This document shows, piece after piece, positions 1 to 41,700 of a stretch of DNA of 41,700 nt. This DNA comes from Candidatus Limnocylindrales bacterium. GTDB taxonomy: Bacteria > Chloroflexota > Limnocylindria > Limnocylindrales > CSP1-4. The stretch lies in assembly GCA_046704485.1 (NCBI GenBank), contig JBJKRU010000338.1:1-41700 (forward strand), written 5' to 3'. Positions within the stretch are counted from its first letter, which is position 1, and every line of letters begins with the position of its first letter. Position numbers and translations under genes: made by a program. Under the pieces are notes generated by a model. The model was given only the letters and a program-made list of their open reading frames with translations. It was not told the DNA's origin and did not search any database.

Positions 1-1062
1 GTGTACGCGATCATCCTGGCCGGCGGAGGCGGCACCCGGTTGTGGCCGCTGTCGCGACCCGAGCGGCCGAAGCCCTTTCTCGCGCTGACCGGCGACCGGA
101 CGCTCCTGCAGATGACATGGGACCGGATCGTGCCGGGCCTGCTGACGCCCGCCGACGTGTTCGTGGTCACCGCGGCAGGCTACGCCGACCTGGTCCGCGA
201 GCAGCTCTCGTCGCTGCCGGCCGGCAACCTGGTCCTGGAGCCGATCGCCCGCAACACGGCGGCCGCGATCGCCCTGGCGACGGAGGCGATCGACCGCGCC
301 GACGACGAGGCAATGGTGGTGCTGCCGGCGGATCATCTGATCCGAGACGAGGCGCGGTTCCGCGAGCTGCTCGCCGACGCGGCCCGTCTGGCGGAGGCTG
401 TCCCGGCCCCGCTCGTCACCCTCGGCATCACCCCGACCGGCCCCGAGGCCGGGTTCGGCTACATCGGCGCGGGCGCAAGGCTGCCCGGCCCGGCCCAGGC
501 TGCCATGGTGGCGCGGTTCGTGGAGAAGCCCTCGGCGTCGACTGCGCGCGACCTGTTGTGCGGACGGGACCTCGTCGCGTGGAATGCCGGCATCTTCATC
601 TGGCGGCGTGATGCGATCCGGCAGGCCCTGGTGGCAAGCGCTCCGGACATCATGGCGGCCGTTCGAGACGGCCTGGCGAATGGCCAGACGCTGCTTGAGA
701 CCGCGTACGCGAGCGTCCGCGACGCGTCGATCGACTACGCGGTGATGGAGCCGGCGGCTGCCGACGGCCGCGTGGTGGTTCTCCGGGCCGAGGTGGGGTG
801 GAGCGATCTCGGGTCGTGGAGCGCCGATCGAGTCGTGCTGGTCGAGGCCGGCTCGGGGCACGGGGCGTCTCTGGGGGTCGTGGGGCGGGGACCGCGGAGG
901 GATGTCGACAGTTCGGGCGTCCTGGTGTTCGCCGATCGGCGCCTCGTGGTGACCATCGGGCTCCAGGACATCGTCATCATCGACACGGACGACGCCCTGC
1001 TGGTGGCCGCACCCGAGCGCGCTCAGGATGTCCGGGGCCTCGCGAAGGAGCTCGAAGCGTGA
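1..1062 (+). CDS. manC: Mannose-1-phosphate guanylyltransferase-like NDP-sugar pyrophosphorylase (short form, no cupin PMI domain)
   Basis: GTG at nt 1, 353 aa. The N-terminal loop ILAGGGGTRLWPLSRPERPKPF is typical of ManC/CpsB-type GDP-mannose pyrophosphorylases. VVLPADH and GITPTGPEAGFGYI are also present. It is a clear paralogue of the interrupted gene at 27895-29019. Confidence 0.85.
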   Translation: MYAIILAGGGGTRLWPLSRPERPKPFLALTGDRTLLQMTWDRIVPGLLTPADVFVVTAAGYADLVREQLSSLPAGNLVLEPIARNTAAAIALATEAIDRADDEAMVVLPADHLIRDEARFRELLADAARLAEAVPAPLVTLGITPTGPEAGFGYIGAGARLPGPAQAAMVARFVEKPSASTARDLLCGRDLVAWNAGIFIWRRDAIRQALVASAPDIMAAVRDGLANGQTLLETAYASVRDASIDYAVMEPAAADGRVVVLRAEVGWSDLGSWSADRVVLVEAGSGHGASLGVVGRGPRRDVDSSGVLVFADRRLVVTIGLQDIVIIDTDDALLVAAPERAQDVRGLAKELEA

Positions 1063-1088
1063 TCGGGCCCCGTCGAGGATGAAGAGGC

Positions 1089-1121
1089 CCGCCGGGCACC
1101 GGAGGAGCTGGCGCCCGGCGG
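1089..1121. terminator. GC-rich hairpin between convergent manC and fucI (possible bidirectional terminator)
   Basis: CCGCCGGGC (1089-1097) pairs with GCCCGGCGG (1113-1121) around a 15-nt loop. It lies in the 71-nt gap between two convergent stop codons. There is no clear U-tract. Confidence 0.35.
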
Positions 1122-1133
1122 ACGGGAGCGACG

Positions 1134-2939
<1,806 letters not shown>

Positions 2940-2979
2940 TCGCTGCCTCTCGCTTCTGGGACGGGCCGCTCGCGGCCCC

Positions 2980-3399
2980 CTAATCCGGCTGGACCACGCC
3001 GATGGTGAGCAGGATGTTGGCGTAGATCCGCTGCTCGCCGGTGGCGATCGCCAGGGCGCAGTCGGGGCCGCGCGCCATGTCGTAGAACTCGAACCGGCCG
3101 AGGCGGGTGAGCCCGGTGCCGGGCAGCAGGCGCCGGAAGTCCCCGTAGATCGAGGGCTCGCTCCCGTCGTCGGGGCCCATGACGTGCGCCGCCTCGACCG
3201 GGATCGCGTCGGCGATGACGTCCAGCACGTCGGTGACGGTCAGCTTGCCCGGCTCGAGGTTCAGGAACACCCGGCGGGCCGACGGGTTGGAGCGCGTCGC
3301 CAGCGGGTAGTTCCCGTCGGCGATCAGGACCTGCGCGCCGTGGCCGGCCTCGCCCAGGGCGGCCAGGATCTGGGGGTGGAGCAGACGAGTCCTCAGCAT
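2980..3399 (-). CDS. fucU: L-fucose mutarotase (RbsD/FucU family)
   Basis: 139 aa. [32 protein letters not shown] and the C-terminal NILLTIGVV are typical of RbsD/FucU. An AAGGAGG SD sits just upstream of the ATG. The gene ends 40 nt upstream of fucI. Confidence 0.9.
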
Positions 3400-3494
3400 C
3401 GGGCCTCCTTCCAGTCACCGCGCCGGAAGGGGGGTCGGCGCGGAGGCCCGCTTGCGCTCGCGCGCCACCGGGCGACGGCAACTGATACGGCGAC

Positions 3495-3508
3495 TGTTAT
3501 CGATACCA
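3495..3508. promoter_or_regulatory. Type-1 LacI-like operator (TGTTATCGATACCA) upstream of fucU-fucI
   Basis: 14-bp imperfect palindrome with a central CG that fits TGnTAnCGnTAnCA. The same pattern recurs at 7436, 7451, 8783, 20633, 20654 and 29102. It overlaps the candidate -10 hexamer. Confidence 0.6.
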
Positions 3509-3532
3509 TACACCATAGCCCGACAGGTGCAA
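3505..3532 (-). promoter_or_regulatory. Candidate sigma70/SigA-type promoter of fucU-fucI
   Basis: The minus strand reads TTGCAC, a 16-nt spacer, then TATGGT. It lies about 100 nt upstream of the fucU ATG, and the operator overlaps the -10. Confidence 0.5.
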
Positions 3533-3699
3533 GCCTCGTCGCAGGGCGCCTCGTCCAGCCCCGCCGACTCGGCAGCCGACCGCTGAAAGGACGTGGACGG
3601 GAACGGTTTCGTCATCGGCCAGCTGCATCGCCGGCGGTCGTGTGCACGTGAGGTCGTCCGCCGCGTCGCACAGTGGAGCGCCACCTGCCGGGATCGGGC

Positions 3700-4659
3700 C
3701 TATGCGACGACGCCGTCCGCGGGGAGTCGGGCGAGGAGCAACCGCGCGGGCTCCATGCCTCGGGGCGTGACGCGGTATCCACCGGCCGCTGCGGGCACGA
3801 CGGCGGTCTCCAGCGAACCTATCGGGAGCTCCCATCCCGGACCGCGCAGGGCCACCGATCCAGTCGCTGCCGTGACAACGTGCGGCGTGGCACCGTCGGA
3901 ATCGAGGTCGAGCGTCGTGCCGCCCTCGAGGTCGACGACGTCAAGCGCGAAGTGCTCGCCGGCGACCAGGCGATCCCTGCCCTGGTGTCGCTCCGGGAGG
4001 CGGAGCCGCTTGGCGGCACGCCTGGCGTCGACGCAGGCGAGCGCCTGCTCCGTGTGCAGCCCGCGCCCGGCTGTCGCAGGCCGACCCCAATCATCGACGC
4101 GGTAGGTGACGTCGGACGCCTGCTGGATCTCGTAGAGGAGCGCGCCCGGTCCGACCGCATGCAGGGATCCTGCCTCGACCAGGAAGGCATCGCCGGGGGA
4201 AACGGCGTGGTGCTGAAGGAGCGGCGCCACTGCACCGCTGCGGATCGATTGCCGCAGGCCCTCGACCGTTACGCCAACCTTGACGCCCAGGAGGAGTTCG
4301 GCGCCGGGCGCAGCCTCGAGGCAGTACCAGGCCTCCTCCTTGCCCACCGCCCCGGGGCCCTCCAGCGCGACCGCCATCGCATCGTCGGGGTGGACCTGCA
4401 CTGACAGCCAGTCCGCAGGGTCCAGCAGCTTGACGAGCAGCGGGAATGCGCCCGGCCTCGGCGCGGCCGTCCCGATCAGGGAAGCCCCGAACTCGCGAAC
4501 GAGGGAGCCGAGCTGCCGGCCAGCCACCTCGCCTGACGCGGCCGTCGCCGCGGGCCCGGTGAACCAAGCCTCGCCAACCGGCACGTCGCCGACTCGGCCA
4601 AGTCGGCACCCACCCCAGACACGGGGACGCAGCTCTGGGACGAGAAGGAAGGGCTCCAC
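3700..4659 (-). CDS. manA: Class I mannose-6-phosphate isomerase (cupin)
   Basis: 319 aa, GTG start. Motifs are RPRVWGG, LLVKLLDPADWLSVQVHPDD and EAGSLHAVGPGALLYEIQQASDVTYRVDDWGR. This matches the Bacillus-type short PMI pattern (SIQVHPDD ... HAIG.G ... SD.TYR.YD). Confidence 0.85.
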   Translation of the reverse strand: MEPFLLVPELRPRVWGGCRLGRVGDVPVGEAWFTGPAATAASGEVAGRQLGSLVREFGASLIGTAAPRPGAFPLLVKLLDPADWLSVQVHPDDAMAVALEGPGAVGKEEAWYCLEAAPGAELLLGVKVGVTVEGLRQSIRSGAVAPLLQHHAVSPGDAFLVEAGSLHAVGPGALLYEIQQASDVTYRVDDWGRPATAGRGLHTEQALACVDARRAAKRLRLPERHQGRDRLVAGEHFALDVVDLEGGTTLDLDSDGATPHVVTAATGSVALRGPGWELPIGSLETAVVPAAAGGYRVTPRGMEPARLLLARLPADGVVA

Positions 4660-4671
4660 CGGGCAGTCCGT

Positions 4672-5529
4672 CTAGAACCCGCGCAGTGCCGTGCTCGATC
4701 TGGCAGGCAACCCCCGATGAGGAGTACGGCGGAGCACGACGTACTCGATGTTCCTCGCGGCGCAGAACTCGCGCTTCTCCGGCTGGTCGCCGTCCTCGTT
4801 CACGACGTAGTACCGCGGCTGGATGTCGGCGATCTCCGGTTCGGCGTCCATCCATCCACTCCCGGATGAGATCAGGCAGCGGTGGACCTGGCGGACGGCG
4901 CCGACCATGTAGCGCCGCTCGTCCTCGCCCTGGAGTGGATGCCCGGGACCTTTGAGCAGTCCCACGTTGCGATCACTTCCGACCACGACGTAGAGGTCCC
5001 CCAGTGCGGATGCGTCCATGAAGAAGCGCACGTGTCCCGAATGGAGCCAGTCGAAGCAGCCGGTGACGACGACCCGTGGGCCATCGCCGGCTCGGGGCGG
5101 ACGCACCGGGGCCCCGTCGGCCTCCCATCCCCGGTAGCCTCGGAGGTCTGCCCGGCTGATGGCCCGAAGATCCCTTCCCCGATCCATCCATGCCTTCGAG
5201 AGGACGGGGTCGTCGTCCTCGTCCCGCACCACGAGTGTCTGGAACCTCGAAGCCAATCGGGCCACGTCAGAGCGAGCTTCAAGGTCGGTCACCCCGACGG
5301 TGTTGACGCAGCGGAGCGAGGCTGCGAGGAACCGGCGCTCAGTCTCCCCGAAGGTCGGCGGTCGTCCCGTTGTGCGCTCGACGAGCGAATCGGAGGAGAC
5401 CCGGACGTGGAGCGGCCCGAAGCGGGCGGCCTCCTGCAGGAAGCGCACATCGGACGAACTGAGGTTGTCCAAGCTGGCGGCGACCACCACCGAGGACCGC
5501 GGCCGTGCGAGGGCCGCAGGTGCGATCAC
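4672..5529 (-). CDS. Tandem cytidylyltransferase-fold protein (degenerate N-terminal copy plus intact HxGH C-terminal copy); sugar-phosphate nucleotidyltransferase candidate
   Basis: I place the start at GTG 5529, which makes a GTGA overlap with the upstream stop. The ORF-track ATG 5901 adds 124 codons that overlap the upstream gene out of frame. The C-terminal half has VVVTGCFDWLHSGHVRFF, the HxGH motif of TagD/RfaE-domain-II type enzymes. The N-terminal half (VVVAASLDNLSSSDVRFL) looks like the same fold without HxGH. Confidence 0.7.
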   Translation of the reverse strand: MIAPAALARPRSSVVVAASLDNLSSSDVRFLQEAARFGPLHVRVSSDSLVERTTGRPPTFGETERRFLAASLRCVNTVGVTDLEARSDVARLASRFQTLVVRDEDDDPVLSKAWMDRGRDLRAISRADLRGYRGWEADGAPVRPPRAGDGPRVVVTGCFDWLHSGHVRFFMDASALGDLYVVVGSDRNVGLLKGPGHPLQGEDERRYMVGAVRQVHRCLISSGSGWMDAEPEIADIQPRYYVVNEDGDQPEKREFCAARNIEYVVLRRTPHRGLPARSSTALRGF

Positions 5530-6332
5530 TGCAGCCGCACCGAGATCCGAAGCGAACCCGGCACTTCGCGCTCCGCCACAACAATCAGGTAGCCGCCACC
5601 GCACCCCGAGTACATCGCCCCTGCGCTCTCGGCCTGGTAGGCGGCGAGGAGTGCGCGCAGGTCCAATGTGATGGTCGGATGGGCATGAACGTGCGGCAGG
5701 ATCTCGTCCCAGCACAGAGCTGTCTCGTTGAACGACGCGCCCAGGGCGGCGGGGTCCCGGTTGAGGATGGCGTCGTAGCAGGCCTTGCCACTCGCGCTCA
5801 GCCGGGCGATCCAAGCAGGGTCCAGACGCTTGATGCCGAGTGGCGAGTACCCGGCGGGCCGCTGCATCACGGGGACCAGATGCAGGACTTCCTCGAGCCA
5901 CCGCGCAGCCGCCGGGTCACAGCTGTTCTCGACATGTGATGGGAAGAGGCCGCCTTCGACAGTGAAGTCGTAGTCGAGGCGGCTCACGCCCGGGTACACG
6001 AGGCCGCACATGTCCTGTGACCCGGAAGGCTCTGCGGCGCCCTCGTTCTCCGCGGCGTAGAGGATCCGGACCAGCTGTGCAGGGTCGCCAGGTGGAAGAG
6101 CATCTCCCCACAGTCGCTGGGCGACGGCACGGGTGCCCGTCGCCATGCCGCACCGGTCCATGTACCGGACATTGGGCTCCAGGGAGACGACGACCATCGA
6201 GCCCGGTGGCTCGGGGTTGAACTCGGACATCCACGGCTGGTCGATCCAGCCGCCCGCCAGCTGGAGGCGGTAAGGAAGCCGACCGATGGCGCTGGAGAGC
6301 GCCATCGAAGAACCGGTGACGGACTCCAGCAT
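5526..6332 (-). CDS. GHMP-family (HddA/fucokinase-like) sugar kinase-like protein with atypical ATP loop
   Basis: 268 aa. RLQLAGGWIDQP resembles RISFAGGGTD of COG2605-type kinases. GSQDMCGLVYPG resembles the GxQDQ motif. SGCGGGYLIVV matches GHMP motif 3. The PxGSGLGSS loop is not recognisable (CGMATGTRAV sits in its place). Confidence 0.6.
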   Translation of the reverse strand: MLESVTGSSMALSSAIGRLPYRLQLAGGWIDQPWMSEFNPEPPGSMVVVSLEPNVRYMDRCGMATGTRAVAQRLWGDALPPGDPAQLVRILYAAENEGAAEPSGSQDMCGLVYPGVSRLDYDFTVEGGLFPSHVENSCDPAAARWLEEVLHLVPVMQRPAGYSPLGIKRLDPAWIARLSASGKACYDAILNRDPAALGASFNETALCWDEILPHVHAHPTITLDLRALLAAYQAESAGAMYSGCGGGYLIVVAEREVPGSLRISVRLQ

Positions 6333-6335
6333 TCC

Positions 6336-7397
6336 TCAGCCCTCGACGACGCGCTTGCCCGCCTTTCGGAGGGCGTACTGCTCCTTGATCCAGTCGTAGG
6401 TGGCGGCCATGCCGGTCCGGAGCGGCGTGTTCGGCTCCCAGCCGAGGATCTCCTCGATGAACGTGTTGTCGCTATTCCGCCCGGCGACCCCCTTCGGGGC
6501 GTCGAGCTCGTAGGTGCGGTTCAGCGTCACCCCGGCCAGGTCCTCGACGATCGAGACGAGTTCGTTGATCGAGACGAGCTCCGACGAGCCCAAGTTGATC
6601 GGGGTGGCGGTCAGCTCGGGCGTGTGCATGATCAGATCGATGCCGTGCAGACAGTCATCGATGTAGCAGAAGCTGCGCGTCTGGGTGCCGTCGCCCCAGA
6701 TGGAGATCTCGAGGTTCCCGGAGTCTTGCGCCTCGATCACCTTGCGGCACATGGCGGCCGGCGCCTTCTCGCGGCCACCGAACCAGGTGCCGTTGGGGCC
6801 GTAGATGTTGTGGAAGCGCGCAATGTGCGTCTCGAGTCCGCGTTCCGCGGTGTACTCCTGGCACACCATCTCGCTGAACAGCTTCTCCCAGCCATAGCCG
6901 CGCTCGGCCATCGCGGGGTAGGCATCAGACTCCTTGAGGGCGATGGCTTCCGGCGTCTTCTGCAGGTCCGTGTTGTAGGCGCAGGCGGACGACGAGAAGA
7001 AGTACCGCTTGACGCCGGCCCGCCAGGCAGCCTCGGTCATGTTGGTGTTGATGAGCACGCTCCGCAGGCATTCGACGCGGAAGCGCTCGATGAAGCCCAT
7101 GCCGCCCATGTCGGCCGCCAGGTTGTAGACCTCGGTTGCCCCCTTGACCGCCTCCGTCGCGTTCTCCGCGATGGAGAGGTCGGCCGAGATCGACTCGACC
7201 CCCGGCACCACCACGTACCACTCCGGGAGCGGCTTCCGGTCGATTGCGCGGATCCGCGCGTAGCCCTGGTCCGCGAAGTACTTGGCGAGCGATCCACCGA
7301 TGAAGCCGCCTGCCCCAGTGATGACGATCAGTTCGTCCTTGTGCAAGCCGCGCGCAACGCTCGTCCCGGGGATGGTGTCGTTGAACTCCGTCGGCAT
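6336..7397 (-). CDS. gme: GDP-mannose 3,5-epimerase
   Basis: I place the start at ATG 7397, with SD GAAGGAAGG upstream, rather than ORF-track 7619. It is collinear by eye with plant GME. Shared blocks include ITGAGGFIG, NLAADMGGMGFI, FFSSSACAY, LKESDAYPA, YGWEKL, RFHNIYGPNGTWFGGREKAPAAMCRK, WGDGTQTRSF, GRNSDN and LGWEP. Confidence 0.9.
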   Translation of the reverse strand: MPTEFNDTIPGTSVARGLHKDELIVITGAGGFIGGSLAKYFADQGYARIRAIDRKPLPEWYVVVPGVESISADLSIAENATEAVKGATEVYNLAADMGGMGFIERFRVECLRSVLINTNMTEAAWRAGVKRYFFSSSACAYNTDLQKTPEAIALKESDAYPAMAERGYGWEKLFSEMVCQEYTAERGLETHIARFHNIYGPNGTWFGGREKAPAAMCRKVIEAQDSGNLEISIWGDGTQTRSFCYIDDCLHGIDLIMHTPELTATPINLGSSELVSINELVSIVEDLAGVTLNRTYELDAPKGVAGRNSDNTFIEEILGWEPNTPLRTGMAATYDWIKEQYALRKAGKRVVEG

Positions 7398-7435
7398 TGC
7401 GGTCCTTCCTTCGTCTGGGCGATAGCGGCTCAGGG

Positions 7436-7464
7436 TGCTAACGCTATCACTGATAACGCTAACA
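7436..7464. promoter_or_regulatory. Two tandem type-1 operators (TGCTAACGCTATCA and TGATAACGCTAACA), 15-bp register
   Basis: Sites at 7436-7449 and 7451-7464 both fit TGnTAnCGnTAnCA. They lie between the gme start (7397) and the LacI stop (7576). The distal site overlaps the candidate -10. Confidence 0.6.
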
Positions 7465-7484
7465 CACCGCGGCCAAGCTGTCGA
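7456..7484 (-). promoter_or_regulatory. Candidate promoter of the gme operon
   Basis: The minus strand reads TCGACA, a 17-nt spacer, then TAGCGT (a TAnnnT-type -10). Confidence 0.4.
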
Positions 7485-7575
7485 GAGGCCCGGGCAGGTC
7501 GTCTCGCACCGTCGGGAGCGATGGTCCACACGCCAACGCCGAATTGCTGGGGGCGCCGCAGTTCGACCGGCCGGT

Positions 7576-8643
7576 TCAGGAGAGCTCGGCGTCCAGCTCT
7601 CCGTCCCGGTCAGACGCAAGCGCGGCGAGGAGCGGGATGCCGCTCGACTTGCGGATCACGAGCTCCGTCGGGAGCACAACGTCCTGCGCCCGATGTCGGC
7701 CAGGGTGCTGGATCCGCTCCACGAGCAGCTCCACGGCACGCCGGCCCATCTCGAACGAAGGTTGCGAGACCACCGTGAGGAACGGGAACGTGACCATGGC
7801 AGACGGGAGATCGTCGAAGCCAACCACTGCCACGTCCTCCGGGACCCGGATACCCATGTCCTCGAGAGCGTGCAGCACCCCGATGGCGATGAAGTTGTTG
7901 CCAGCGAAGATCGCGGTCGGACGATCTCGCCGCGACATGGTCGCCCGAGCCATCGCGGCCCCGCCGTCGATGGTGAACTCGCCATGGATGACGTGGACGG
8001 ACCGGTTGGGCCCCGCCTCTCGCATCGCATCGCGGAAGCCCGCTGCTCGATCGACAGCGGTGGAGACGGAGCGGGGGCCGGTCAGGACCGCGGTGCGAAC
8101 GTGGCCCAGGGACGCGATGTAACGGCCCATCTCGTAGGCTCCGTGCCGAGAGTCCGTTCGGACGACGTCAACCGAGCCTCGGCGGATGCGCCGGTCGAGC
8201 ACCACCACGGGGGTGTCCTGCTCACGGCACTTCTGGATGACGCTGTCGCCAGACCCGGCCGGAACGATCAGGATCCCGTCGATCTGGCGCTGCAGCAGCA
8301 TCGTGACGTACCGCTCCTCCTCGTTGAGGTCCTCGTTGCTGTTGCCCATGATGACCATGAGCCCAGCCTCGTTGGCCGCGGCCTCGACCCCGTGGGCGAG
8401 CATGGTGAAGAACGGGTTGGTCAGGTCGGTGACGAGCAACGCGATGAGGTTGGTCCGCTTCGACCGCAGGCTGCGGGCAAGCACGTTCGGCATGTAGCCT
8501 GTCTGGGCGATCGCCTGTTCGACGCGCTGCCGGACATCGGCGCTGACGGGCCCCGTCCCGCGCACGACCCGGGACACGGTCATCGGCGAGACGCCCGCCA
8601 ACTTGGCTACATCAACGAGTCGCGCCATCAGCCTCCGCCCCAT
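7576..8643 (-). CDS. LacI-family transcriptional repressor (LacI-1)
   Basis: N-terminal HTH ARLVDVAKLAGVSPMTVSRVVRG and YMPNVLARSLRS, followed by a periplasmic-binding-fold sugar domain. The alternative ATG at 8628 is equally possible, and neither start has a well-spaced SD. Confidence 0.9.
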   Translation of the reverse strand: MGRRLMARLVDVAKLAGVSPMTVSRVVRGTGPVSADVRQRVEQAIAQTGYMPNVLARSLRSKRTNLIALLVTDLTNPFFTMLAHGVEAAANEAGLMVIMGNSNEDLNEEERYVTMLLQRQIDGILIVPAGSGDSVIQKCREQDTPVVVLDRRIRRGSVDVVRTDSRHGAYEMGRYIASLGHVRTAVLTGPRSVSTAVDRAAGFRDAMREAGPNRSVHVIHGEFTIDGGAAMARATMSRRDRPTAIFAGNNFIAIGVLHALEDMGIRVPEDVAVVGFDDLPSAMVTFPFLTVVSQPSFEMGRRAVELLVERIQHPGRHRAQDVVLPTELVIRKSSGIPLLAALASDRDGELDAELS

Positions 8644-8763
8644 CCTCGACCGTCCGCCAGCGTCTCGACGCGACCGGACGGCACCAACGCCACGGCAGGC
8701 AGTCTACGGGTCGTGCAGCCTCGTTCCGGCGCTGCTGGGGTGCGGCGGCGACCGAGAGGCCCG

Positions 8764-8791
8764 TTGACTGGCTCGGGGCATATGATAACGT
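8764..8791 (+). promoter_or_regulatory. Candidate promoter of the corrinoid methyltransferase operon
   Basis: TTGACT (8764-8769), a 16-nt spacer, then TAACGT (8786-8791). Confidence 0.45.
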
Positions 8792-8796
8792 AAACA
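8783..8796. promoter_or_regulatory. Type-1 operator (TGATAACGTAAACA) in the LacI-1 / methyltransferase divergent region
   Basis: It has one mismatch to TGnTAnCGnTAnCA and overlaps the candidate -10. Confidence 0.5.
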
Positions 8797-8955
8797 GTAC
8801 CCGGTCGGCGTGCACTTGTTCCACATCGGCCACCGCGTCCCGATCACACGAGCCCGCAACGCACCGAACGGCCCGGGCTGGACAAACGATGTACCGATTC
8901 ACGGCAGCGGCGGGCCTCCGGCCCCCGCTGCAGATGGGGCGGAGGTGAGCGGCCG

Positions 8956-10281
8956 ATGGGAGACGCAGGCAAGGATCGCGCGATCCTGCGCGAACTCGGG
9001 GCCCGTGTCGCCGAGCTCGCGGCGCTGCCGGTCCAGGCTGAGACGATAGCCGACTGGAAGGCGCTGAACGGCCTTCGGCCGATGCGGCCAATGGTGGCGA
9101 TCGACCAGCTGCCATGGCACGAGATGGCGTCGAGCCCCGAGCTCGAGACGCAGTGCGACGATCCGTTCAACCGCGGTGTCGAGATCGACCTGCGGCGGAT
9201 CCTGTACCGCTGGAACCACTTCCGTGCTGACATGGTGGTGGAGCCTGAATTCCTGATCCCCAAGGTCCTTCGCCTCGATGGGTTCGGCGTCGAGATGCAC
9301 GAGGAGACCGAGGCTGTCGACGCCGCGAACAACATCGTCTCGCACCACTTCTTCGACCAGCTCCAGCACGAGGACGACGCCGACAAGATCCGGACACCCA
9401 ACATCTGGCTCGACGAGGCTGAAACGGCGCGGATCGAGGCCCAAGCGCACGAGATCTTCGACGGCGTGCTGCCTGTCCGCCTGCAGGGATGGGTCCCCAG
9501 CACCAACCAGTGGCCCGGCCTCGAGTCCCAGCCAGCGACTCGGGCCCTGGTCCACGACTGGCCCGACGAGCTCCTCGCTGGCGGAGCGAACTTCTGGGAC
9601 ACGATCGAGTTCTGGCGGGGCGCCGACGCGATCCTCCTCGACCTCATGGACCGGCCTGACCACCTGCACCGGATCATCGACCGTCTCGTCACCGCCTATC
9701 TCGGCATGCTGGACCAGATGGAGGCCAAGGGCCTGCTCGGGCGCTCGATGTCCCTGGTGCACTGCACCCCAGCGTGGACCGATGAGCTCCCTCACGCGGG
9801 CTTCGACCCCGAGCGGCCGCGGGCAGAGGACCTGTGGACGATGGGCATGGCGCAGGTCTTCACTTCAACCTCGCCGAAGATGTTCCGCGAGTTCGAGGTC
9901 GAGCACACCAAGCGGTGGTTCGCCCGCTTCGGCCTCGGCTACTACGGATGCTGCGACGTGCTCGACCGGCACGTTGAGCACATCCGGGTGATCCCGAACG
10001 TGCGGAAGATCTCGATGTGCCCCTGGGCGAACGTCGAGCGCGGCGCCGACGGCATGGGGCACGACTTCGTCATGTCCCGCAAGCCCAACCCCGCGCACCT
10101 CGCCATGGACAGCTGGGATCCCGGCGCGGTCGAGAAGGAGCTGCGGGCGACTGCGGAGGCCTGCCGGCGAACCGGCACCAATGTCGAGTTCATCCTCAAG
10201 GACGTGAGCACGATCCGCTACCAGCCGCACCGGCTGGAGGAGTGGGTGGACGTCGCGATGAGGGTGGCGAGGGATTACTGA
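8956..10281 (+). CDS. URO-D-superfamily (MtaA/CmuA-like) methyltransferase-family protein, long form
   Basis: 441 aa, with GGAGG about 10 nt upstream. The C-terminal ~200 aa follow the URO-D-like barrel pattern (YYGCCDVLD, ISMCPWAN, SRKPNP, ILKDVSTI). The N-terminal half is not assignable by eye. Confidence 0.6.
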   Translation: MGDAGKDRAILRELGARVAELAALPVQAETIADWKALNGLRPMRPMVAIDQLPWHEMASSPELETQCDDPFNRGVEIDLRRILYRWNHFRADMVVEPEFLIPKVLRLDGFGVEMHEETEAVDAANNIVSHHFFDQLQHEDDADKIRTPNIWLDEAETARIEAQAHEIFDGVLPVRLQGWVPSTNQWPGLESQPATRALVHDWPDELLAGGANFWDTIEFWRGADAILLDLMDRPDHLHRIIDRLVTAYLGMLDQMEAKGLLGRSMSLVHCTPAWTDELPHAGFDPERPRAEDLWTMGMAQVFTSTSPKMFREFEVEHTKRWFARFGLGYYGCCDVLDRHVEHIRVIPNVRKISMCPWANVERGADGMGHDFVMSRKPNPAHLAMDSWDPGAVEKELRATAEACRRTGTNVEFILKDVSTIRYQPHRLEEWVDVAMRVARDY

Positions 10282-10322
10282 CAGATGCCCAGGCTGAATC
10301 GCCGTCACAAGGAGCCAACCCG

Positions 10323-10952
10323 ATGGTAGATCTGCAGGAGCTCGGCACGGCTATCGAGGCGGGCGACCGCGCGAGCGCCACCCGACTGACCCGAGAGGCA
10401 CTCGACAACGGGGCGCCGCCGGCGACGATCCTCGAGGCGATGACGGGCGCGATGGGTGTCATCGGCCGCAAGTTCCAGGACGGCGAGATCTTCGTCCCCG
10501 AGATGCTCATCAGCGCACGGGCCATGAAGGAGGCGACCGTCATCCTGGAGCCGGTGCTCGTGGAGGCTGGGATCCGTCCCGAGTACACCGCGGTGGTCGG
10601 CACTGTCGAGGGCGACCTGCACGACATCGGCAAGAACCTCGTCGGCATGATGCTCAAGGGCGCGGCGATCGAGGTTGTGGACCTCGGTGTGAACGTGACG
10701 GCCGATCGGTTCGTCGAGGCAGCGCGGGAGCATGACGCCCGCCTCATCGGCCTCAGCGCCCTGCTGACCACCACCATGCCCAACATGCGCAAGGTCGTCG
10801 AGGCGATCAAGGCGGCAGGTGTGGACGCCAAGGTGATGATCGGCGGCGCCCCGACGACACCAGAGTTCGCTGCCCAGATCGGGGCCGACGGCTATGCGCC
10901 GGATGCGGGCGCCGCCGTTGACCTCGCCAAGGCGCTGCTCGAGAGCAAGTAG
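10323..10952 (+). CDS. Cobalamin-binding corrinoid protein (MtaC/MtbC/MetH-B12-domain type)
   Basis: I place the start at ATG 10323, with AAGGAG upstream, rather than ORF-track 10017. A helical cap domain precedes a Rossmann-like domain. The Rossmann-like domain has all three signatures: GDLHDIGKN (DxHxxG), LSALL (SxL) and IGGAP (GG). Confidence 0.9.
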   Translation: MVDLQELGTAIEAGDRASATRLTREALDNGAPPATILEAMTGAMGVIGRKFQDGEIFVPEMLISARAMKEATVILEPVLVEAGIRPEYTAVVGTVEGDLHDIGKNLVGMMLKGAAIEVVDLGVNVTADRFVEAAREHDARLIGLSALLTTTMPNMRKVVEAIKAAGVDAKVMIGGAPTTPEFAAQIGADGYAPDAGAAVDLAKALLESK

Positions 10953-10972
10953 GGCCAGCTGGGAGTCGCGCG

Positions 10973-12166
10973 ATGGGGATGTTCGAGACGGTCGGCCGCA
11001 CCAGCGGCCTCGGGGAGCCACGCAAGGCGTCGACCCTGGCGAAGGTTGAGCGCCTCGCGAAGACCTACAGGCACGAGGAGGCGGATCGGGTCCCGATCAG
11101 CGATTTCTTCTGGGGCGGTTTCAAGGACCGGTGGCGCCGAGAACTCGGTCTGCCGGCCGACGCCGACCCGTACTACTACTACGACCTGGACCTGATTGTC
11201 ACGGTCCCGAACATGGACCCGCATATCCGGGCGTTCCAGACGATCCGCGAGGACGAAGAGGAAGTCGTCATCAGGACCGGCTTCGAGACGACGATCCGCA
11301 AGCGGTTCGACCTGCCGATGCCCGAGCAGATGAGCTGGGAGACGGACTCCATCGAGAAGCTTGAGGCGTTCGAGTTCGACGACCCCGCTGATCCCCGTCG
11401 CTACTTCGAGGCAGGCGACAACCAGATTGCCGGTGTTGGCGACGGGTTCGAGCGCAACAGCCCGCCGTGGGTCGACACGGTCCGATCCCTCCGCCCTGAT
11501 TTCGCCGTCTACGGCAGCATCACCGAGTCATCGGAGATCTGCACCCGCCTCCTGGGCCAGCTGAACACCCTGATGTGGATCGGCGAGTACCCGGAGCGGT
11601 TCGGCGAGCAGCTACTGCGGATCGGCGAGTTCAGCTATGAGGTTGCCAAGGCCCAGATCGAAGCGGCCGATGGCCTCCTTGACGGCATGGTGATCTGGGG
11701 AGATGTCGCCTACCGCAAGAGCCTCTTCATGGCCCCCGACTACTGGCGCCGCTACTACAAGCCGACGGTGGCGCGCATCATCGCGTTGTCGCACGACCAC
11801 GGGCTGCCAGTCATGTACCACGGATGCGGCAATGCGAACGCAATCCTCGAGGACATGATCGAGATCGGCTTGGACGGCTACAACCCGCTGGAGGCAAAGG
11901 CCGACCTCGACGTCGTGACACTGCGCGAACGGCTTGGGCACCGGCTCACGTTCTGCGGCAACAGCGACATCCGCGTCTGGGAGCGAGGCGACAAGGCTGA
12001 GGTCCGGCACGAGGTGCTTCATCGTCTGCGCGCTGCCGAGGGCGGCGGGTACGTCTTCATGTCCGACCACTCGGTGGCCTCGGATGTATCGGGCGAGATG
12101 TACGACTACATTGTCAGGCTTGTGCGCGAGCACGGCGACTACCCTCTCGCCCTGCCTGCCGAGTAG
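10973..12166 (+). CDS. URO-D-superfamily methyltransferase (MtaA/CmuA-like)
   Basis: 397 aa. VMYHGCGNANAILEDMIEIGLDGYNPLE, FCGNSD and GGGYVFMSDHSV follow the MtaA/URO-D C-terminal pattern. GGGAG lies 7 nt upstream. Confidence 0.75.
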   Translation: MGMFETVGRTSGLGEPRKASTLAKVERLAKTYRHEEADRVPISDFFWGGFKDRWRRELGLPADADPYYYYDLDLIVTVPNMDPHIRAFQTIREDEEEVVIRTGFETTIRKRFDLPMPEQMSWETDSIEKLEAFEFDDPADPRRYFEAGDNQIAGVGDGFERNSPPWVDTVRSLRPDFAVYGSITESSEICTRLLGQLNTLMWIGEYPERFGEQLLRIGEFSYEVAKAQIEAADGLLDGMVIWGDVAYRKSLFMAPDYWRRYYKPTVARIIALSHDHGLPVMYHGCGNANAILEDMIEIGLDGYNPLEAKADLDVVTLRERLGHRLTFCGNSDIRVWERGDKAEVRHEVLHRLRAAEGGGYVFMSDHSVASDVSGEMYDYIVRLVREHGDYPLALPAE

Positions 12167-12410
12167 GCCCCTGGCGGTCCCCTTCTCTGCCCGGAACGCC
12201 GCATTCTCAGCGGGCCGGGCGCTCGCTTGCCGGCGCCTGGCACGGCTGGCGGGTCAGGGGAAACGAGATTGATGTTCCGACGTCGCGTGCCGCCAAGAGG
12301 TTGACCGCCGCGCCGTTCGAGGGTCGATCACGGGCGCTGTGGGCCTCCAAGACCTCTGTCGGCTGTGCTGCTGTGAGCAGCGACGCGCCATGTGCGCGAG
12401 ACAGAGCACT

Positions 12411-12425
12411 GAACAATCGTTTATC
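12411..12425. promoter_or_regulatory. Weak type-2 operator-like site (GAACAATCGTTTATC) upstream of the AKR operon
   Basis: It shares the core ACAAwCGTTT with the sites at 27807 and 29068, but its dyad symmetry is poor. It overlaps a possible GAGACA / 18 nt / TATCCT promoter (12398-12427). Confidence 0.3.
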
Positions 12426-12481
12426 CTTCTCGTGATGCAGCGCCGACCGGGTGGAGCGCAAGCAGATCGGAGGTCGCATGG

Positions 12482-13546
12482 GTGAGTCGGCATGAGGACG
12501 CCGACGGTCGAGCGATGAACCCGGCCTTCGAGCTTGTCCCGCTCGCCCAGTCGGGCCTTCAGGTCACAAGACTGGGGTTCGGGGCTGCCACGATCGGCGG
12601 GCTCTTCGACGTCGTCACCGACGAGGGTGCGGTTGCCGCGGTCGACCGCGCCTACGATCTGGGGATCCGGTACTTCGACGTAGCGCCCCTCTACGGCTAC
12701 GGCCAGGCCGAACGCCGGGTCGGCGCCGCGCTCGAGGCTCGGCCGCGGGACTCATTCGTCCTGTCGACGAAGGTCGGTCGTCGGTTGGTCCCGCGCGACC
12801 GGATCACCACGGAGATGGACGTCGACCTGCAAGCGGTCGGCGGCAAAGAGGACTTCTACTACCCCGAGGGGACGCCGCCCGTCCGGCCAGTGTTCGACTA
12901 CAGCTTCGACGGCACCATGCGGTCGGTCGAGGAGAGCCTCGGGCGACTCGGCATGGACCGGGCCGACATCCTGCTGATTCACGATCCGGACAACCACGTC
13001 GACGCCGCGATGCGGGGAGCCTACCCGGCCCTCCGGCGTCTCCGGGACGAGGGGGTGGTCCGGGCCATCGGCGTCGGCATGAACCAGGCGACCCTGCTCG
13101 CTCGATTCGCCGAGCGCTGCGACCTCGATCTCGTCTTGGTCGCCGGTCGATACACGCTCCTCGAACATGACGCGCTCGATGAACTGCTGCCGATCTGCGC
13201 CCGCCGCGGGACCGCCGTTGCCGTGGCAGGCGTCTTCAACAGCGGGATCCTCGCCAACCCGCGCCCAGGCAGTCGGTTCAACTACGTTCCCGCTGACGGA
13301 GCACTCGTGGAACGGGCCGAGCGACTTGCCTCCATCGCAGCGTCTCACGGCGTGTCACTCAAGGCCGTCGCTCTCCAGTTTGCGATTGCCCACCCAGCGG
13401 TCTCCTGCATGGTGGCGGGGGTGCGCACGGTTGCACAGCTGGAGGACTACCCGGCGTTGTTCGCCGAGCGCATTCCTGCCGACCTCTGGGCCGAGCTGAA
13501 GACGGAGCGCCTCCTTCCGGCCGAGGCTCCTGTCCCTGTCGGCTGA
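12482..13546 (+). CDS. Aldo-keto reductase, L-fucose/L-galactose (D-threo-aldose) 1-dehydrogenase-like
   Basis: Motifs are GFGAATIGG, DVAPLYGYGQAERRVG, LSTKVGR and IHDPD. The GTG at 12482 has GGAGG 8 nt upstream. ATG 12515 is an alternative start. Confidence 0.8.
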   Translation: MSRHEDADGRAMNPAFELVPLAQSGLQVTRLGFGAATIGGLFDVVTDEGAVAAVDRAYDLGIRYFDVAPLYGYGQAERRVGAALEARPRDSFVLSTKVGRRLVPRDRITTEMDVDLQAVGGKEDFYYPEGTPPVRPVFDYSFDGTMRSVEESLGRLGMDRADILLIHDPDNHVDAAMRGAYPALRRLRDEGVVRAIGVGMNQATLLARFAERCDLDLVLVAGRYTLLEHDALDELLPICARRGTAVAVAGVFNSGILANPRPGSRFNYVPADGALVERAERLASIAASHGVSLKAVALQFAIAHPAVSCMVAGVRTVAQLEDYPALFAERIPADLWAELKTERLLPAEAPVPVG

Positions 13547-13623
13547 TCATTGAGCGGCCCCACCAGGGCCAGAAGCGACCACAGATCGTCCCGGCCATTC
13601 CGGGAGCGGCACAGGAGGACACG

Positions 13624-14514
13624 GTGCGCCTGATCTCGCTGGAGGGGCCGCACGGGGCACCTCAGCTGGGCGTTGTTGTCGACGGCCGGGTGCTGGCGGC
13701 GGTGGACTTGCTGCCTGACGCGCCGCCAGACATGGCCGGGCTGCTGGCTGGAGACCCGGACCTCTTGGTGGAGCTTGCAGCCGCGGCGACCGCAGCCGGC
13801 CCAGAGGCTGGCGTGCAGCTCGACGCCGTCCGTTTGCTCGCGCCCGTCCCGGCGCCGGGGAAGATCGTGGCGATCGGCCGGAACTACGCGGACCACGCGG
13901 CGGAGGAAGGCGCAGATGCGCCGGGAGCGCCGCTGATCTTCGCGAAGTTCCCGAGCTCCGTCATCGGGCCCCGCGGCGAGATTCGCTGGGATCCTTCCCT
14001 GACAGCCCAGGTCGACTACGAAGCAGAGCTTGCCGTCGTGATCGGCCGATCGGCCTCCAGGGTCGCAGAGCGGGAGGCGCTGGACTACGTGCTCGGCTAC
14101 ACGTGCCTGAACGACGTGACCGCACGTGATCTCCAGTTCGGCGACGGCCAATGGGTGCGCGGCAAGTCGCTGGACACGTTCTGCCCGATGGGCCCCTGGC
14201 TTGTGACACCGGATGAACTCGGCAACCCCGATGACCTGCGGATCACCTGCACGCTCAACGGCGAAGAGGTGCAGGACGACCGCACGTCATCGATGTACCA
14301 CGGCGTCGCACGACTCATTAGCTACTGCTCGCAGGCGTTCACGCTCATGCCGGGTGACGTCATCGCGACGGGGACCCCGGCCGGGGTCGGGATCTTCCGG
14401 ACACCGCCACTCCTTTTGACCGACGGCGATGTGGTCGTCGTGTCGATCGAGGGCATCGGCGAGCTGGTCAACACGTGCCGTTTCGAGCGCGCGCAGGAGG
14501 CAACACTGGCATGA
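13624..14514 (+). CDS. Fumarylacetoacetate-hydrolase-family protein (2,4-diketo-3-deoxy-6-deoxyhexonate hydrolase candidate)
   Basis: GTG start with SD CAGGAGGA. Motifs are GRNYADHAAE, DYEAELAVVIGR, GYTCLNDVTARD and GDVIATGTPAGVG. Confidence 0.9.
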   Translation: MRLISLEGPHGAPQLGVVVDGRVLAAVDLLPDAPPDMAGLLAGDPDLLVELAAAATAAGPEAGVQLDAVRLLAPVPAPGKIVAIGRNYADHAAEEGADAPGAPLIFAKFPSSVIGPRGEIRWDPSLTAQVDYEAELAVVIGRSASRVAEREALDYVLGYTCLNDVTARDLQFGDGQWVRGKSLDTFCPMGPWLVTPDELGNPDDLRITCTLNGEEVQDDRTSSMYHGVARLISYCSQAFTLMPGDVIATGTPAGVGIFRTPPLLLTDGDVVVVSIEGIGELVNTCRFERAQEATLA

Positions 14515-15512
14515 CCGAGTCACCCGTCGAGCGCTTCTTGGTCACCGGCGCACTCGGCTGCATTGGGGCGTGGACCGTGCGTGACCTGGCTCGGGAAGGT
14601 GTGCCAGTTGTCGCCTTCGACGTCGCGGCATCCCCGCGCCGTGTGCGCAACCTGTGCACAGACGAGGAGTTGGAGCGAATCACCTTCGTCACCGGCGACA
14701 TCACGGAGCTGTCCTCGGTGGAGTCGGCCCTGGACGATCACGGGATCACGAACGTCATCCACCTTGCCGCTCTCCAGGTGCCGTTCTGCCGTGCTGATCC
14801 TGTGCTCGGTGCACGGGTGAATGTCGTGGGCACCGTGAACGTGCTGGAGGCGATACGACGCCGCAGCGACCGGATCCGGCAATTCGTGTACACGGGCTCG
14901 GTGGGCATGTTCGACGCCGCTGACGCCGACCCGGGCACTGGGCGACTTGAGGCGGACGCAGCTGCCCATCCCGTCAACCACTACGGCGTCTACAAGCAGG
15001 CGAACGAGGGCAACGCCCGGGTGTATTGGCTTGACAACGGCGTCTCTTCGATCGGATTGCGGCCGATGACGGTGTACGGGCCGGGCCGGGACCAGGGGCT
15101 GACCAGCACGCCGTCGAAGGCCATCCTCGCCGCCCTCCTCGGTCAGCCGATCACGATCGGCTTCAGCGGGAGGACGCTGTTCCAGTACGCGGACGATGTG
15201 GCGCGGACTCTGATCATGGCGAGCCGCGCCGCATTGCGGGGGGCCAACACGTTCAACCTTGGCGGCGAGCTGGTGGATCTGCACGAATTCGTGCACTACG
15301 TGGAGGAACAGGTTCCGGGCAGCGAAGGCCTCATCGCCGTGGACGGCGCACCACTGCCCTTCCCCGAGGACATCTCAGCTGAAGGCTTGGCGGCGGTCGG
15401 ACCTGCCCCGGTAAGGCCGATCCGCGAAGGCATCGCCGAGACGATCGCCTTCTTCCGCCGCCTGATGGATTCCGGTCGGCTGGTGCCGGTCGAGCACGGT
15501 CTCCAACCCTGA
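14511..15512 (+). CDS. Extended SDR (NAD-dependent epimerase/dehydratase family)
   Basis: ATG 14511 overlaps the FAH stop (ATGA). Motifs are VTGALGCIGAW (GxxGxxG) and YGVYK (YxxxK). Confidence 0.85.
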   Translation: MTESPVERFLVTGALGCIGAWTVRDLAREGVPVVAFDVAASPRRVRNLCTDEELERITFVTGDITELSSVESALDDHGITNVIHLAALQVPFCRADPVLGARVNVVGTVNVLEAIRRRSDRIRQFVYTGSVGMFDAADADPGTGRLEADAAAHPVNHYGVYKQANEGNARVYWLDNGVSSIGLRPMTVYGPGRDQGLTSTPSKAILAALLGQPITIGFSGRTLFQYADDVARTLIMASRAALRGANTFNLGGELVDLHEFVHYVEEQVPGSEGLIAVDGAPLPFPEDISAEGLAAVGPAPVRPIREGIAETIAFFRRLMDSGRLVPVEHGLQP

Positions 15513-15548
15513 CCACACCTTGCGCTCCGCGACCCGCGCCATACCCTC

Positions 15549-16610
15549 CTACGTCCGGCGAACCCGGAACGACCGGCGCGGCGGGGGAGCCGTCGAAGCT
15601 CGGATCATCAGCTCGGGGGCCGGCTCTGCGACCACGAGGTCCGCGGGACGTTCGCCCTTGAGCCGCTGCGTCAGGAGCGCCACGGCCGTCTCCCCGAGCT
15701 CTCGCATCGGCATCCTGACAGTGGTCAGGGGTGGCCAGCACGTCTCCGCGAGCCACGCGTCATGGATGGCCACGATTGACAACTGATCAGGGACGGCTAG
15801 GCGGAGCTCGTGAGCCGCCTGCACCACGCCCATCGCGGCCACGAGATTGGACACCACGACGGCCGTCGGACGGCGGCGTCCGGAGAGGAGGGTGATTGCC
15901 GCCTCGTGGCCGTTGGCCGCCGAGTAGCCGGCTCTGAGCACCCAACCCGACCGCCGGCGCATGCCCGCTGCGTTGAGTGCCTGGACGAACCCGATCTCAC
16001 GATGGCGGCCCGTGTAGCTGTGCTCATCGCCACCGATAAGCCCCAAGTCTCGATGACCCAGGCCGAGCAGGTGCTCGGCGGCGACGCGACCGCCGGCGGC
16101 ATCGTCGAGCACGACGGACCCGCGTCTTGCGCCACGGGAGTTCACAAGCACGAAGGGGACCTTGTCGCGCATGATCTCGGTGAACTCGCGGAGGTCGATC
16201 TCGTCGCTCCTCTGGACGAGGAACCCGTCGACACGACCCTGGCCAACGAGCTCTCGCAGAAGGTGCCCGCCGGGCTTGAGCCGCTCGAACTTGCCGATGA
16301 GCAGCTGGAGCCCCGCCTTCTCGCTCGCGATCTCGACGCCGCCGATCAACTCCTCGAACACGGGGGTGACAAGCTGGGGGACGATGAGGCAGATCGCGGA
16401 GGCTCGGGCGGTCCGAAGGGAACGGCCTGCCGAACTCGGCGTGTAGTCCAGCACGCGAGCCGCATCCTGGATCCGCTTCCGGGTTTCGTCTCGAGCACGG
16501 AGGACGGGATCTCCATTCAGCTCGCGAGAGACGACGGAGACCGAGACGCCGGCCAGTCGCGCGACATCACGCAGGGTCGCCCGCGCGTGTGACCGTCCCG
16601 GCGATCTCAT
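15549..16610 (-). CDS. LacI-family transcriptional repressor (LacI-2)
   Basis: HTH ATLRDVARLAGVSVSVVSRELNG and YTPSSAGRSLRT, followed by a sugar-binding domain. I place the start at ATG 16610 rather than 16643. Confidence 0.9.
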   Translation of the reverse strand: MRSPGRSHARATLRDVARLAGVSVSVVSRELNGDPVLRARDETRKRIQDAARVLDYTPSSAGRSLRTARASAICLIVPQLVTPVFEELIGGVEIASEKAGLQLLIGKFERLKPGGHLLRELVGQGRVDGFLVQRSDEIDLREFTEIMRDKVPFVLVNSRGARRGSVVLDDAAGGRVAAEHLLGLGHRDLGLIGGDEHSYTGRHREIGFVQALNAAGMRRRSGWVLRAGYSAANGHEAAITLLSGRRRPTAVVVSNLVAAMGVVQAAHELRLAVPDQLSIVAIHDAWLAETCWPPLTTVRMPMRELGETAVALLTQRLKGERPADLVVAEPAPELMIRASTAPPPRRSFRVRRT

Positions 16611-16759
16611 CGTGGGCCTCCATCGAGCCGTGACCCATGGCATGGGAACGGCCCCTCGGGGTCATGAGCGGCCGCGCGCCACCAATCTATCCGGTGCGCG
16701 ACCCGGACGCGTCATTGGTGTTCCGGCCGCCACTCGGGTCTGTCTCGGGCAACGCGCAG

Positions 16760-17131
16760 CTAGGCCTCGTGAAACACCTCGGGGATCGCCGTCCACCACT
16801 CCCCGGGTCGCACGTCCCGTGTCTGAAGCTGGCACGGCTTGCACACGTCCCACCACCGCTGGGTCTCGGGGTCCTCGGCCATGCGCGCCATGTCGGCCTC
16901 GTAGTCGGAGCCCACGTATTCGTAGTAGCTGAACAGCAGGTCGCCGTACCGGTAGATCGAGTAGTTGCGAATGTTGCAGGCGGTGATCATCGCCAGCACA
17001 CCCGGCCAGACCGCAGCATGCAGGGCGAGGTACTCCTCGGCATGCTCCGGCCGGAGCCCGATGACGCTCGCATATCGCTGGACGACAGTCGTGCCTGGCA
17101 GGGGGACGCCCGCCGGGCCTTGCTCGCTCAT
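16760..17131 (-). CDS. rhaM: L-rhamnose mutarotase
   Basis: 123 aa matching the RhaM/YiiL pattern (EYLALHAAVWPGV, IRNYSIY, DPETQRWW). Its start overlaps the permease stop (ATGA). Confidence 0.9.
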   Translation of the reverse strand: MSEQGPAGVPLPGTTVVQRYASVIGLRPEHAEEYLALHAAVWPGVLAMITACNIRNYSIYRYGDLLFSYYEYVGSDYEADMARMAEDPETQRWWDVCKPCQLQTRDVRPGEWWTAIPEVFHEA

Positions 17132-18057
17132 CCCTTCACCGATCCCATCATCTGGCCACGCATCAGGTACCGCTGCGCGATCACGAACACGATGAGCACC
17201 GGGATGATCGAGACCGTGGTCGCCAGCGCCAGCTCCGGCGTGTAGAGCTTCACGTCGAGGCCAGCCGCCTTGGTCGGGTCGTACAGCGGGCTTGAGCCCA
17301 CGAGCTGCTGAAGGCCGATCGACATCGTGTAGTGCCTGTCGATCGGCAACAGCACGAGCGGCAGGAAGTAGTTCGTCCAGTTGGCGACGAAGCTGAAGAA
17401 GACGACGAGCGCCACCGCCTGTCGCGATACAGGGACGGCGATCCGCCAGAACACACCGATCTCCGACAGCCCGTCGATGCGCGCGGCTTCAACCAACTCG
17501 GTGGGCAGCGCTGTCATGAAGTGGATGTACGAGAGGTACACCCCGAACGGGTAGAAGCCCATGATCACGATGACCGGCCAGAACTGGTTCACAGCGCTGA
17601 TCGCGCTGACTTCGAGGAACAGCGGGATCACGAGCACGGTATTGGGCATCACCATGGTGAGCAGGGTGATGAAGCGGATGACGCGGCGGCCGCGGAAGTG
17701 GAGCTTGGCGAGCGCATATCCCGTGGGGATCGCCGTGAGCACCGCGAGTGCGGCGCCGCCTCCGGCGACTAGGAGCGAGTTCTCGAGCCACACGACGAAG
17801 ATGCCGTTGTTGAAGCGGACGACCTCGTTCCAGTTGGCAACCGCGCTTGAGATGGACAGCCCGAGGGGCGAGAAGATGCCGTATGGCACTGCCCCGACGT
17901 CATTGTGCGACCGGAAGCCGATCGCAAAGAACGTCGCCATCGGGATGGCGAACAGGAGGCCCGCCACGACGAGCAGGCCGACCCTGCCGAATCGCGAGCG
18001 CGTCCAGTGTGCGTGCCCGGCCCGCGTCGCCGGGCGGACGTCAACGGTGGTGGCCAC
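17128..18057 (-). CDS. Carbohydrate ABC transporter permease (MalG-like)
   Basis: Six predicted hydrophobic segments and the EAA loop LVEAARIDGLSEIGVFWRIAVPV. GTG start. Confidence 0.9.
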   Translation of the reverse strand: MATTVDVRPATRAGHAHWTRSRFGRVGLLVVAGLLFAIPMATFFAIGFRSHNDVGAVPYGIFSPLGLSISSAVANWNEVVRFNNGIFVVWLENSLLVAGGGAALAVLTAIPTGYALAKLHFRGRRVIRFITLLTMVMPNTVLVIPLFLEVSAISAVNQFWPVIVIMGFYPFGVYLSYIHFMTALPTELVEAARIDGLSEIGVFWRIAVPVSRQAVALVVFFSFVANWTNYFLPLVLLPIDRHYTMSIGLQQLVGSSPLYDPTKAAGLDVKLYTPELALATTVSIIPVLIVFVIAQRYLMRGQMMGSVKG

Positions 18058-18070
18058 GGTCTCGTTCCCC

Positions 18071-19015
18071 CTAGTCCTGGGACCCGAACAGCCCGCTCCG
18101 GCTCACGATGAGCAGGCCGAGGCCGAGGGAGATCGCGAGCAGCAAGACGGACATGGCCGCTGCAGCCGGCGTGTTCATGATCTGGTAGGCGTACGTGTAG
18201 CTCAACTGGTTGGGTGTCCACTGGGGCGAGATGAGCCCGTGGGTTGCCTGGCTCATGACCTGTGGCTCGACGAACAACTGGAACCCATACGCGATGTTGA
18301 GGAGGAGCATGTAGCCGAGCCACGGCCGGATGATCGGGAGCTTGATCCTCCAGGCCAACGCGACGGGACCTGCCCCGTCCACGATCCCGGCCTCGAGCAC
18401 CTCCTCGGAGATGGCATTCAGGCCGCCATTGACGATCACAAGCCACGTGCCGGCCCCCTGGAAGAAGAGCATTGCGGCCAGGATCACCGGGAGGTGGGCG
18501 GGCTGCGCCACCTCATTCAAGTTCGTGAAGCCGAAACCGTTCCACAGGAAGTCGAGCGGGCTCTGCCCCGGGTTGAGCAGGAAGAGCCAGAGCATGAAGT
18601 TCGCGGTCCCCGCCAGCGCGCCGGGGATGTAGTACAGGATGCGCATCGACCCGCCGAGCCGTCCCGGGCTCGCGTGCACCAGCAATGCCAGGCCGACCAC
18701 GCCGACCATCATGATCGGGAGCCACACCGCAAGGGTGATCAGGATGTGGCCGAACGTCGAGAAGAAGCGGAAGTCGCCGATGATGCGCGAGAAGTTGGCG
18801 AACCCCGCGAACCCCTGGCCGCTGTCGAGCTGGAAGCTCTGCACGATGGCGTAGATCGTCGGGATGATCCCCGCCACCAGCAGAAGCAGTACGTAAGGTC
18901 CCACGAGGATGGCCGCGCCGACGCCCTCAGGGCGGCGCAGCTGGCCTGTCGGCCGTCTCCTAGCCCGCGCTTCTGACGTGGAGCCGTTGTCAAGGAGTGC
19001 CTTCTCGCCTGCCAT
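18071..19015 (-). CDS. Carbohydrate ABC transporter permease (MalF-like)
   Basis: Hydrophobic segments and the EAA loop VLEAGIVDGAGPVALAWRIKLPII. Confidence 0.9.
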   Translation of the reverse strand: MAGEKALLDNGSTSEARARRRPTGQLRRPEGVGAAILVGPYVLLLLVAGIIPTIYAIVQSFQLDSGQGFAGFANFSRIIGDFRFFSTFGHILITLAVWLPIMMVGVVGLALLVHASPGRLGGSMRILYYIPGALAGTANFMLWLFLLNPGQSPLDFLWNGFGFTNLNEVAQPAHLPVILAAMLFFQGAGTWLVIVNGGLNAISEEVLEAGIVDGAGPVALAWRIKLPIIRPWLGYMLLLNIAYGFQLFVEPQVMSQATHGLISPQWTPNQLSYTYAYQIMNTPAAAAMSVLLLAISLGLGLLIVSRSGLFGSQD

Positions 19016-19093
19016 GTGCGCTCCGTGCTTCGTCCCCGGGACAGAGGTCCCGCCCGTATCAGTATGTGACCCTAGCGGGCGGTCGATGACGAC

Positions 19094-19120
19094 GGGAGGC
19101 GGCCCGAGGGGCCGCCTCCC
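19094..19120 (-). other. Perfect 11-bp intercistronic stem-loop between the SBP and permease genes
   Basis: GGGAGGCGGCC (19094-19104), a 5-nt loop, then GGCCGCCTCCC (19110-19120). It lies about 26 nt after the SBP stop codon and has no U-tract. Confidence 0.6.
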
Positions 19121-19145
19121 GTCGCCTTGTGGTGCGCGGAGCGCG

Positions 19146-26925: not shown

Positions 26926-27788
26926 GACGCCACCTGAAGGCGGCCCTGCGGAATAGCGTAGAAGCGGGCTGCCGTCCCACCCAGGATGGCCGCCCGGTCA
27001 TCTGGCGGCAGTTCATCGAACAGCAGGCTCAGCTGTTCCCACACGCGAAGGTAGCCGCCGGCGAGCACGGAGATCGGCCAGTCGCCGCCGAACATGAGCC
27101 GGTCTGGCCCGAACAGCTCGAGTGCGGTCTCGAGGTAGGGCCGGATGTCATCGGCGTTCCAGTCCCTCTGATCGCCGGCCGACGGGTAGAGCCCGGACAC
27201 CTTCGCGAAGACGAGCGGGTTCTCAGCCGCGGTTGCGATCAGCGTCCGCCACGGCTCAGCGCTCGGGGCCTTGATGGGCGGCTTGGACAGGTGGTCGATG
27301 ACCATCCGCAGGCGCGGGTGCCGCTCCGAGATGACGGGGACGTGTTCCAGGTGCCGGGGGAGGACCGACACGACGTCGAACGGTATACCAGCGTCCTCAA
27401 GGAGCCCGAGGCCCTCGTCGACGTCGGGACGCAGGAGCCAGTCGGGGTCCGGGCGAGTGTGGATCAGGTTCCTGATGCCCGCAAAGGCCGGCTCGTCGCG
27501 CAGTTCCGCCAGGAGCTGGGCTGCCCTGGCGGGCTGGTCGAGAGGAACCCACGCGACGACGGCGGCGATCTCCGGGTGCGCTCGCGAGACGTCGAGCATG
27601 TATCGAGTGTCGTCCCAGTTGTCTGCTGCCTGGACGAGAACGGTCCGCTGGACGCCAGTCGCCCTGAGGAGCGGCGCCAGCTCGTCGAACTCGATCGCGC
27701 GATTGATCGGGCTCAAGTCCTCGGTGAGCCAGTCATATGCCGCGCGGGCCGGATTCCAGAAGTGCTGATGGGCGTCAATCACCGTCAT
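26922..27788 (-). CDS. Amidohydrolase_2 (COG3618) family, L-fucono/L-rhamnono/L-galactono-1,5-lactonase-like
   Basis: MTVIDAHQHFWNP (HxH) and MVIDHLSKPP are present. I prefer the start at ATG 27788. The ORF-track start 27812 is a TTG lying inside the operator palindrome, only 13 nt downstream of the -10 hexamer. Confidence 0.8.
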   Translation of the reverse strand: MTVIDAHQHFWNPARAAYDWLTEDLSPINRAIEFDELAPLLRATGVQRTVLVQAADNWDDTRYMLDVSRAHPEIAAVVAWVPLDQPARAAQLLAELRDEPAFAGIRNLIHTRPDPDWLLRPDVDEGLGLLEDAGIPFDVVSVLPRHLEHVPVISERHPRLRMVIDHLSKPPIKAPSAEPWRTLIATAAENPLVFAKVSGLYPSAGDQRDWNADDIRPYLETALELFGPDRLMFGGDWPISVLAGGYLRVWEQLSLLFDELPPDDRAAILGGTAARFYAIPQGRLQVAS

Positions 27789-27806
27789 CGTCTGAGCCGA
27801 CCTCGC

Positions 27807-27822
27807 AGACAAACGTTTGCTC
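27807..27822. promoter_or_regulatory. Type-2 operator (AGACAAACGTTTGCTC; perfect core CAAACGTTTG)
   Basis: A 10-bp perfect palindrome at 27810-27819 sits immediately downstream of the candidate -10. It resembles PurR/GalR-class LacI-family boxes. Confidence 0.55.
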
Positions 27823-27824
27823 GA

Positions 27825-27854
27825 ACCCTAGCGCGCCATCCGTCAGGTTGTCAA
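27825..27854 (-). promoter_or_regulatory. Candidate promoter of the lactonase-dehydrogenase operon
   Basis: The minus strand reads TTGACA, an 18-nt spacer, then TAGGGT. Confidence 0.5.
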
Positions 27855-27894
27855 CGCACCCTTGGCCTGTCCAGGGCCGCGGTCGCGGGGGCTG

Positions 27895-29019
27895 TCAGGC
27901 TGGATGCGCTGGGTCCGGTTCCTGCGGGATGCGGGCGCGGGCCCACTCCGCCGCCGCTGACTTGACCTCCTGGGCGGCATCGGCTGCAGCGACCAGGATG
28001 ACGTCGCCCGCGTCCACGACGATCACGCCGTCTAGCCCGACCGTCACGATCGGGGTGCGGCCCGCGATCACCAGCGACTCGTGCGATCCGATGTCGCGCC
28101 GGGGCCCCCATCCCACCGTCCCAGGGGACCGGCATTGATCGGCGCTCCCACGAAGTGATCGTCGGGCCAACTCGTCGCGCAGCGCGGTCCAAGACCCGAG
28201 GTCGGACCAGCCCACATCAGCGCGCAGCACTGCCACTCACCCTTCGGCGGCGGCCGCCTCGAGTACCGCGTAGTCAACGGAATCGTCCTGAATCTGCGCG
28301 TAGGCGGCCGCGACGGCTGCCGGCCCAGCTGCCACGGCGGGTGCCAGGAGCCGCAGCAGGCCTGGCACGTACCGATCGAGCGCAGACCGGATGGCGTCCA
28401 CCCTCCAAGCGAAGATCCCGGCGTTCCAGGTGACGGCCGGCTCCTCAGCAAGAAGCCTCGATGCCGTGTCACGCGAGGGCTTCTCGACGAACCTGCGCAC
28501 GGCCCGTCCGCCGTGGGACCCGAGCGCGCCGGTGCCGGCCACGATGTAGCCATAGCCGGTCTCCGGCCCACCAGGCGTGATCCCCAGGGTGACGAGGGGC
28601 GGGTCCGACTGGTCGGGCCCGCCGGCGGCCGTGTCCACGGCCCGCCGCAGCACCTGCCGGAAGCCGTCCTCGTCGTCGACAACGTGGTCCGCGGGCAGGA
28701 CGAGCATCACCTCGTCGTCGGCACGGCCCAAGGCGAGTGCCGCATAGGCGATCGCTGCTGCCGTGTTGCGGCTGGCCGGTTCAGCGAGCAGCATGCCCGG
28801 GTCGAGCTCGGGCAGTTGTGCCCTGACGAGGTCTGCATACGCCGCATTCGCGACGACAGCCACGTCGCCCGGCTGGAGCAGGTCGGGGACCAAGCGATCC
28901 CACGTCATCTGCAGCAGCGAACGGTCACCCAAGAGAGGCAGGAACGGCTTCGGTCGCTCGGGGCGGGACAGCGGCCACAGCCGAGTGCCCCCACCGCCGG
29001 CGAGGATCACAGCGAACAC
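27895..29019 (-). pseudogene. manC: manC paralogue interrupted by one in-frame TGA (28237-28239) that is immediately followed by GTG
   Basis: ORFs 28237-29073 and 27895-28236 are contiguous and in the same frame. Joined, they are collinear with the gene at 1-1062: AAAEG*VAVLRADVGWSDLGSW versus AAADGRVVVLRAEVGWSDLGSW. The likely start is GTG 29019, with GGAGG 6 nt upstream. GC3-rich codon usage continues after the stop. Confidence 0.75.
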
Positions 29020-29066
29020 ATCGTGCCTCCGGATGCGGCGGCCGCGTTGCTGGCGCGGATCAGCGC

Positions 29067-29096
29067 TGGACAAACCTTTGTCCGGTTTGGTAGACT
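29067..29096 (+). promoter_or_regulatory. Candidate lutABC promoter
   Basis: TGGACA (29067-29072), an 18-nt spacer, then TAGACT (29091-29096). Confidence 0.4.
29068..29083. promoter_or_regulatory. Type-2-like perfect inverted repeat GGACAAA-CC-TTTGTCC
   Basis: 7+7 perfect dyad. It matches the 27807 site at 12 of 15 aligned positions (GACAAACsTTTG) and overlaps the -35 and spacer of the candidate lutA promoter. Confidence 0.5.
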
Positions 29097-29101
29097 GCTG
29101 C

Positions 29102-29115
29102 TGGTAACGATATCA
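29102..29115. promoter_or_regulatory. Type-1 operator (TGGTAACGATATCA) just downstream of the candidate lutA -10
   Basis: It fits TGnTAnCGnTAnCA and lies in the manC-paralogue / lutA divergent region. Confidence 0.55.
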
Positions 29116-29214
29116 GCGGCTCGAACCTGCTGGCAACCCCCGCCGGTGCACGGGGCTCGCGCCAGCCGGCTGCCGAGCCGAGCTCCACCCCGCTGTCGTG
29201 GAGGGTCGCTGATC

Positions 29215-29949
29215 GTGCGTTTGGCGCTCTTCGTCGCATGCTTCAACGATGCCCTGTTCCCGGAAGTCGGACGGGCGACCGTTCGGATCCTGGAGGCGCT
29301 CGGCCACGAGGTCATCTTCCCAGAGGCACAGACGTGCTGCGGGCAGGTCCACTTCAACACCGGGTACTGGGACGCCTGCGGTCCGCTGGTCCGCCGGTTC
29401 ACCGACGCCTTCGCCGAGTACGACGCGGTCGTCACGCCATCGGCATCGTGCGCCGCGATGGTTCGTCGCCATCACGGCACCGTCGCGCAGCACACCGGGG
29501 ATGCCGCACTCGAGGCGGCGGCCGCCGACCTTGCGCCGCGCGTCCACGAGCTCACCGAGTTCCTCCTCGACATCGATGGAGCCCCGGTTCCTGCCGAGCC
29601 ATTTCCACACGCGGTGGCGATCCACCCGACATGCCATTCGTCGCGCCTGCTTGCCATCGGGGACCGACCAGGCCGACTGCTAGCTGCCGTTCCCGAGTTG
29701 CGCCTCGTTGAACTGCCCGGCGCCGAGCAGTGCTGCGGGTTCGGCGGCACCTTCGCGATCAAGAACGAAGCGACCTCGGTCGCGATGGGGATCGACAAGG
29801 TGGCCTCGATCGAGGCAAGCGGGGCCGACGTGCTCACAGCCGCGGACACGTCATGCCTGATGCACATCGGCGGTCTGCTGAGCCGCAGGCGCTCGCGAGT
29901 CCGCGTCATGCACCTCGCCGAGATCCTGGCAGCGGGCCTCCCCGCATGA
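29215..29949 (+). CDS. lutA: L-lactate utilisation Fe-S oxidoreductase subunit LutA (YkgE-like)
   Basis: I place the start at GTG 29215, with an SD in GTGGAGGG upstream, rather than ORF-track 28513. Two CCG-type motifs are present (EAQTCCGQ and AEQCCGFGG). Confidence 0.9.
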   Translation: MRLALFVACFNDALFPEVGRATVRILEALGHEVIFPEAQTCCGQVHFNTGYWDACGPLVRRFTDAFAEYDAVVTPSASCAAMVRRHHGTVAQHTGDAALEAAAADLAPRVHELTEFLLDIDGAPVPAEPFPHAVAIHPTCHSSRLLAIGDRPGRLLAAVPELRLVELPGAEQCCGFGGTFAIKNEATSVAMGIDKVASIEASGADVLTAADTSCLMHIGGLLSRRRSRVRVMHLAEILAAGLPA

Positions 29950-31430
29950 CGCAGCGTCCCCTCCCCCCGCCGACGCCGCGGTTCGCCGGCACGCCGCCCT
30001 TCCCCGAAGCTGCGCGGACGGCGCTCTCCGACGAGCAGCTGCGGGCGAATCTGCTACGGGCGACGTCGACGATCCGCGCCAAGCGGGCGCGGGCAGTGGC
30101 CGAGCGTGACGACTGGGAGGGACTCCGCGCGGCCGGCGCGGCCGTGAAGGACGAGGCGCTCGCTCGGCTGCCGGACCTGCTCGAGCAGCTTGAGCAGAAC
30201 GTGACCGCTGCAGGCGGGACGGTCCACTGGGCACAGGACGCGGCCGAGGCGAACGCGATCGTGCTCGGGATCGTGCGCTCAACGGGCGCCGACGAGGTGG
30301 TCAAGGTCAAGAGCATGGCCACCCAGGAGATCGAACTGAACGAGGCGCTCGCCGCGGCAGGGATCGCCGCCTGGGAGACCGACCTGGCCGAACTCATCGT
30401 CCAGCTCGGAGGCGATCTCCCGAGCCACTTCCTCGTCCCGGCGATCCACCGCAACCGGGCCGAGATCCGCGAGATCTTCCTGCGCGAGATGGGACGCGCA
30501 GGTCAGCCCGCCCCTGACGGACTCAGCGATGAACCTGCGGCGCTCGCCGACGCCGCTCGCCTCCATCTCCGCGAGAAGTTCCTGCGGGCGAAGGTCGCGG
30601 TCTCCGGTGCGAACTTCGCCGTGGCCGAGACTGGCACCGTGATGGTGGTGGAATCGGAGGGCAACGGCCGGATGTGCCTGACCCTCCCGCAGACGCTGAT
30701 CACCGTCATGGGCATCGAGAAGGTCATCCCGAGGTGGCAGGACCTCGAGGTGTTCCTCCAGTTACTCCCGCGCTCGTCGACTGCCGAGCGGATGAACCCG
30801 TATACATCGATGTGGACTGGCGTCACGGCAGGCGATGGGCCAGCCTCATTCCACCTCGTCCTCCTCGACAACGGACGGACCTCTGCGCTCTCCGACCCGG
30901 TCGGGCGACAGGCCCTGCGGTGCATCAAGTGCAGCGCGTGCCTCAACGTCTGCCCGGTGTACGAGCGCACCGGCGGCCGTGCGTACGGATCTCCGTATGC
31001 CGGACCGATCGGCGCCATCCTCACGCCACAGCTCCGGGGCATCTCCCGCCACCCCGTCGATGCGCAGACCGCATCGCTGCCGTACGCATCGTCCCTCTGC
31101 GGGGCGTGCTTCGAGGTGTGCCCCGTGATGATCGACATCCCGCAGGTGCTCGTGCACCTCCGGGCCAAGGTCGTCGAGCAGCACGGATATCTCGCCGGGC
31201 TGACCCAGGAGGGAATGCTGATGCGCGGGCTCTCGGCGGCATTCGCCGGCCCGAGTCGACTCGACGCCGCTGAGCGGGTCGCCGCCGTCGGGTCGCGCGC
31301 CATCGCGCGGCGCGGCGTGGTCCGGCGAGTTCGGCTGCCAGGACTCGCGGGAGCGTGGTTCCGGGCGCGCGACTTGCGTCCCCTTGCGCACCCGTCCTTC
31401 CGGCGCTGGTGGCGGGCACGGTCCCGATGA
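29946..31430 (+). CDS. lutB: L-lactate utilisation iron-sulfur protein LutB (YkgF-like)
   Basis: ATG overlaps the lutA stop (ATGA). An LUD-type domain is followed by two ferredoxin-like Cys clusters (CIKCSACLNVCP and CGACFEVCP). Confidence 0.9.
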   Translation: MTQRPLPPPTPRFAGTPPFPEAARTALSDEQLRANLLRATSTIRAKRARAVAERDDWEGLRAAGAAVKDEALARLPDLLEQLEQNVTAAGGTVHWAQDAAEANAIVLGIVRSTGADEVVKVKSMATQEIELNEALAAAGIAAWETDLAELIVQLGGDLPSHFLVPAIHRNRAEIREIFLREMGRAGQPAPDGLSDEPAALADAARLHLREKFLRAKVAVSGANFAVAETGTVMVVESEGNGRMCLTLPQTLITVMGIEKVIPRWQDLEVFLQLLPRSSTAERMNPYTSMWTGVTAGDGPASFHLVLLDNGRTSALSDPVGRQALRCIKCSACLNVCPVYERTGGRAYGSPYAGPIGAILTPQLRGISRHPVDAQTASLPYASSLCGACFEVCPVMIDIPQVLVHLRAKVVEQHGYLAGLTQEGMLMRGLSAAFAGPSRLDAAERVAAVGSRAIARRGVVRRVRLPGLAGAWFRARDLRPLAHPSFRRWWRARSR

Positions 31431-32065
31431 GCGGCTCGCGCGAAGCGATCCTTGCTGCCGCCCGGCGTGCGCTTGCCGACCGGCCGGCCACCCCGCTGAT
31501 CCCCCGCGCGTACCGAAGTGCCGGCGACCCGGCTGGTGACGTGGTGGCTCTCTTCGCTGAGCGGGTCGCCGACTACCGGGCCGAGGTCCATGTCGTTGCC
31601 GAGCCAGATGTGGCGGATGCGGTCGCCGACATCCTCGCGGCGATCGGCGCGCGGAGGGTGGTGGTGGCGCCGGGCCTCGCGGAGCAGTGGCTGCCGGCTG
31701 GGCTCCCGGGTCAGCTTGCCGATGACCCGCCTCTCTCGAGCGCGGCGCTGGACGCGGTCGATGCCGTGTTGACCGGAAGTGCCGTCGCCATTGCCGAGAC
31801 GGGCACGATCGTGCTGGACGGGGGACCAGGACAGGGCAGGCGGGCGCTCACGCTCGTCCCGGACCATCACATCTGCATCGTGCCGTCAACGCGAGTGGTG
31901 GCCGATGTCCCCGACGCAATCGCCGCGCTCGATCCTCGTCGCCCGCTCACGTGGATCAGTGGTCCCTCGGCCACCAGCGACATCGAACTGGACCGCGTGG
32001 AGGGAGTCCACGGGCCGCGCCACCTCTACGTCCTGATCGCCACTGAACCCCAGGGGTCGGCGTGA
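31427..32065 (+). CDS. lutC: L-lactate utilisation protein LutC (YkgG-like)
   Basis: ATG overlaps the lutB stop (ATGA). It has an LUD domain pattern (LTGSAVAIAETGTIVL, SGPSATSDIE). Confidence 0.9.
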   Translation: MSGSREAILAAARRALADRPATPLIPRAYRSAGDPAGDVVALFAERVADYRAEVHVVAEPDVADAVADILAAIGARRVVVAPGLAEQWLPAGLPGQLADDPPLSSAALDAVDAVLTGSAVAIAETGTIVLDGGPGQGRRALTLVPDHHICIVPSTRVVADVPDAIAALDPRRPLTWISGPSATSDIELDRVEGVHGPRHLYVLIATEPQGSA

Positions 32066-32109
32066 CGGCTTGGTGATCTGCCCGAGCGCAACGGCACGGT
32101 GGGATAGCG

Positions 32110-32805
32110 TCAGCGAACGGCGCGGGTCGCGGAGAGCCCCAACGCCTGGCGGACCGCCGCCGGCACCGAAGTGAAGTCCGCCGCCACCGCGAACGCGCCG
32201 GCCTCGAGCAGCGCCGCGGCCGGCTGCGAGGACGTGATCCCGAGCACTGGGCATCCGGCGGCGCGCCCGGCGAGCACGCCGTTGCGCGCATCCTCGACCA
32301 CCAGGCACCGGGCCGGGGCCACGCGGAGCCGATCGGTGGCCTGGAGGAACGTCTCCGGGTCGGGCTTCTTGCGGTTGACCAGCTCAGCGGACACCACCAC
32401 GTCGAAGGTCGATATGGCGACGCCGATGGCCGCGAGGTTCCCCTCCAGCTTGGGTCGATCCGATCCGGTTGCCAGCGCAAGCCTGACGCCCGCGGCTCGC
32501 ACCGCCTCCAGGAACGAGACCACGCCCGGCAGCGGCCGCAGCGAGTCCCTGACCAGCTCGAGGTAGATGGCGTACGTCAGCGCCTTGTCCACCGCGAGGT
32601 CTGCGGTGATCCCGTGACGCTCGGCCGCGCCGGTGATGAAACGGTCGTCGCCGGCACCCACGAACGACGCGAAATCGTCATGGGTGGTCGAGATGCCATA
32701 ACGGCGGCGCAGCGCCTCCGCGGCGGCCGCCTCGATGAACGGCTCCGAGTCGCACAGCACGCCGTCCATGTCGAAGACCACGGCATCGAACGCGCGGACG
32801 GGCAT
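32110..32805 (-). CDS. HAD-superfamily subfamily IA hydrolase (beta-phosphoglucomutase / sugar-phosphatase-like)
   Basis: Motifs are VVFDMDGVLCDS (DxDG), LATGS and VVEDARNGVLAGRAAG. I place the start at ATG 32805. Confidence 0.85.
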   Translation of the reverse strand: MPVRAFDAVVFDMDGVLCDSEPFIEAAAAEALRRRYGISTTHDDFASFVGAGDDRFITGAAERHGITADLAVDKALTYAIYLELVRDSLRPLPGVVSFLEAVRAAGVRLALATGSDRPKLEGNLAAIGVAISTFDVVVSAELVNRKKPDPETFLQATDRLRVAPARCLVVEDARNGVLAGRAAGCPVLGITSSQPAAALLEAGAFAVAADFTSVPAAVRQALGLSATRAVR

Positions 32806-32830
32806 GCCGCGAACGTAGCACACGAACCGC

Positions 32831-32859
32831 TTGACACGAGGGCTGTCTTCTGTGAGTAT
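32831..32859 (+). promoter_or_regulatory. Candidate promoter of the DeoR regulator / rhamnose operon
   Basis: TTGACA (32831-32836), a 17-nt spacer ending in TGt, then GAGTAT (32854-32859). This has an extended -10-like TGnGAGTAT arrangement and lies in a locally A+T-richer stretch. Confidence 0.4.
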
Positions 32860-32868
32860 GCGAAATCA

Positions 32869-32885
32869 ATCGAAGGCGATCGAAG
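32869..32885 (+). repeat. Direct repeat ATCGAAG x2 at 10-bp register (a third partial AATCGA at 32896-32901)
   Basis: The sequence reads ATCGAAGgcgATCGAAG. It lies between the candidate promoter and the DeoR-family gene, and DeoR-type regulators commonly use direct repeats. Confidence 0.35.
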
Positions 32886-32928
32886 TTTCGTTTCCAATCG
32901 ATGTACTTCCGATAAGGAGTTCGCAACG

Positions 32929-33747
32929 ATCCCCTCGCCAGCCGATCCGGGAGCCGCGGTCTTCGCCCAGGAGCGGCAGGAGCGCATCGTCGCGCTCCTC
33001 GCGGAGCAGGGGCGCGTCCGCGTCACGGACCTCGCTGCCCGGTTCGGCGTCTCCACGGTGACCATCCGCAAGGACCTGGCCCTCCTCGAGGCTGAGGCGC
33101 GCCTCTCGCGAACGCACGGGGGCGCGATCGCGACGCGCGCCAGCGGCGCTGCCGAGCCCGACTTCGCCATTCGCGAGCGCCTGCAGTTCGACCAGAAGGT
33201 GGCGATCGGCGAGGCCGCCGGACGCCTGATCGAGGACGGCGAGAGCATCGCGTTCGACGCCAGCACGACCGCGCTGTATGTCGCGCGCCAGATCCTCGCC
33301 CTCGACTGGCACCACCTCACGGTGCTGACGAACAGCATCCGCATCGCGCTCGAGCTGGCGGGCAAGTCCGGCGTCACTGTCGTGATGCTCGGCGGCCGCG
33401 TCCGCTCGGAGGCGCTGTCCGTGGTGGGACCGCTCGGCGACGGCGTGTTCCGCCGCGTCAACGTGCAGAAGGCCTTCGTCGGCGCCATGGGCCTGCGGCT
33501 CGATGTCGGGCTCACGGACGCGATGGAGGAGGAAGCGCAGATCAAGCGCTCCATGGTGACCGCTGCCCGAGAGGTGTACGCCCTCGTGGACCACACGAAG
33601 TGGGGCCGGGCCGCCGCGGCCACGTTCTGCAAGATCGACGGGCTGACCGGCGTGGTCACCGACACCGGGGCGCCTGCCGACATGGTGGCCGAGCTGCGTC
33701 GCACCGGCGCGGTGGTCATCCTCGCCGGGACGGGCAGCGAGCGATGA
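32929..33747 (+). CDS. DeoR-family transcriptional regulator (start codon uncertain)
   Basis: HTH VRVTDLAARFGVSTVTIRKDLALLE is followed by a DeoR C-terminal sensor domain. No in-frame ATG, GTG or TTG lies between the promoter region and the HTH. AAGGAG (32914-32919) is followed 9 nt later by in-frame ATC at 32929. Confidence 0.75.
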   Translation: MPSPADPGAAVFAQERQERIVALLAEQGRVRVTDLAARFGVSTVTIRKDLALLEAEARLSRTHGGAIATRASGAAEPDFAIRERLQFDQKVAIGEAAGRLIEDGESIAFDASTTALYVARQILALDWHHLTVLTNSIRIALELAGKSGVTVVMLGGRVRSEALSVVGPLGDGVFRRVNVQKAFVGAMGLRLDVGLTDAMEEEAQIKRSMVTAAREVYALVDHTKWGRAAAATFCKIDGLTGVVTDTGAPADMVAELRRTGAVVILAGTGSER

Positions 33748-33792
33748 CGCCGCGGGACAGGCTCCATCGCCACCTCGAGGAGGTGTTCCGCC

Positions 33793-35268
33793 TTGACTGA
33801 GCGGCATCCGCTGCGGCTCGCCGCTGCCGACCTGGGCGCCGAGAGCGGGCGGCTGCTGGTCGGCTCGTTCGACGGAGACCACCTCGGGCTCGAGGAGGTC
33901 CACCGGTTCCCGAACGGCCCGGTGCGCGTCGGAGACACGCTGCACTGGGATGCGCTGCGGCTGTGGAGCGAGATCGACGCCGGGCTCCGCAGGGCTGGTG
34001 CCGCCGGGCCGGTCGAATCCGTCGCCGTGGACAGCTGGGGCGTCGACTTCGGCCTGCTGGACGACCGCGGCCGACTCATGGCAAACCCGGTCCACTACCG
34101 CGACCGGCGTACCGATGGCGTCCCCGAGCGGGTCTTCGCGCTGGTGCCGCGCGACGAGGTGTACGCCACCACCGGCATCCAGGTCATGGCGATCAACACG
34201 CTCTACCAGCTCGCCTCCATGGCGCTGGACCACGACCCGATGCTGGAGCGGTCCCAGCGGCTGCTGCTCATGGCCGACCTGTTCACCTGGCTGCTGTCAG
34301 GCGTGCAGGCGGGCGAGTACACCAACAGCACCACGACGCAGTGCCTGGACGCCGAGGCGCGTGACTGGGCGCGGCCCATGCTGGAGCGGATCGGGATCCC
34401 CGCCGTCATCCTGCCCGAGGTCGTCGACCCCGGCACCAGGCTCGGTCGACTCCTCCCCGAGCTTGCCGGGGCGACGGGCCTCGGGGGCACGCAGGTCGTC
34501 CTGGCAGGCTCGCACGACACCGCGTCCGCCGTCGCCGGGACGCCGCTCGCGTCGCCGCGGACTGCGTACCTCTCGTCGGGCACCTGGTCACTCGTCGGCC
34601 TCGAGGTGCCGGCGCCGGTGATCAACGCCGCGTCCTCGGCCGCCAACCTCACCAACGAGGGCGGCGTGGCTGGAACGATCCGGCTCCTCCGCAACGTCAC
34701 CGGCCTGTGGCTGGTCCAGGAGTGCCGCCGCGCGCTGTGGCACGCCGATGCGGCGCCGTCGTACGCGGAGATCGTCGCGATGGCGGACGCGGCGCCAGCC
34801 TTGACAGCCTTCATCGACCCCGACGACGAGCGGTTCCTCCACCCGGGCGACCTGCCCGAGCGCATCCGCGCCTTCTGCACCGCGACCGGTCAGCCGGTGC
34901 CGGACGACATCGGCACCCTGCTGCGCGTCATCTTCGAAAGCCTCGCCCTGCGGTACGCGGACACCCTCGACCAGCTCGCAGCCGCCTCGGGCGTCGTCCC
35001 CGACGGTGTCCACATCGTCGGCGGCGGCTCCAACAACGCGCTGCTCAACCGGCTGACCGCGGAGGCCACAGGCCTGCCGGTCACGGCCGGGCCAGTCGAG
35101 GCAACCGCGATCGGGAACCTCCTGCTGCAGGCGATCGCGACTGGCCACCTGGGCTCGCTGGCCGAAGGCCGCGCCTTGGTCGCCCGATCATTCCCGATGT
35201 CCACGTACGAACCCTCCGGCGACTGGACCGAGGCCCGTGCCCGGTTTGCCGTCGTGACCCGCCGATGA
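33793..35268 (+). CDS. rhaB: Rhamnulokinase (FGGY family)
   Basis: TTG start with GAGGAGG 9 nt upstream. It is collinear by eye with E. coli RhaB. Shared blocks include DLGAESGR, HRFPNG, DSWGVDFGLLD, YRDRRT, NTLYQL, YTNSTTTQ, SHDTASAV, AYLSSGTWSL, NLTNEGG, GLWLVQE, FESLALRYAD, HIVGGGSNN and AGPVEATAIGN. Confidence 0.9.
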   Translation: MTERHPLRLAAADLGAESGRLLVGSFDGDHLGLEEVHRFPNGPVRVGDTLHWDALRLWSEIDAGLRRAGAAGPVESVAVDSWGVDFGLLDDRGRLMANPVHYRDRRTDGVPERVFALVPRDEVYATTGIQVMAINTLYQLASMALDHDPMLERSQRLLLMADLFTWLLSGVQAGEYTNSTTTQCLDAEARDWARPMLERIGIPAVILPEVVDPGTRLGRLLPELAGATGLGGTQVVLAGSHDTASAVAGTPLASPRTAYLSSGTWSLVGLEVPAPVINAASSAANLTNEGGVAGTIRLLRNVTGLWLVQECRRALWHADAAPSYAEIVAMADAAPALTAFIDPDDERFLHPGDLPERIRAFCTATGQPVPDDIGTLLRVIFESLALRYADTLDQLAAASGVVPDGVHIVGGGSNNALLNRLTAEATGLPVTAGPVEATAIGNLLLQAIATGHLGSLAEGRALVARSFPMSTYEPSGDWTEARARFAVVTRR

Positions 35269-36488
35269 AGGAACGCGCGAGCGAGGTGGCGCCGACTGCA
35301 CCCGGGCCGCTGGCCGTGGCCAACGTCCACGTCCACGTGCCGCCCAACTTCTCGGCCTTCGCCGACGCGGAGGACGCGGTGGCGACGGCCGTGCGCGAGG
35401 GCGTGCGGGTCCTCGGCGTGTCCAACTTCCACGACCACCGGGTGTACCGGCGGTTCGCCGACGCGGCGGCCGCCAGCGGAGTGGTGCCCCTATTCGGGCT
35501 CGAGTACATCACCGTAGTGGAGCCGCTCCGGGCGGCAGGCACGCGGATCAACGACCCGGCCAACCCCGGCCGCATGTACCTCTGCGGCAAGGGCGCCAAC
35601 CCGTTCAAGGCCGCGACGGCGACCGCGGCGCGCATCGACGAGGGCGCCCGCGCGGCGAACCGTGCGCGGGCGACCACCATGGCCGGGCTGCTGTGCGAGC
35701 GGTTCCGTGCGGGCGGCATCGGGATCGACCTCGACGCCGATGGGATCGCTGCGGGCGTGGCTGCGAGCGCGCGCGTACCAGTGGACTGGGTGGTTCTCCA
35801 GGAGCGCCACCTTGCCATGGCATTCCAGCGCGCGCTCTTCGCCGCGGTTGCGGTCGGCGACCGCGCTGCCCGGCTCGCGGCGGTGTACGGTGCCGCGCCG
35901 TCGGCGGCGCCGGACGACGCCGTCGGCACGCAGGGCGAGATCCGCTCCCGGCTCATGAAGGCGGGCGGGCCTGCCTTCGTCGAGGAATCGCCGCTCACGT
36001 TCGAGGACGCGGTCCGCCTGGTCCTCGAGTGGGACGGCATCCCGGCGTACCCGACGCTCGGCGACGGAACGTCACCGGTCTGCCCGTTCGAGGATTCGCC
36101 CGACGATCTGGCGGGCCGGCTGCGCGACCTCGGGATCCACGCCGCAGAGCTCATCCCGGCCCGGAACGCGCCCTCCGTCGTCGACGCCTACGTCCGCGCC
36201 TTCCGCTCGGCGGGTATCGTCGTCACTGCCGGCACCGAGCACAACACACTCGAGCGCATCCCGCTCGAGCCGCGCGCCCGGGGCGGAGCGGCACTGTCCG
36301 AGGTCGCCCGCGCGGCCTTCTACGAGGGCGCGTGCGTGGTGGCGGGGCACCAGGCGGAGCGGGCTTCCGGCCGGGCCGGGTTCGTCGACCCGGAGGGTCG
36401 ACCGGGGACGGGGGACCGGAGAGCATGGGTCCGGCGCTTCGCCGAGATCGGAGCCGGGATCATCGAGAGAAGGAGCGGAATGGCGTGA
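35265..36488 (+). CDS. Conserved-looking protein of unknown function with HxH metal-site-like N-terminus (PHP/amidohydrolase-like?)
   Basis: ATG overlaps the rhaB stop (ATGA), and its own stop overlaps the rhaEW start (GTGA). The frame is strongly GC3-biased. Motifs are VANVHVHVPPNFSAF, VLGVSNFHD and TAGTEHN. It shows no resemblance to RhaA or the P. stutzeri-type L-rhamnose isomerase. Confidence 0.6.
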   Translation: MKERASEVAPTAPGPLAVANVHVHVPPNFSAFADAEDAVATAVREGVRVLGVSNFHDHRVYRRFADAAAASGVVPLFGLEYITVVEPLRAAGTRINDPANPGRMYLCGKGANPFKAATATAARIDEGARAANRARATTMAGLLCERFRAGGIGIDLDADGIAAGVAASARVPVDWVVLQERHLAMAFQRALFAAVAVGDRAARLAAVYGAAPSAAPDDAVGTQGEIRSRLMKAGGPAFVEESPLTFEDAVRLVLEWDGIPAYPTLGDGTSPVCPFEDSPDDLAGRLRDLGIHAAELIPARNAPSVVDAYVRAFRSAGIVVTAGTEHNTLERIPLEPRARGGAALSEVARAAFYEGACVVAGHQAERASGRAGFVDPEGRPGTGDRRAWVRRFAEIGAGIIERRSGMA

Positions 36489-38524
36489 ACCCCCCCGGCT
36501 CTCCCTTTCCCGCGCTCGCGCCCGACGTCGACCGCGTCACCGCCCTGATCGATCTCTCGAACCGGTTCGGCGCCGATTCCGCGTTCTCGCGCGCGGGCGG
36601 CGGCAACTCCTCGGTCAAAGACGGCGACGTGCTGTGGATCAAGCCGTCCGGCGTCCCGCTCGCCACGCTGGGCGCCGAGGACCTAGTGCCGCTCGACCGC
36701 ACCGTCCTCCTGGAACTGCTGGCGCAGGACCCAGCGACGCTGCCGCCTGATGGCGATCCGGTCATGGCCGCAGCGGCCGAGGCGCGGATGGGGCACGCGA
36801 AGGGCCGCCGTCCGAGCGTGGAGCTCCTGTTCCACGCCCTCCTCCCCGAGAGGTATGTCCTCCACACGCACCCGATGGCCGTCAATGCGGTGACCTGCAG
36901 CGCCGAAGGCGCGACGCTCGCCGCGCGCCTCTTCGGCGACCGGGTCGTCTGGGTGCCGTACACCGACCCGGGCCTGCCGCTCGCGCACGCCATCCTCGAC
37001 GCGAGGCGCGCCCACGAGGCGCGGACCGGCGGCAGAGCGCCGGCGATCACCCTGCTCGCCAATCACGGGCTGATCGTAGCGGGCGAGACCACCGCCGAGA
37101 TCGACGCCCAGACGGCATGGCTGACCGGCGCCATCAGCGCGGCCCTCGACGCGGCCGCGGCACCGACCGCCTTTCCGGCGCCGCTCGACGAGGCGGCGGC
37201 CGGCCGGGCGATCGCCGAGCTCGCGCCGGCCCTGCGCGCCGGCCTGTCAACAGCCCGCCGACGCGTCGTGGTGTTCGACGACGACGCACTCGCGGCCTCG
37301 TTCGCTGCCGGTGCGCAGGGGCGTGCCTTCGTGGTCGGCGGCCCGCTCATCCCGGACCAGATCGTCTACACGGGGTCGTTCCCGCTGCTGCTCGACATCG
37401 ACGGCGTCCCCCCCGACGAGCTGGCCGGGCATGCGCTCAGCCGCCTGGCAGCGCACGAGTCGGCACAGGGCGGCGCGCCCAGCGTGGTGGTGGTGCCGCG
37501 CCTCGGCCTGTTCGCGGTCGGGGACTCGTGGGCGCAGGCGGACACGGCACGCCACGTCTACCTCGACATGCTCAGGGTGGCCGATAGCGCCCTCCGGCTC
37601 GGCGGAATCCGCCATCTGGACGAGCCCGAGCGCCGCTTCATCGAGCAGTGGGAGGCGGAAGCCTACCGGAAGCAGATCGCCGCCGGGGCAGGCGGCGGGG
37701 GCCGCGTCGCCGACCGGATCGCCGTGGTGACCGGCGCCGCGCAGGGCTTCGGGCTGGGGATCGCCGAGGGCCTCGTCGCCCAAGGGGCCCATGTGGTGCT
37801 CGCGGACCTCAACGGCCCGCTCGCACAGGCCAACGCCGAGCGGCTGGAGGCACGGTACGGCCCGGGCCGCGCCGTCGCGATCCCGATGGACGTGACCGAC
37901 GAGGCCAGCGTGGCCGACGGGATCGCCGCCGTCGTCCGCAGGTTCGGCGGCCTGGACATCGTGGTCTCGAACGCTGGCGTGCTGCGGGCCGGAGCCGTGA
38001 CGACGCAGCCCGCTGCCGAGTTCGACCTCGTCACGCAGGTCAACTACCGGGGCTACTTCCTGCTGGTCAAGCACACCGCACCGGTCATGGCCCGGCAGCA
38101 CGCGGTCAACCCGGCATGGTGGGGCGACATCGTGGAGGTCAACTCCAAGTCGGGCCTCGTGGGGTCGTCGCGCAACGCCGCCTATGCTGGCTCCAAGTTC
38201 GGCGGGATCGGCCTGACGCAGTCGTTCGCGCTCGAGCTCGTCGGGGACGGCATCAAGGTGAACGCCGTCTGCCCTGGCAACTTCCTCGACGGGCCGCTGT
38301 GGAGCGACCCGGTCAACGGGCTCTTCGTGCAGTACCTGCGCGAGGGCAAGGTGCCCGGGGCGCAGTCGGTGGAGGACGTCCGCCGCGCCTACGAGGCGAA
38401 GGTTCCGATGGGTCGCGGCTGCACGCCGGCCGACGTGCTCGAGGCGCTGCTCTACCTCGTCGCCCAGCAGTACGAGACGGGCCAGGCCCTGCCCGTCACC
38501 GGCGGCCAGGTGATGCTGTCGTGA
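36485..38524 (+). CDS. rhaEW: Bifunctional rhamnulose-1-phosphate aldolase (class II aldolase/adducin fold) / short-chain dehydrogenase (lactaldehyde dehydrogenase type)
   Basis: I place the start at GTG 36485 rather than ORF-track 35693. The N-terminal half has GGGNSSVKDGDVLWIKPSGVPL and HTHP. The C-terminal classical SDR has VVTGAAQGFGLGIA, NSKSG and YAGSK (YxxxK). Confidence 0.9.
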   Translation: MNPPGSPFPALAPDVDRVTALIDLSNRFGADSAFSRAGGGNSSVKDGDVLWIKPSGVPLATLGAEDLVPLDRTVLLELLAQDPATLPPDGDPVMAAAAEARMGHAKGRRPSVELLFHALLPERYVLHTHPMAVNAVTCSAEGATLAARLFGDRVVWVPYTDPGLPLAHAILDARRAHEARTGGRAPAITLLANHGLIVAGETTAEIDAQTAWLTGAISAALDAAAAPTAFPAPLDEAAAGRAIAELAPALRAGLSTARRRVVVFDDDALAASFAAGAQGRAFVVGGPLIPDQIVYTGSFPLLLDIDGVPPDELAGHALSRLAAHESAQGGAPSVVVVPRLGLFAVGDSWAQADTARHVYLDMLRVADSALRLGGIRHLDEPERRFIEQWEAEAYRKQIAAGAGGGGRVADRIAVVTGAAQGFGLGIAEGLVAQGAHVVLADLNGPLAQANAERLEARYGPGRAVAIPMDVTDEASVADGIAAVVRRFGGLDIVVSNAGVLRAGAVTTQPAAEFDLVTQVNYRGYFLLVKHTAPVMARQHAVNPAWWGDIVEVNSKSGLVGSSRNAAYAGSKFGGIGLTQSFALELVGDGIKVNAVCPGNFLDGPLWSDPVNGLFVQYLREGKVPGAQSVEDVRRAYEAKVPMGRGCTPADVLEALLYLVAQQYETGQALPVTGGQVMLS

Positions 38525-40185
38525 CCCTGTCCCCGGAGAGACCCGCCGTGACCGACCTGCCCGCCACCCAGCACGCGATCCAGTTCACCGGCCCTGGTGT
38601 GCTGCGGCACAACCGCGCCAAGCCCGTGCCGGTCCCCGGCCCGACCCAACTGGTCCTCGAGGTCGAGGCGACCGGGATCTGCTTCTCCGACACCAAGCTC
38701 CTCCACGCGTGGACGAACCACCCGCGGAAGGGGCCGGTGCTGGCCGGCCTGCCCGAGGCGGTGCTCGCTGAGATCCCTTCCTACACCCCCGCTGAGCAGC
38801 CCGGCACGCCGGGCCACGAGTGCTGCGCGAGGATCGTGGCCGTTGGCGCTGACGTCCGACGCCACCACGTCGGCGAGCGCGTGCTCGTCCAGACCGACTA
38901 CCGACATCTGCCCACCGCGGGCTCGAACGCCGCCTTCGGGTACAACTTCGAAGGCGGCCTCGCCGAGTACGCGCTGCTCGACGAGCGCATGATCCTCGAC
39001 CCCGACACCGGCGAGCGGTTCCTGATCCCCGTTGGCGAGGGGCCGTCCGGCTCCGCGGTGGCACTGCTCGAGCCGTGGGCGTGCGTCGAGAAGTCGTACT
39101 CCACCCGGGAGCGGCAGACGCTCAAGGCCGGTGGCCGGCTGCTGGTGGTCGTGGAGGCCGGGGCCGCACTGACCGGGCTCGATCCCCTCTCCAAGGCCGC
39201 CGCGCCCGCCGAGGTCACCCGGCTCGACCCCGTCGACGACGCCTCGCTCGCGGCGCTCGGGGACGCCCTCTTCGACGACATCGTCTACGCCGGCGCCTCC
39301 GCCGATCGGATCGAGGCGCTCCAGGAGCTGCTCGCCCCGGGCGGCGTCCTCGACGTCGTGCTCGGCGGGGCACAGGTGGACCGCGACGTCGCGATCGACG
39401 TCGGCCGGATCCATTACGACCCCATCCGCTTCACGGGAACCACCGGCACGAGCGCCGCTGACGGCTATGCCCGCATCCCCCCGAACGGCGAGTTGCGCGA
39501 CGGCGACACGGTGGCAATCATCGGCGCCGCGGGGCCGATGGGCTTCATGCACGTGATCCGCGCCGCCACCATGGGCTTCACGCGCATCCGGATGGCGGCC
39601 CTCGACATCGACGACGCCCGCCTCGCGCACCTGGCCGAGGTTGCCGGGCCCCTGGCCGGGGCCAGCGGCGTCGAGGCCGAGTTCGTCAACAGCCGGGAGA
39701 CGCCGCCGGCCAGCGGCTGGGCGACATACGTCGGCGTCATGGTCCCCGCGCCGCAGCTCGTGGTGCAGGCGGTCACGATGGCCGCCGCGGGCGCGCGCCT
39801 CAACCTGTTCGCAGGCTTCGCCGTGGGCACCCGCGCACCGCTCGACCTCAATGTGGTGATCGGCCGCGGGCTGTACCTGTTCGGGACGTCGGGCTCCGAG
39901 ATCGCGGACATGCAGACGGTCCTCGGCCGGCTCGAGGACGGGCGCCTCGACACGAACGTCTCGCTCGACGCAGTCTGCGGGATGGAGGGCGTCCGCGACG
40001 CACTCGCGGCGGTCGAGGCTCGCTCGTCGGGCGGCAAGATCGTCGTGTACCCGATGCTCCACGACCTCGGCCTCGTCCGCCTCTCCGAACTGCCGGAGCG
40101 CTTCCCCACGGTCGCGGCCAAGCTCCGCGACGGGCGCTGGAACGCCGAGGCCGAGGCAGAGCTGCTCGCGAGAGCCGGCGCATGA
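38521..40185 (+). CDS. Atypically long (554 aa) medium-chain dehydrogenase/reductase-like protein with an apparent extra, degenerate cofactor-domain copy
   Basis: GTG overlaps the rhaEW stop (GTGA). A GroES-like N-terminal domain (GICFSDTKLLH, GHECCARIV) is followed by two successive Rossmann-like segments. The first lacks GxGxxG (GGRLLVVVEAG ... LAPGGVLDVVLGG ... IRFTGTTGTS). The second has it (VAIIGAAGPMGFMHV ... AAGARLNLFAGF ... LYLFGTSGSE). Confidence 0.7.
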   Translation: MTLSPERPAVTDLPATQHAIQFTGPGVLRHNRAKPVPVPGPTQLVLEVEATGICFSDTKLLHAWTNHPRKGPVLAGLPEAVLAEIPSYTPAEQPGTPGHECCARIVAVGADVRRHHVGERVLVQTDYRHLPTAGSNAAFGYNFEGGLAEYALLDERMILDPDTGERFLIPVGEGPSGSAVALLEPWACVEKSYSTRERQTLKAGGRLLVVVEAGAALTGLDPLSKAAAPAEVTRLDPVDDASLAALGDALFDDIVYAGASADRIEALQELLAPGGVLDVVLGGAQVDRDVAIDVGRIHYDPIRFTGTTGTSAADGYARIPPNGELRDGDTVAIIGAAGPMGFMHVIRAATMGFTRIRMAALDIDDARLAHLAEVAGPLAGASGVEAEFVNSRETPPASGWATYVGVMVPAPQLVVQAVTMAAAGARLNLFAGFAVGTRAPLDLNVVIGRGLYLFGTSGSEIADMQTVLGRLEDGRLDTNVSLDAVCGMEGVRDALAAVEARSSGGKIVVYPMLHDLGLVRLSELPERFPTVAAKLRDGRWNAEAEAELLARAGA

Positions 40186-41216
40186 AGGCGGCGCGCCTCC
40201 ACGGCCCGGGAGACCTCCGGATCTCGGAGGAGCCGGTGCCCGAGCCGGGCGCCGGCGAGGCACTCGTCCGGGTGACGGCGGTCGGCATCTGCGGGTCCGA
40301 TCTCCACTGGTTCGAGGAGTCCGCCATCGGCGACGCCGCCCTCACGCATCCCCTCGTGCTCGGGCACGAGGCATCCGGCGTGATCGAGAGCGGGCCGCGG
40401 ACAGGGCAGCGCGTGGCGATCGACCCGAGCCTGGCCTGCGGCAGATGCGACACGTGCACACGCGGGCTCCCGCACCTGTGCCCGGACGTCCGCTTCCTCG
40501 GCCACAGCATCACCGACGGGGCGATGCGCCAGTGGCTGACATGGCCCGAGAGCCATCTCGTTCCGCTGCCCGACACGATCAGCGACGATGCGGGGGCGAT
40601 GCTCGAGCCCCTCGGCGTGGCGATCCACGCCCTTCGGCTGGCGCGGCTCCGGCCGGGCGACACGGTGGGCGTGTTCGGCGCGGGGCCGATCGGGCTGCTG
40701 CTGATCCGCCTCGCCCTCGTGTCGGGCGCCTCGCTCGTCGTCGCGACGGACCGGATCGCGGAGCGCGTGGCGGCCGCTGCCGCGGAGGGTGCGACGGCGG
40801 CGCTGGTCGATGGCGGCAGCGAGCGGGAGACCCTGCGCGCCGTCCTGCCTGGCGGCCGCGTCGACACGGCGATCGAGATCGCGGGCGACGAAGACGCCAT
40901 CGCGACCGCGGTGGAGCTCGTCAAGCCGGGTTCGCGCGTGGTGATCGCCGGCATCCCGGTGGGCGATGCCGTGCGCATCCCCGTGGCGACGGCCCGACGC
41001 AAGGGCCTCGACCTGCGCCTCTCGCGGCGCATGAACCGCGTCTTTCCGGCCGCCATCGCGCTGGCCGGGAGGATCCACCCGGAGACGCTGGTCTCCGCTA
41101 CCTACGGGATCGCCGACGCAGACATCGCGATGCGGACCGCCGCACGGCGCATCGGCGCCAAGATCCTTGTCCGTCCCCATGACCACCCGTCTTTCCCCGC
41201 CTCGGGCGGACAGTGA
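40182..41216 (+). CDS. Zinc-type medium-chain alcohol/polyol dehydrogenase (sorbitol / L-threonine / L-galactonate dehydrogenase-like)
   Basis: ATG overlaps the upstream stop (ATGA). Motifs are GICGSDLHWF, GHEASGVI, CGRCDTCTRGLPHLC (structural Zn cluster) and GVFGAGPIGLL. Confidence 0.9.
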   Translation: MKAARLHGPGDLRISEEPVPEPGAGEALVRVTAVGICGSDLHWFEESAIGDAALTHPLVLGHEASGVIESGPRTGQRVAIDPSLACGRCDTCTRGLPHLCPDVRFLGHSITDGAMRQWLTWPESHLVPLPDTISDDAGAMLEPLGVAIHALRLARLRPGDTVGVFGAGPIGLLLIRLALVSGASLVVATDRIAERVAAAAAEGATAALVDGGSERETLRAVLPGGRVDTAIEIAGDEDAIATAVELVKPGSRVVIAGIPVGDAVRIPVATARRKGLDLRLSRRMNRVFPAAIALAGRIHPETLVSATYGIADADIAMRTAARRIGAKILVRPHDHPSFPASGGQ

Positions 41217-41256
41217 CGAGCTGCCCCCGATCGCTTAGCCCAGGAGATCCGCAATC

Positions 41257-41700
41257 GTGACCACCGACATCCAGCCCGACCCGTCCATCGTCTTCCGCAG
41301 CGACGCCCGCCCGGACTTCACGCCGTTCGAGGACGGGCTGGGGTCGGTCCGGGGATTCACGTACGCGGGCGACCTCGCGTCCGAGGTCGCGGCCGGACGG
41401 CTGGACAAGGCCAGCGCCCTCGCCCTGCTCGACGACATGCTCGCCATCCGCGAGATGGAGGAGATGATCGTCCGGCTCCGGGGCGGCGGCGGCTACGAGC
41501 CGCTGCCCGGCTACGACTACCGCGGCCCCACGCACGTGTCGATCGGCCAGGAGGCATCGGCGGTCGGGGCCAGCTCGGTCCTGCGCCTCGCCGACAACGT
41601 GACGTCGTCGCACCGCGGCCACGGCGACGCGATCGCGAAGGGGTTCTCCGGCATCCGCAAGATGTCCCTCGAGCAGCTCCGTGCCCGGCTGGGCCGGGAG
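41257..41700 (+). CDS. TPP-dependent dehydrogenase E1 component alpha subunit (acetoin/2-oxoacid dehydrogenase type), 5' part only
   Basis: It is absent from the ORF track because it runs off the window; I translated it by eye from GTG 41257 (SD CAGGAG 10 nt upstream). Motifs are MLAIREMEEMIV, YRGPTHVSIGQEA and SSHRGHGDAIAKG. Confidence 0.75.
   Translation, partial: MTTDIQPDPSIVFRSDARPDFTPFEDGLGSVRGFTYAGDLASEVAAGRLDKASALALLDDMLAIREMEEMIVRLRGGGGYEPLPGYDYRGPTHVSIGQEASAVGASSVLRLADNVTSSHRGHGDAIAKGFSGIRKMSLEQLRARLGRE

What the first reader, a model, noticed from the sequence alone, without database searches (positions are those of the whole stretch)
3700..7397. gme / GHMP-like kinase / tandem cytidylyltransferase / PMI operon: possible Leloir-like nucleotide-sugar route for L-galactose-type sugars
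Seen: four tightly packed minus-strand genes form the unit, with gaps of 3, -4 and 12 nt and a GTGA overlap at 5526-5529. They encode an unmistakable GDP-mannose 3,5-epimerase, an HddA/fucokinase-like GHMP protein, a protein with one degenerate and one intact HxGH nucleotidyltransferase domain, and a class I mannose-6-P isomerase. Two tandem LacI-type operators overlap the candidate promoter. Two manC-type GDP-mannose pyrophosphorylase genes, fucI/fucU and an HAD beta-PGM-like gene are also in the window. I saw no glycosyltransferase, flippase or polymerase genes. Established: GME interconverts GDP-D-mannose with GDP-L-galactose and GDP-L-gulose. The Leloir logic is anomeric kinase + nucleotidyltransferase + epimerase. 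Inference: run in the catabolic direction, the genes could convert an L-hexose to Fru-6-P. The route would be L-sugar to L-sugar-1-P to GDP-L-sugar to GDP-mannose to Man-1-P to Man-6-P to Fru-6-P. This would be an undescribed alternative to the oxidative L-galactose route. A biosynthetic or salvage role for a GDP-L-sugar remains possible.
Basis: partly seen in the sequence, partly recalled or inferred. Interest (0 to 1): 0.75.

Follow-up and report, generated by a model that had tools for sequence, protein, structure and literature searches.

The report
Leloir-like L-galactose salvage operon
A repressor-controlled operon, conserved in hundreds of soil and water bacteria, most likely converts the rare sugar L-galactose into ordinary mannose phosphate through a GDP-sugar intermediate, a route that the literature I could search does not describe.

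Summary
[quoted passage not shown] A LacI repressor gene and two tandem LacI-type operators lie upstream.

X has no Pfam, NCBIfam or single-sequence PDB hit. Its model has a GHMP-kinase fold, and a family profile hits Bacteroides L-fucokinase (E 6.5e-15). The fucose-contacting and catalytic residues are conserved. The P-loop is degenerate and about 65-85 N-domain residues are missing.

GME-X is adjacent in 53 of 55 loci with full flanks, spanning at least six phyla. CT follows in 42, a ManC-type guanylyltransferase in 17, LacI in 26. Other recurrent neighbours are sugar ABC/MFS transporters and GH29 alpha-L-fucosidases. No recurrent glycosyltransferase, flippase or polymerase family appears. 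Elsewhere CT and X are fused, once with a mutarotase domain.

Best reading (about 0.6): L-galactose to beta-L-Gal-1-P (X), GDP-L-Gal (CT), GDP-Man (GME), Man-1-P (ManC), then Man-6-P and Fru-6-P. No enzyme has been assayed. The conserved fourth member is ManC; the isomerase is rarely in the operon. Ten literature searches found no such pathway.

The parts
7576..8643 (-). LacI-family repressor gene, directly upstream of and co-directional with the operon
   Evidence: Pfam LacI HTH plus Peripla_BP_1/3. A LacI homologue lies near X in 34/84 related loci, and in 26/55 loci with full flanks.
7436..7464 (-). Two tandem 14-bp LacI-type operators (TGTTAGCGTTATCA, TGATAGCGTTAGCA), 39-67 nt upstream of the GME start codon
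   Evidence: Sequence read. The pattern search found 4 matches in the window against 0.13 expected. A related palindrome, TGGTAACGTTACCA, lies upstream of GME in 19/74 related loci.
6336..7397 (-). [quoted passage not shown]
   Evidence: phmmer against solved GMEs 8sg0/2c59 gives E 5e-82 to 5e-79 over residues 24-346. The motifs SSAC, YGWEKL, RFHNIYGP, GGREKAPAA, QTRSF and GRNSDN are conserved. These carry S143/C145, Y174/K178, N203, K217, R243 and R306 of AtGME (residue roles from PMC8787198).
5526..6332 (-). Protein X, 268 aa: truncated fucokinase-like GHMP protein, proposed beta-L-galactose 1-kinase
   Evidence: No Pfam, NCBIfam or PDB hit as a single sequence. More than 6000 homologues, all labelled hypothetical. 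AF2 pLDDT 85.9. Foldseek top hits are GHMP sugar kinases. Profile A3 hits FKP at E 6.5e-15 and HddA at 4.5e-8. R22/W29/D31 and G104/Q106/D107 align with FKP R592/W599/D601 and G759/Q761/D762.
4672..5529 (-). Tandem cytidylyltransferase-fold protein (CT), 285 aa: N-half degenerate, C-half active. Proposed L-Gal-1-P guanylyltransferase.
   Evidence: Pfam CTP_transf_like and RfaE domain II-like matches on residues 152-246. TGCxDxLHSGH and RSSTxLRG are invariant in 30 homologues, and the N-half lacks HxGH. AF2 pLDDT 89.1. Foldseek: ECT 4xsv TM 0.70, HldC 28-29% identity. The domain is fused to X in other organisms.
3700..4659 (-). Class I mannose-6-phosphate isomerase, 319 aa, last gene of the operon in this window
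   Evidence: PDB 1qwr E 1.7e-27. Pfam PMI_typeI_cat 25.6 bits (cutoff 22). NCBIfam manA 67 bits, below its cutoff of 116. Found near X in only 3 of 84 related loci.
8783..8796 (-). Third operator-like site, in the intergenic region between lacI and the divergent plus-strand operon
   Evidence: TGTTTACGTTATCA, 2 mismatches. Sequence context.
29102..29115 (-). Fourth operator-like site, 29 nt upstream of the second ManC-like gene
   Evidence: TGATATCGTTACCA, 2 mismatches.
27895..29073 (-). Second ManC-type mannose-1-P guanylyltransferase gene, interrupted by an in-frame TGA at 28237-28239
   Evidence: NTP_transferase and GMP_PMI E 8e-55. 55% identical to ManC1 across the stop codon.
1..1062 (+). 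ManC-type mannose-1-P guanylyltransferase (intact), proposed to release Man-1-P from GDP-Man
   Evidence: NTP_transferase plus ManC_GMP_beta-helix. A ManC-type gene lies near GME-X-CT in 23-24/84 loci, usually directly downstream of CT.
2980..3399 (-). FucU/RbsD-family mutarotase, 300 nt downstream of PMI: candidate supplier of the beta-L anomer
   Evidence: Pfam RbsD_FucU E 2.9e-30. FucU/FucI lie near X in 8/84 loci.

Best explanation
The unit is a LacI-repressed catabolic or salvage operon for an L-galacto-configured hexose, most likely L-galactose. It works by Leloir logic, with GDP in place of UDP.

Proposed steps (all inferred):
1. Free L-galactose is released, for example by GH29-type alpha-L-fucosidases/galactosidases, and is imported by ABC or MFS transporters.
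2. A mutarotase supplies the beta-L anomer.
3. X, a minimal fucokinase-like GHMP enzyme, phosphorylates it at C1.
4. The active C-terminal domain of the tandem CT protein condenses beta-L-Gal-1-P with GTP, giving GDP-L-Gal and PPi.
5. GME epimerises GDP-L-Gal to GDP-D-Man, which is the thermodynamically favoured direction.
6. A ManC-type guanylyltransferase uses the PPi to release Man-1-P and regenerate GTP.
7. A phosphomannomutase encoded elsewhere, followed by the operon's PMI, gives Fru-6-P.

Net reaction: L-Gal + ATP gives Man-1-P + ADP.

Shown here: gene order, protein folds, conserved catalytic residues, synteny, gene fusions and operator sites. Inferred: every substrate, the nucleotide used by CT, and the direction of flux.
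For: 1. GME is catalytically complete and about 50% identical to characterised GMEs (residue roles).

2. X is a GHMP-fold protein nearest to L-fucokinase.
- Foldseek matches 9iip, 4usk and 3k85.
- The family profile hits FKP at E 6.5e-15.
- The FKP residues that contact C2-C4 OH and C4-C6 of L-fucose, and that catalyse transfer, are R592, W599, D601, Q761 and D762 (PMC11982464). They align with the invariant R22, W29, D31, Q106 and D107 of X.
- FKP itself converts L-galactose to GDP-L-galactose.

3. CT and X are functionally coupled.
- They are adjacent in 65/84 loci.
- They are fused in many distant relatives as CT-X, tandem CT-X, RhaM mutarotase-CT-X and PNP_UDP_1-CT-X.
- The mutarotase fusion sits next to an MFS transporter and a GH29 fucosidase.

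4. Synteny.
- GME-X is adjacent in 53/55 loci with full flanks.
- CT is present in 42 of these, ManC in 17 and LacI in 26.

5. A census of 81 loci found CUT2 ABC transporter components (18/16/10 loci), GH29 (9), AraC (7) and FucI/FucU. No glycosyltransferase, flippase or polymerase family occurred in 5 or more loci. Example loci are LacI-GH29-GME-X-CT, GME-X-MFS and GME-X-GH29.

6. Operators are shared by the gme operon and a ManC-like gene. A conserved palindrome lies upstream of GME in 19/74 loci.

7. A review of GME states that the reaction equilibrium is unfavourable for the forward GDP-Man to GDP-L-Gal direction needed for ascorbate biosynthesis (PMC8787198).
Against: - No biochemical or genetic data exist for any member.
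- X lacks about 65-85 residues between motif I and the P-loop that all aligned GHMP kinases have. From my own knowledge, this region contributes the adenine pocket.
- The P-loop of X is degenerate (RCGMATGTR against GSGLGTSS), so ATP use is not assured.
- I know of no cytidylyltransferase-fold enzyme that uses GTP with a sugar-1-P. Its nearest relatives use ATP or CTP.
- PMI, which links the route to glycolysis, is in the operon in only 3/84 loci, and no phosphomannomutase was identified in the window.
- About a quarter of loci lack CT, and most lack an adjacent ManC.
- The window's own operator-linked ManC copy has an in-frame stop.
- The strongest glycosidase link is to enzymes annotated as fucosidases, not galactosidases.
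Confidence: 0.6

Rival explanations
1. Anabolic salvage. X and CT salvage L-galactose or L-fucose to a GDP-L-sugar, and GME plus ManC make the same donor de novo from mannose. The product feeds glycosyltransferases encoded elsewhere, as FKP does in Bacteroides.
For: - FKP is the closest characterised relative of X, and it is a salvage enzyme for glycan fucosylation.
- One distant relative of X is fused to a GT2 glycosyltransferase (P0296).
- The only characterised bacterial GME sits beside a glycosyltransferase and is assigned to LPS synthesis.
- The same enzymes serve either direction.
Against: - No glycosyltransferase, flippase or polymerase family recurs in 81 loci or appears in the window.
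- The recurrent neighbours are LacI/AraC regulators, sugar importers, GH29 and L-fucose catabolic genes.
- PMI and ManC placement, together with the GME equilibrium, fit flow toward mannose.
Confidence: 0.15
2. Same kinase, nucleotidyltransferase and epimerase logic, but the physiological sugar is not L-galactose. Candidates are L-gulose or D-altrose (the other GME products), or L-fucose or D-arabinose with the 'GME' acting on a 6-deoxy or pentose GDP-sugar.
For: - GME also interconverts GDP-L-gulose and GDP-D-altrose.
- The context is rich in L-fucose genes: FucI/FucU, GH29 and the fuconolactonase-type pathway.
- FKP prefers L-fucose about 100-fold over L-galactose and also takes D-arabinose.
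Against: - The sugar-contacting residues conserved in X are those that read the L-galacto C2-C4 configuration in FKP. L-gulose differs at C3.
- 3,5-epimerisation of GDP-L-fucose would give GDP-D-rhamnose, which cannot enter the Man-6-P/Fru-6-P route implied by ManC and PMI (inference).
- Dedicated L-fucose pathways are already present in the window.
Confidence: 0.15
3. X is not a kinase. The truncated GHMP fold serves as a sugar or sugar-phosphate binding subunit, sensor or chaperone for CT or GME, or it catalyses a different reaction on a GDP-sugar or sugar-1-P.
For: - X lacks about 65-85 N-domain residues, has a degenerate P-loop and gives no GHMP Pfam hit.
- From my own knowledge, non-catalytic GHMP-fold proteins exist, such as Gal3p and XOL-1.
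Against: - The catalytic Arg/Asp pair, the Mg-site Glu (E95) and the P-loop Thr/Ser (T67, and S66 in the broader family) are invariant or nearly so. So is motif III. This holds at 60-80% identity across phyla.
- Fusion with a nucleotidyltransferase and a mutarotase mirrors known kinase/pyrophosphorylase enzymes.
- Without X the module has no other candidate kinase.
Confidence: 0.1

Closest known systems
Leloir pathway for D-galactose (GalM, GalK, GalT, GalE)
   Same: The logic is the same: mutarotase, GHMP-family anomeric kinase, transfer onto a nucleotide, then epimerisation of the nucleotide sugar to a common hexose whose 1-phosphate is released. The nucleotide is recycled, and a LacI-type repressor controls the genes.
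   Different: - GDP is used in place of UDP.
- The epimerisation is a double 3,5-epimerisation (GME) and not a 4-epimerisation.
- There is no HIT-family GalT. Nucleotide exchange is proposed to be split between a cytidylyltransferase-fold enzyme and a ManC-type pyrophosphorylase coupled through PPi and GTP.
- The kinase is a truncated GHMP protein.
- The product is Man-1-P, not Glc-1-P.
[quoted passage not shown]
   Same: FKP is the closest characterised relative of X. The sugar-binding and catalytic residues are shared. It has the same two steps, sugar to beta-L-sugar-1-P to GDP-L-sugar. FKP accepts L-galactose. Relatives of X are also fused to their nucleotidyltransferase.
   Different: - The FKP pyrophosphorylase is an NTP_transferase/beta-helix domain, whereas here it is a HIGH-motif cytidylyltransferase fold.
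- The FKP kinase domain is full length.
- FKP feeds glycan synthesis and is not linked to GME, ManC or PMI.
Plant Smirnoff-Wheeler D-mannose/L-galactose pathway (VTC1, GME, VTC2/GGP, VTC4)
   Same: It has the same intermediates (Man-1-P, GDP-Man, GDP-L-Gal, L-Gal-1-P, L-Gal) and homologous ManC/VTC1 and GME enzymes.
   Different: - The plant route runs in the opposite, biosynthetic direction toward ascorbate.
- It uses a HIT-family phosphorylase and a phosphatase where this operon has a nucleotidyltransferase and a kinase.
Heptose activation enzymes HldE / HldA-HldC and HddA-HddC
   Same: These pair a sugar kinase with a nucleotidyltransferase. HldC/RfaE domain II is the nearest single-domain relative of the active CT domain. 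HddA/WcbL are among the nearest structural relatives of X.
   Different: - They are biosynthetic (LPS or capsule) and act on heptose phosphates.
- They are found with GmhA/GmhB and glycosyltransferases, none of which occur here.
- The HldE kinase is PfkB-type, not GHMP-type.
Oxidative L-galactose pathway of Bacteroides vulgatus (L-galactose dehydrogenase, lactonase, L-galactonate dehydrogenase; own knowledge) and non-phosphorylative L-fucose pathways
   Same: They have the same presumed substrate and ecological role. Genes of the L-fucose-type oxidative route lie in the same window and in some related loci.
   Different: Those routes are oxidative and need no nucleotide sugar. The route proposed here is redox-neutral and delivers an intact hexose phosphate.

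Membership tests
GDP-mannose 3,5-epimerase (NDP-sugar SDR) | Strong full-length similarity to experimentally solved GMEs | tested here: met
   8sg0 E 5e-82, 2c59 E 6.7e-80, covering residues 24-346. The next family (MoeE5, GDP-fucose synthase) scores at 1e-25 or worse.
GDP-mannose 3,5-epimerase (NDP-sugar SDR) | Catalytic triad S143/Y174/K178, Cys145/Lys217 acid-base pair, and R306, R243, N203 (AtGME numbering, PMC8787198) | tested here: met
   The motifs SSAC, YGWEKL, RFHNIYGP, GGREKAPAA, QTRSF and GRNSDN are all present in the alignment. Mapping is by motif, and the numbering was reconstructed by me.
GDP-mannose 3,5-epimerase (NDP-sugar SDR) | [quoted passage not shown] | not testable with these tools
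   Needs an enzyme assay.
GHMP kinase superfamily, fucokinase/HddA branch | GHMP two-domain fold | tested here: met
   AF2 model pLDDT 85.9, pTM 0.86. Foldseek matches to 4usk, 9iip, 3k85 and 4n3o at E 4e-7 to 1e-5, TMq 0.54-0.60.
GHMP kinase superfamily, fucokinase/HddA branch | Motif I with catalytic Arg and sugar-binding Trp/Asp (FKP R592, W599, D601) | tested here: met
   PYRLQLAGGWIDQP aligns with PVRIDMAGGWTDTP. R22, W29 and D31 are invariant in 40 homologues.
GHMP kinase superfamily, fucokinase/HddA branch | Canonical glycine-rich motif II (PxGSGLGSS) that binds the ATP phosphates | tested here: inconclusive
   X has RCGMATGTR (residues 60-68). The broader family consensus RSGxATSTR aligns with SGLGTSS of 3k85. 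It sits in the right place at a helix N-terminus, but it is degenerate.
GHMP kinase superfamily, fucokinase/HddA branch | General-base Asp in a GxQD motif (FKP G759/Q761/D762) and a conserved upstream Glu (E751) | tested here: met
   GSQD (104-107) aligns with GWQD 759-762. G104, Q106, D107 and E95 are invariant in alignment A1. The E95 to E751 correspondence rests on spacing only.
GHMP kinase superfamily, fucokinase/HddA branch | Motif III GAGGGG | tested here: met
   SGCGGGY (242-248) aligns with GAGGGGY of FKP and SGAGGGGF of 3k85.
GHMP kinase superfamily, fucokinase/HddA branch | Full-length N-terminal domain between motif I and motif II (about 70-110 residues) | tested here: not met
   Profile positions 37-41 of X correspond to residues 38-106 of 3k85. 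FKP has about 107 residues where X has about 36.
GHMP kinase superfamily, fucokinase/HddA branch | Recognised by the Pfam GHMP_kinases_N/C models | tested here: not met
   No Pfam or NCBIfam hit for X. Only distant fused relatives give weak GHMP_kinases_C hits.
GHMP kinase superfamily, fucokinase/HddA branch | ATP-dependent phosphorylation of the anomeric hydroxyl | not testable with these tools
   Needs an enzyme assay.
HIGH-motif cytidylyltransferase-like nucleotidyltransferases (tandem, ECT-like) | HxGH motif and C-terminal RxxxSTT-type motif in a Rossmann-like domain | tested here: met
   The C-half has TGCFDWLHSGH and RSSTALRG, invariant in 30 homologues. Pfam PF01467 32.5 bits (cutoff 21), TIGR00125 51 bits (cutoff 27.7).
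HIGH-motif cytidylyltransferase-like nucleotidyltransferases (tandem, ECT-like) | Two tandem CT domains forming a pseudo-dimer | tested here: met
   Foldseek matches 4xsv/3elb (human ECT) at E 2e-14, TM 0.70 over about 300 columns. The N-half has SLDNLxSxDVRF in place of HxGH, so it is predicted to be catalytically dead.
HIGH-motif cytidylyltransferase-like nucleotidyltransferases (tandem, ECT-like) | Equivalog of HldC/RfaE domain II, TagD or ECT (specific substrate) | tested here: not met
   All NCBIfam equivalog scores fall far below their cutoffs: rfaE_dom_II 69.6 against 181.5, g3p_cytidyltrns 34.5 against 165.4.
Class I mannose-6-phosphate isomerase | Similarity to class I PMI with the catalytic cupin domain | tested here: met
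   1qwr E 1.7e-27. PF20511 25.6 bits (cutoff 22). The QVHPDD, EAWY and LHA motifs are visible in the alignment. NCBIfam manA scores 67 bits, below its cutoff of 116.2, so substrate identity is not assured.
Leloir pathway (as a system) | GalK, GalT (HIT-family uridylyltransferase) and GalE acting on UDP-hexoses | tested here: not met
   No GalT or GalE was found among the window ORFs scanned. The epimerase is GME, and the transferase candidates are CT-fold and ManC-type. The unit works like a Leloir pathway but is not a member.

The most novel reading that the evidence does not exclude
GME-X-CT(-ManC) is a widespread bacterial pathway absent from the literature I could search. It would be the first catabolic role for GDP-mannose 3,5-epimerase, converting L-galactose to mannose phosphate through GDP-L-galactose. 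It would also establish two new enzyme types: a minimal GHMP anomeric L-sugar kinase that lacks the canonical N-domain segment between motif I and the P-loop, and a cytidylyltransferase-fold sugar-1-phosphate guanylyltransferase built as a pseudo-dimer with one dead domain.
Probability: 0.5. Interest if true: 0.85.

Novelty: new variant of a known kind. Interest (0 to 1): 0.78.

Why it matters
**Sugar metabolism.** L-galactose occurs in plant RG-II and xyloglucan, in red-algal galactans and in invertebrate glycans. The only bacterial route I know of is oxidative. A redox-neutral GDP-sugar route would be a new entry in sugar catabolism. It would give GME its first catabolic role, since reviews list only ascorbate, cell-wall, LPS and antibiotic biosynthesis.

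**Annotation.** It would assign a function to protein X. The search returned more than 6000 homologues of X, and tblastn confirmed relatives in 534 genome stretches from at least six phyla. Every one that carries a source name is called 'hypothetical protein', and the 120 listed have no Pfam domain. The tandem cytidylyltransferase family is equally conserved. Carbon-cycling models for Chloroflexota, Verrucomicrobiota, Planctomycetota, Acidobacteriota and Latescibacterota would benefit.

**Applications.** A compact L-galactose kinase with a GDP-L-sugar synthase would help chemo-enzymatic synthesis of GDP-L-galactose and L-galactosides. FKP currently does this poorly, with a Km of 3.3 mM for L-galactose.

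Tried and rejected
**Searches that returned nothing**
- Single-sequence searches of X against Pfam, NCBIfam and PDB. The narrow family profile A1 gave only sub-significant FKP matches at E 0.24. A broader profile built from representative hits was needed.
- The sigma-70 promoter scan found no promoter upstream of GME, and the terminator-like hits were at chance level.
- Rfam and tRNA scans of the window were empty, so no cobalamin or other riboswitch is involved.
- Ten literature searches found no paper on bacterial L-galactokinase, GDP-L-galactose pyrophosphorylase or a nucleotide-sugar L-galactose catabolic route (one search failed on syntax). The library lacks most subscription journals, so absence is not proof.

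**Ideas considered and rejected**
- Heptose (HldE/HddA-type) activation. No GmhA/GmhB, LPS or capsule genes appear in the window or among the recurrent neighbours, and the NCBIfam equivalog scores are far below cutoff.
- A polysaccharide-biosynthesis locus. No glycosyltransferase, flippase or polymerase family recurs.
- PMI as a core member. It is near X in only 3/84 loci.
- L-fucose as the GME-linked substrate. The product, GDP-D-rhamnose, would be a metabolic dead end (inference).

**Not resolved**
- The 441-aa ORF next to the corrinoid protein has no Pfam, NCBIfam or PDB hit.

Full report
**1. The observation**

The window is about 66-74% G+C. Four minus-strand ORFs with coding-type GC3 fill 3700-7397:
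- GME, 6336-7397
- a 268-aa ORF that I call X, 5526-6332
- a 285-aa cytidylyltransferase-like ORF (CT), 4672-5529
- a 319-aa mannose-6-phosphate isomerase (PMI), 3700-4659

There are 3 nt between GME and X, a GTGA stop/start overlap between X and CT at 5526-5529, and 12 nt between CT and PMI.

A LacI-family gene (7576-8643, minus strand) lies directly upstream. Between it and GME are two adjacent 14-mers, TGTTAGCGTTATCA and TGATAGCGTTAGCA, at 7436-7464.

A search for this motif with up to 2 mismatches finds four sites in the window against 0.13 expected by chance. The other two sites are:
- 8783-8796, in the intergenic region between lacI and a divergent operon;
- 29102-29115, which is 29 nt upstream of a second ManC-like gene.

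No sigma-70-type promoter was detected.

**2. The proteins**

*GME.* It matches solved GDP-mannose 3,5-epimerases at E 5e-82 to 5e-79. The next SDR families score at 1e-25 or worse. The motifs that carry the catalytic triad, the Cys/Lys acid-base pair, R243, R306 and N203 of the Arabidopsis enzyme are all present (residue roles from PMC8787198).

*PMI.* It matches B. subtilis class I PMI 1qwr at E 1.7e-27 and passes the Pfam cutoff. It does not pass the NCBIfam manA cutoff.

*CT.*
- Residues 152-246 match CTP_transf_like and RfaE domain II.
- In 30 homologues the C-terminal half keeps TGCxDxLHSGH and RSSTxLRG.
- The N-terminal half has SLDNLxSxDVRF where HxGH should be.
- The AlphaFold model (pLDDT 89.1) superposes on tandem human ethanolamine-phosphate cytidylyltransferase over its whole length (TM 0.70).
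- As a single domain it matches best the heptose-1-phosphate adenylyltransferase HldC, at 28-29% identity.
- It is therefore a fused pseudo-dimer with one live active site.

*X.*
- As a single sequence it has no Pfam, NCBIfam or PDB match.
- It has more than 6000 homologues at 60-83% identity. All that carry a name are called hypothetical, and none of the 120 listed has a precomputed Pfam domain.
- Its model (pLDDT 85.9, pTM 0.86) matches GHMP sugar kinases best: WcbL heptokinase, the fucokinase domain of Bacteroides FKP, and HddA.
- A profile built from more divergent relatives hits FKP at E 6.5e-15, HddA 3k85 at 4.5e-8, WcbL at 6e-6 and mevalonate kinase at 2e-5.

The FKP structure paper (PMC11982464) assigns these roles:
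- Asp762 is the general base.
- Arg592 stabilises the transition state.
- Trp599 stacks on C4-C6 of fucose.
- Asp601, Thr602 and Gln761 bind the C3 and C4 hydroxyls.
- The loop at 712-720 binds the triphosphate.
- Glu751 is essential.

In the alignments these FKP residues correspond to the following in X:

| FKP | X | Conservation in X homologues |
|---|---|---|
| R592 | R22 | invariant |
| W599 | W29 | invariant |
| D601 | D31 | invariant |
| T602 | Q32 | invariant as Gln in X |
| G759 | G104 | invariant |
| Q761 | Q106 | invariant |
| D762 | D107 | invariant |

Motif III is SGCGGGY. The P-loop position holds RCGMATGTR, with family consensus RSGxATSTR, and this aligns with SGLGTSS of HddA.

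Two features are atypical. The P-loop is degenerate. About 65-85 residues that lie between motif I and the P-loop in every aligned GHMP kinase are absent from X.

**3. Conservation and context**

They come from Chloroflexota, Verrucomicrobiota, Planctomycetota, Acidobacteriota, Latescibacterota, Armatimonadota and others. The cultured Anaerolinea thermolimosa is among them.

| Neighbour of X | All 84 loci | 55 loci with full flanks |
|---|---|---|
| GME immediately upstream | 77 | 53 |
| CT downstream | 65 | 42 |
| ManC-type guanylyltransferase, usually right after CT | 23-24 | 17 |
| LacI homologue | 34 | 26 |
| PMI | 3 | not counted |

An unsupervised clustering of all ORFs within 8 kb of X in 81 loci found these further recurrent families:
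- a CUT2-type sugar ABC transporter (permease in 18 loci, binding protein in 16, ATPase in 10 plus 5);
- GH29 alpha-L-fucosidase (9 loci);
- AraC regulators (7 loci);
- FucI and FucU.

No glycosyltransferase, flippase or polymerase family appeared in five or more loci.

Individual loci illustrate the pattern:
- LacI-GH29-GME-X-CT, beside an enolase-superfamily dehydratase, a lactonase and a dehydrogenase
- GME-X-MFS and GME-X-GH29
- GH29-GME-X-ManC with a sulfatase gene about 0.8 kb further downstream
- LacI-GME-X alone

A perfect palindrome, TGGTAACGTTACCA, or a near variant lies within 300 nt upstream of GME in 19 of 74 loci.

**4. Gene fusions**

The exhaustive profile search found 795 representative clusters related to X. 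Many of them are fusions:
- CT-X, about 380 aa;
- tandem CT-X (P0258);
- L-rhamnose-mutarotase-family domain-CT-X (P0281);
- nucleoside phosphorylase/nucleosidase-family domain-CT-X (P0341);
- GT2-X (P0296).

The fused CT domain is 47-48% identical to the active C-terminal half of the window's CT, at E 1e-36 to 3e-42. The mutarotase fusion is followed by an MFS transporter and a GH29 fucosidase.

These fusions argue that X and CT act consecutively on a free sugar, as FKP and HldE do.

**5. Mechanism**

1. L-galactose is phosphorylated at C1 by X.
2. The product is converted to GDP-L-galactose by CT.
3. GME epimerises it to GDP-mannose.
4. ManC pyrophosphorolyses GDP-mannose to Man-1-P.
5. The PPi and GTP of steps 2 and 4 cancel, so CT and ManC together play the part of GalT.
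6. Phosphomannomutase and PMI complete the route to Fru-6-P.

Four points support this reading:
- There is chemical precedent. FKP makes GDP-L-galactose from L-galactose, although with a Km of 3.3 mM against 34 uM for L-fucose.
- The GME equilibrium is reported as unfavourable for the GDP-Man to GDP-L-Gal direction.
- The regulators and transporters are typical of sugar-utilisation loci.
- The operator is shared between the gme operon and a ManC-like gene.

L-galactose is preferred over L-fucose because 3,5-epimerisation of GDP-L-fucose would give GDP-D-rhamnose, which cannot reach Man-6-P. This is an inference. The window already encodes two L-fucose/L-rhamnose-type routes:
- FucI, FucU, a rhamnulokinase-like kinase and an aldolase-SDR fusion;
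- an aldo-keto reductase, a fuconolactonase-like amidohydrolase, a UxaA-type dehydratase, an SDR and an FAH-family hydrolase, followed by LutB/C.

**6. What remains uncertain**

- No member has been assayed.
- From my own knowledge, the segment missing from X contributes the adenine pocket in canonical GHMP kinases. The phosphoryl donor is therefore unknown.
- I know of no cytidylyltransferase-fold enzyme that makes a GDP-sugar.
- No phosphomannomutase was identified in the window.
- A quarter of loci lack CT. In a few, ManC directly follows X and may do both nucleotidyl steps.
- The operator-linked ManC copy in this window has an in-frame TGA where its paralogue has Arg. The intact ManC is at 1-1062.
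- An anabolic salvage role, a different L-sugar, or a non-kinase role for X cannot be excluded.

**7. Novelty**

- Reviews of GME list only biosynthetic roles in bacteria, namely LPS and antibiotics. The one characterised bacterial enzyme sits next to a glycosyltransferase.
- Ten full-text searches found no description of a bacterial L-galactokinase, a GDP-L-galactose pyrophosphorylase or a nucleotide-sugar L-galactose catabolic route.
- The parts belong to known superfamilies and the logic is that of Leloir. I therefore rate it a new variant of a known kind.
- It has high interest because of its breadth, the two unannotated enzyme families and its direct testability.

Noticed in passing
window 27895-29073 (-), stop codon at 28237-28239: The second ManC-type gene is 55% identical to ManC1 over its full length, but it carries an in-frame TGA (GAA GGG TGA GTG) where ManC1 has Arg. 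It may be a pseudogene, a sequencing error or a read-through site. It sits behind one of the four LacI-type operator matches.
   Followed up: partly
window 8956-12166 (+), operator-like site at 8783-8796: Divergent from lacI lies a three-gene unit: a 441-aa ORF with no Pfam, NCBIfam or PDB hit, a B12-binding corrinoid protein (MtgC/MtbC-like), and a URO-D/MtaA-like methyltransferase. This suggests a corrinoid-dependent demethylase in a sugar regulon, possibly acting on O-methylated sugars. The 441-aa family is widespread (1280 hits), and all members that carry a name are called hypothetical. In a Clostridiales MAG it again sits next to a URO-D gene, an AraC regulator and a glycoside hydrolase (L090).
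   Followed up: partly
window 12482-15512 (+), 21730-22950 (+), 26922-27812 (-), 29730-32065 (+): Genes resembling a non-phosphorylative L-fucose/L-rhamnose-type pathway are present: an aldo-keto reductase, an FAH-family diketo-deoxy-acid hydrolase, an SDR, a UxaA/galactarate-dehydratase-like protein, an L-fucono-1,5-lactonase-like amidohydrolase and LutB/LutC-like lactate utilisation proteins. The AKR-FAH-SDR trio is also next to GME-X in L008 and L011.
   Followed up: partly
window 33793-38524 (+): A DeoR regulator, a rhamnulokinase-like FGGY kinase (E 1e-134) and a class II aldolase/short-chain dehydrogenase fusion are present. Together with FucI/FucU at 1134-3399 they make up a phosphorylative 6-deoxy-L-hexose pathway in the same island.
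   Followed up: no
P0281 / L085 8001-9782; P0341; P0296; P0258: Distant relatives of X occur as multidomain fusions. These are an L-rhamnose-mutarotase-family domain + CT + X (next to an MFS transporter and GH29), a PNP_UDP_1 phosphorylase/nucleosidase-family domain + CT + X, GT2 + X, and tandem CT + X with both HxGH motifs apparently intact. The broader family may be an uncharacterised class of sugar kinase/nucleotidyltransferase salvage enzymes.
   Followed up: partly
L020, L027 (ManC directly after X); L003/L004 (LacI-GME-X only): Some loci lack the CT gene. In these, a ManC-type enzyme follows X directly, or no nucleotidyltransferase is adjacent at all. The nucleotidyl step may therefore be served by alternative enzymes.
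   Followed up: partly
L083, about 9.6 kb downstream of X: A second, divergent copy of X (37% identity) lies in the same locus, which hints at paralogous specificities.
   Followed up: no
window 22790-25827 (+) and 20580-21440 (+): A family III CoA-transferase, a solute-binding protein, a MaoC-like hydratase and an RraA-like aldolase lie next to the UxaA-like dehydratase. This unusual CoA-dependent set inside a sugar island was not examined.
   Followed up: no
L091 5910-8242: In one 4.6-Mb genome the 441-aa-family gene lies immediately after a GalT-type (GalP_UDP_transf) gene.
   Followed up: no

What the first reader, a model, noticed from the sequence alone, without database searches (positions are those of the whole stretch)
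8956..12166. Corrinoid-protein / two URO-D-type methyltransferase module wired into a deoxy-hexose regulon: candidate cobalamin-dependent O-methyl-sugar demethylase
Seen: three co-directional genes encode a 441-aa and a 397-aa URO-D/MtaA-CmuA-like protein flanking a 209-aa corrinoid protein. The corrinoid protein has a cap domain and all three His-on cobalamin signatures (GDLHDIGKN, LSALL, IGGAP). Established: an MT-I / corrinoid protein / MT-II layout defines the methanol and methylamine methyl-transfer systems of methanogens. It also defines the aryl-methyl-ether O-demethylases of acetogens and Desulfitobacterium. Seen: the module is divergent from a LacI-family sugar repressor. Its candidate promoter (TTGACT / 16 nt / TAACGT) is overlapped by the same 14-bp operator type found in front of fucU-fucI, the gme operon, the sugar ABC transporter and lutABC. 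Inference: the module belongs to the same sugar regulon and may remove methyl ethers from naturally O-methylated 6-deoxy or L-hexoses, such as 2-O-methyl-fucose or 3-O-methyl-rhamnose, before they enter the neighbouring pathways. To my knowledge the described sugar O-demethylation uses a P450 (6-O-methyl-galactose), not a corrinoid system. The window has no reductive activase (RamA/RACE-like) and no pterin-binding MeTr-type gene. The methyl acceptor and the reactivation route are therefore open.
Basis: partly seen in the sequence, partly recalled or inferred. Interest (0 to 1): 0.8.

Follow-up and report, generated by a model that had tools for sequence, protein, structure and literature searches.

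The report
Corrinoid methyl-transfer operon in fucose/rhamnose regulon
A soil Chloroflexota bacterium places a vitamin-B12-carrier protein and two uncharacterised methyltransferase-like enzymes under the same repressor sites as its fucose/rhamnose genes, which makes B12-dependent removal of methyl ethers from sugars, a reaction I could not find described, the best but still unproven reading.

Summary
The three genes are real and form a tight operon: A 8956-10281, B 10323-10952, C 10973-12166. B is a complete cap plus B12-binding corrinoid protein. C is a URO-D/MtaA-fold protein that keeps the MtaA HxC zinc motif. A matches no Pfam, NCBIfam or PDB sequence, but a confident AlphaFold model is a remote URO-D/MtaA-like barrel, and A belongs to a large unnamed family. 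The operator TGnTAnCGnTAnCA occurs 7 times (0.11 expected), always in intergenic DNA. One copy overlaps the -10-like hexamer in front of A.

C orthologues (62-86% identical across phyla) sit beside RhaT/RhaM and fucosidases. When a corrinoid protein is adjacent, three layouts occur: A; pterin-binding methyltransferase plus MTHFR; or an MtaB-like protein, in two loci also with RACo, DUF1638 and homocysteine methyltransferase. A also occurs with corrinoid proteins plus canonical acceptor-side methyltransferases.

A and C are therefore most simply both donor-side enzymes. The acceptor enzyme and the activase would be encoded outside the window. However, most A and C genes have no corrinoid gene nearby, and the sugar substrate rests on context alone. 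Verdict: partly supported, a new variant of a known kind, interest about 0.74.

The parts
7576..8643 (-). LacI-family repressor, divergent from the operon
   Evidence: PF00356 plus Peripla_BP_1/3. The best NCBIfam hits are RbsR, CytR and PurR types, all below their cut-offs.
8764..8791 (+). Candidate promoter: TTGACT, 16-nt spacer, TAACGT
   Evidence: Read directly in the sequence. It does not pass the sigma-70 consensus scan, so it is a candidate only.
8783..8796 (.). 14-bp LacI-type operator TGATAACGTAAACA, overlapping the -10-like hexamer
   Evidence: One of 7 matches to TGnTAnCGnTAnCA against 0.11 expected. A similar site lies about 280 bp upstream of A in L001-L003.
8956..10281 (+). Gene A: 441-aa member of an unnamed, widespread family with a remote URO-D/MtaA-like barrel fold. 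Candidate substrate:corrinoid methyltransferase.
   Evidence: No Pfam, NCBIfam or PDB sequence hit. AlphaFold pLDDT 92.5 and Foldseek hits to HemE, MtaA and MetE. The family has 2971 clusters at E<=1e-3. C332, C333 and C403 are invariant and H269 and C270 nearly invariant.
10323..10952 (+). Gene B: 209-aa corrinoid (cobalamin) carrier protein with a cap domain and a His-on B12-binding domain
   Evidence: PF02607 plus PF02310. It scores below the cut-offs of the MtgC, MtbC and MtaC equivalogs. The best solved relative is 1y80 at 5.6e-49.
10973..12166 (+). Gene C: 397-aa URO-D/MtaA-fold protein with an HxC zinc motif. Candidate methyl-(deoxy)hexose:corrinoid methyltransferase.
   Evidence: PF01208. 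The MtaA 4ay7 motif 'LHICGN' aligns with 'YHGCGN' in C. H283-G-C285-G and S-D365-H366-S are invariant. The fold search gives TM about 0.7. Orthologues lie next to RhaT/RhaM and corrinoid proteins.
3495..3508 (.). Same operator type, upstream of fucU-fucI
   Evidence: FucU and FucI were identified by Pfam.
7436..7464 (.). Two tandem operators upstream of the GDP-mannose-epimerase-like operon
   Evidence: Epimerase Pfam hit.
20633..20667 (.). Two tandem operators upstream of the sugar ABC transporter operon (solute-binding protein, two permeases, RhaM)
   Evidence: Solute-binding protein and permease Pfam hits. RhaM tblastn hit.
29102..29115 (.). Same operator type, between the NTP-transferase gene and the lut genes
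   Evidence: LUD and Fer4 Pfam hits.
16769..17083 (-). RhaM-family mutarotase, last gene of the ABC transporter operon
   Evidence: tblastn gives 55% identity over 110 aa, E 2e-34. In relatives L001 and L002 RhaM directly follows C.
15552..16661 (-). Second LacI-family regulator, the alternative binder of the operator
   Evidence: PF00356 plus Peripla_BP_3.

Best explanation
A, B and C form one LacI-repressed operon that encodes the donor side of a corrinoid-dependent methyl-transfer system. The system takes methyl ether groups off a methylated (deoxy)hexose of the L-fucose / L-rhamnose / L-galactose type, so that the sugar can enter the neighbouring isomerase and non-phosphorylative pathways.

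Proposed steps (all inferred):
1. The methyl sugar is imported and anomerised by the ABC transporter and RhaM/FucU.
2. C (zinc, MtaA-like HxC site), and probably A as a second donor-side enzyme for another substrate or position, activate the ether oxygen. Co(I) on protein B then attacks the methyl group, which gives methyl-Co(III)-B and the free sugar.
3. An acceptor-side methyltransferase encoded outside the window regenerates Co(I). In related clusters this enzyme is a pterin-binding methyltransferase with MTHFR, or a homocysteine S-methyltransferase.
4. Oxidised Co(II) is repaired by a RACo/RamA-type activase, possibly with DUF1638, also encoded elsewhere.

Shown here: gene order, domains, folds, the shared operator and the comparative associations. 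Inferred: the substrate, the direction of transfer, the zinc site and the roles of A and C.
For: Operon structure and ribosome-binding sites.

B is a full methyltransferase-type corrinoid protein.

C has the URO-D/MtaA fold, and its HxCGN motif aligns with the MtaA zinc site.

A has a URO-D/MtaA/MetE-like barrel with invariant cysteines.

The shared operator has 7 sites against 0.11 expected, in front of fucU-fucI, gme, the ABC transporter, the lut region and this operon. A similar site is conserved upstream of A in L001-L003.

In 80 metagenome loci with C orthologues, RhaT occurs in 34, RhaM in 37, GH29 in 12 and an adjacent corrinoid protein in 16. Annotated examples read AraC | C-RhaT-RhaM beside a GH29 fucosidase plus sulfatase, and C-RhaM near a GH78 rhamnosidase.

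Fuller systems built around C plus B:
- L099: LacI-GFO-B-C-URO-D-MTHFR-pterin-binding methyltransferase.
- L136, L145, L151 and L153: C-B-MtaB-like (DUF6580 between in L151 and L153). L151 and L153 add RACo, DUF1638 and homocysteine methyltransferase; RhaT-RhaM follow in L136, L145 and L153.

A with corrinoid proteins in independent lineages:
- L007: pterin-binding methyltransferase, DUF1638, B, URO-D | B-A, with a sugar ABC transporter and LacI.
- L062: B, homocysteine methyltransferase, sugar kinase, A.
- L054 and L057.

DUF1638 and RamA are genetically tied to corrinoid methyltransferases in aerobic bacteria (10.1101/192971; PMC12478193).

P450 genes, the known class of sugar demethylase (PMC6292453), sit next to C in L137 and next to a URO-D protein in the operon that ends with A in L178.
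Against: No biochemical or expression data exist for either family.

Most homologues lack a nearby corrinoid gene. It is present in 9 of 80 A loci, which represent 5 independent lineages, and in 16 of 80 C loci. Among C loci with at least 9 kb on both sides, it is present in only 3 of 12.

A and C themselves co-occur in only 3 of 80 C loci.

The window has no acceptor-side methyltransferase and no activase.

C falls far below the MtaA/CmuA family cut-offs, and the third zinc cysteine of MtaA appears to be replaced by Asp-His.

A is 50% or more identical across phyla and sits in very varied contexts. That fits a generic role as well as a substrate-specific one.

The oxygenases next to C (P450, di-iron desaturase-like) could be the real demethylases in those loci.

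Cleavage of an aliphatic methyl ether by Co(I) is harder than cleavage of an aryl ether (general chemistry, my own knowledge).
Confidence: 0.5

Rival explanations
1. The machinery is the same, but the methyl donor is not a sugar. The module demethylates methanol, a methoxy-aromatic, a methylamine or betaine, or a methylthiol. Its place in the sugar regulon is incidental, or it supplies C1 units or methionine during growth on sugars.
For: The closest named models for B are the MtgC, MtbC and MtaC types. URO-D-family methyltransferases are known for thiols and aryl ethers (PMC10418091; 10.1101/548461). MtaB-family genes lie next to C in L136, L145, L151 and L153.
Against: The operator is shared with five sugar-gene regions. 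C is linked to RhaT/RhaM in 34-37 of 80 loci, and to fucosidases and a rhamnosidase. A sits with sugar kinases, glycoside hydrolases and sugar ABC transporters. No MttB-superfamily gene was seen in the window. B, C and A all score below every equivalog cut-off.
Confidence: 0.12
2. A and/or C are not corrinoid methyltransferases. They are URO-D-fold enzymes that carry out another step on deoxy-hexoses. In this lineage B pairs with only one of them, or B is a regulatory or storage cobalamin binder.
For: Most A and C homologues have no corrinoid gene within 10 kb. C-RhaT-RhaM operons occur on their own. A has no sequence link to any methyltransferase.
Against: Corrinoid proteins and whole methyl-transfer sets (pterin-binding methyltransferase, MTHFR, homocysteine methyltransferase, RACo, DUF1638, MtaB-like) recur next to C, and a smaller set (corrinoid protein, pterin-binding or homocysteine methyltransferase, DUF1638) next to A. 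As far as I know, the only characterised activities of the URO-D fold besides heme decarboxylation are corrinoid methyl transfers. C keeps the MtaA HxC motif. The A-B-C spacing is tight.
Confidence: 0.15
3. The module is a sugar-regulated split methionine synthase or methyl sink. One of A or C is the acceptor-side enzyme (methyl-Co to a thiol such as homocysteine) and the other is the donor-side enzyme. This is the MT-I / corrinoid protein / MT-II trio that the first reader drew, complete within the window.
For: A occupies the slot that pterin-binding or homocysteine methyltransferases hold in other C plus B clusters. A is conserved, while its URO-D neighbours are diverse paralogues at 20-40% identity. 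The pattern Cys270 ... Cys332-Cys333 recalls the Cys ... Cys-Cys zinc site of MetH and BHMT (from memory, not tested). MtaA-type enzymes are acceptor-side in methanogens.
Against: A co-occurs with canonical acceptor enzymes in L007 (pterin-binding) and L062 (homocysteine methyltransferase), which would make A redundant there. L007 gives A its own corrinoid protein, separate from the URO-D plus corrinoid pair. A has no sequence similarity to PF02574 or PF00809.
Confidence: 0.1

Closest known systems
Aryl methyl ether O-demethylases of acetogens and Desulfitobacterium (OdmB/VdmB-type MT-I, corrinoid protein, tetrahydrofolate MT-II, activase)
   Same: There is a small cap plus B12-binding carrier protein next to URO-D-superfamily methyltransferases. 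The O-demethylation logic is the same. The related locus L099 even has the pterin-binding MT-II and MTHFR. PMC10418091 states that the O-demethylases OdmB and VdmB belong to the UroD superfamily.
   Different: The context is a LacI sugar regulon in a soil Chloroflexota bacterium of unknown oxygen relationship, not an anaerobe growing on lignin monomers. The presumed substrate is an aliphatic sugar ether. The window has no MT-II or activase. A belongs to a family with no sequence relation to any known methyltransferase.
MtaABC methanol:coenzyme M methyltransferase of Methanosarcina
   Same: C aligns with MtaA (4ay7) across the HxCGN zinc motif. B resembles MtaC-type carriers. Related loci combine C, B and a true MtaB-family protein at E 1e-169. 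Activating a poor alkoxide or hydroxide leaving group with zinc is the same chemical problem (my own knowledge).
   Different: C scores 30-37 bits against cut-offs of 235-400 for the MtaA/CmuA models. The window has no MtaB. No coenzyme M metabolism is expected. The genes sit beside RhaT/RhaM and fucose genes.
MtgBCD / split MetH systems of aerobic Roseobacters (Ruegeria pomeroyi, Phaeobacter inhibens)
   Same: These are modular corrinoid methyl-transfer systems working in aerobes, with RamA-like and DUF1638 helpers and homocysteine as acceptor (PMC12478193; 10.1101/192971). The same helpers and a homocysteine methyltransferase appear next to C in L151 and L153, and DUF1638 and homocysteine methyltransferase next to A (L007, L054, L062).
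   Different: The donor enzyme there is an MttB-superfamily glycine betaine methyltransferase, whereas here it is URO-D-fold proteins in sugar loci. None of the helpers lies in this window.
Cytochrome P450 6-O-methyl-D-galactose demethylase of marine Bacteroidota
   Same: It has the same presumed physiological job: removing a methyl ether that blocks sugar catabolism (PMC6292453, PMC10033563). P450 genes lie beside C in L137 and beside a URO-D protein two to four genes from A in L178.
   Different: That route is oxidative, needs O2 and releases formaldehyde. Here the route would be a nucleophilic Co(I) methyl transfer that conserves the methyl group. The proteins are unrelated.
Type 1 mlp gene clusters (Kountz and Balskus, PMC10418091)
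   Same: These are widespread, uncharacterised clusters of URO-D-superfamily MtaA-like proteins with a corrinoid protein and no tetrahydrofolate methyltransferase.
   Different: Those clusters are in obligate anaerobes, encode a RACE activase and Mlp2/Mlp3 proteins about 30% identical to the coenzyme M methyltransferases, and are proposed to act on methyl-sulfur or methyl-selenium compounds. Here there is no activase, similarity to MtaA is much weaker, and the context is sugar metabolism.

Membership tests
Multi-component corrinoid-dependent methyltransferase / O-demethylase system | A corrinoid carrier protein with a cap domain and a B12-binding domain carrying DxHxxG, SxL and GG | tested here: met
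   PF02607 at 3e-18 and PF02310 at 3e-30. The motifs can be read in the translation. Solved relatives are 1y80, MttC and MetH.
Multi-component corrinoid-dependent methyltransferase / O-demethylase system | A donor-side methyltransferase (MT-I) from a known family (UroD-superfamily OdmB/VdmB type, MtaB, MttB) | tested here: inconclusive
   C belongs to PF01208 and has the MtaA-like fold. A has the fold only. Neither could be placed against OdmB or VdmB because no such model or sequence was at hand.
Multi-component corrinoid-dependent methyltransferase / O-demethylase system | An acceptor-side methyltransferase (MT-II): pterin-binding PF00809, homocysteine S-methyltransferase PF02574, or an MtaA/MtbA equivalog | tested here: not met
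   phmmer finds none in the six-frame window. C is far below the MtaA and MtbA cut-offs. Such enzymes are present in related loci L099, L007, L062 and L153.
Multi-component corrinoid-dependent methyltransferase / O-demethylase system | A reductive activase (RamA/RACo) | tested here: not met
   None in the window. RACo is present in L142, L151 and L153, and DUF1638 in L007, L054, L082, L151, L153 and L164.
Multi-component corrinoid-dependent methyltransferase / O-demethylase system | Demonstrated methyl transfer through methyl-Co(III) | not testable with these tools
   This needs anaerobic enzyme assays.
MtaA/CmuA methyltransferase family (TIGR01463, NF040654) | A score above the family cut-off | tested here: not met
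   C scores 30.7 bits against 235.4 (TIGR01463) and 32.8 against 400 (MtaA_Meth). A has no hit.
MtaA/CmuA methyltransferase family (TIGR01463, NF040654) | Zinc ligands His-x-Cys plus a distal Cys | tested here: inconclusive
   H283-G-C285 in C aligns with the HIC motif of MtaA and is invariant. The distal Cys seems to be replaced by an invariant S-D-H-S motif. That positional assignment rests on my memory of MtaA and was not checked by structural superposition.
Uroporphyrinogen decarboxylase HemE | HemE equivalog score and a heme-pathway context | tested here: not met
   C scores 18.3 bits against 303 for TIGR01464. A has no hit. The context is sugar catabolism.
Type 1 mlp gene cluster | Mlp2 and Mlp3 (about 30% identical to the coenzyme M methyltransferases), a corrinoid protein and a RACE activase, in anaerobes | tested here: not met
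   There is no RACE gene. C shows only weak, partial similarity to MtaA and MtbA. The definition is taken from PMC10418091. No tree was built.
LacI-type sugar regulon | A shared palindromic operator in the promoter regions of co-regulated operons, next to a LacI gene | tested here: met
   7 sites against 0.11 expected; I place all in intergenic DNA. Two LacI genes are present. Binding itself was not tested.

The most novel reading that the evidence does not exclude
The operon is a self-contained 'corrinoid ether hydrolase'. One URO-D-fold enzyme moves the methyl group of an O-methyl sugar onto Co(I)-B. The other enzyme, A, stands in the slot that an MtaB-family protein occupies in related clusters. 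A would run the MtaB reaction backwards (methyl-Co(III) plus water gives methanol plus Co(I)). No tetrahydrofolate or thiol acceptor would then be needed, which would explain why none is encoded here. More broadly, A and C would define two new, phylum-spanning families of cobalamin-dependent sugar demethylases used by polysaccharide degraders (Planctomycetota, Verrucomicrobiota, Chloroflexota, Poribacteria).
Probability: 0.1. Interest if true: 0.9.

Novelty: new variant of a known kind. Interest (0 to 1): 0.74.

Why it matters
Methyl ethers on sugars such as 2-O-methyl-fucose, 3-O-methyl-rhamnose, 6-O-methyl-galactose and 4-O-methyl-glucuronate block ordinary sugar catabolism. The only described removal route is an O2-dependent P450 for one sugar (PMC6292453).

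A cobalamin-dependent route would work without oxygen and would keep the methyl group as a C1 unit or as methionine. It would also link vitamin B12 supply to glycan turnover in soils, oceans and sponges.

It would give a function to two large unannotated families. A has about 3000 clusters at 50% identity and no Pfam model. The C clade is currently annotated as 'uroporphyrinogen decarboxylase'. Both occur in the main polysaccharide-degrading phyla.

The operon gives a directly testable three-protein system.

Tried and rejected
- Sequence classification of A failed. Pfam, NCBIfam, PDB phmmer and a PDB search with the family profile gave nothing credible.
- hhalign of the A family against the C family gave no similarity, probability 2.7%. 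A is therefore not a recognisable paralogue of C.
- The sigma-70 scan found no promoter in 8500-12600.
- Rfam found no riboswitch, cobalamin or other, in the window or in the leader of A.
- Looking up A's exact sequence returned only a 1.5-kb contig, so the source genome could not be inspected for the missing MT-II or activase.
- All-against-all clustering of ORFs in the 80 A loci found no universal neighbour. Only URO-D paralogues recurred, in 16 loci.
- A pooled Pfam scan of 95 immediate neighbours gave a scattered glycan-related list: URO-D 6; GH95, GH2 and sulfatase 2 each.
- Some A contexts look unrelated to sugars or methyl transfer (L088, L089).
- Nine literature searches found no report of corrinoid-dependent sugar demethylation or of either family. 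The library lacks many subscription papers, so this is weak evidence of absence.
- I considered B as a CarH-like photoreceptor or an adenosylcobalamin mutase subunit and rejected both. There is no DNA-binding domain, those scores are far weaker than the methyltransferase-carrier scores, and B is flanked by URO-D-fold genes.

Full report
**1. What is in the sequence**

The window is about 69% G+C. The closest relatives of gene A, at 76-82% amino-acid identity, are soil 'Chloroflexia' MAGs.

Three + strand ORFs sit head to tail:
- A: 8956-10281, 441 aa.
- B: 10323-10952, 209 aa.
- C: 10973-12166, 397 aa.

The gaps are 41 and 20 nt. AAGGAG lies 7 nt before the B start and GGGAG lies before the C start. 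No terminator-like site lies between the three genes. A LacI-family gene at 7576-8643 is divergent.

**2. The three proteins**

*B* is a textbook methyltransferase-type corrinoid protein. The DxHxxG, SxL and GG signatures are readable in the translation. Its closest solved relatives are the Moorella protein 1y80 (5.6e-49), MttC, MetH and MtmC. It scores below every NCBIfam equivalog cut-off (MtgC, MtbC, MtaC), so it is not a member of a named carrier family.

*C* matches PF01208 URO-D only over its C-terminal 220 residues. It gives weak hits to the MtaA, MtbA and CmuA models, at 27-37 bits against cut-offs of 235-600. Its AlphaFold model (pLDDT 85.6) superposes on HemE and MtaA with TM about 0.7. 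The stretch YHGCGN aligns with LHICGN of MtaA 4ay7, the zinc-binding His-x-Cys. H283-G-C285-G and S-D365-H366-S are invariant in 26 orthologues.

*A* has no hit in Pfam, NCBIfam or PDB sequences, even with a 37-sequence profile. It shows no profile similarity to the C family. Its model is confident (pLDDT 92.5, pTM 0.91). Foldseek finds HemE, MtaA and then MetE at E 1e-7 to 1e-3, TM 0.5-0.6 and about 11% identity.

A belongs to a large unnamed family. I found 1280 hits in the 90%-clustered collection, none with a functional name from any source. There are 2971 clusters at 50% identity with E<=1e-3. C332, C333 (motif YYGCC) and C403 are invariant, and H269 and C270 are nearly so. Both models show an extra four-stranded beta-meander in the N-terminal half (DSSP strings). 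I did not check whether HemE or MtaA lack this element.

**3. Regulation**

The hexamers TTGACT and TAACGT, with a 16-nt spacer, are present. They fail a simple sigma-70 scan, so the promoter is only a candidate.

The 14-bp element is well supported. TGnTAnCGnTAnCA with at most one mismatch occurs 7 times against 0.11 expected, and none of 100 shuffles reached that number. From the gene map the sites fall in intergenic regions:
- before fucU-fucI (3495);
- before the GDP-mannose-epimerase-like operon (7436 and 7451);
- before A (8783, overlapping the -10-like hexamer);
- before the ABC transporter operon (20633 and 20654);
- at the NTP-transferase / lut boundary (29102).

An operator-like site also lies about 280 bp upstream of A in three related MAGs. 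No riboswitch was found. That the operon belongs to this sugar regulon is a sound computational inference. Which of the two LacI proteins binds the site is unknown.

**4. The surrounding pathway**

Pfam and tblastn identify the following genes.

*Fucose and lactate genes:*
- FucI and FucU.
- An aldo-keto reductase, an FAH-family hydrolase and an SDR.
- A UxaA-type dehydratase and an amidohydrolase_2.
- LutB and LutC.

From my own knowledge, this set matches the non-phosphorylative L-fucose route, which ends in pyruvate plus L-lactate.

*Rhamnose genes:*
- An FGGY kinase.
- An aldolase/SDR fusion of the rhamnose type.
- A DeoR regulator.

*Transport genes:*
- An ABC transporter whose operon ends with a RhaM mutarotase.

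**5. Comparative genomics of C**

C orthologues are 62-86% identical in Planctomycetota, Verrucomicrobiota and Hydrogenedentota, besides the Chloroflexia relatives. In 80 metagenome loci a phmmer survey found:

| Neighbour of C | Loci (of 80) |
|---|---|
| RhaT | 34 |
| RhaM | 37 |
| GH29 fucosidase | 12 |
| Corrinoid protein like B | 16 |
| A | 3 |

RhaT and RhaM lie downstream of C, usually within 1-2 kb. The corrinoid protein lies next to C in most of the 16 loci, or one to two genes away. A profile HMM for the carrier added no further C locus.

Annotated examples read AraC | C-RhaT-RhaM next to a GH29 fucosidase and a sulfatase, and C-RhaM near a GH78 rhamnosidase.

Where C and the carrier are together, three fuller systems appear.
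- (i) Window type: A-B-C. In L001 and L002 RhaM follows directly and fucI is next door.
- (ii) L099: LacI-GFO-B-C-URO-D paralogue-MTHFR-pterin-binding methyltransferase. This is the canonical O-demethylase layout, with a tetrahydrofolate MT-II.
- (iii) L136, L145, L151 and L153: C-B-MtaB-family protein (E 1e-169 in L136 and L153; AraC upstream in L153; DUF6580 between in L151 and L153). L151 and L153 add a RACo activase, DUF1638 and a homocysteine S-methyltransferase. RhaT-RhaM and a fatty-acid-desaturase-like oxygenase follow in L136, L145 and L153.

This makes corrinoid-dependent methyl transfer the natural function for C. It also makes C the component that is tied to deoxy-hexose uptake.

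**6. Comparative genomics of A**

I examined 80 genome loci, one per species. They come from Chloroflexota, Armatimonadota, Planctomycetota, Poribacteria, Latescibacterota, Hydrogenedentota, Verrucomicrobiota/Lentisphaerota and Bacillota.

- A is 47-55% identical across these phyla.
- A URO-D paralogue lies within 10 kb in about 20 of the 80 loci.
- A corrinoid protein lies within 10 kb in 9 loci, which represent 5 independent lineages.
- The URO-D neighbours are diverse, at 20-40% identity, and nearly all keep HxC.

Informative cases:
- L007 (Acidobacteriota-like): pterin-binding methyltransferase, then DUF1638, B and URO-D on one strand, and B followed by A (4-nt overlap) on the other, then a sugar ABC transporter and LacI.
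- L062 (Poribacteria): B, homocysteine S-methyltransferase, GHMP sugar kinase, A.
- L054: homocysteine methyltransferase, URO-D, B, DUF1638, a second B... A.
- L057: A followed by B.
- Clostridia (L082): iolB/D/E/G-like genes, LarA, DUF1638, AraC | A, URO-D, a GHL6/fucosidase-like protein.
- L046 (Hydrogenedentota): FGGY kinase, aldolase, FucI-like isomerase, TIM-barrel protein, A, GH172, URO-D, ThuA, a C-like protein, RhaM.
- L178 (Chloroflexia): ABC transporter, SDR, P450, URO-D, KDPG aldolase, ADH, PfkB kinase, A.

Other contexts are uninformative.

Because A appears together with canonical acceptor-side enzymes and, in L007, has its own carrier, the simplest reading is that A is also a donor-side enzyme. 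The alternative is that A is a conserved acceptor-side partner of variable URO-D donor enzymes. That alternative is not excluded.

**7. Helpers**

DUF1638 and RamA-like proteins are genetically required for split corrinoid methionine synthases in aerobic Roseobacters, and they are induced with the MtgBCD betaine demethylase (10.1101/192971; PMC12478193). Their recurrence next to A and C supports a corrinoid system. It also shows that such systems work in aerobes.

None of RACo, DUF6580, MtaB, homocysteine methyltransferase, pterin-binding methyltransferase or MTHFR is in the window. DUF1638 was not queried against the window; no scanned ORF matched it.

**8. Weaknesses**

- Among loci with at least 4 kb on both sides, a carrier lies within 4 kb in only 6 of 23 C loci and 4 of 33 A loci.
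- The triad A-B-C is confined to one Chloroflexota clade. Two further loci hold A and C a few kb apart.
- Oxygenases next to C could be the actual demethylases in those loci: a P450 in L137, and a desaturase-like di-iron enzyme (fused to Rieske and reductase domains in L137) in at least 6 loci.
- No experiment exists for either family.
- The substrate is inferred from context only.

**9. Comparison with the known, and novelty**

The layout works like the aryl-ether O-demethylases and like MtaABC. Membership fails on several defining features:
- the window has no MT-II or activase;
- C is far below the MtaA/CmuA cut-offs;
- A lies outside all sequence families.

It is not a type-1 mlp cluster (PMC10418091). 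The described sugar demethylase is a P450 (PMC6292453). I found no paper that links corrinoid proteins to methylated sugars.

I rate it a new variant of a known kind, with two uncharacterised enzyme families attached. Confidence:
- about 0.85 that this is a corrinoid methyl-transfer module belonging to the sugar regulon;
- about 0.5 that its job is to demethylate a methylated (deoxy)hexose.

Noticed in passing
window 1-1062, 3703-7400 (- strand), operators at 7436-7464: An operon holds a GDP-mannose-3,5-epimerase-like SDR, an unassigned 268-aa protein, a cytidylyltransferase-like protein and a type-I phosphomannose isomerase. A ManC-like nucleotidyltransferase lies further upstream at the window start, beyond the fucI-fucU genes. 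The operon carries two copies of the same operator as the catabolic genes. A nucleotide-sugar route (L-galactose or GDP-L-galactose to mannose-6-phosphate?) inside a catabolic regulon is unusual.
   Followed up: partly
window 12482-15512, 21727-24220, 26925-27827, 29712-32065: Aldo-keto reductase, FAH hydrolase, SDR, UxaA-type dehydratase, CoA-transferase III, amidohydrolase_2 and LutB/LutC together look like a non-phosphorylative L-fucose (or L-galactose) pathway ending in lactate oxidation. It sits alongside the FucI/FucU isomerase route.
   Followed up: partly
window 33793-38524: A rhamnulokinase-like FGGY kinase and a class-II aldolase/SDR fusion lie behind a DeoR regulator. This rhamnose module is next to the fucose regulon but has no copy of the 14-bp operator.
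   Followed up: no
L136 11888-13273, L153 12490-13875 (also L145, L151): Full-length MtaB-family 'methanol:cobalamin methyltransferase' genes (Pfam E 1e-169) occur in uncultured bacteria, beside C, a corrinoid protein (plus DUF6580 in L151 and L153) and RhaT/RhaM. An MtaB homologue in a deoxy-sugar uptake locus is unexplained.
   Followed up: partly
L137 12151-14562; also L133, L136, L145, L152, L153 downstream of RhaM: A fatty-acid-desaturase-family membrane di-iron protein, fused in L137 to Rieske and NAD-binding reductase domains, recurs as the last gene of C-RhaT-RhaM operons. In L137 a P450 lies directly upstream of C. These may be oxygen-dependent demethylases or hydroxylases for the same substrates.
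   Followed up: partly
L178 (= L005) 3541-10356: A Chloroflexia operon reads ABC transporter, SDR, P450, URO-D, KDPG aldolase, ADH, PfkB kinase, A. It hints at catabolism of a methylated sugar acid such as 4-O-methyl-glucuronate.
   Followed up: no
L082-L087 (Clostridia metagenome contigs): A and a URO-D protein sit behind an AraC regulator, next to iolB/iolD/iolE/iolG-like genes, LarA and DUF1638. This would fit demethylation of O-methyl-inositols such as pinitol. That is pure speculation.
   Followed up: no
L091 7191-8366 and L010/L013 8658-9836: In Anaerolineae, A is preceded by an aldo-keto reductase fused to a 4Fe-4S ferredoxin domain (Pfam hits from L091; L010 and L013 have a same-sized, unannotated ORF) and by a GH38 mannosidase. 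It is followed by a URO-D protein and (in L090) a DUF386 protein. The Fe-S reductase could be an alternative electron source for cobalt reduction.
   Followed up: no
window A residues 99-132 and C residues 89-122 (models m02a512255503, mac37616550a0): Both predicted structures carry a four-stranded beta-meander in the N-terminal half, although the two families share no detectable sequence similarity. I did not check whether it is absent from HemE or MtaA. It might be a shared substrate lid.
   Followed up: no

What the first reader, a model, noticed from the sequence alone, without database searches (positions are those of the whole stretch)
35265..36488. Unknown HxH metalloprotein exactly where the missing L-rhamnose isomerase should be (between rhaB and rhaEW, coupled at both ends)
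Seen: the window has rhaM, rhaB and a bifunctional aldolase/SDR. It has no gene resembling either known L-rhamnose isomerase type (RhaA, or the P. stutzeri/actinobacterial RhaI). A 407-aa strongly GC3-biased ORF overlaps the rhaB stop (ATGA 35265) and the rhaEW start (GTGA 36485). Its N-terminus NVHVHVPPNFSAF ... GVSNFHD and the later TAGTEHN recall PHP/amidohydrolase-type metal sites. I cannot assign a family. Inference: it is a candidate non-orthologous replacement for L-rhamnose isomerase. It could instead be a phosphatase or other accessory step acting on rhamnulose-1-P-level intermediates.
Basis: partly seen in the sequence, partly recalled or inferred. Interest (0 to 1): 0.65.

Follow-up and report, generated by a model that had tools for sequence, protein, structure and literature searches.

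The report
Unstudied PHP-fold enzyme, not rhamnose isomerase
The gene is real and founds a large unstudied family of PHP-fold metal enzymes locked to a dehydrogenase module in deoxy-sugar gene clusters, but it is not a stand-in for L-rhamnose isomerase, because in related genomes it sits beside the normal isomerase.

Summary
The 407-aa ORF at 35265-36488 is real. It has GC3 0.90 and lies in a five-gene chain of 4-bp start/stop overlaps. At least 1,689 unannotated homologs exist. The fold is PHP: pLDDT 89.5, with top structural matches RNase AM/TrpH and Cv1693. E. coli RhaA scores as noise.

The isomerase-replacement idea still fails its own test:
- RhaI lies within 10 kb of X in 26 of 80 species-representative loci.
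- In the closest relative the order is rhaI-rhaD-X.
- In another lineage a canonical RhaA is coupled directly to X.
- A chromosome with a window-like rhaB-X layout has a full RhaI cluster 2 Mb away.

X's constant partner is the next gene, an SDR resembling sorbitol-6-phosphate dehydrogenase, with or without an aldolase half. It follows X in 69 of 75 loci. A long MDR dehydrogenase comes next, and often a PDH-type E1/E2/E3 complex.

Family-wide, only one of the three canonical PHP metal sites is conserved. I therefore read X as a repurposed PHP metalloenzyme, most likely a hydrolase working with the SDR on an anionic deoxy-sugar intermediate. The exact reaction is unresolved.

The parts
32614..33747 (+). 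DeoR-family regulator. The ORF as listed is 377 aa, but the true start is probably near 32950 because the HTH begins at residue 121.
   Evidence: Pfam HTH_DeoR and DeoRC. A DeoR gene (family F4) occurs in 49 of 78 X loci.
33793..35268 (+). FGGY sugar kinase, the rhamnulokinase (rhaB) ortholog. Its stop overlaps the X start (ATGA).
   Evidence: Best NCBIfam match is rhamnulokinase TIGR02627 (449 bits, below the 528 cut-off). It is 89% identical to the single kinase of the complete rha cluster in L004 and 76% to the canonical-cluster kinase of L092.
35265..36488 (+). X: a 407-aa divergent PHP-superfamily (beta/alpha)7-barrel metalloenzyme with a large helical insertion (about residues 119-255). 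It founds an unannotated family.
   Evidence: AF2 model with pLDDT 89.5 and pTM 0.89. Foldseek top hits are 9etk, 2yb1 and 3e0f, with E 3e-9 to 4e-8 and target-normalised TM 0.71-0.77. hhalign to a PHP profile gives 81.5% probability. Family size; conserved residues.
36485..38524 (+). F2: a class II aldolase (RhaE-like) fused to an SDR. It is a divergent RhaEW paralog and the invariant downstream partner of X.
   Evidence: Pfam Aldolase_II and adh_short. TIGR02632 scores 327.6 bits, below the 567.75 cut-off. The SDR half is closest to sorbitol-6-phosphate dehydrogenase 5o3z (180.8 bits; next best 119). F2 follows X in 69 of 75 loci, with a 4-bp overlap in 49 of 69. The aldolase motifs PSVE, HTH and NHG and the SDR motifs TGxxxGxG and YxxxK are readable in the translation.
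38521..40185 (+). F3: a 554-aa zinc MDR-type dehydrogenase with an insert of about 170 aa. It is the second conserved partner.
   Evidence: Pfam ADH_N. Only weak PDB and NCBIfam matches, to sorbitol or threonine dehydrogenases. It occupies position +2 in 55 of 78 loci and is present in 53 of 55 long loci.
40182..41216 (+). F7: a 344-aa polyol-type zinc MDR dehydrogenase.
   Evidence: Pfam ADH_N and ADH_zinc_N. Nearest PDB entries are ketose reductase 1e3j and sorbitol dehydrogenases (E about 1e-50). Present in 37 of 55 long loci.
41257..41700 (+). N-terminal part of a PDH-type E1 (fused alpha/beta); it runs off the window.
   Evidence: NCBIfam PDH_E1_alph_y match. The syntenic L004 gene is 772 aa, and its E1-beta part passes the cut-off (363.4 bits against 321); it is followed by an E2-E3 fusion.
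29221..32065 (+). LutA/LutB/LutC-like lactate-utilisation genes just upstream. Their association with the module is possible but not conserved in other loci.
   Evidence: Pfam CCG, LUD_dom plus Fer4_8, and LUD_dom. These families are singletons in the locus clustering.

Best explanation
X is a repurposed member of the PHP (polymerase and histidinol phosphatase) superfamily of (beta/alpha)7-barrel metalloenzymes. It is the first gene of a conserved, mostly translationally coupled unit. The unit consists of X, an SDR resembling sorbitol-6-phosphate dehydrogenase (with or without a RhaE aldolase half), a long MDR dehydrogenase, and often a polyol-type MDR. A PDH-type E1/E2/E3 complex frequently follows, and a DeoR regulator is often nearby. 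This unit docks next to L-rhamnose, L-fucose or other sugar clusters. X is not the L-rhamnose isomerase.

Proposed mechanism (inferred): X binds an anionic, probably phosphorylated, deoxy-sugar-derived intermediate in a pocket lined by conserved Arg, Lys and His residues. Part of this pocket corresponds to the distal 5'-phosphate pocket of RNase AM/Cv1693. X then uses the one metal site it has kept (H22, H24, E80, E325, plus H326) to hydrolyse the product that the partner dehydrogenase makes. Which bond is cut is unresolved. My split is about 0.2 for a phosphate ester and about 0.3 for a C-C or C-O bond of an oxidised intermediate (beta-diketone, ester or lactone).

Shown: the fold, the family, the gene linkage, the residue conservation and the co-occurrence with isomerases. 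Inferred: the substrate class and the chemistry.
For: - Fold and homology.
- Linkage: F2 is the downstream neighbour in 69 of 75 loci, with a 4-bp overlap in 49 of 69, while the upstream neighbour varies (divergent DeoR, rhaB, RhaD, FucU, RhaI, PEPC). F2 and F3 are each present in 53 of 55 long loci.
- The linkage holds in distant lineages at about 30% identity that have no rhamnose genes: DeoR-MDR-X-SDR with a divergent E2-E3-E1 in L087/L088, and an E1 next to X in L091.
- About ten loci have an SDR-only partner with no aldolase half. In one such genome the aldolase half sits in the canonical rha cluster and the SDR half stays with X.
- A protein fusing X to the aldolase domain exists (P0161).
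- The SDR is closest to sorbitol-6-phosphate dehydrogenase.
- Conserved site: H22, H24, E80, E325, H326, plus R135/R181/H182, which align with or next to the distal-pocket residues R110/R141/H143 of RNase AM (roles from PMC9410882).
- From general knowledge: every characterised PHP enzyme is a metal-dependent hydrolase.
Against: - No biochemical data exist for any family member.
- Four or five of the nine canonical trinuclear ligands are replaced family-wide: D20->F29, H45->mostly Tyr, H83->Y105, H198->Y262 or D267, and H257 is arguably kept as H326. The phosphate clamp R201 is also not conserved. D20A kills RNase AM. Classic phosphoesterase chemistry is therefore doubtful, and a non-hydrolytic reaction is a real possibility.
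- I could not inspect model coordinates, so ligand geometry comes from alignments only.
- A kinase plus a phosphatase in one catabolic operon would waste ATP.
- RhaEW alone converts rhamnulose-1-P to DHAP and lactate in vitro (PMC3870299), so no missing step forces a role for X.
- Some loci have neither a kinase nor sugar genes nearby.
Confidence: 0.5

Rival explanations
1. X catalyses a non-hydrolytic reaction at a mononuclear metal site on a sugar phosphate or on L-lactaldehyde: isomerisation, epimerisation or phosphate elimination. This would resemble uronate isomerase, which evolved inside the amidohydrolase superfamily, or methylglyoxal-synthase-type chemistry. Possible substrates are a 6-deoxy-ketohexose-1-phosphate, a tetrose phosphate left after TPP-dependent cleavage, or the lactaldehyde/hydroxyacetone pair.
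For: - Only the M-alpha ligand set (HxH, Glu, Glu) plus H326 is conserved. New family-specific invariants (Y105, Y262, K109, N96-D97, E180, E276, R300-N301, H362-Q363) point to new chemistry.
- Several locus types have a kinase, X and dehydrogenases but no recognisable isomerase or aldolase within 10 kb.
- A Mannitol_dh-X fusion (P0121) would fit an isomerase-reductase pair like UxaC-UxaB.
- From general knowledge: uronate isomerase shows that such barrels can become isomerases.
Against: - No PHP-fold enzyme with non-hydrolytic chemistry is known to me.
- UxaC and xylose-isomerase-like barrels are absent from the significant fold hits.
- The P0121 fusion is seen on a single 4.6-kb contig.
- The reaction and substrate are guesses.
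Confidence: 0.25
2. One reading: X is a non-orthologous replacement for L-rhamnose isomerase, converting L-rhamnose to L-rhamnulose in genomes that lack rhaA and rhaI.
For: - The window has rhaB and an aldolase/SDR but no RhaA or RhaI homolog.
- X is coupled to rhaB here.
- 17 of 36 long loci with rhaB have no RhaI within 10 kb.
Against: - X co-occurs in cis with a curated-threshold RhaI in 26 of 80 loci, and with RhaA in L089.
- The closest relative has rhaI-rhaD-X.
- A genome with a rhaB-X layout has RhaI 2 Mb away. Other loci without a nearby isomerase have RhaI elsewhere on the same contig: L022 is confirmed, and L034, L040 and L020 are inferred from matching contig lengths.
- X is tied to the SDR and MDR, not to rhaB, and it occurs with no rhamnose genes at all.
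- The fold is PHP, and E. coli RhaA ranks 46th with E = 0.31.
Confidence: 0.03
3. X is a non-catalytic structural or regulatory subunit of the aldolase/SDR-MDR assembly. It would resemble the degenerate PHP domain of E. coli Pol III alpha, which has lost its metal ligands.
For: - About half of the canonical PHP ligands are lost.
- X is tightly coupled to F2, and occasionally fused to it.
Against: - Pocket residues remain strongly conserved down to 24% identity, including HxH, E80, E325-H326-N327, K109, Y105 and Y262. That pattern is typical of an active site rather than an interface.
- X is a free-standing 400-aa protein.
Confidence: 0.05

Closest known systems
RNase AM (TrpH/YciV; PDB 7ug9, 9etk), Cv1693 3',5'-nucleotide bisphosphate phosphatase (2yb1) and BAD_1165 (3e0f): the COG0613-type PHP enzymes
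   Same: - Same distorted (beta/alpha)7 barrel with a helical insertion after strand 4.
- The N-terminal HxH, the strand-3 Glu, the strand-6 Glu and the strand-7 acid/His motif align.
- Arg and His residues of the distal phosphate pocket have counterparts: R135 with R110, H182 with H143, and R181 next to R141.
   Different: - Identity is 10-16%.
- The insertion is about twice as long.
- The M-beta histidines (H83, H198), the M-gamma ligands D20 and H45, and the phosphate clamp R201 are replaced family-wide by Tyr, Asp, Phe and other residues.
- The DxH motif has become EH(N).
- The genomic context is sugar catabolism, not nucleotide or RNA metabolism.
L-histidinol phosphate phosphatase and other PHP phosphomonoesterases (Pfam PF02811)
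   Same: Shared superfamily, with an HxH motif at strand 1. Distant X-family members pass the PF02811 gathering score (30-41 bits).
   Different: - Only the first 60-70 of the 164 model positions match.
- The window protein itself scores 15 bits, below the cut-off.
- The trinuclear ligand set is incomplete.
L-rhamnose isomerases RhaA (PF06134) and RhaI (TIGR02635, xylose-isomerase-like TIM barrel)
   Same: Both are found in the same gene clusters as X, and both are metal-dependent barrel enzymes.
   Different: - No sequence or significant fold similarity.
- They co-occur with X rather than replace it.
RhaEW bifunctional rhamnulose-1-phosphate aldolase / lactaldehyde dehydrogenase (Rodionova et al. 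2013, PMC3870299)
   Same: X's invariant partner F2 has the same two-domain architecture, and its best NCBIfam match is TIGR02632.
   Different: - F2 scores far below the equivalog cut-off (327.6 against 567.75).
- F2 often coexists with a separate RhaD.
- About ten loci have F2 as an SDR only.
- The characterised RhaEW enzymes were active in vitro without any X-like protein in the assay.
Uronate isomerase UxaC (amidohydrolase superfamily). This is a functional analogy only, from general knowledge.
   Same: It is a precedent for an HxH metal barrel of a hydrolase superfamily that evolved a sugar isomerase activity.
   Different: There is no detectable sequence match, and no UxaC structure appears among the listed fold hits.

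Membership tests
PHP superfamily (PF02811; polymerase and histidinol phosphatase fold) | [quoted passage not shown] | tested here: met
   The AF2 model (pLDDT 89.5) has seven barrel strands. The top ten Foldseek PDB hits are all PHP proteins, with E from 3e-9 to 6e-4.
PHP superfamily (PF02811; polymerase and histidinol phosphatase fold) | Profile match above Pfam's gathering score | tested here: inconclusive
   The window protein scores 15 bits against a cut-off of 26.4. Eight of ten distant members of the same family score 30-41 bits. hhalign to a four-structure PHP profile gives 81.5% probability and E = 1.1e-5.
PHP superfamily (PF02811; polymerase and histidinol phosphatase fold) | N-terminal HxH motif and strand-3 Glu (M-alpha ligands) | tested here: met
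   H22, H24 and E80 align with H13, H15 and E72 of RNase AM. They are conserved in 88-93% of 69 diverse members.
Canonical PHP phosphoesterases (RNase AM, Cv1693, HPP) | Complete nine-residue trinuclear metal site (H13, H15, D20, H45, E72, H83, H198, D255, H257 in RNase AM) | tested here: not met
   D20 aligns with F29, H83 with Y105, and H198 with D267 or Y262. H45 is mostly Tyr across the family. D255 aligns with E325, and H257 with N327 or with H326 after a one-residue shift. Ligand roles come from PMC9410882.
Canonical PHP phosphoesterases (RNase AM, Cv1693, HPP) | Arg that clamps the scissile phosphate (R201 in RNase AM) | tested here: not met
   The aligned position (S270) is variable.
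Canonical PHP phosphoesterases (RNase AM, Cv1693, HPP) | Phosphoester hydrolase activity | not testable with these tools
   This needs an enzyme assay.
L-rhamnose isomerase, E. coli type (RhaA, PF06134) | Sequence or profile match, and a (beta/alpha)8 fold with a binuclear site | tested here: not met
   No Pfam or NCBIfam hit. PDB entry 1d8w ranks 46th with E = 0.31 and TM 0.28.
L-rhamnose isomerase, RhaI type (TIGR02635/TIGR02629, AP_endonuc_2) | Sequence or profile match | tested here: not met
   No hit. A bona fide RhaI (560.8 bits against a cut-off of 531.35) is a separate gene next to X in relatives.
Functional analog of L-rhamnose isomerase (non-orthologous displacement) | Anti-correlated occurrence with rhaA and rhaI in rha loci and genomes | tested here: not met
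   RhaI lies within 10 kb of X in 26 of 80 loci, and RhaA lies adjacent in L089. 19 of 36 long loci with rhaB also have RhaI. RhaI lies elsewhere on the same chromosome or contig for L009 and L022.
Functional analog of L-rhamnose isomerase (non-orthologous displacement) | L-rhamnose/L-rhamnulose interconversion, or complementation of a rhaA mutant | not testable with these tools
   This needs an experiment.

The most novel reading that the evidence does not exclude
X would be the first PHP-fold enzyme with non-phosphoesterase chemistry. Together with its fixed partners it would form an undescribed branch of 6-deoxyhexose catabolism. The partners are the SDR resembling sorbitol-6-phosphate dehydrogenase, two MDR dehydrogenases and a PDH-type E1/E2/E3 complex.

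One example route: the SDR oxidises rhamnulose-1-P or fuculose-1-P, X cleaves or rearranges the oxidised sugar phosphate, and the methyl-ketone end is delivered to the TPP complex as acetyl-CoA. This could partly or wholly bypass the aldolase. About ten loci have no aldolase half in the gene after X, and at least the L001-type loci have no aldolase at all within 10 kb.
Probability: 0.25. Interest if true: 0.8.

Novelty: new variant of a known kind. Interest (0 to 1): 0.5.

Why it matters
- A large, completely unannotated enzyme family sits at a fixed position in rhamnose and fucose utilisation clusters of abundant soil and freshwater Chloroflexota and of some Actinomycetota. It has about 600 clusters at 50% identity.
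- Its PHP fold has lost most of the canonical phosphatase metal site but keeps a strongly conserved pocket. That is the signature of a new reaction evolving on an old scaffold.
- Its partners suggest that current models of deoxy-sugar catabolism, which end at DHAP plus lactaldehyde or lactate, miss steps in these lineages. The partners are an SDR resembling sorbitol-6-phosphate dehydrogenase, an unusual long MDR dehydrogenase and a PDH-type complex.
- The result also cautions against inferring a "missing enzyme" from a single window. Here the missing isomerase has simply moved elsewhere in related genomes.

Tried and rejected
- Direct family assignment failed. NCBIfam and PDB sequence searches gave nothing, with the single protein and with a 36-sequence profile (chance hits only).
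- My first GC3-based gene caller mis-picked starts and shadow ORFs and even lost X. I replaced it with a codon log-odds caller. That caller still missed X in 6 of 80 loci, which I recovered by tblastn.
- hhalign against the single RNase AM sequence was not significant (probability 0.2).
- The homolog search seeded with E. coli RNase AM returned only near-identical E. coli proteins and was wasted. I built the PHP profile from four PDB sequences instead.
- The fusion proteins gave limited context. P0121 (Mannitol_dh + X) is on one 4.6-kb contig. P0161 (X + aldolase) is at a contig end.
- Literature searches for this family, for PHP proteins in rhamnose clusters and for TPP-based rhamnulose routes found nothing.
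- I considered and rejected three identities for X. It is not an L-rhamnose isomerase (co-occurrence and fold). It is not a class II TIM-barrel aldolase (many loci already have RhaD plus RhaE). It is not a UxaC-like isomerase by homology (no profile or fold hit).
- I could not inspect model coordinates. I also could not hand locus-derived F3 homologs to the structure tool, so the active-site geometry and the F3 fold remain untested.
Full report
**Observation.** The ORF at 35265-36488 (+) is real and encodes 407 aa. Its ATG overlaps the TGA of the upstream FGGY kinase (ATGA). Its TGA overlaps the GTG of the downstream aldolase/SDR gene (GTGA). GC at codon positions 1/2/3 is 0.76/0.56/0.90, like its neighbours. 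The same 4-bp overlaps continue through the next two genes, so rhaB-X-F2-F3-F7 form one coupled chain. The protein has at least 1,689 homologs, all unnamed or "hypothetical" and without a precomputed Pfam domain. An exhaustive profile search finds 592 cluster representatives at 50% identity. Direct annotation fails: there is only a sub-threshold Pfam PHP hit (15 bits against a cut-off of 26.4), no NCBIfam hit and no PDB sequence hit.

tblastn with RhaA, RhaI and RhaD finds nothing better than E = 0.9. Three corrections apply:
- The rhaM-like gene is weak and lies 18 kb away.
- The aldolase/SDR is a divergent paralog of RhaEW (327.6 bits against a cut-off of 567.75).
- The window also carries FucI and FucU at its far end.

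**What the protein is.** An AlphaFold2 model built on the family alignment is confident (pLDDT 89.5, pTM 0.89). It shows a seven-stranded barrel with a helical insertion of about 135 residues after strand 4. In a Foldseek search of the PDB, the ten significant hits are all PHP-domain proteins. The best are V. cholerae and E. coli RNase AM (TrpH), the Cv1693 pAp phosphatase and BAD_1165, with E from 3e-9 to 4e-8 and target-normalised TM of 0.71-0.77. E. coli L-rhamnose isomerase ranks 46th with E = 0.31. A profile of those four PHP enzymes aligns to the X family with 81.5% probability and E = 1.1e-5 over 242 columns. Eight of ten distant X-family members pass Pfam's PHP cut-off. X is therefore a divergent PHP-superfamily protein.

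**Active site.** The RNase AM structure paper assigns these roles (PMC9410882):
- Mn-alpha is bound by H13, E72 and D255.
- Mn-beta is bound by E72, H83 and H198.
- Mn-gamma is bound by D20, H45 and H257.
- R201 holds the scissile phosphate.
- R107, R110 and R141 form the distal 5'-phosphate pocket.
- The D20A mutant is inactive.

In X the alpha set is kept (H22, H24, E80, E325), and E295 matches E225. The other ligands are replaced. D20 aligns with F29 and H83 with Y105. H198 aligns with D267, or with Y262 by eye. R201 aligns with a variable Ser.

Across 69 diverse members (24-48% identical to the window protein) the deep invariants are:
- N20, H22, H24, F29, E80
- the N96-D97-P98-x-N100-P101-G102 loop
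- Y105, K109
- E180-R181-H182
- R227, Y262-P263, E276, E295, R300-N301
- T324-E325-H326-N327
- H362-Q363

The strand-2 His (H56 in the window) is mostly Tyr elsewhere. H326 is more conserved than E325 in far branches. This suggests that the PHP DxH motif became EH through a one-residue deletion. R135 and H182 align with R110 and H143, and R181 lies next to R141. Part of the distal anion pocket therefore appears to be retained. The site is remodelled: one canonical metal site plus many new conserved polar residues. I could not inspect coordinates, so this rests on alignments.

**Genomic context.** I fetched 80 species-representative loci. Most are Chloroflexota MAGs (Limnocylindrales and "Chloroflexia"). 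The rest are Actinomycetota such as Propionicimonas, Micropruina and the cultured Bowdeniella nasicola. I called genes with a codon log-odds model and clustered them.
- The gene after X is F2 in 69 of 75 loci, with a 4-bp overlap in 49 of 69.
- F3, the long MDR, is at +2 in 55 loci. F7, the polyol MDR, is at +3 in 31.
- Among the 55 loci of at least 17 kb, F2 and F3 are each present in 53, rhaB in 36, RhaI in 20 and PDH-type E1/E2/E3 genes in 14.
- The upstream neighbour is variable: divergent DeoR, rhaB, RhaD, divergent FucU, RhaI or PEP carboxylase.

So X is the first gene of an X-F2-F3(-F7) unit that docks onto different sugar clusters.

The unit persists in distant lineages. L089 has RhaA-X-F2, all coupled. 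L087/L088 (about 30% identity) have DeoR-MDR-X-SDR with a divergent E2-E3-E1 and no rhamnose genes. L091 has an E1 and a lipoyl protein beside X.

About ten loci, including those with a window-like layout (L001, L007-L009), have an SDR-only F2 with no aldolase half. In the L001 genome the aldolase half (392 aa, 63% identical to the N-terminal half of the window's F2) sits in the canonical rhamnose cluster, while the SDR half stays with X. A fusion of X with the aldolase domain (P0161) and a single-contig fusion with a mannitol-dehydrogenase-family protein (P0121) also exist.

The partners have these identities:
- The SDR half is distinctly closest to sorbitol-6-phosphate dehydrogenase: PDB 5o3z at 180.8 bits against 119 for the next SDR, and NCBIfam NF009050 at 234-242 bits.
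- F7 resembles sorbitol or xylitol dehydrogenases.
- F3 has an intact zinc motif but no close characterised relative.
- The E1-beta and E3 parts pass PDH-complex cut-offs.
- The window's last partial ORF is the start of that E1.

**Test of the isomerase hypothesis.** It does not.
- The 406-aa neighbour of X in L003 passes the curated RhaI equivalog cut-off (560.8 bits against 531.35).
- By tblastn, RhaI lies within 10 kb of X in 26 of 80 loci.
- L004 is the closest relative, with X 82% identical and the kinase 89% identical. It has one co-directional cluster: DeoR, ABC x4, rhaM, rhaB, rhaI, rhaD, X, F2, F3, F7, E1, E2E3. There X overlaps the rhaD stop. The window therefore looks like that cluster with rhaI and rhaD removed or moved.
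- A canonical RhaA is coupled to X in L089.
- The 4,153,430-bp chromosome behind L001/L009 has the rhaB-X-SDR layout. It also encodes a complete rhaM-kinase-RhaI-aldolase cluster 2 Mb away.
- L022's contig has RhaI about 23 kb from X.

The window's own genome could not be checked.

**Interpretation.** Several things are shown. X is a divergent PHP-fold protein that founds a large unannotated family. It is genetically locked to an SDR resembling sorbitol-6-phosphate dehydrogenase and to a long MDR, often alongside a PDH-type complex. It coexists with both known isomerase types.

The rest is inferred. X most likely binds an anionic, probably phosphorylated, deoxy-sugar-derived intermediate and acts at its single retained metal site on the substrate or product of the partner dehydrogenase. 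I favour a hydrolytic step (about 0.5 in total). Of that, a phosphate ester accounts for about 0.2, and a C-C or C-O bond of an oxidised intermediate accounts for about 0.3. One speculative example is retro-Claisen cleavage of a 2,4-diketo sugar phosphate to DHAP and lactate. That fits two observations: RhaEW released no DHAP without NAD+ (PMC3870299), and SDRs normally oxidise secondary alcohols.

A non-hydrolytic reaction (isomerase, epimerase or eliminase) is a serious rival at about 0.25, because the canonical phosphatase machinery is half gone. The isomerase-replacement reading is about 0.03, and a non-catalytic subunit about 0.05.

**Novelty and interest.** No paper in the searchable library describes this family. 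It is a new variant of a known kind: the PHP superfamily with a remodelled site, in a new metabolic context. It makes a good enzyme-discovery target. It may also point to an unrecognised branch of rhamnose and fucose catabolism in abundant environmental Chloroflexota. The specific claim that attracted attention is not supported. Overall interest is 0.5.

Noticed in passing
window 1134-3399 (-), and 1-1062 (+): An L-fucose isomerase (all three Pfam fucose-isomerase domains) and FucU lie next to a ManC-like nucleotidyl transferase. This is an isomerase for the other common 6-deoxyhexose, about 32 kb from X. FucU or FucI also flank X in 15 and 6 related loci respectively.
   Followed up: partly
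window 27895-29112 (-): A ManC-like gene appears broken. The NTP_transferase N-terminal part (28237-29019/29112) and the beta-helix C-terminal part (27895-28236) lie in different frames. This is probably a frameshifted pseudogene or a sequencing error.
   Followed up: no
window 29221-32065 (+): LutA/LutB/LutC-like lactate-utilisation genes sit directly upstream of the DeoR-rhaB-X cluster. This fits lactate as a pathway product in this organism. They are not found near X in the other loci.
   Followed up: partly
window 32110-32823 (-) and 32614-33747 (+): A HAD-family hydrolase on the minus strand overlaps the 5' extension of the 377-aa DeoR ORF. The DeoR HTH starts at residue 121, so the real regulator start is probably near 32950 and the two genes are divergent.
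   Followed up: no
window 21437-27788: A cluster here looks like a non-phosphorylative sugar-acid route, but its substrate is unknown. It holds a UxaA-type dehydratase (split SAF and catalytic parts), a family III CoA-transferase, a solute-binding protein, a GFO/IDH/MocA dehydrogenase and an Amidohydrolase_2 lactonase-like gene.
   Followed up: no
window 16760-20324 (-): A weak L-rhamnose-mutarotase-like gene (37 bits against a cut-off of 99.6) heads a CUT1-type ABC transporter (two permeases and a binding protein), flanked by LacI regulators. It may be the deoxy-sugar uptake system of this organism.
   Followed up: no
window 38521-40185 (+) (F3): This 554-aa MDR dehydrogenase has intact zinc motifs (GICFSD, GHECC) and an insert of about 170 aa holding a second, degenerate Rossmann-like segment. 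It has no close solved or curated relative, yet it is as tightly linked to X as the SDR is.
   Followed up: partly
L001 11185-12282 and L092 10048-11226 (same 4.15-Mb chromosome): This is a natural fission of the RhaEW-type fusion. The aldolase half sits in the canonical rhaM-kinase-RhaI cluster. The SDR half, with a 95-aa N-terminal extension, sits after X 2 Mb away, next to a second rhaB-like kinase.
   Followed up: yes
L093 6449-11147 (same contig as L022, about 23 kb from X): Here the gene order is FGGY kinase, RhaI, then a split transketolase (N and C parts). A transaldolase/FSA gene, a DeoR regulator and another fused E1 are nearby. This hints at a TPP-dependent route for rhamnulose in these Chloroflexota.
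   Followed up: no
window 36485-38524 (SDR half, residues 407-679): The RhaW-type SDR is much closer to sorbitol-6-phosphate dehydrogenase than to any other SDR. The original RhaEW paper also saw no DHAP without NAD+. Together these raise the possibility that this domain oxidises the sugar phosphate rather than free lactaldehyde.
   Followed up: partly
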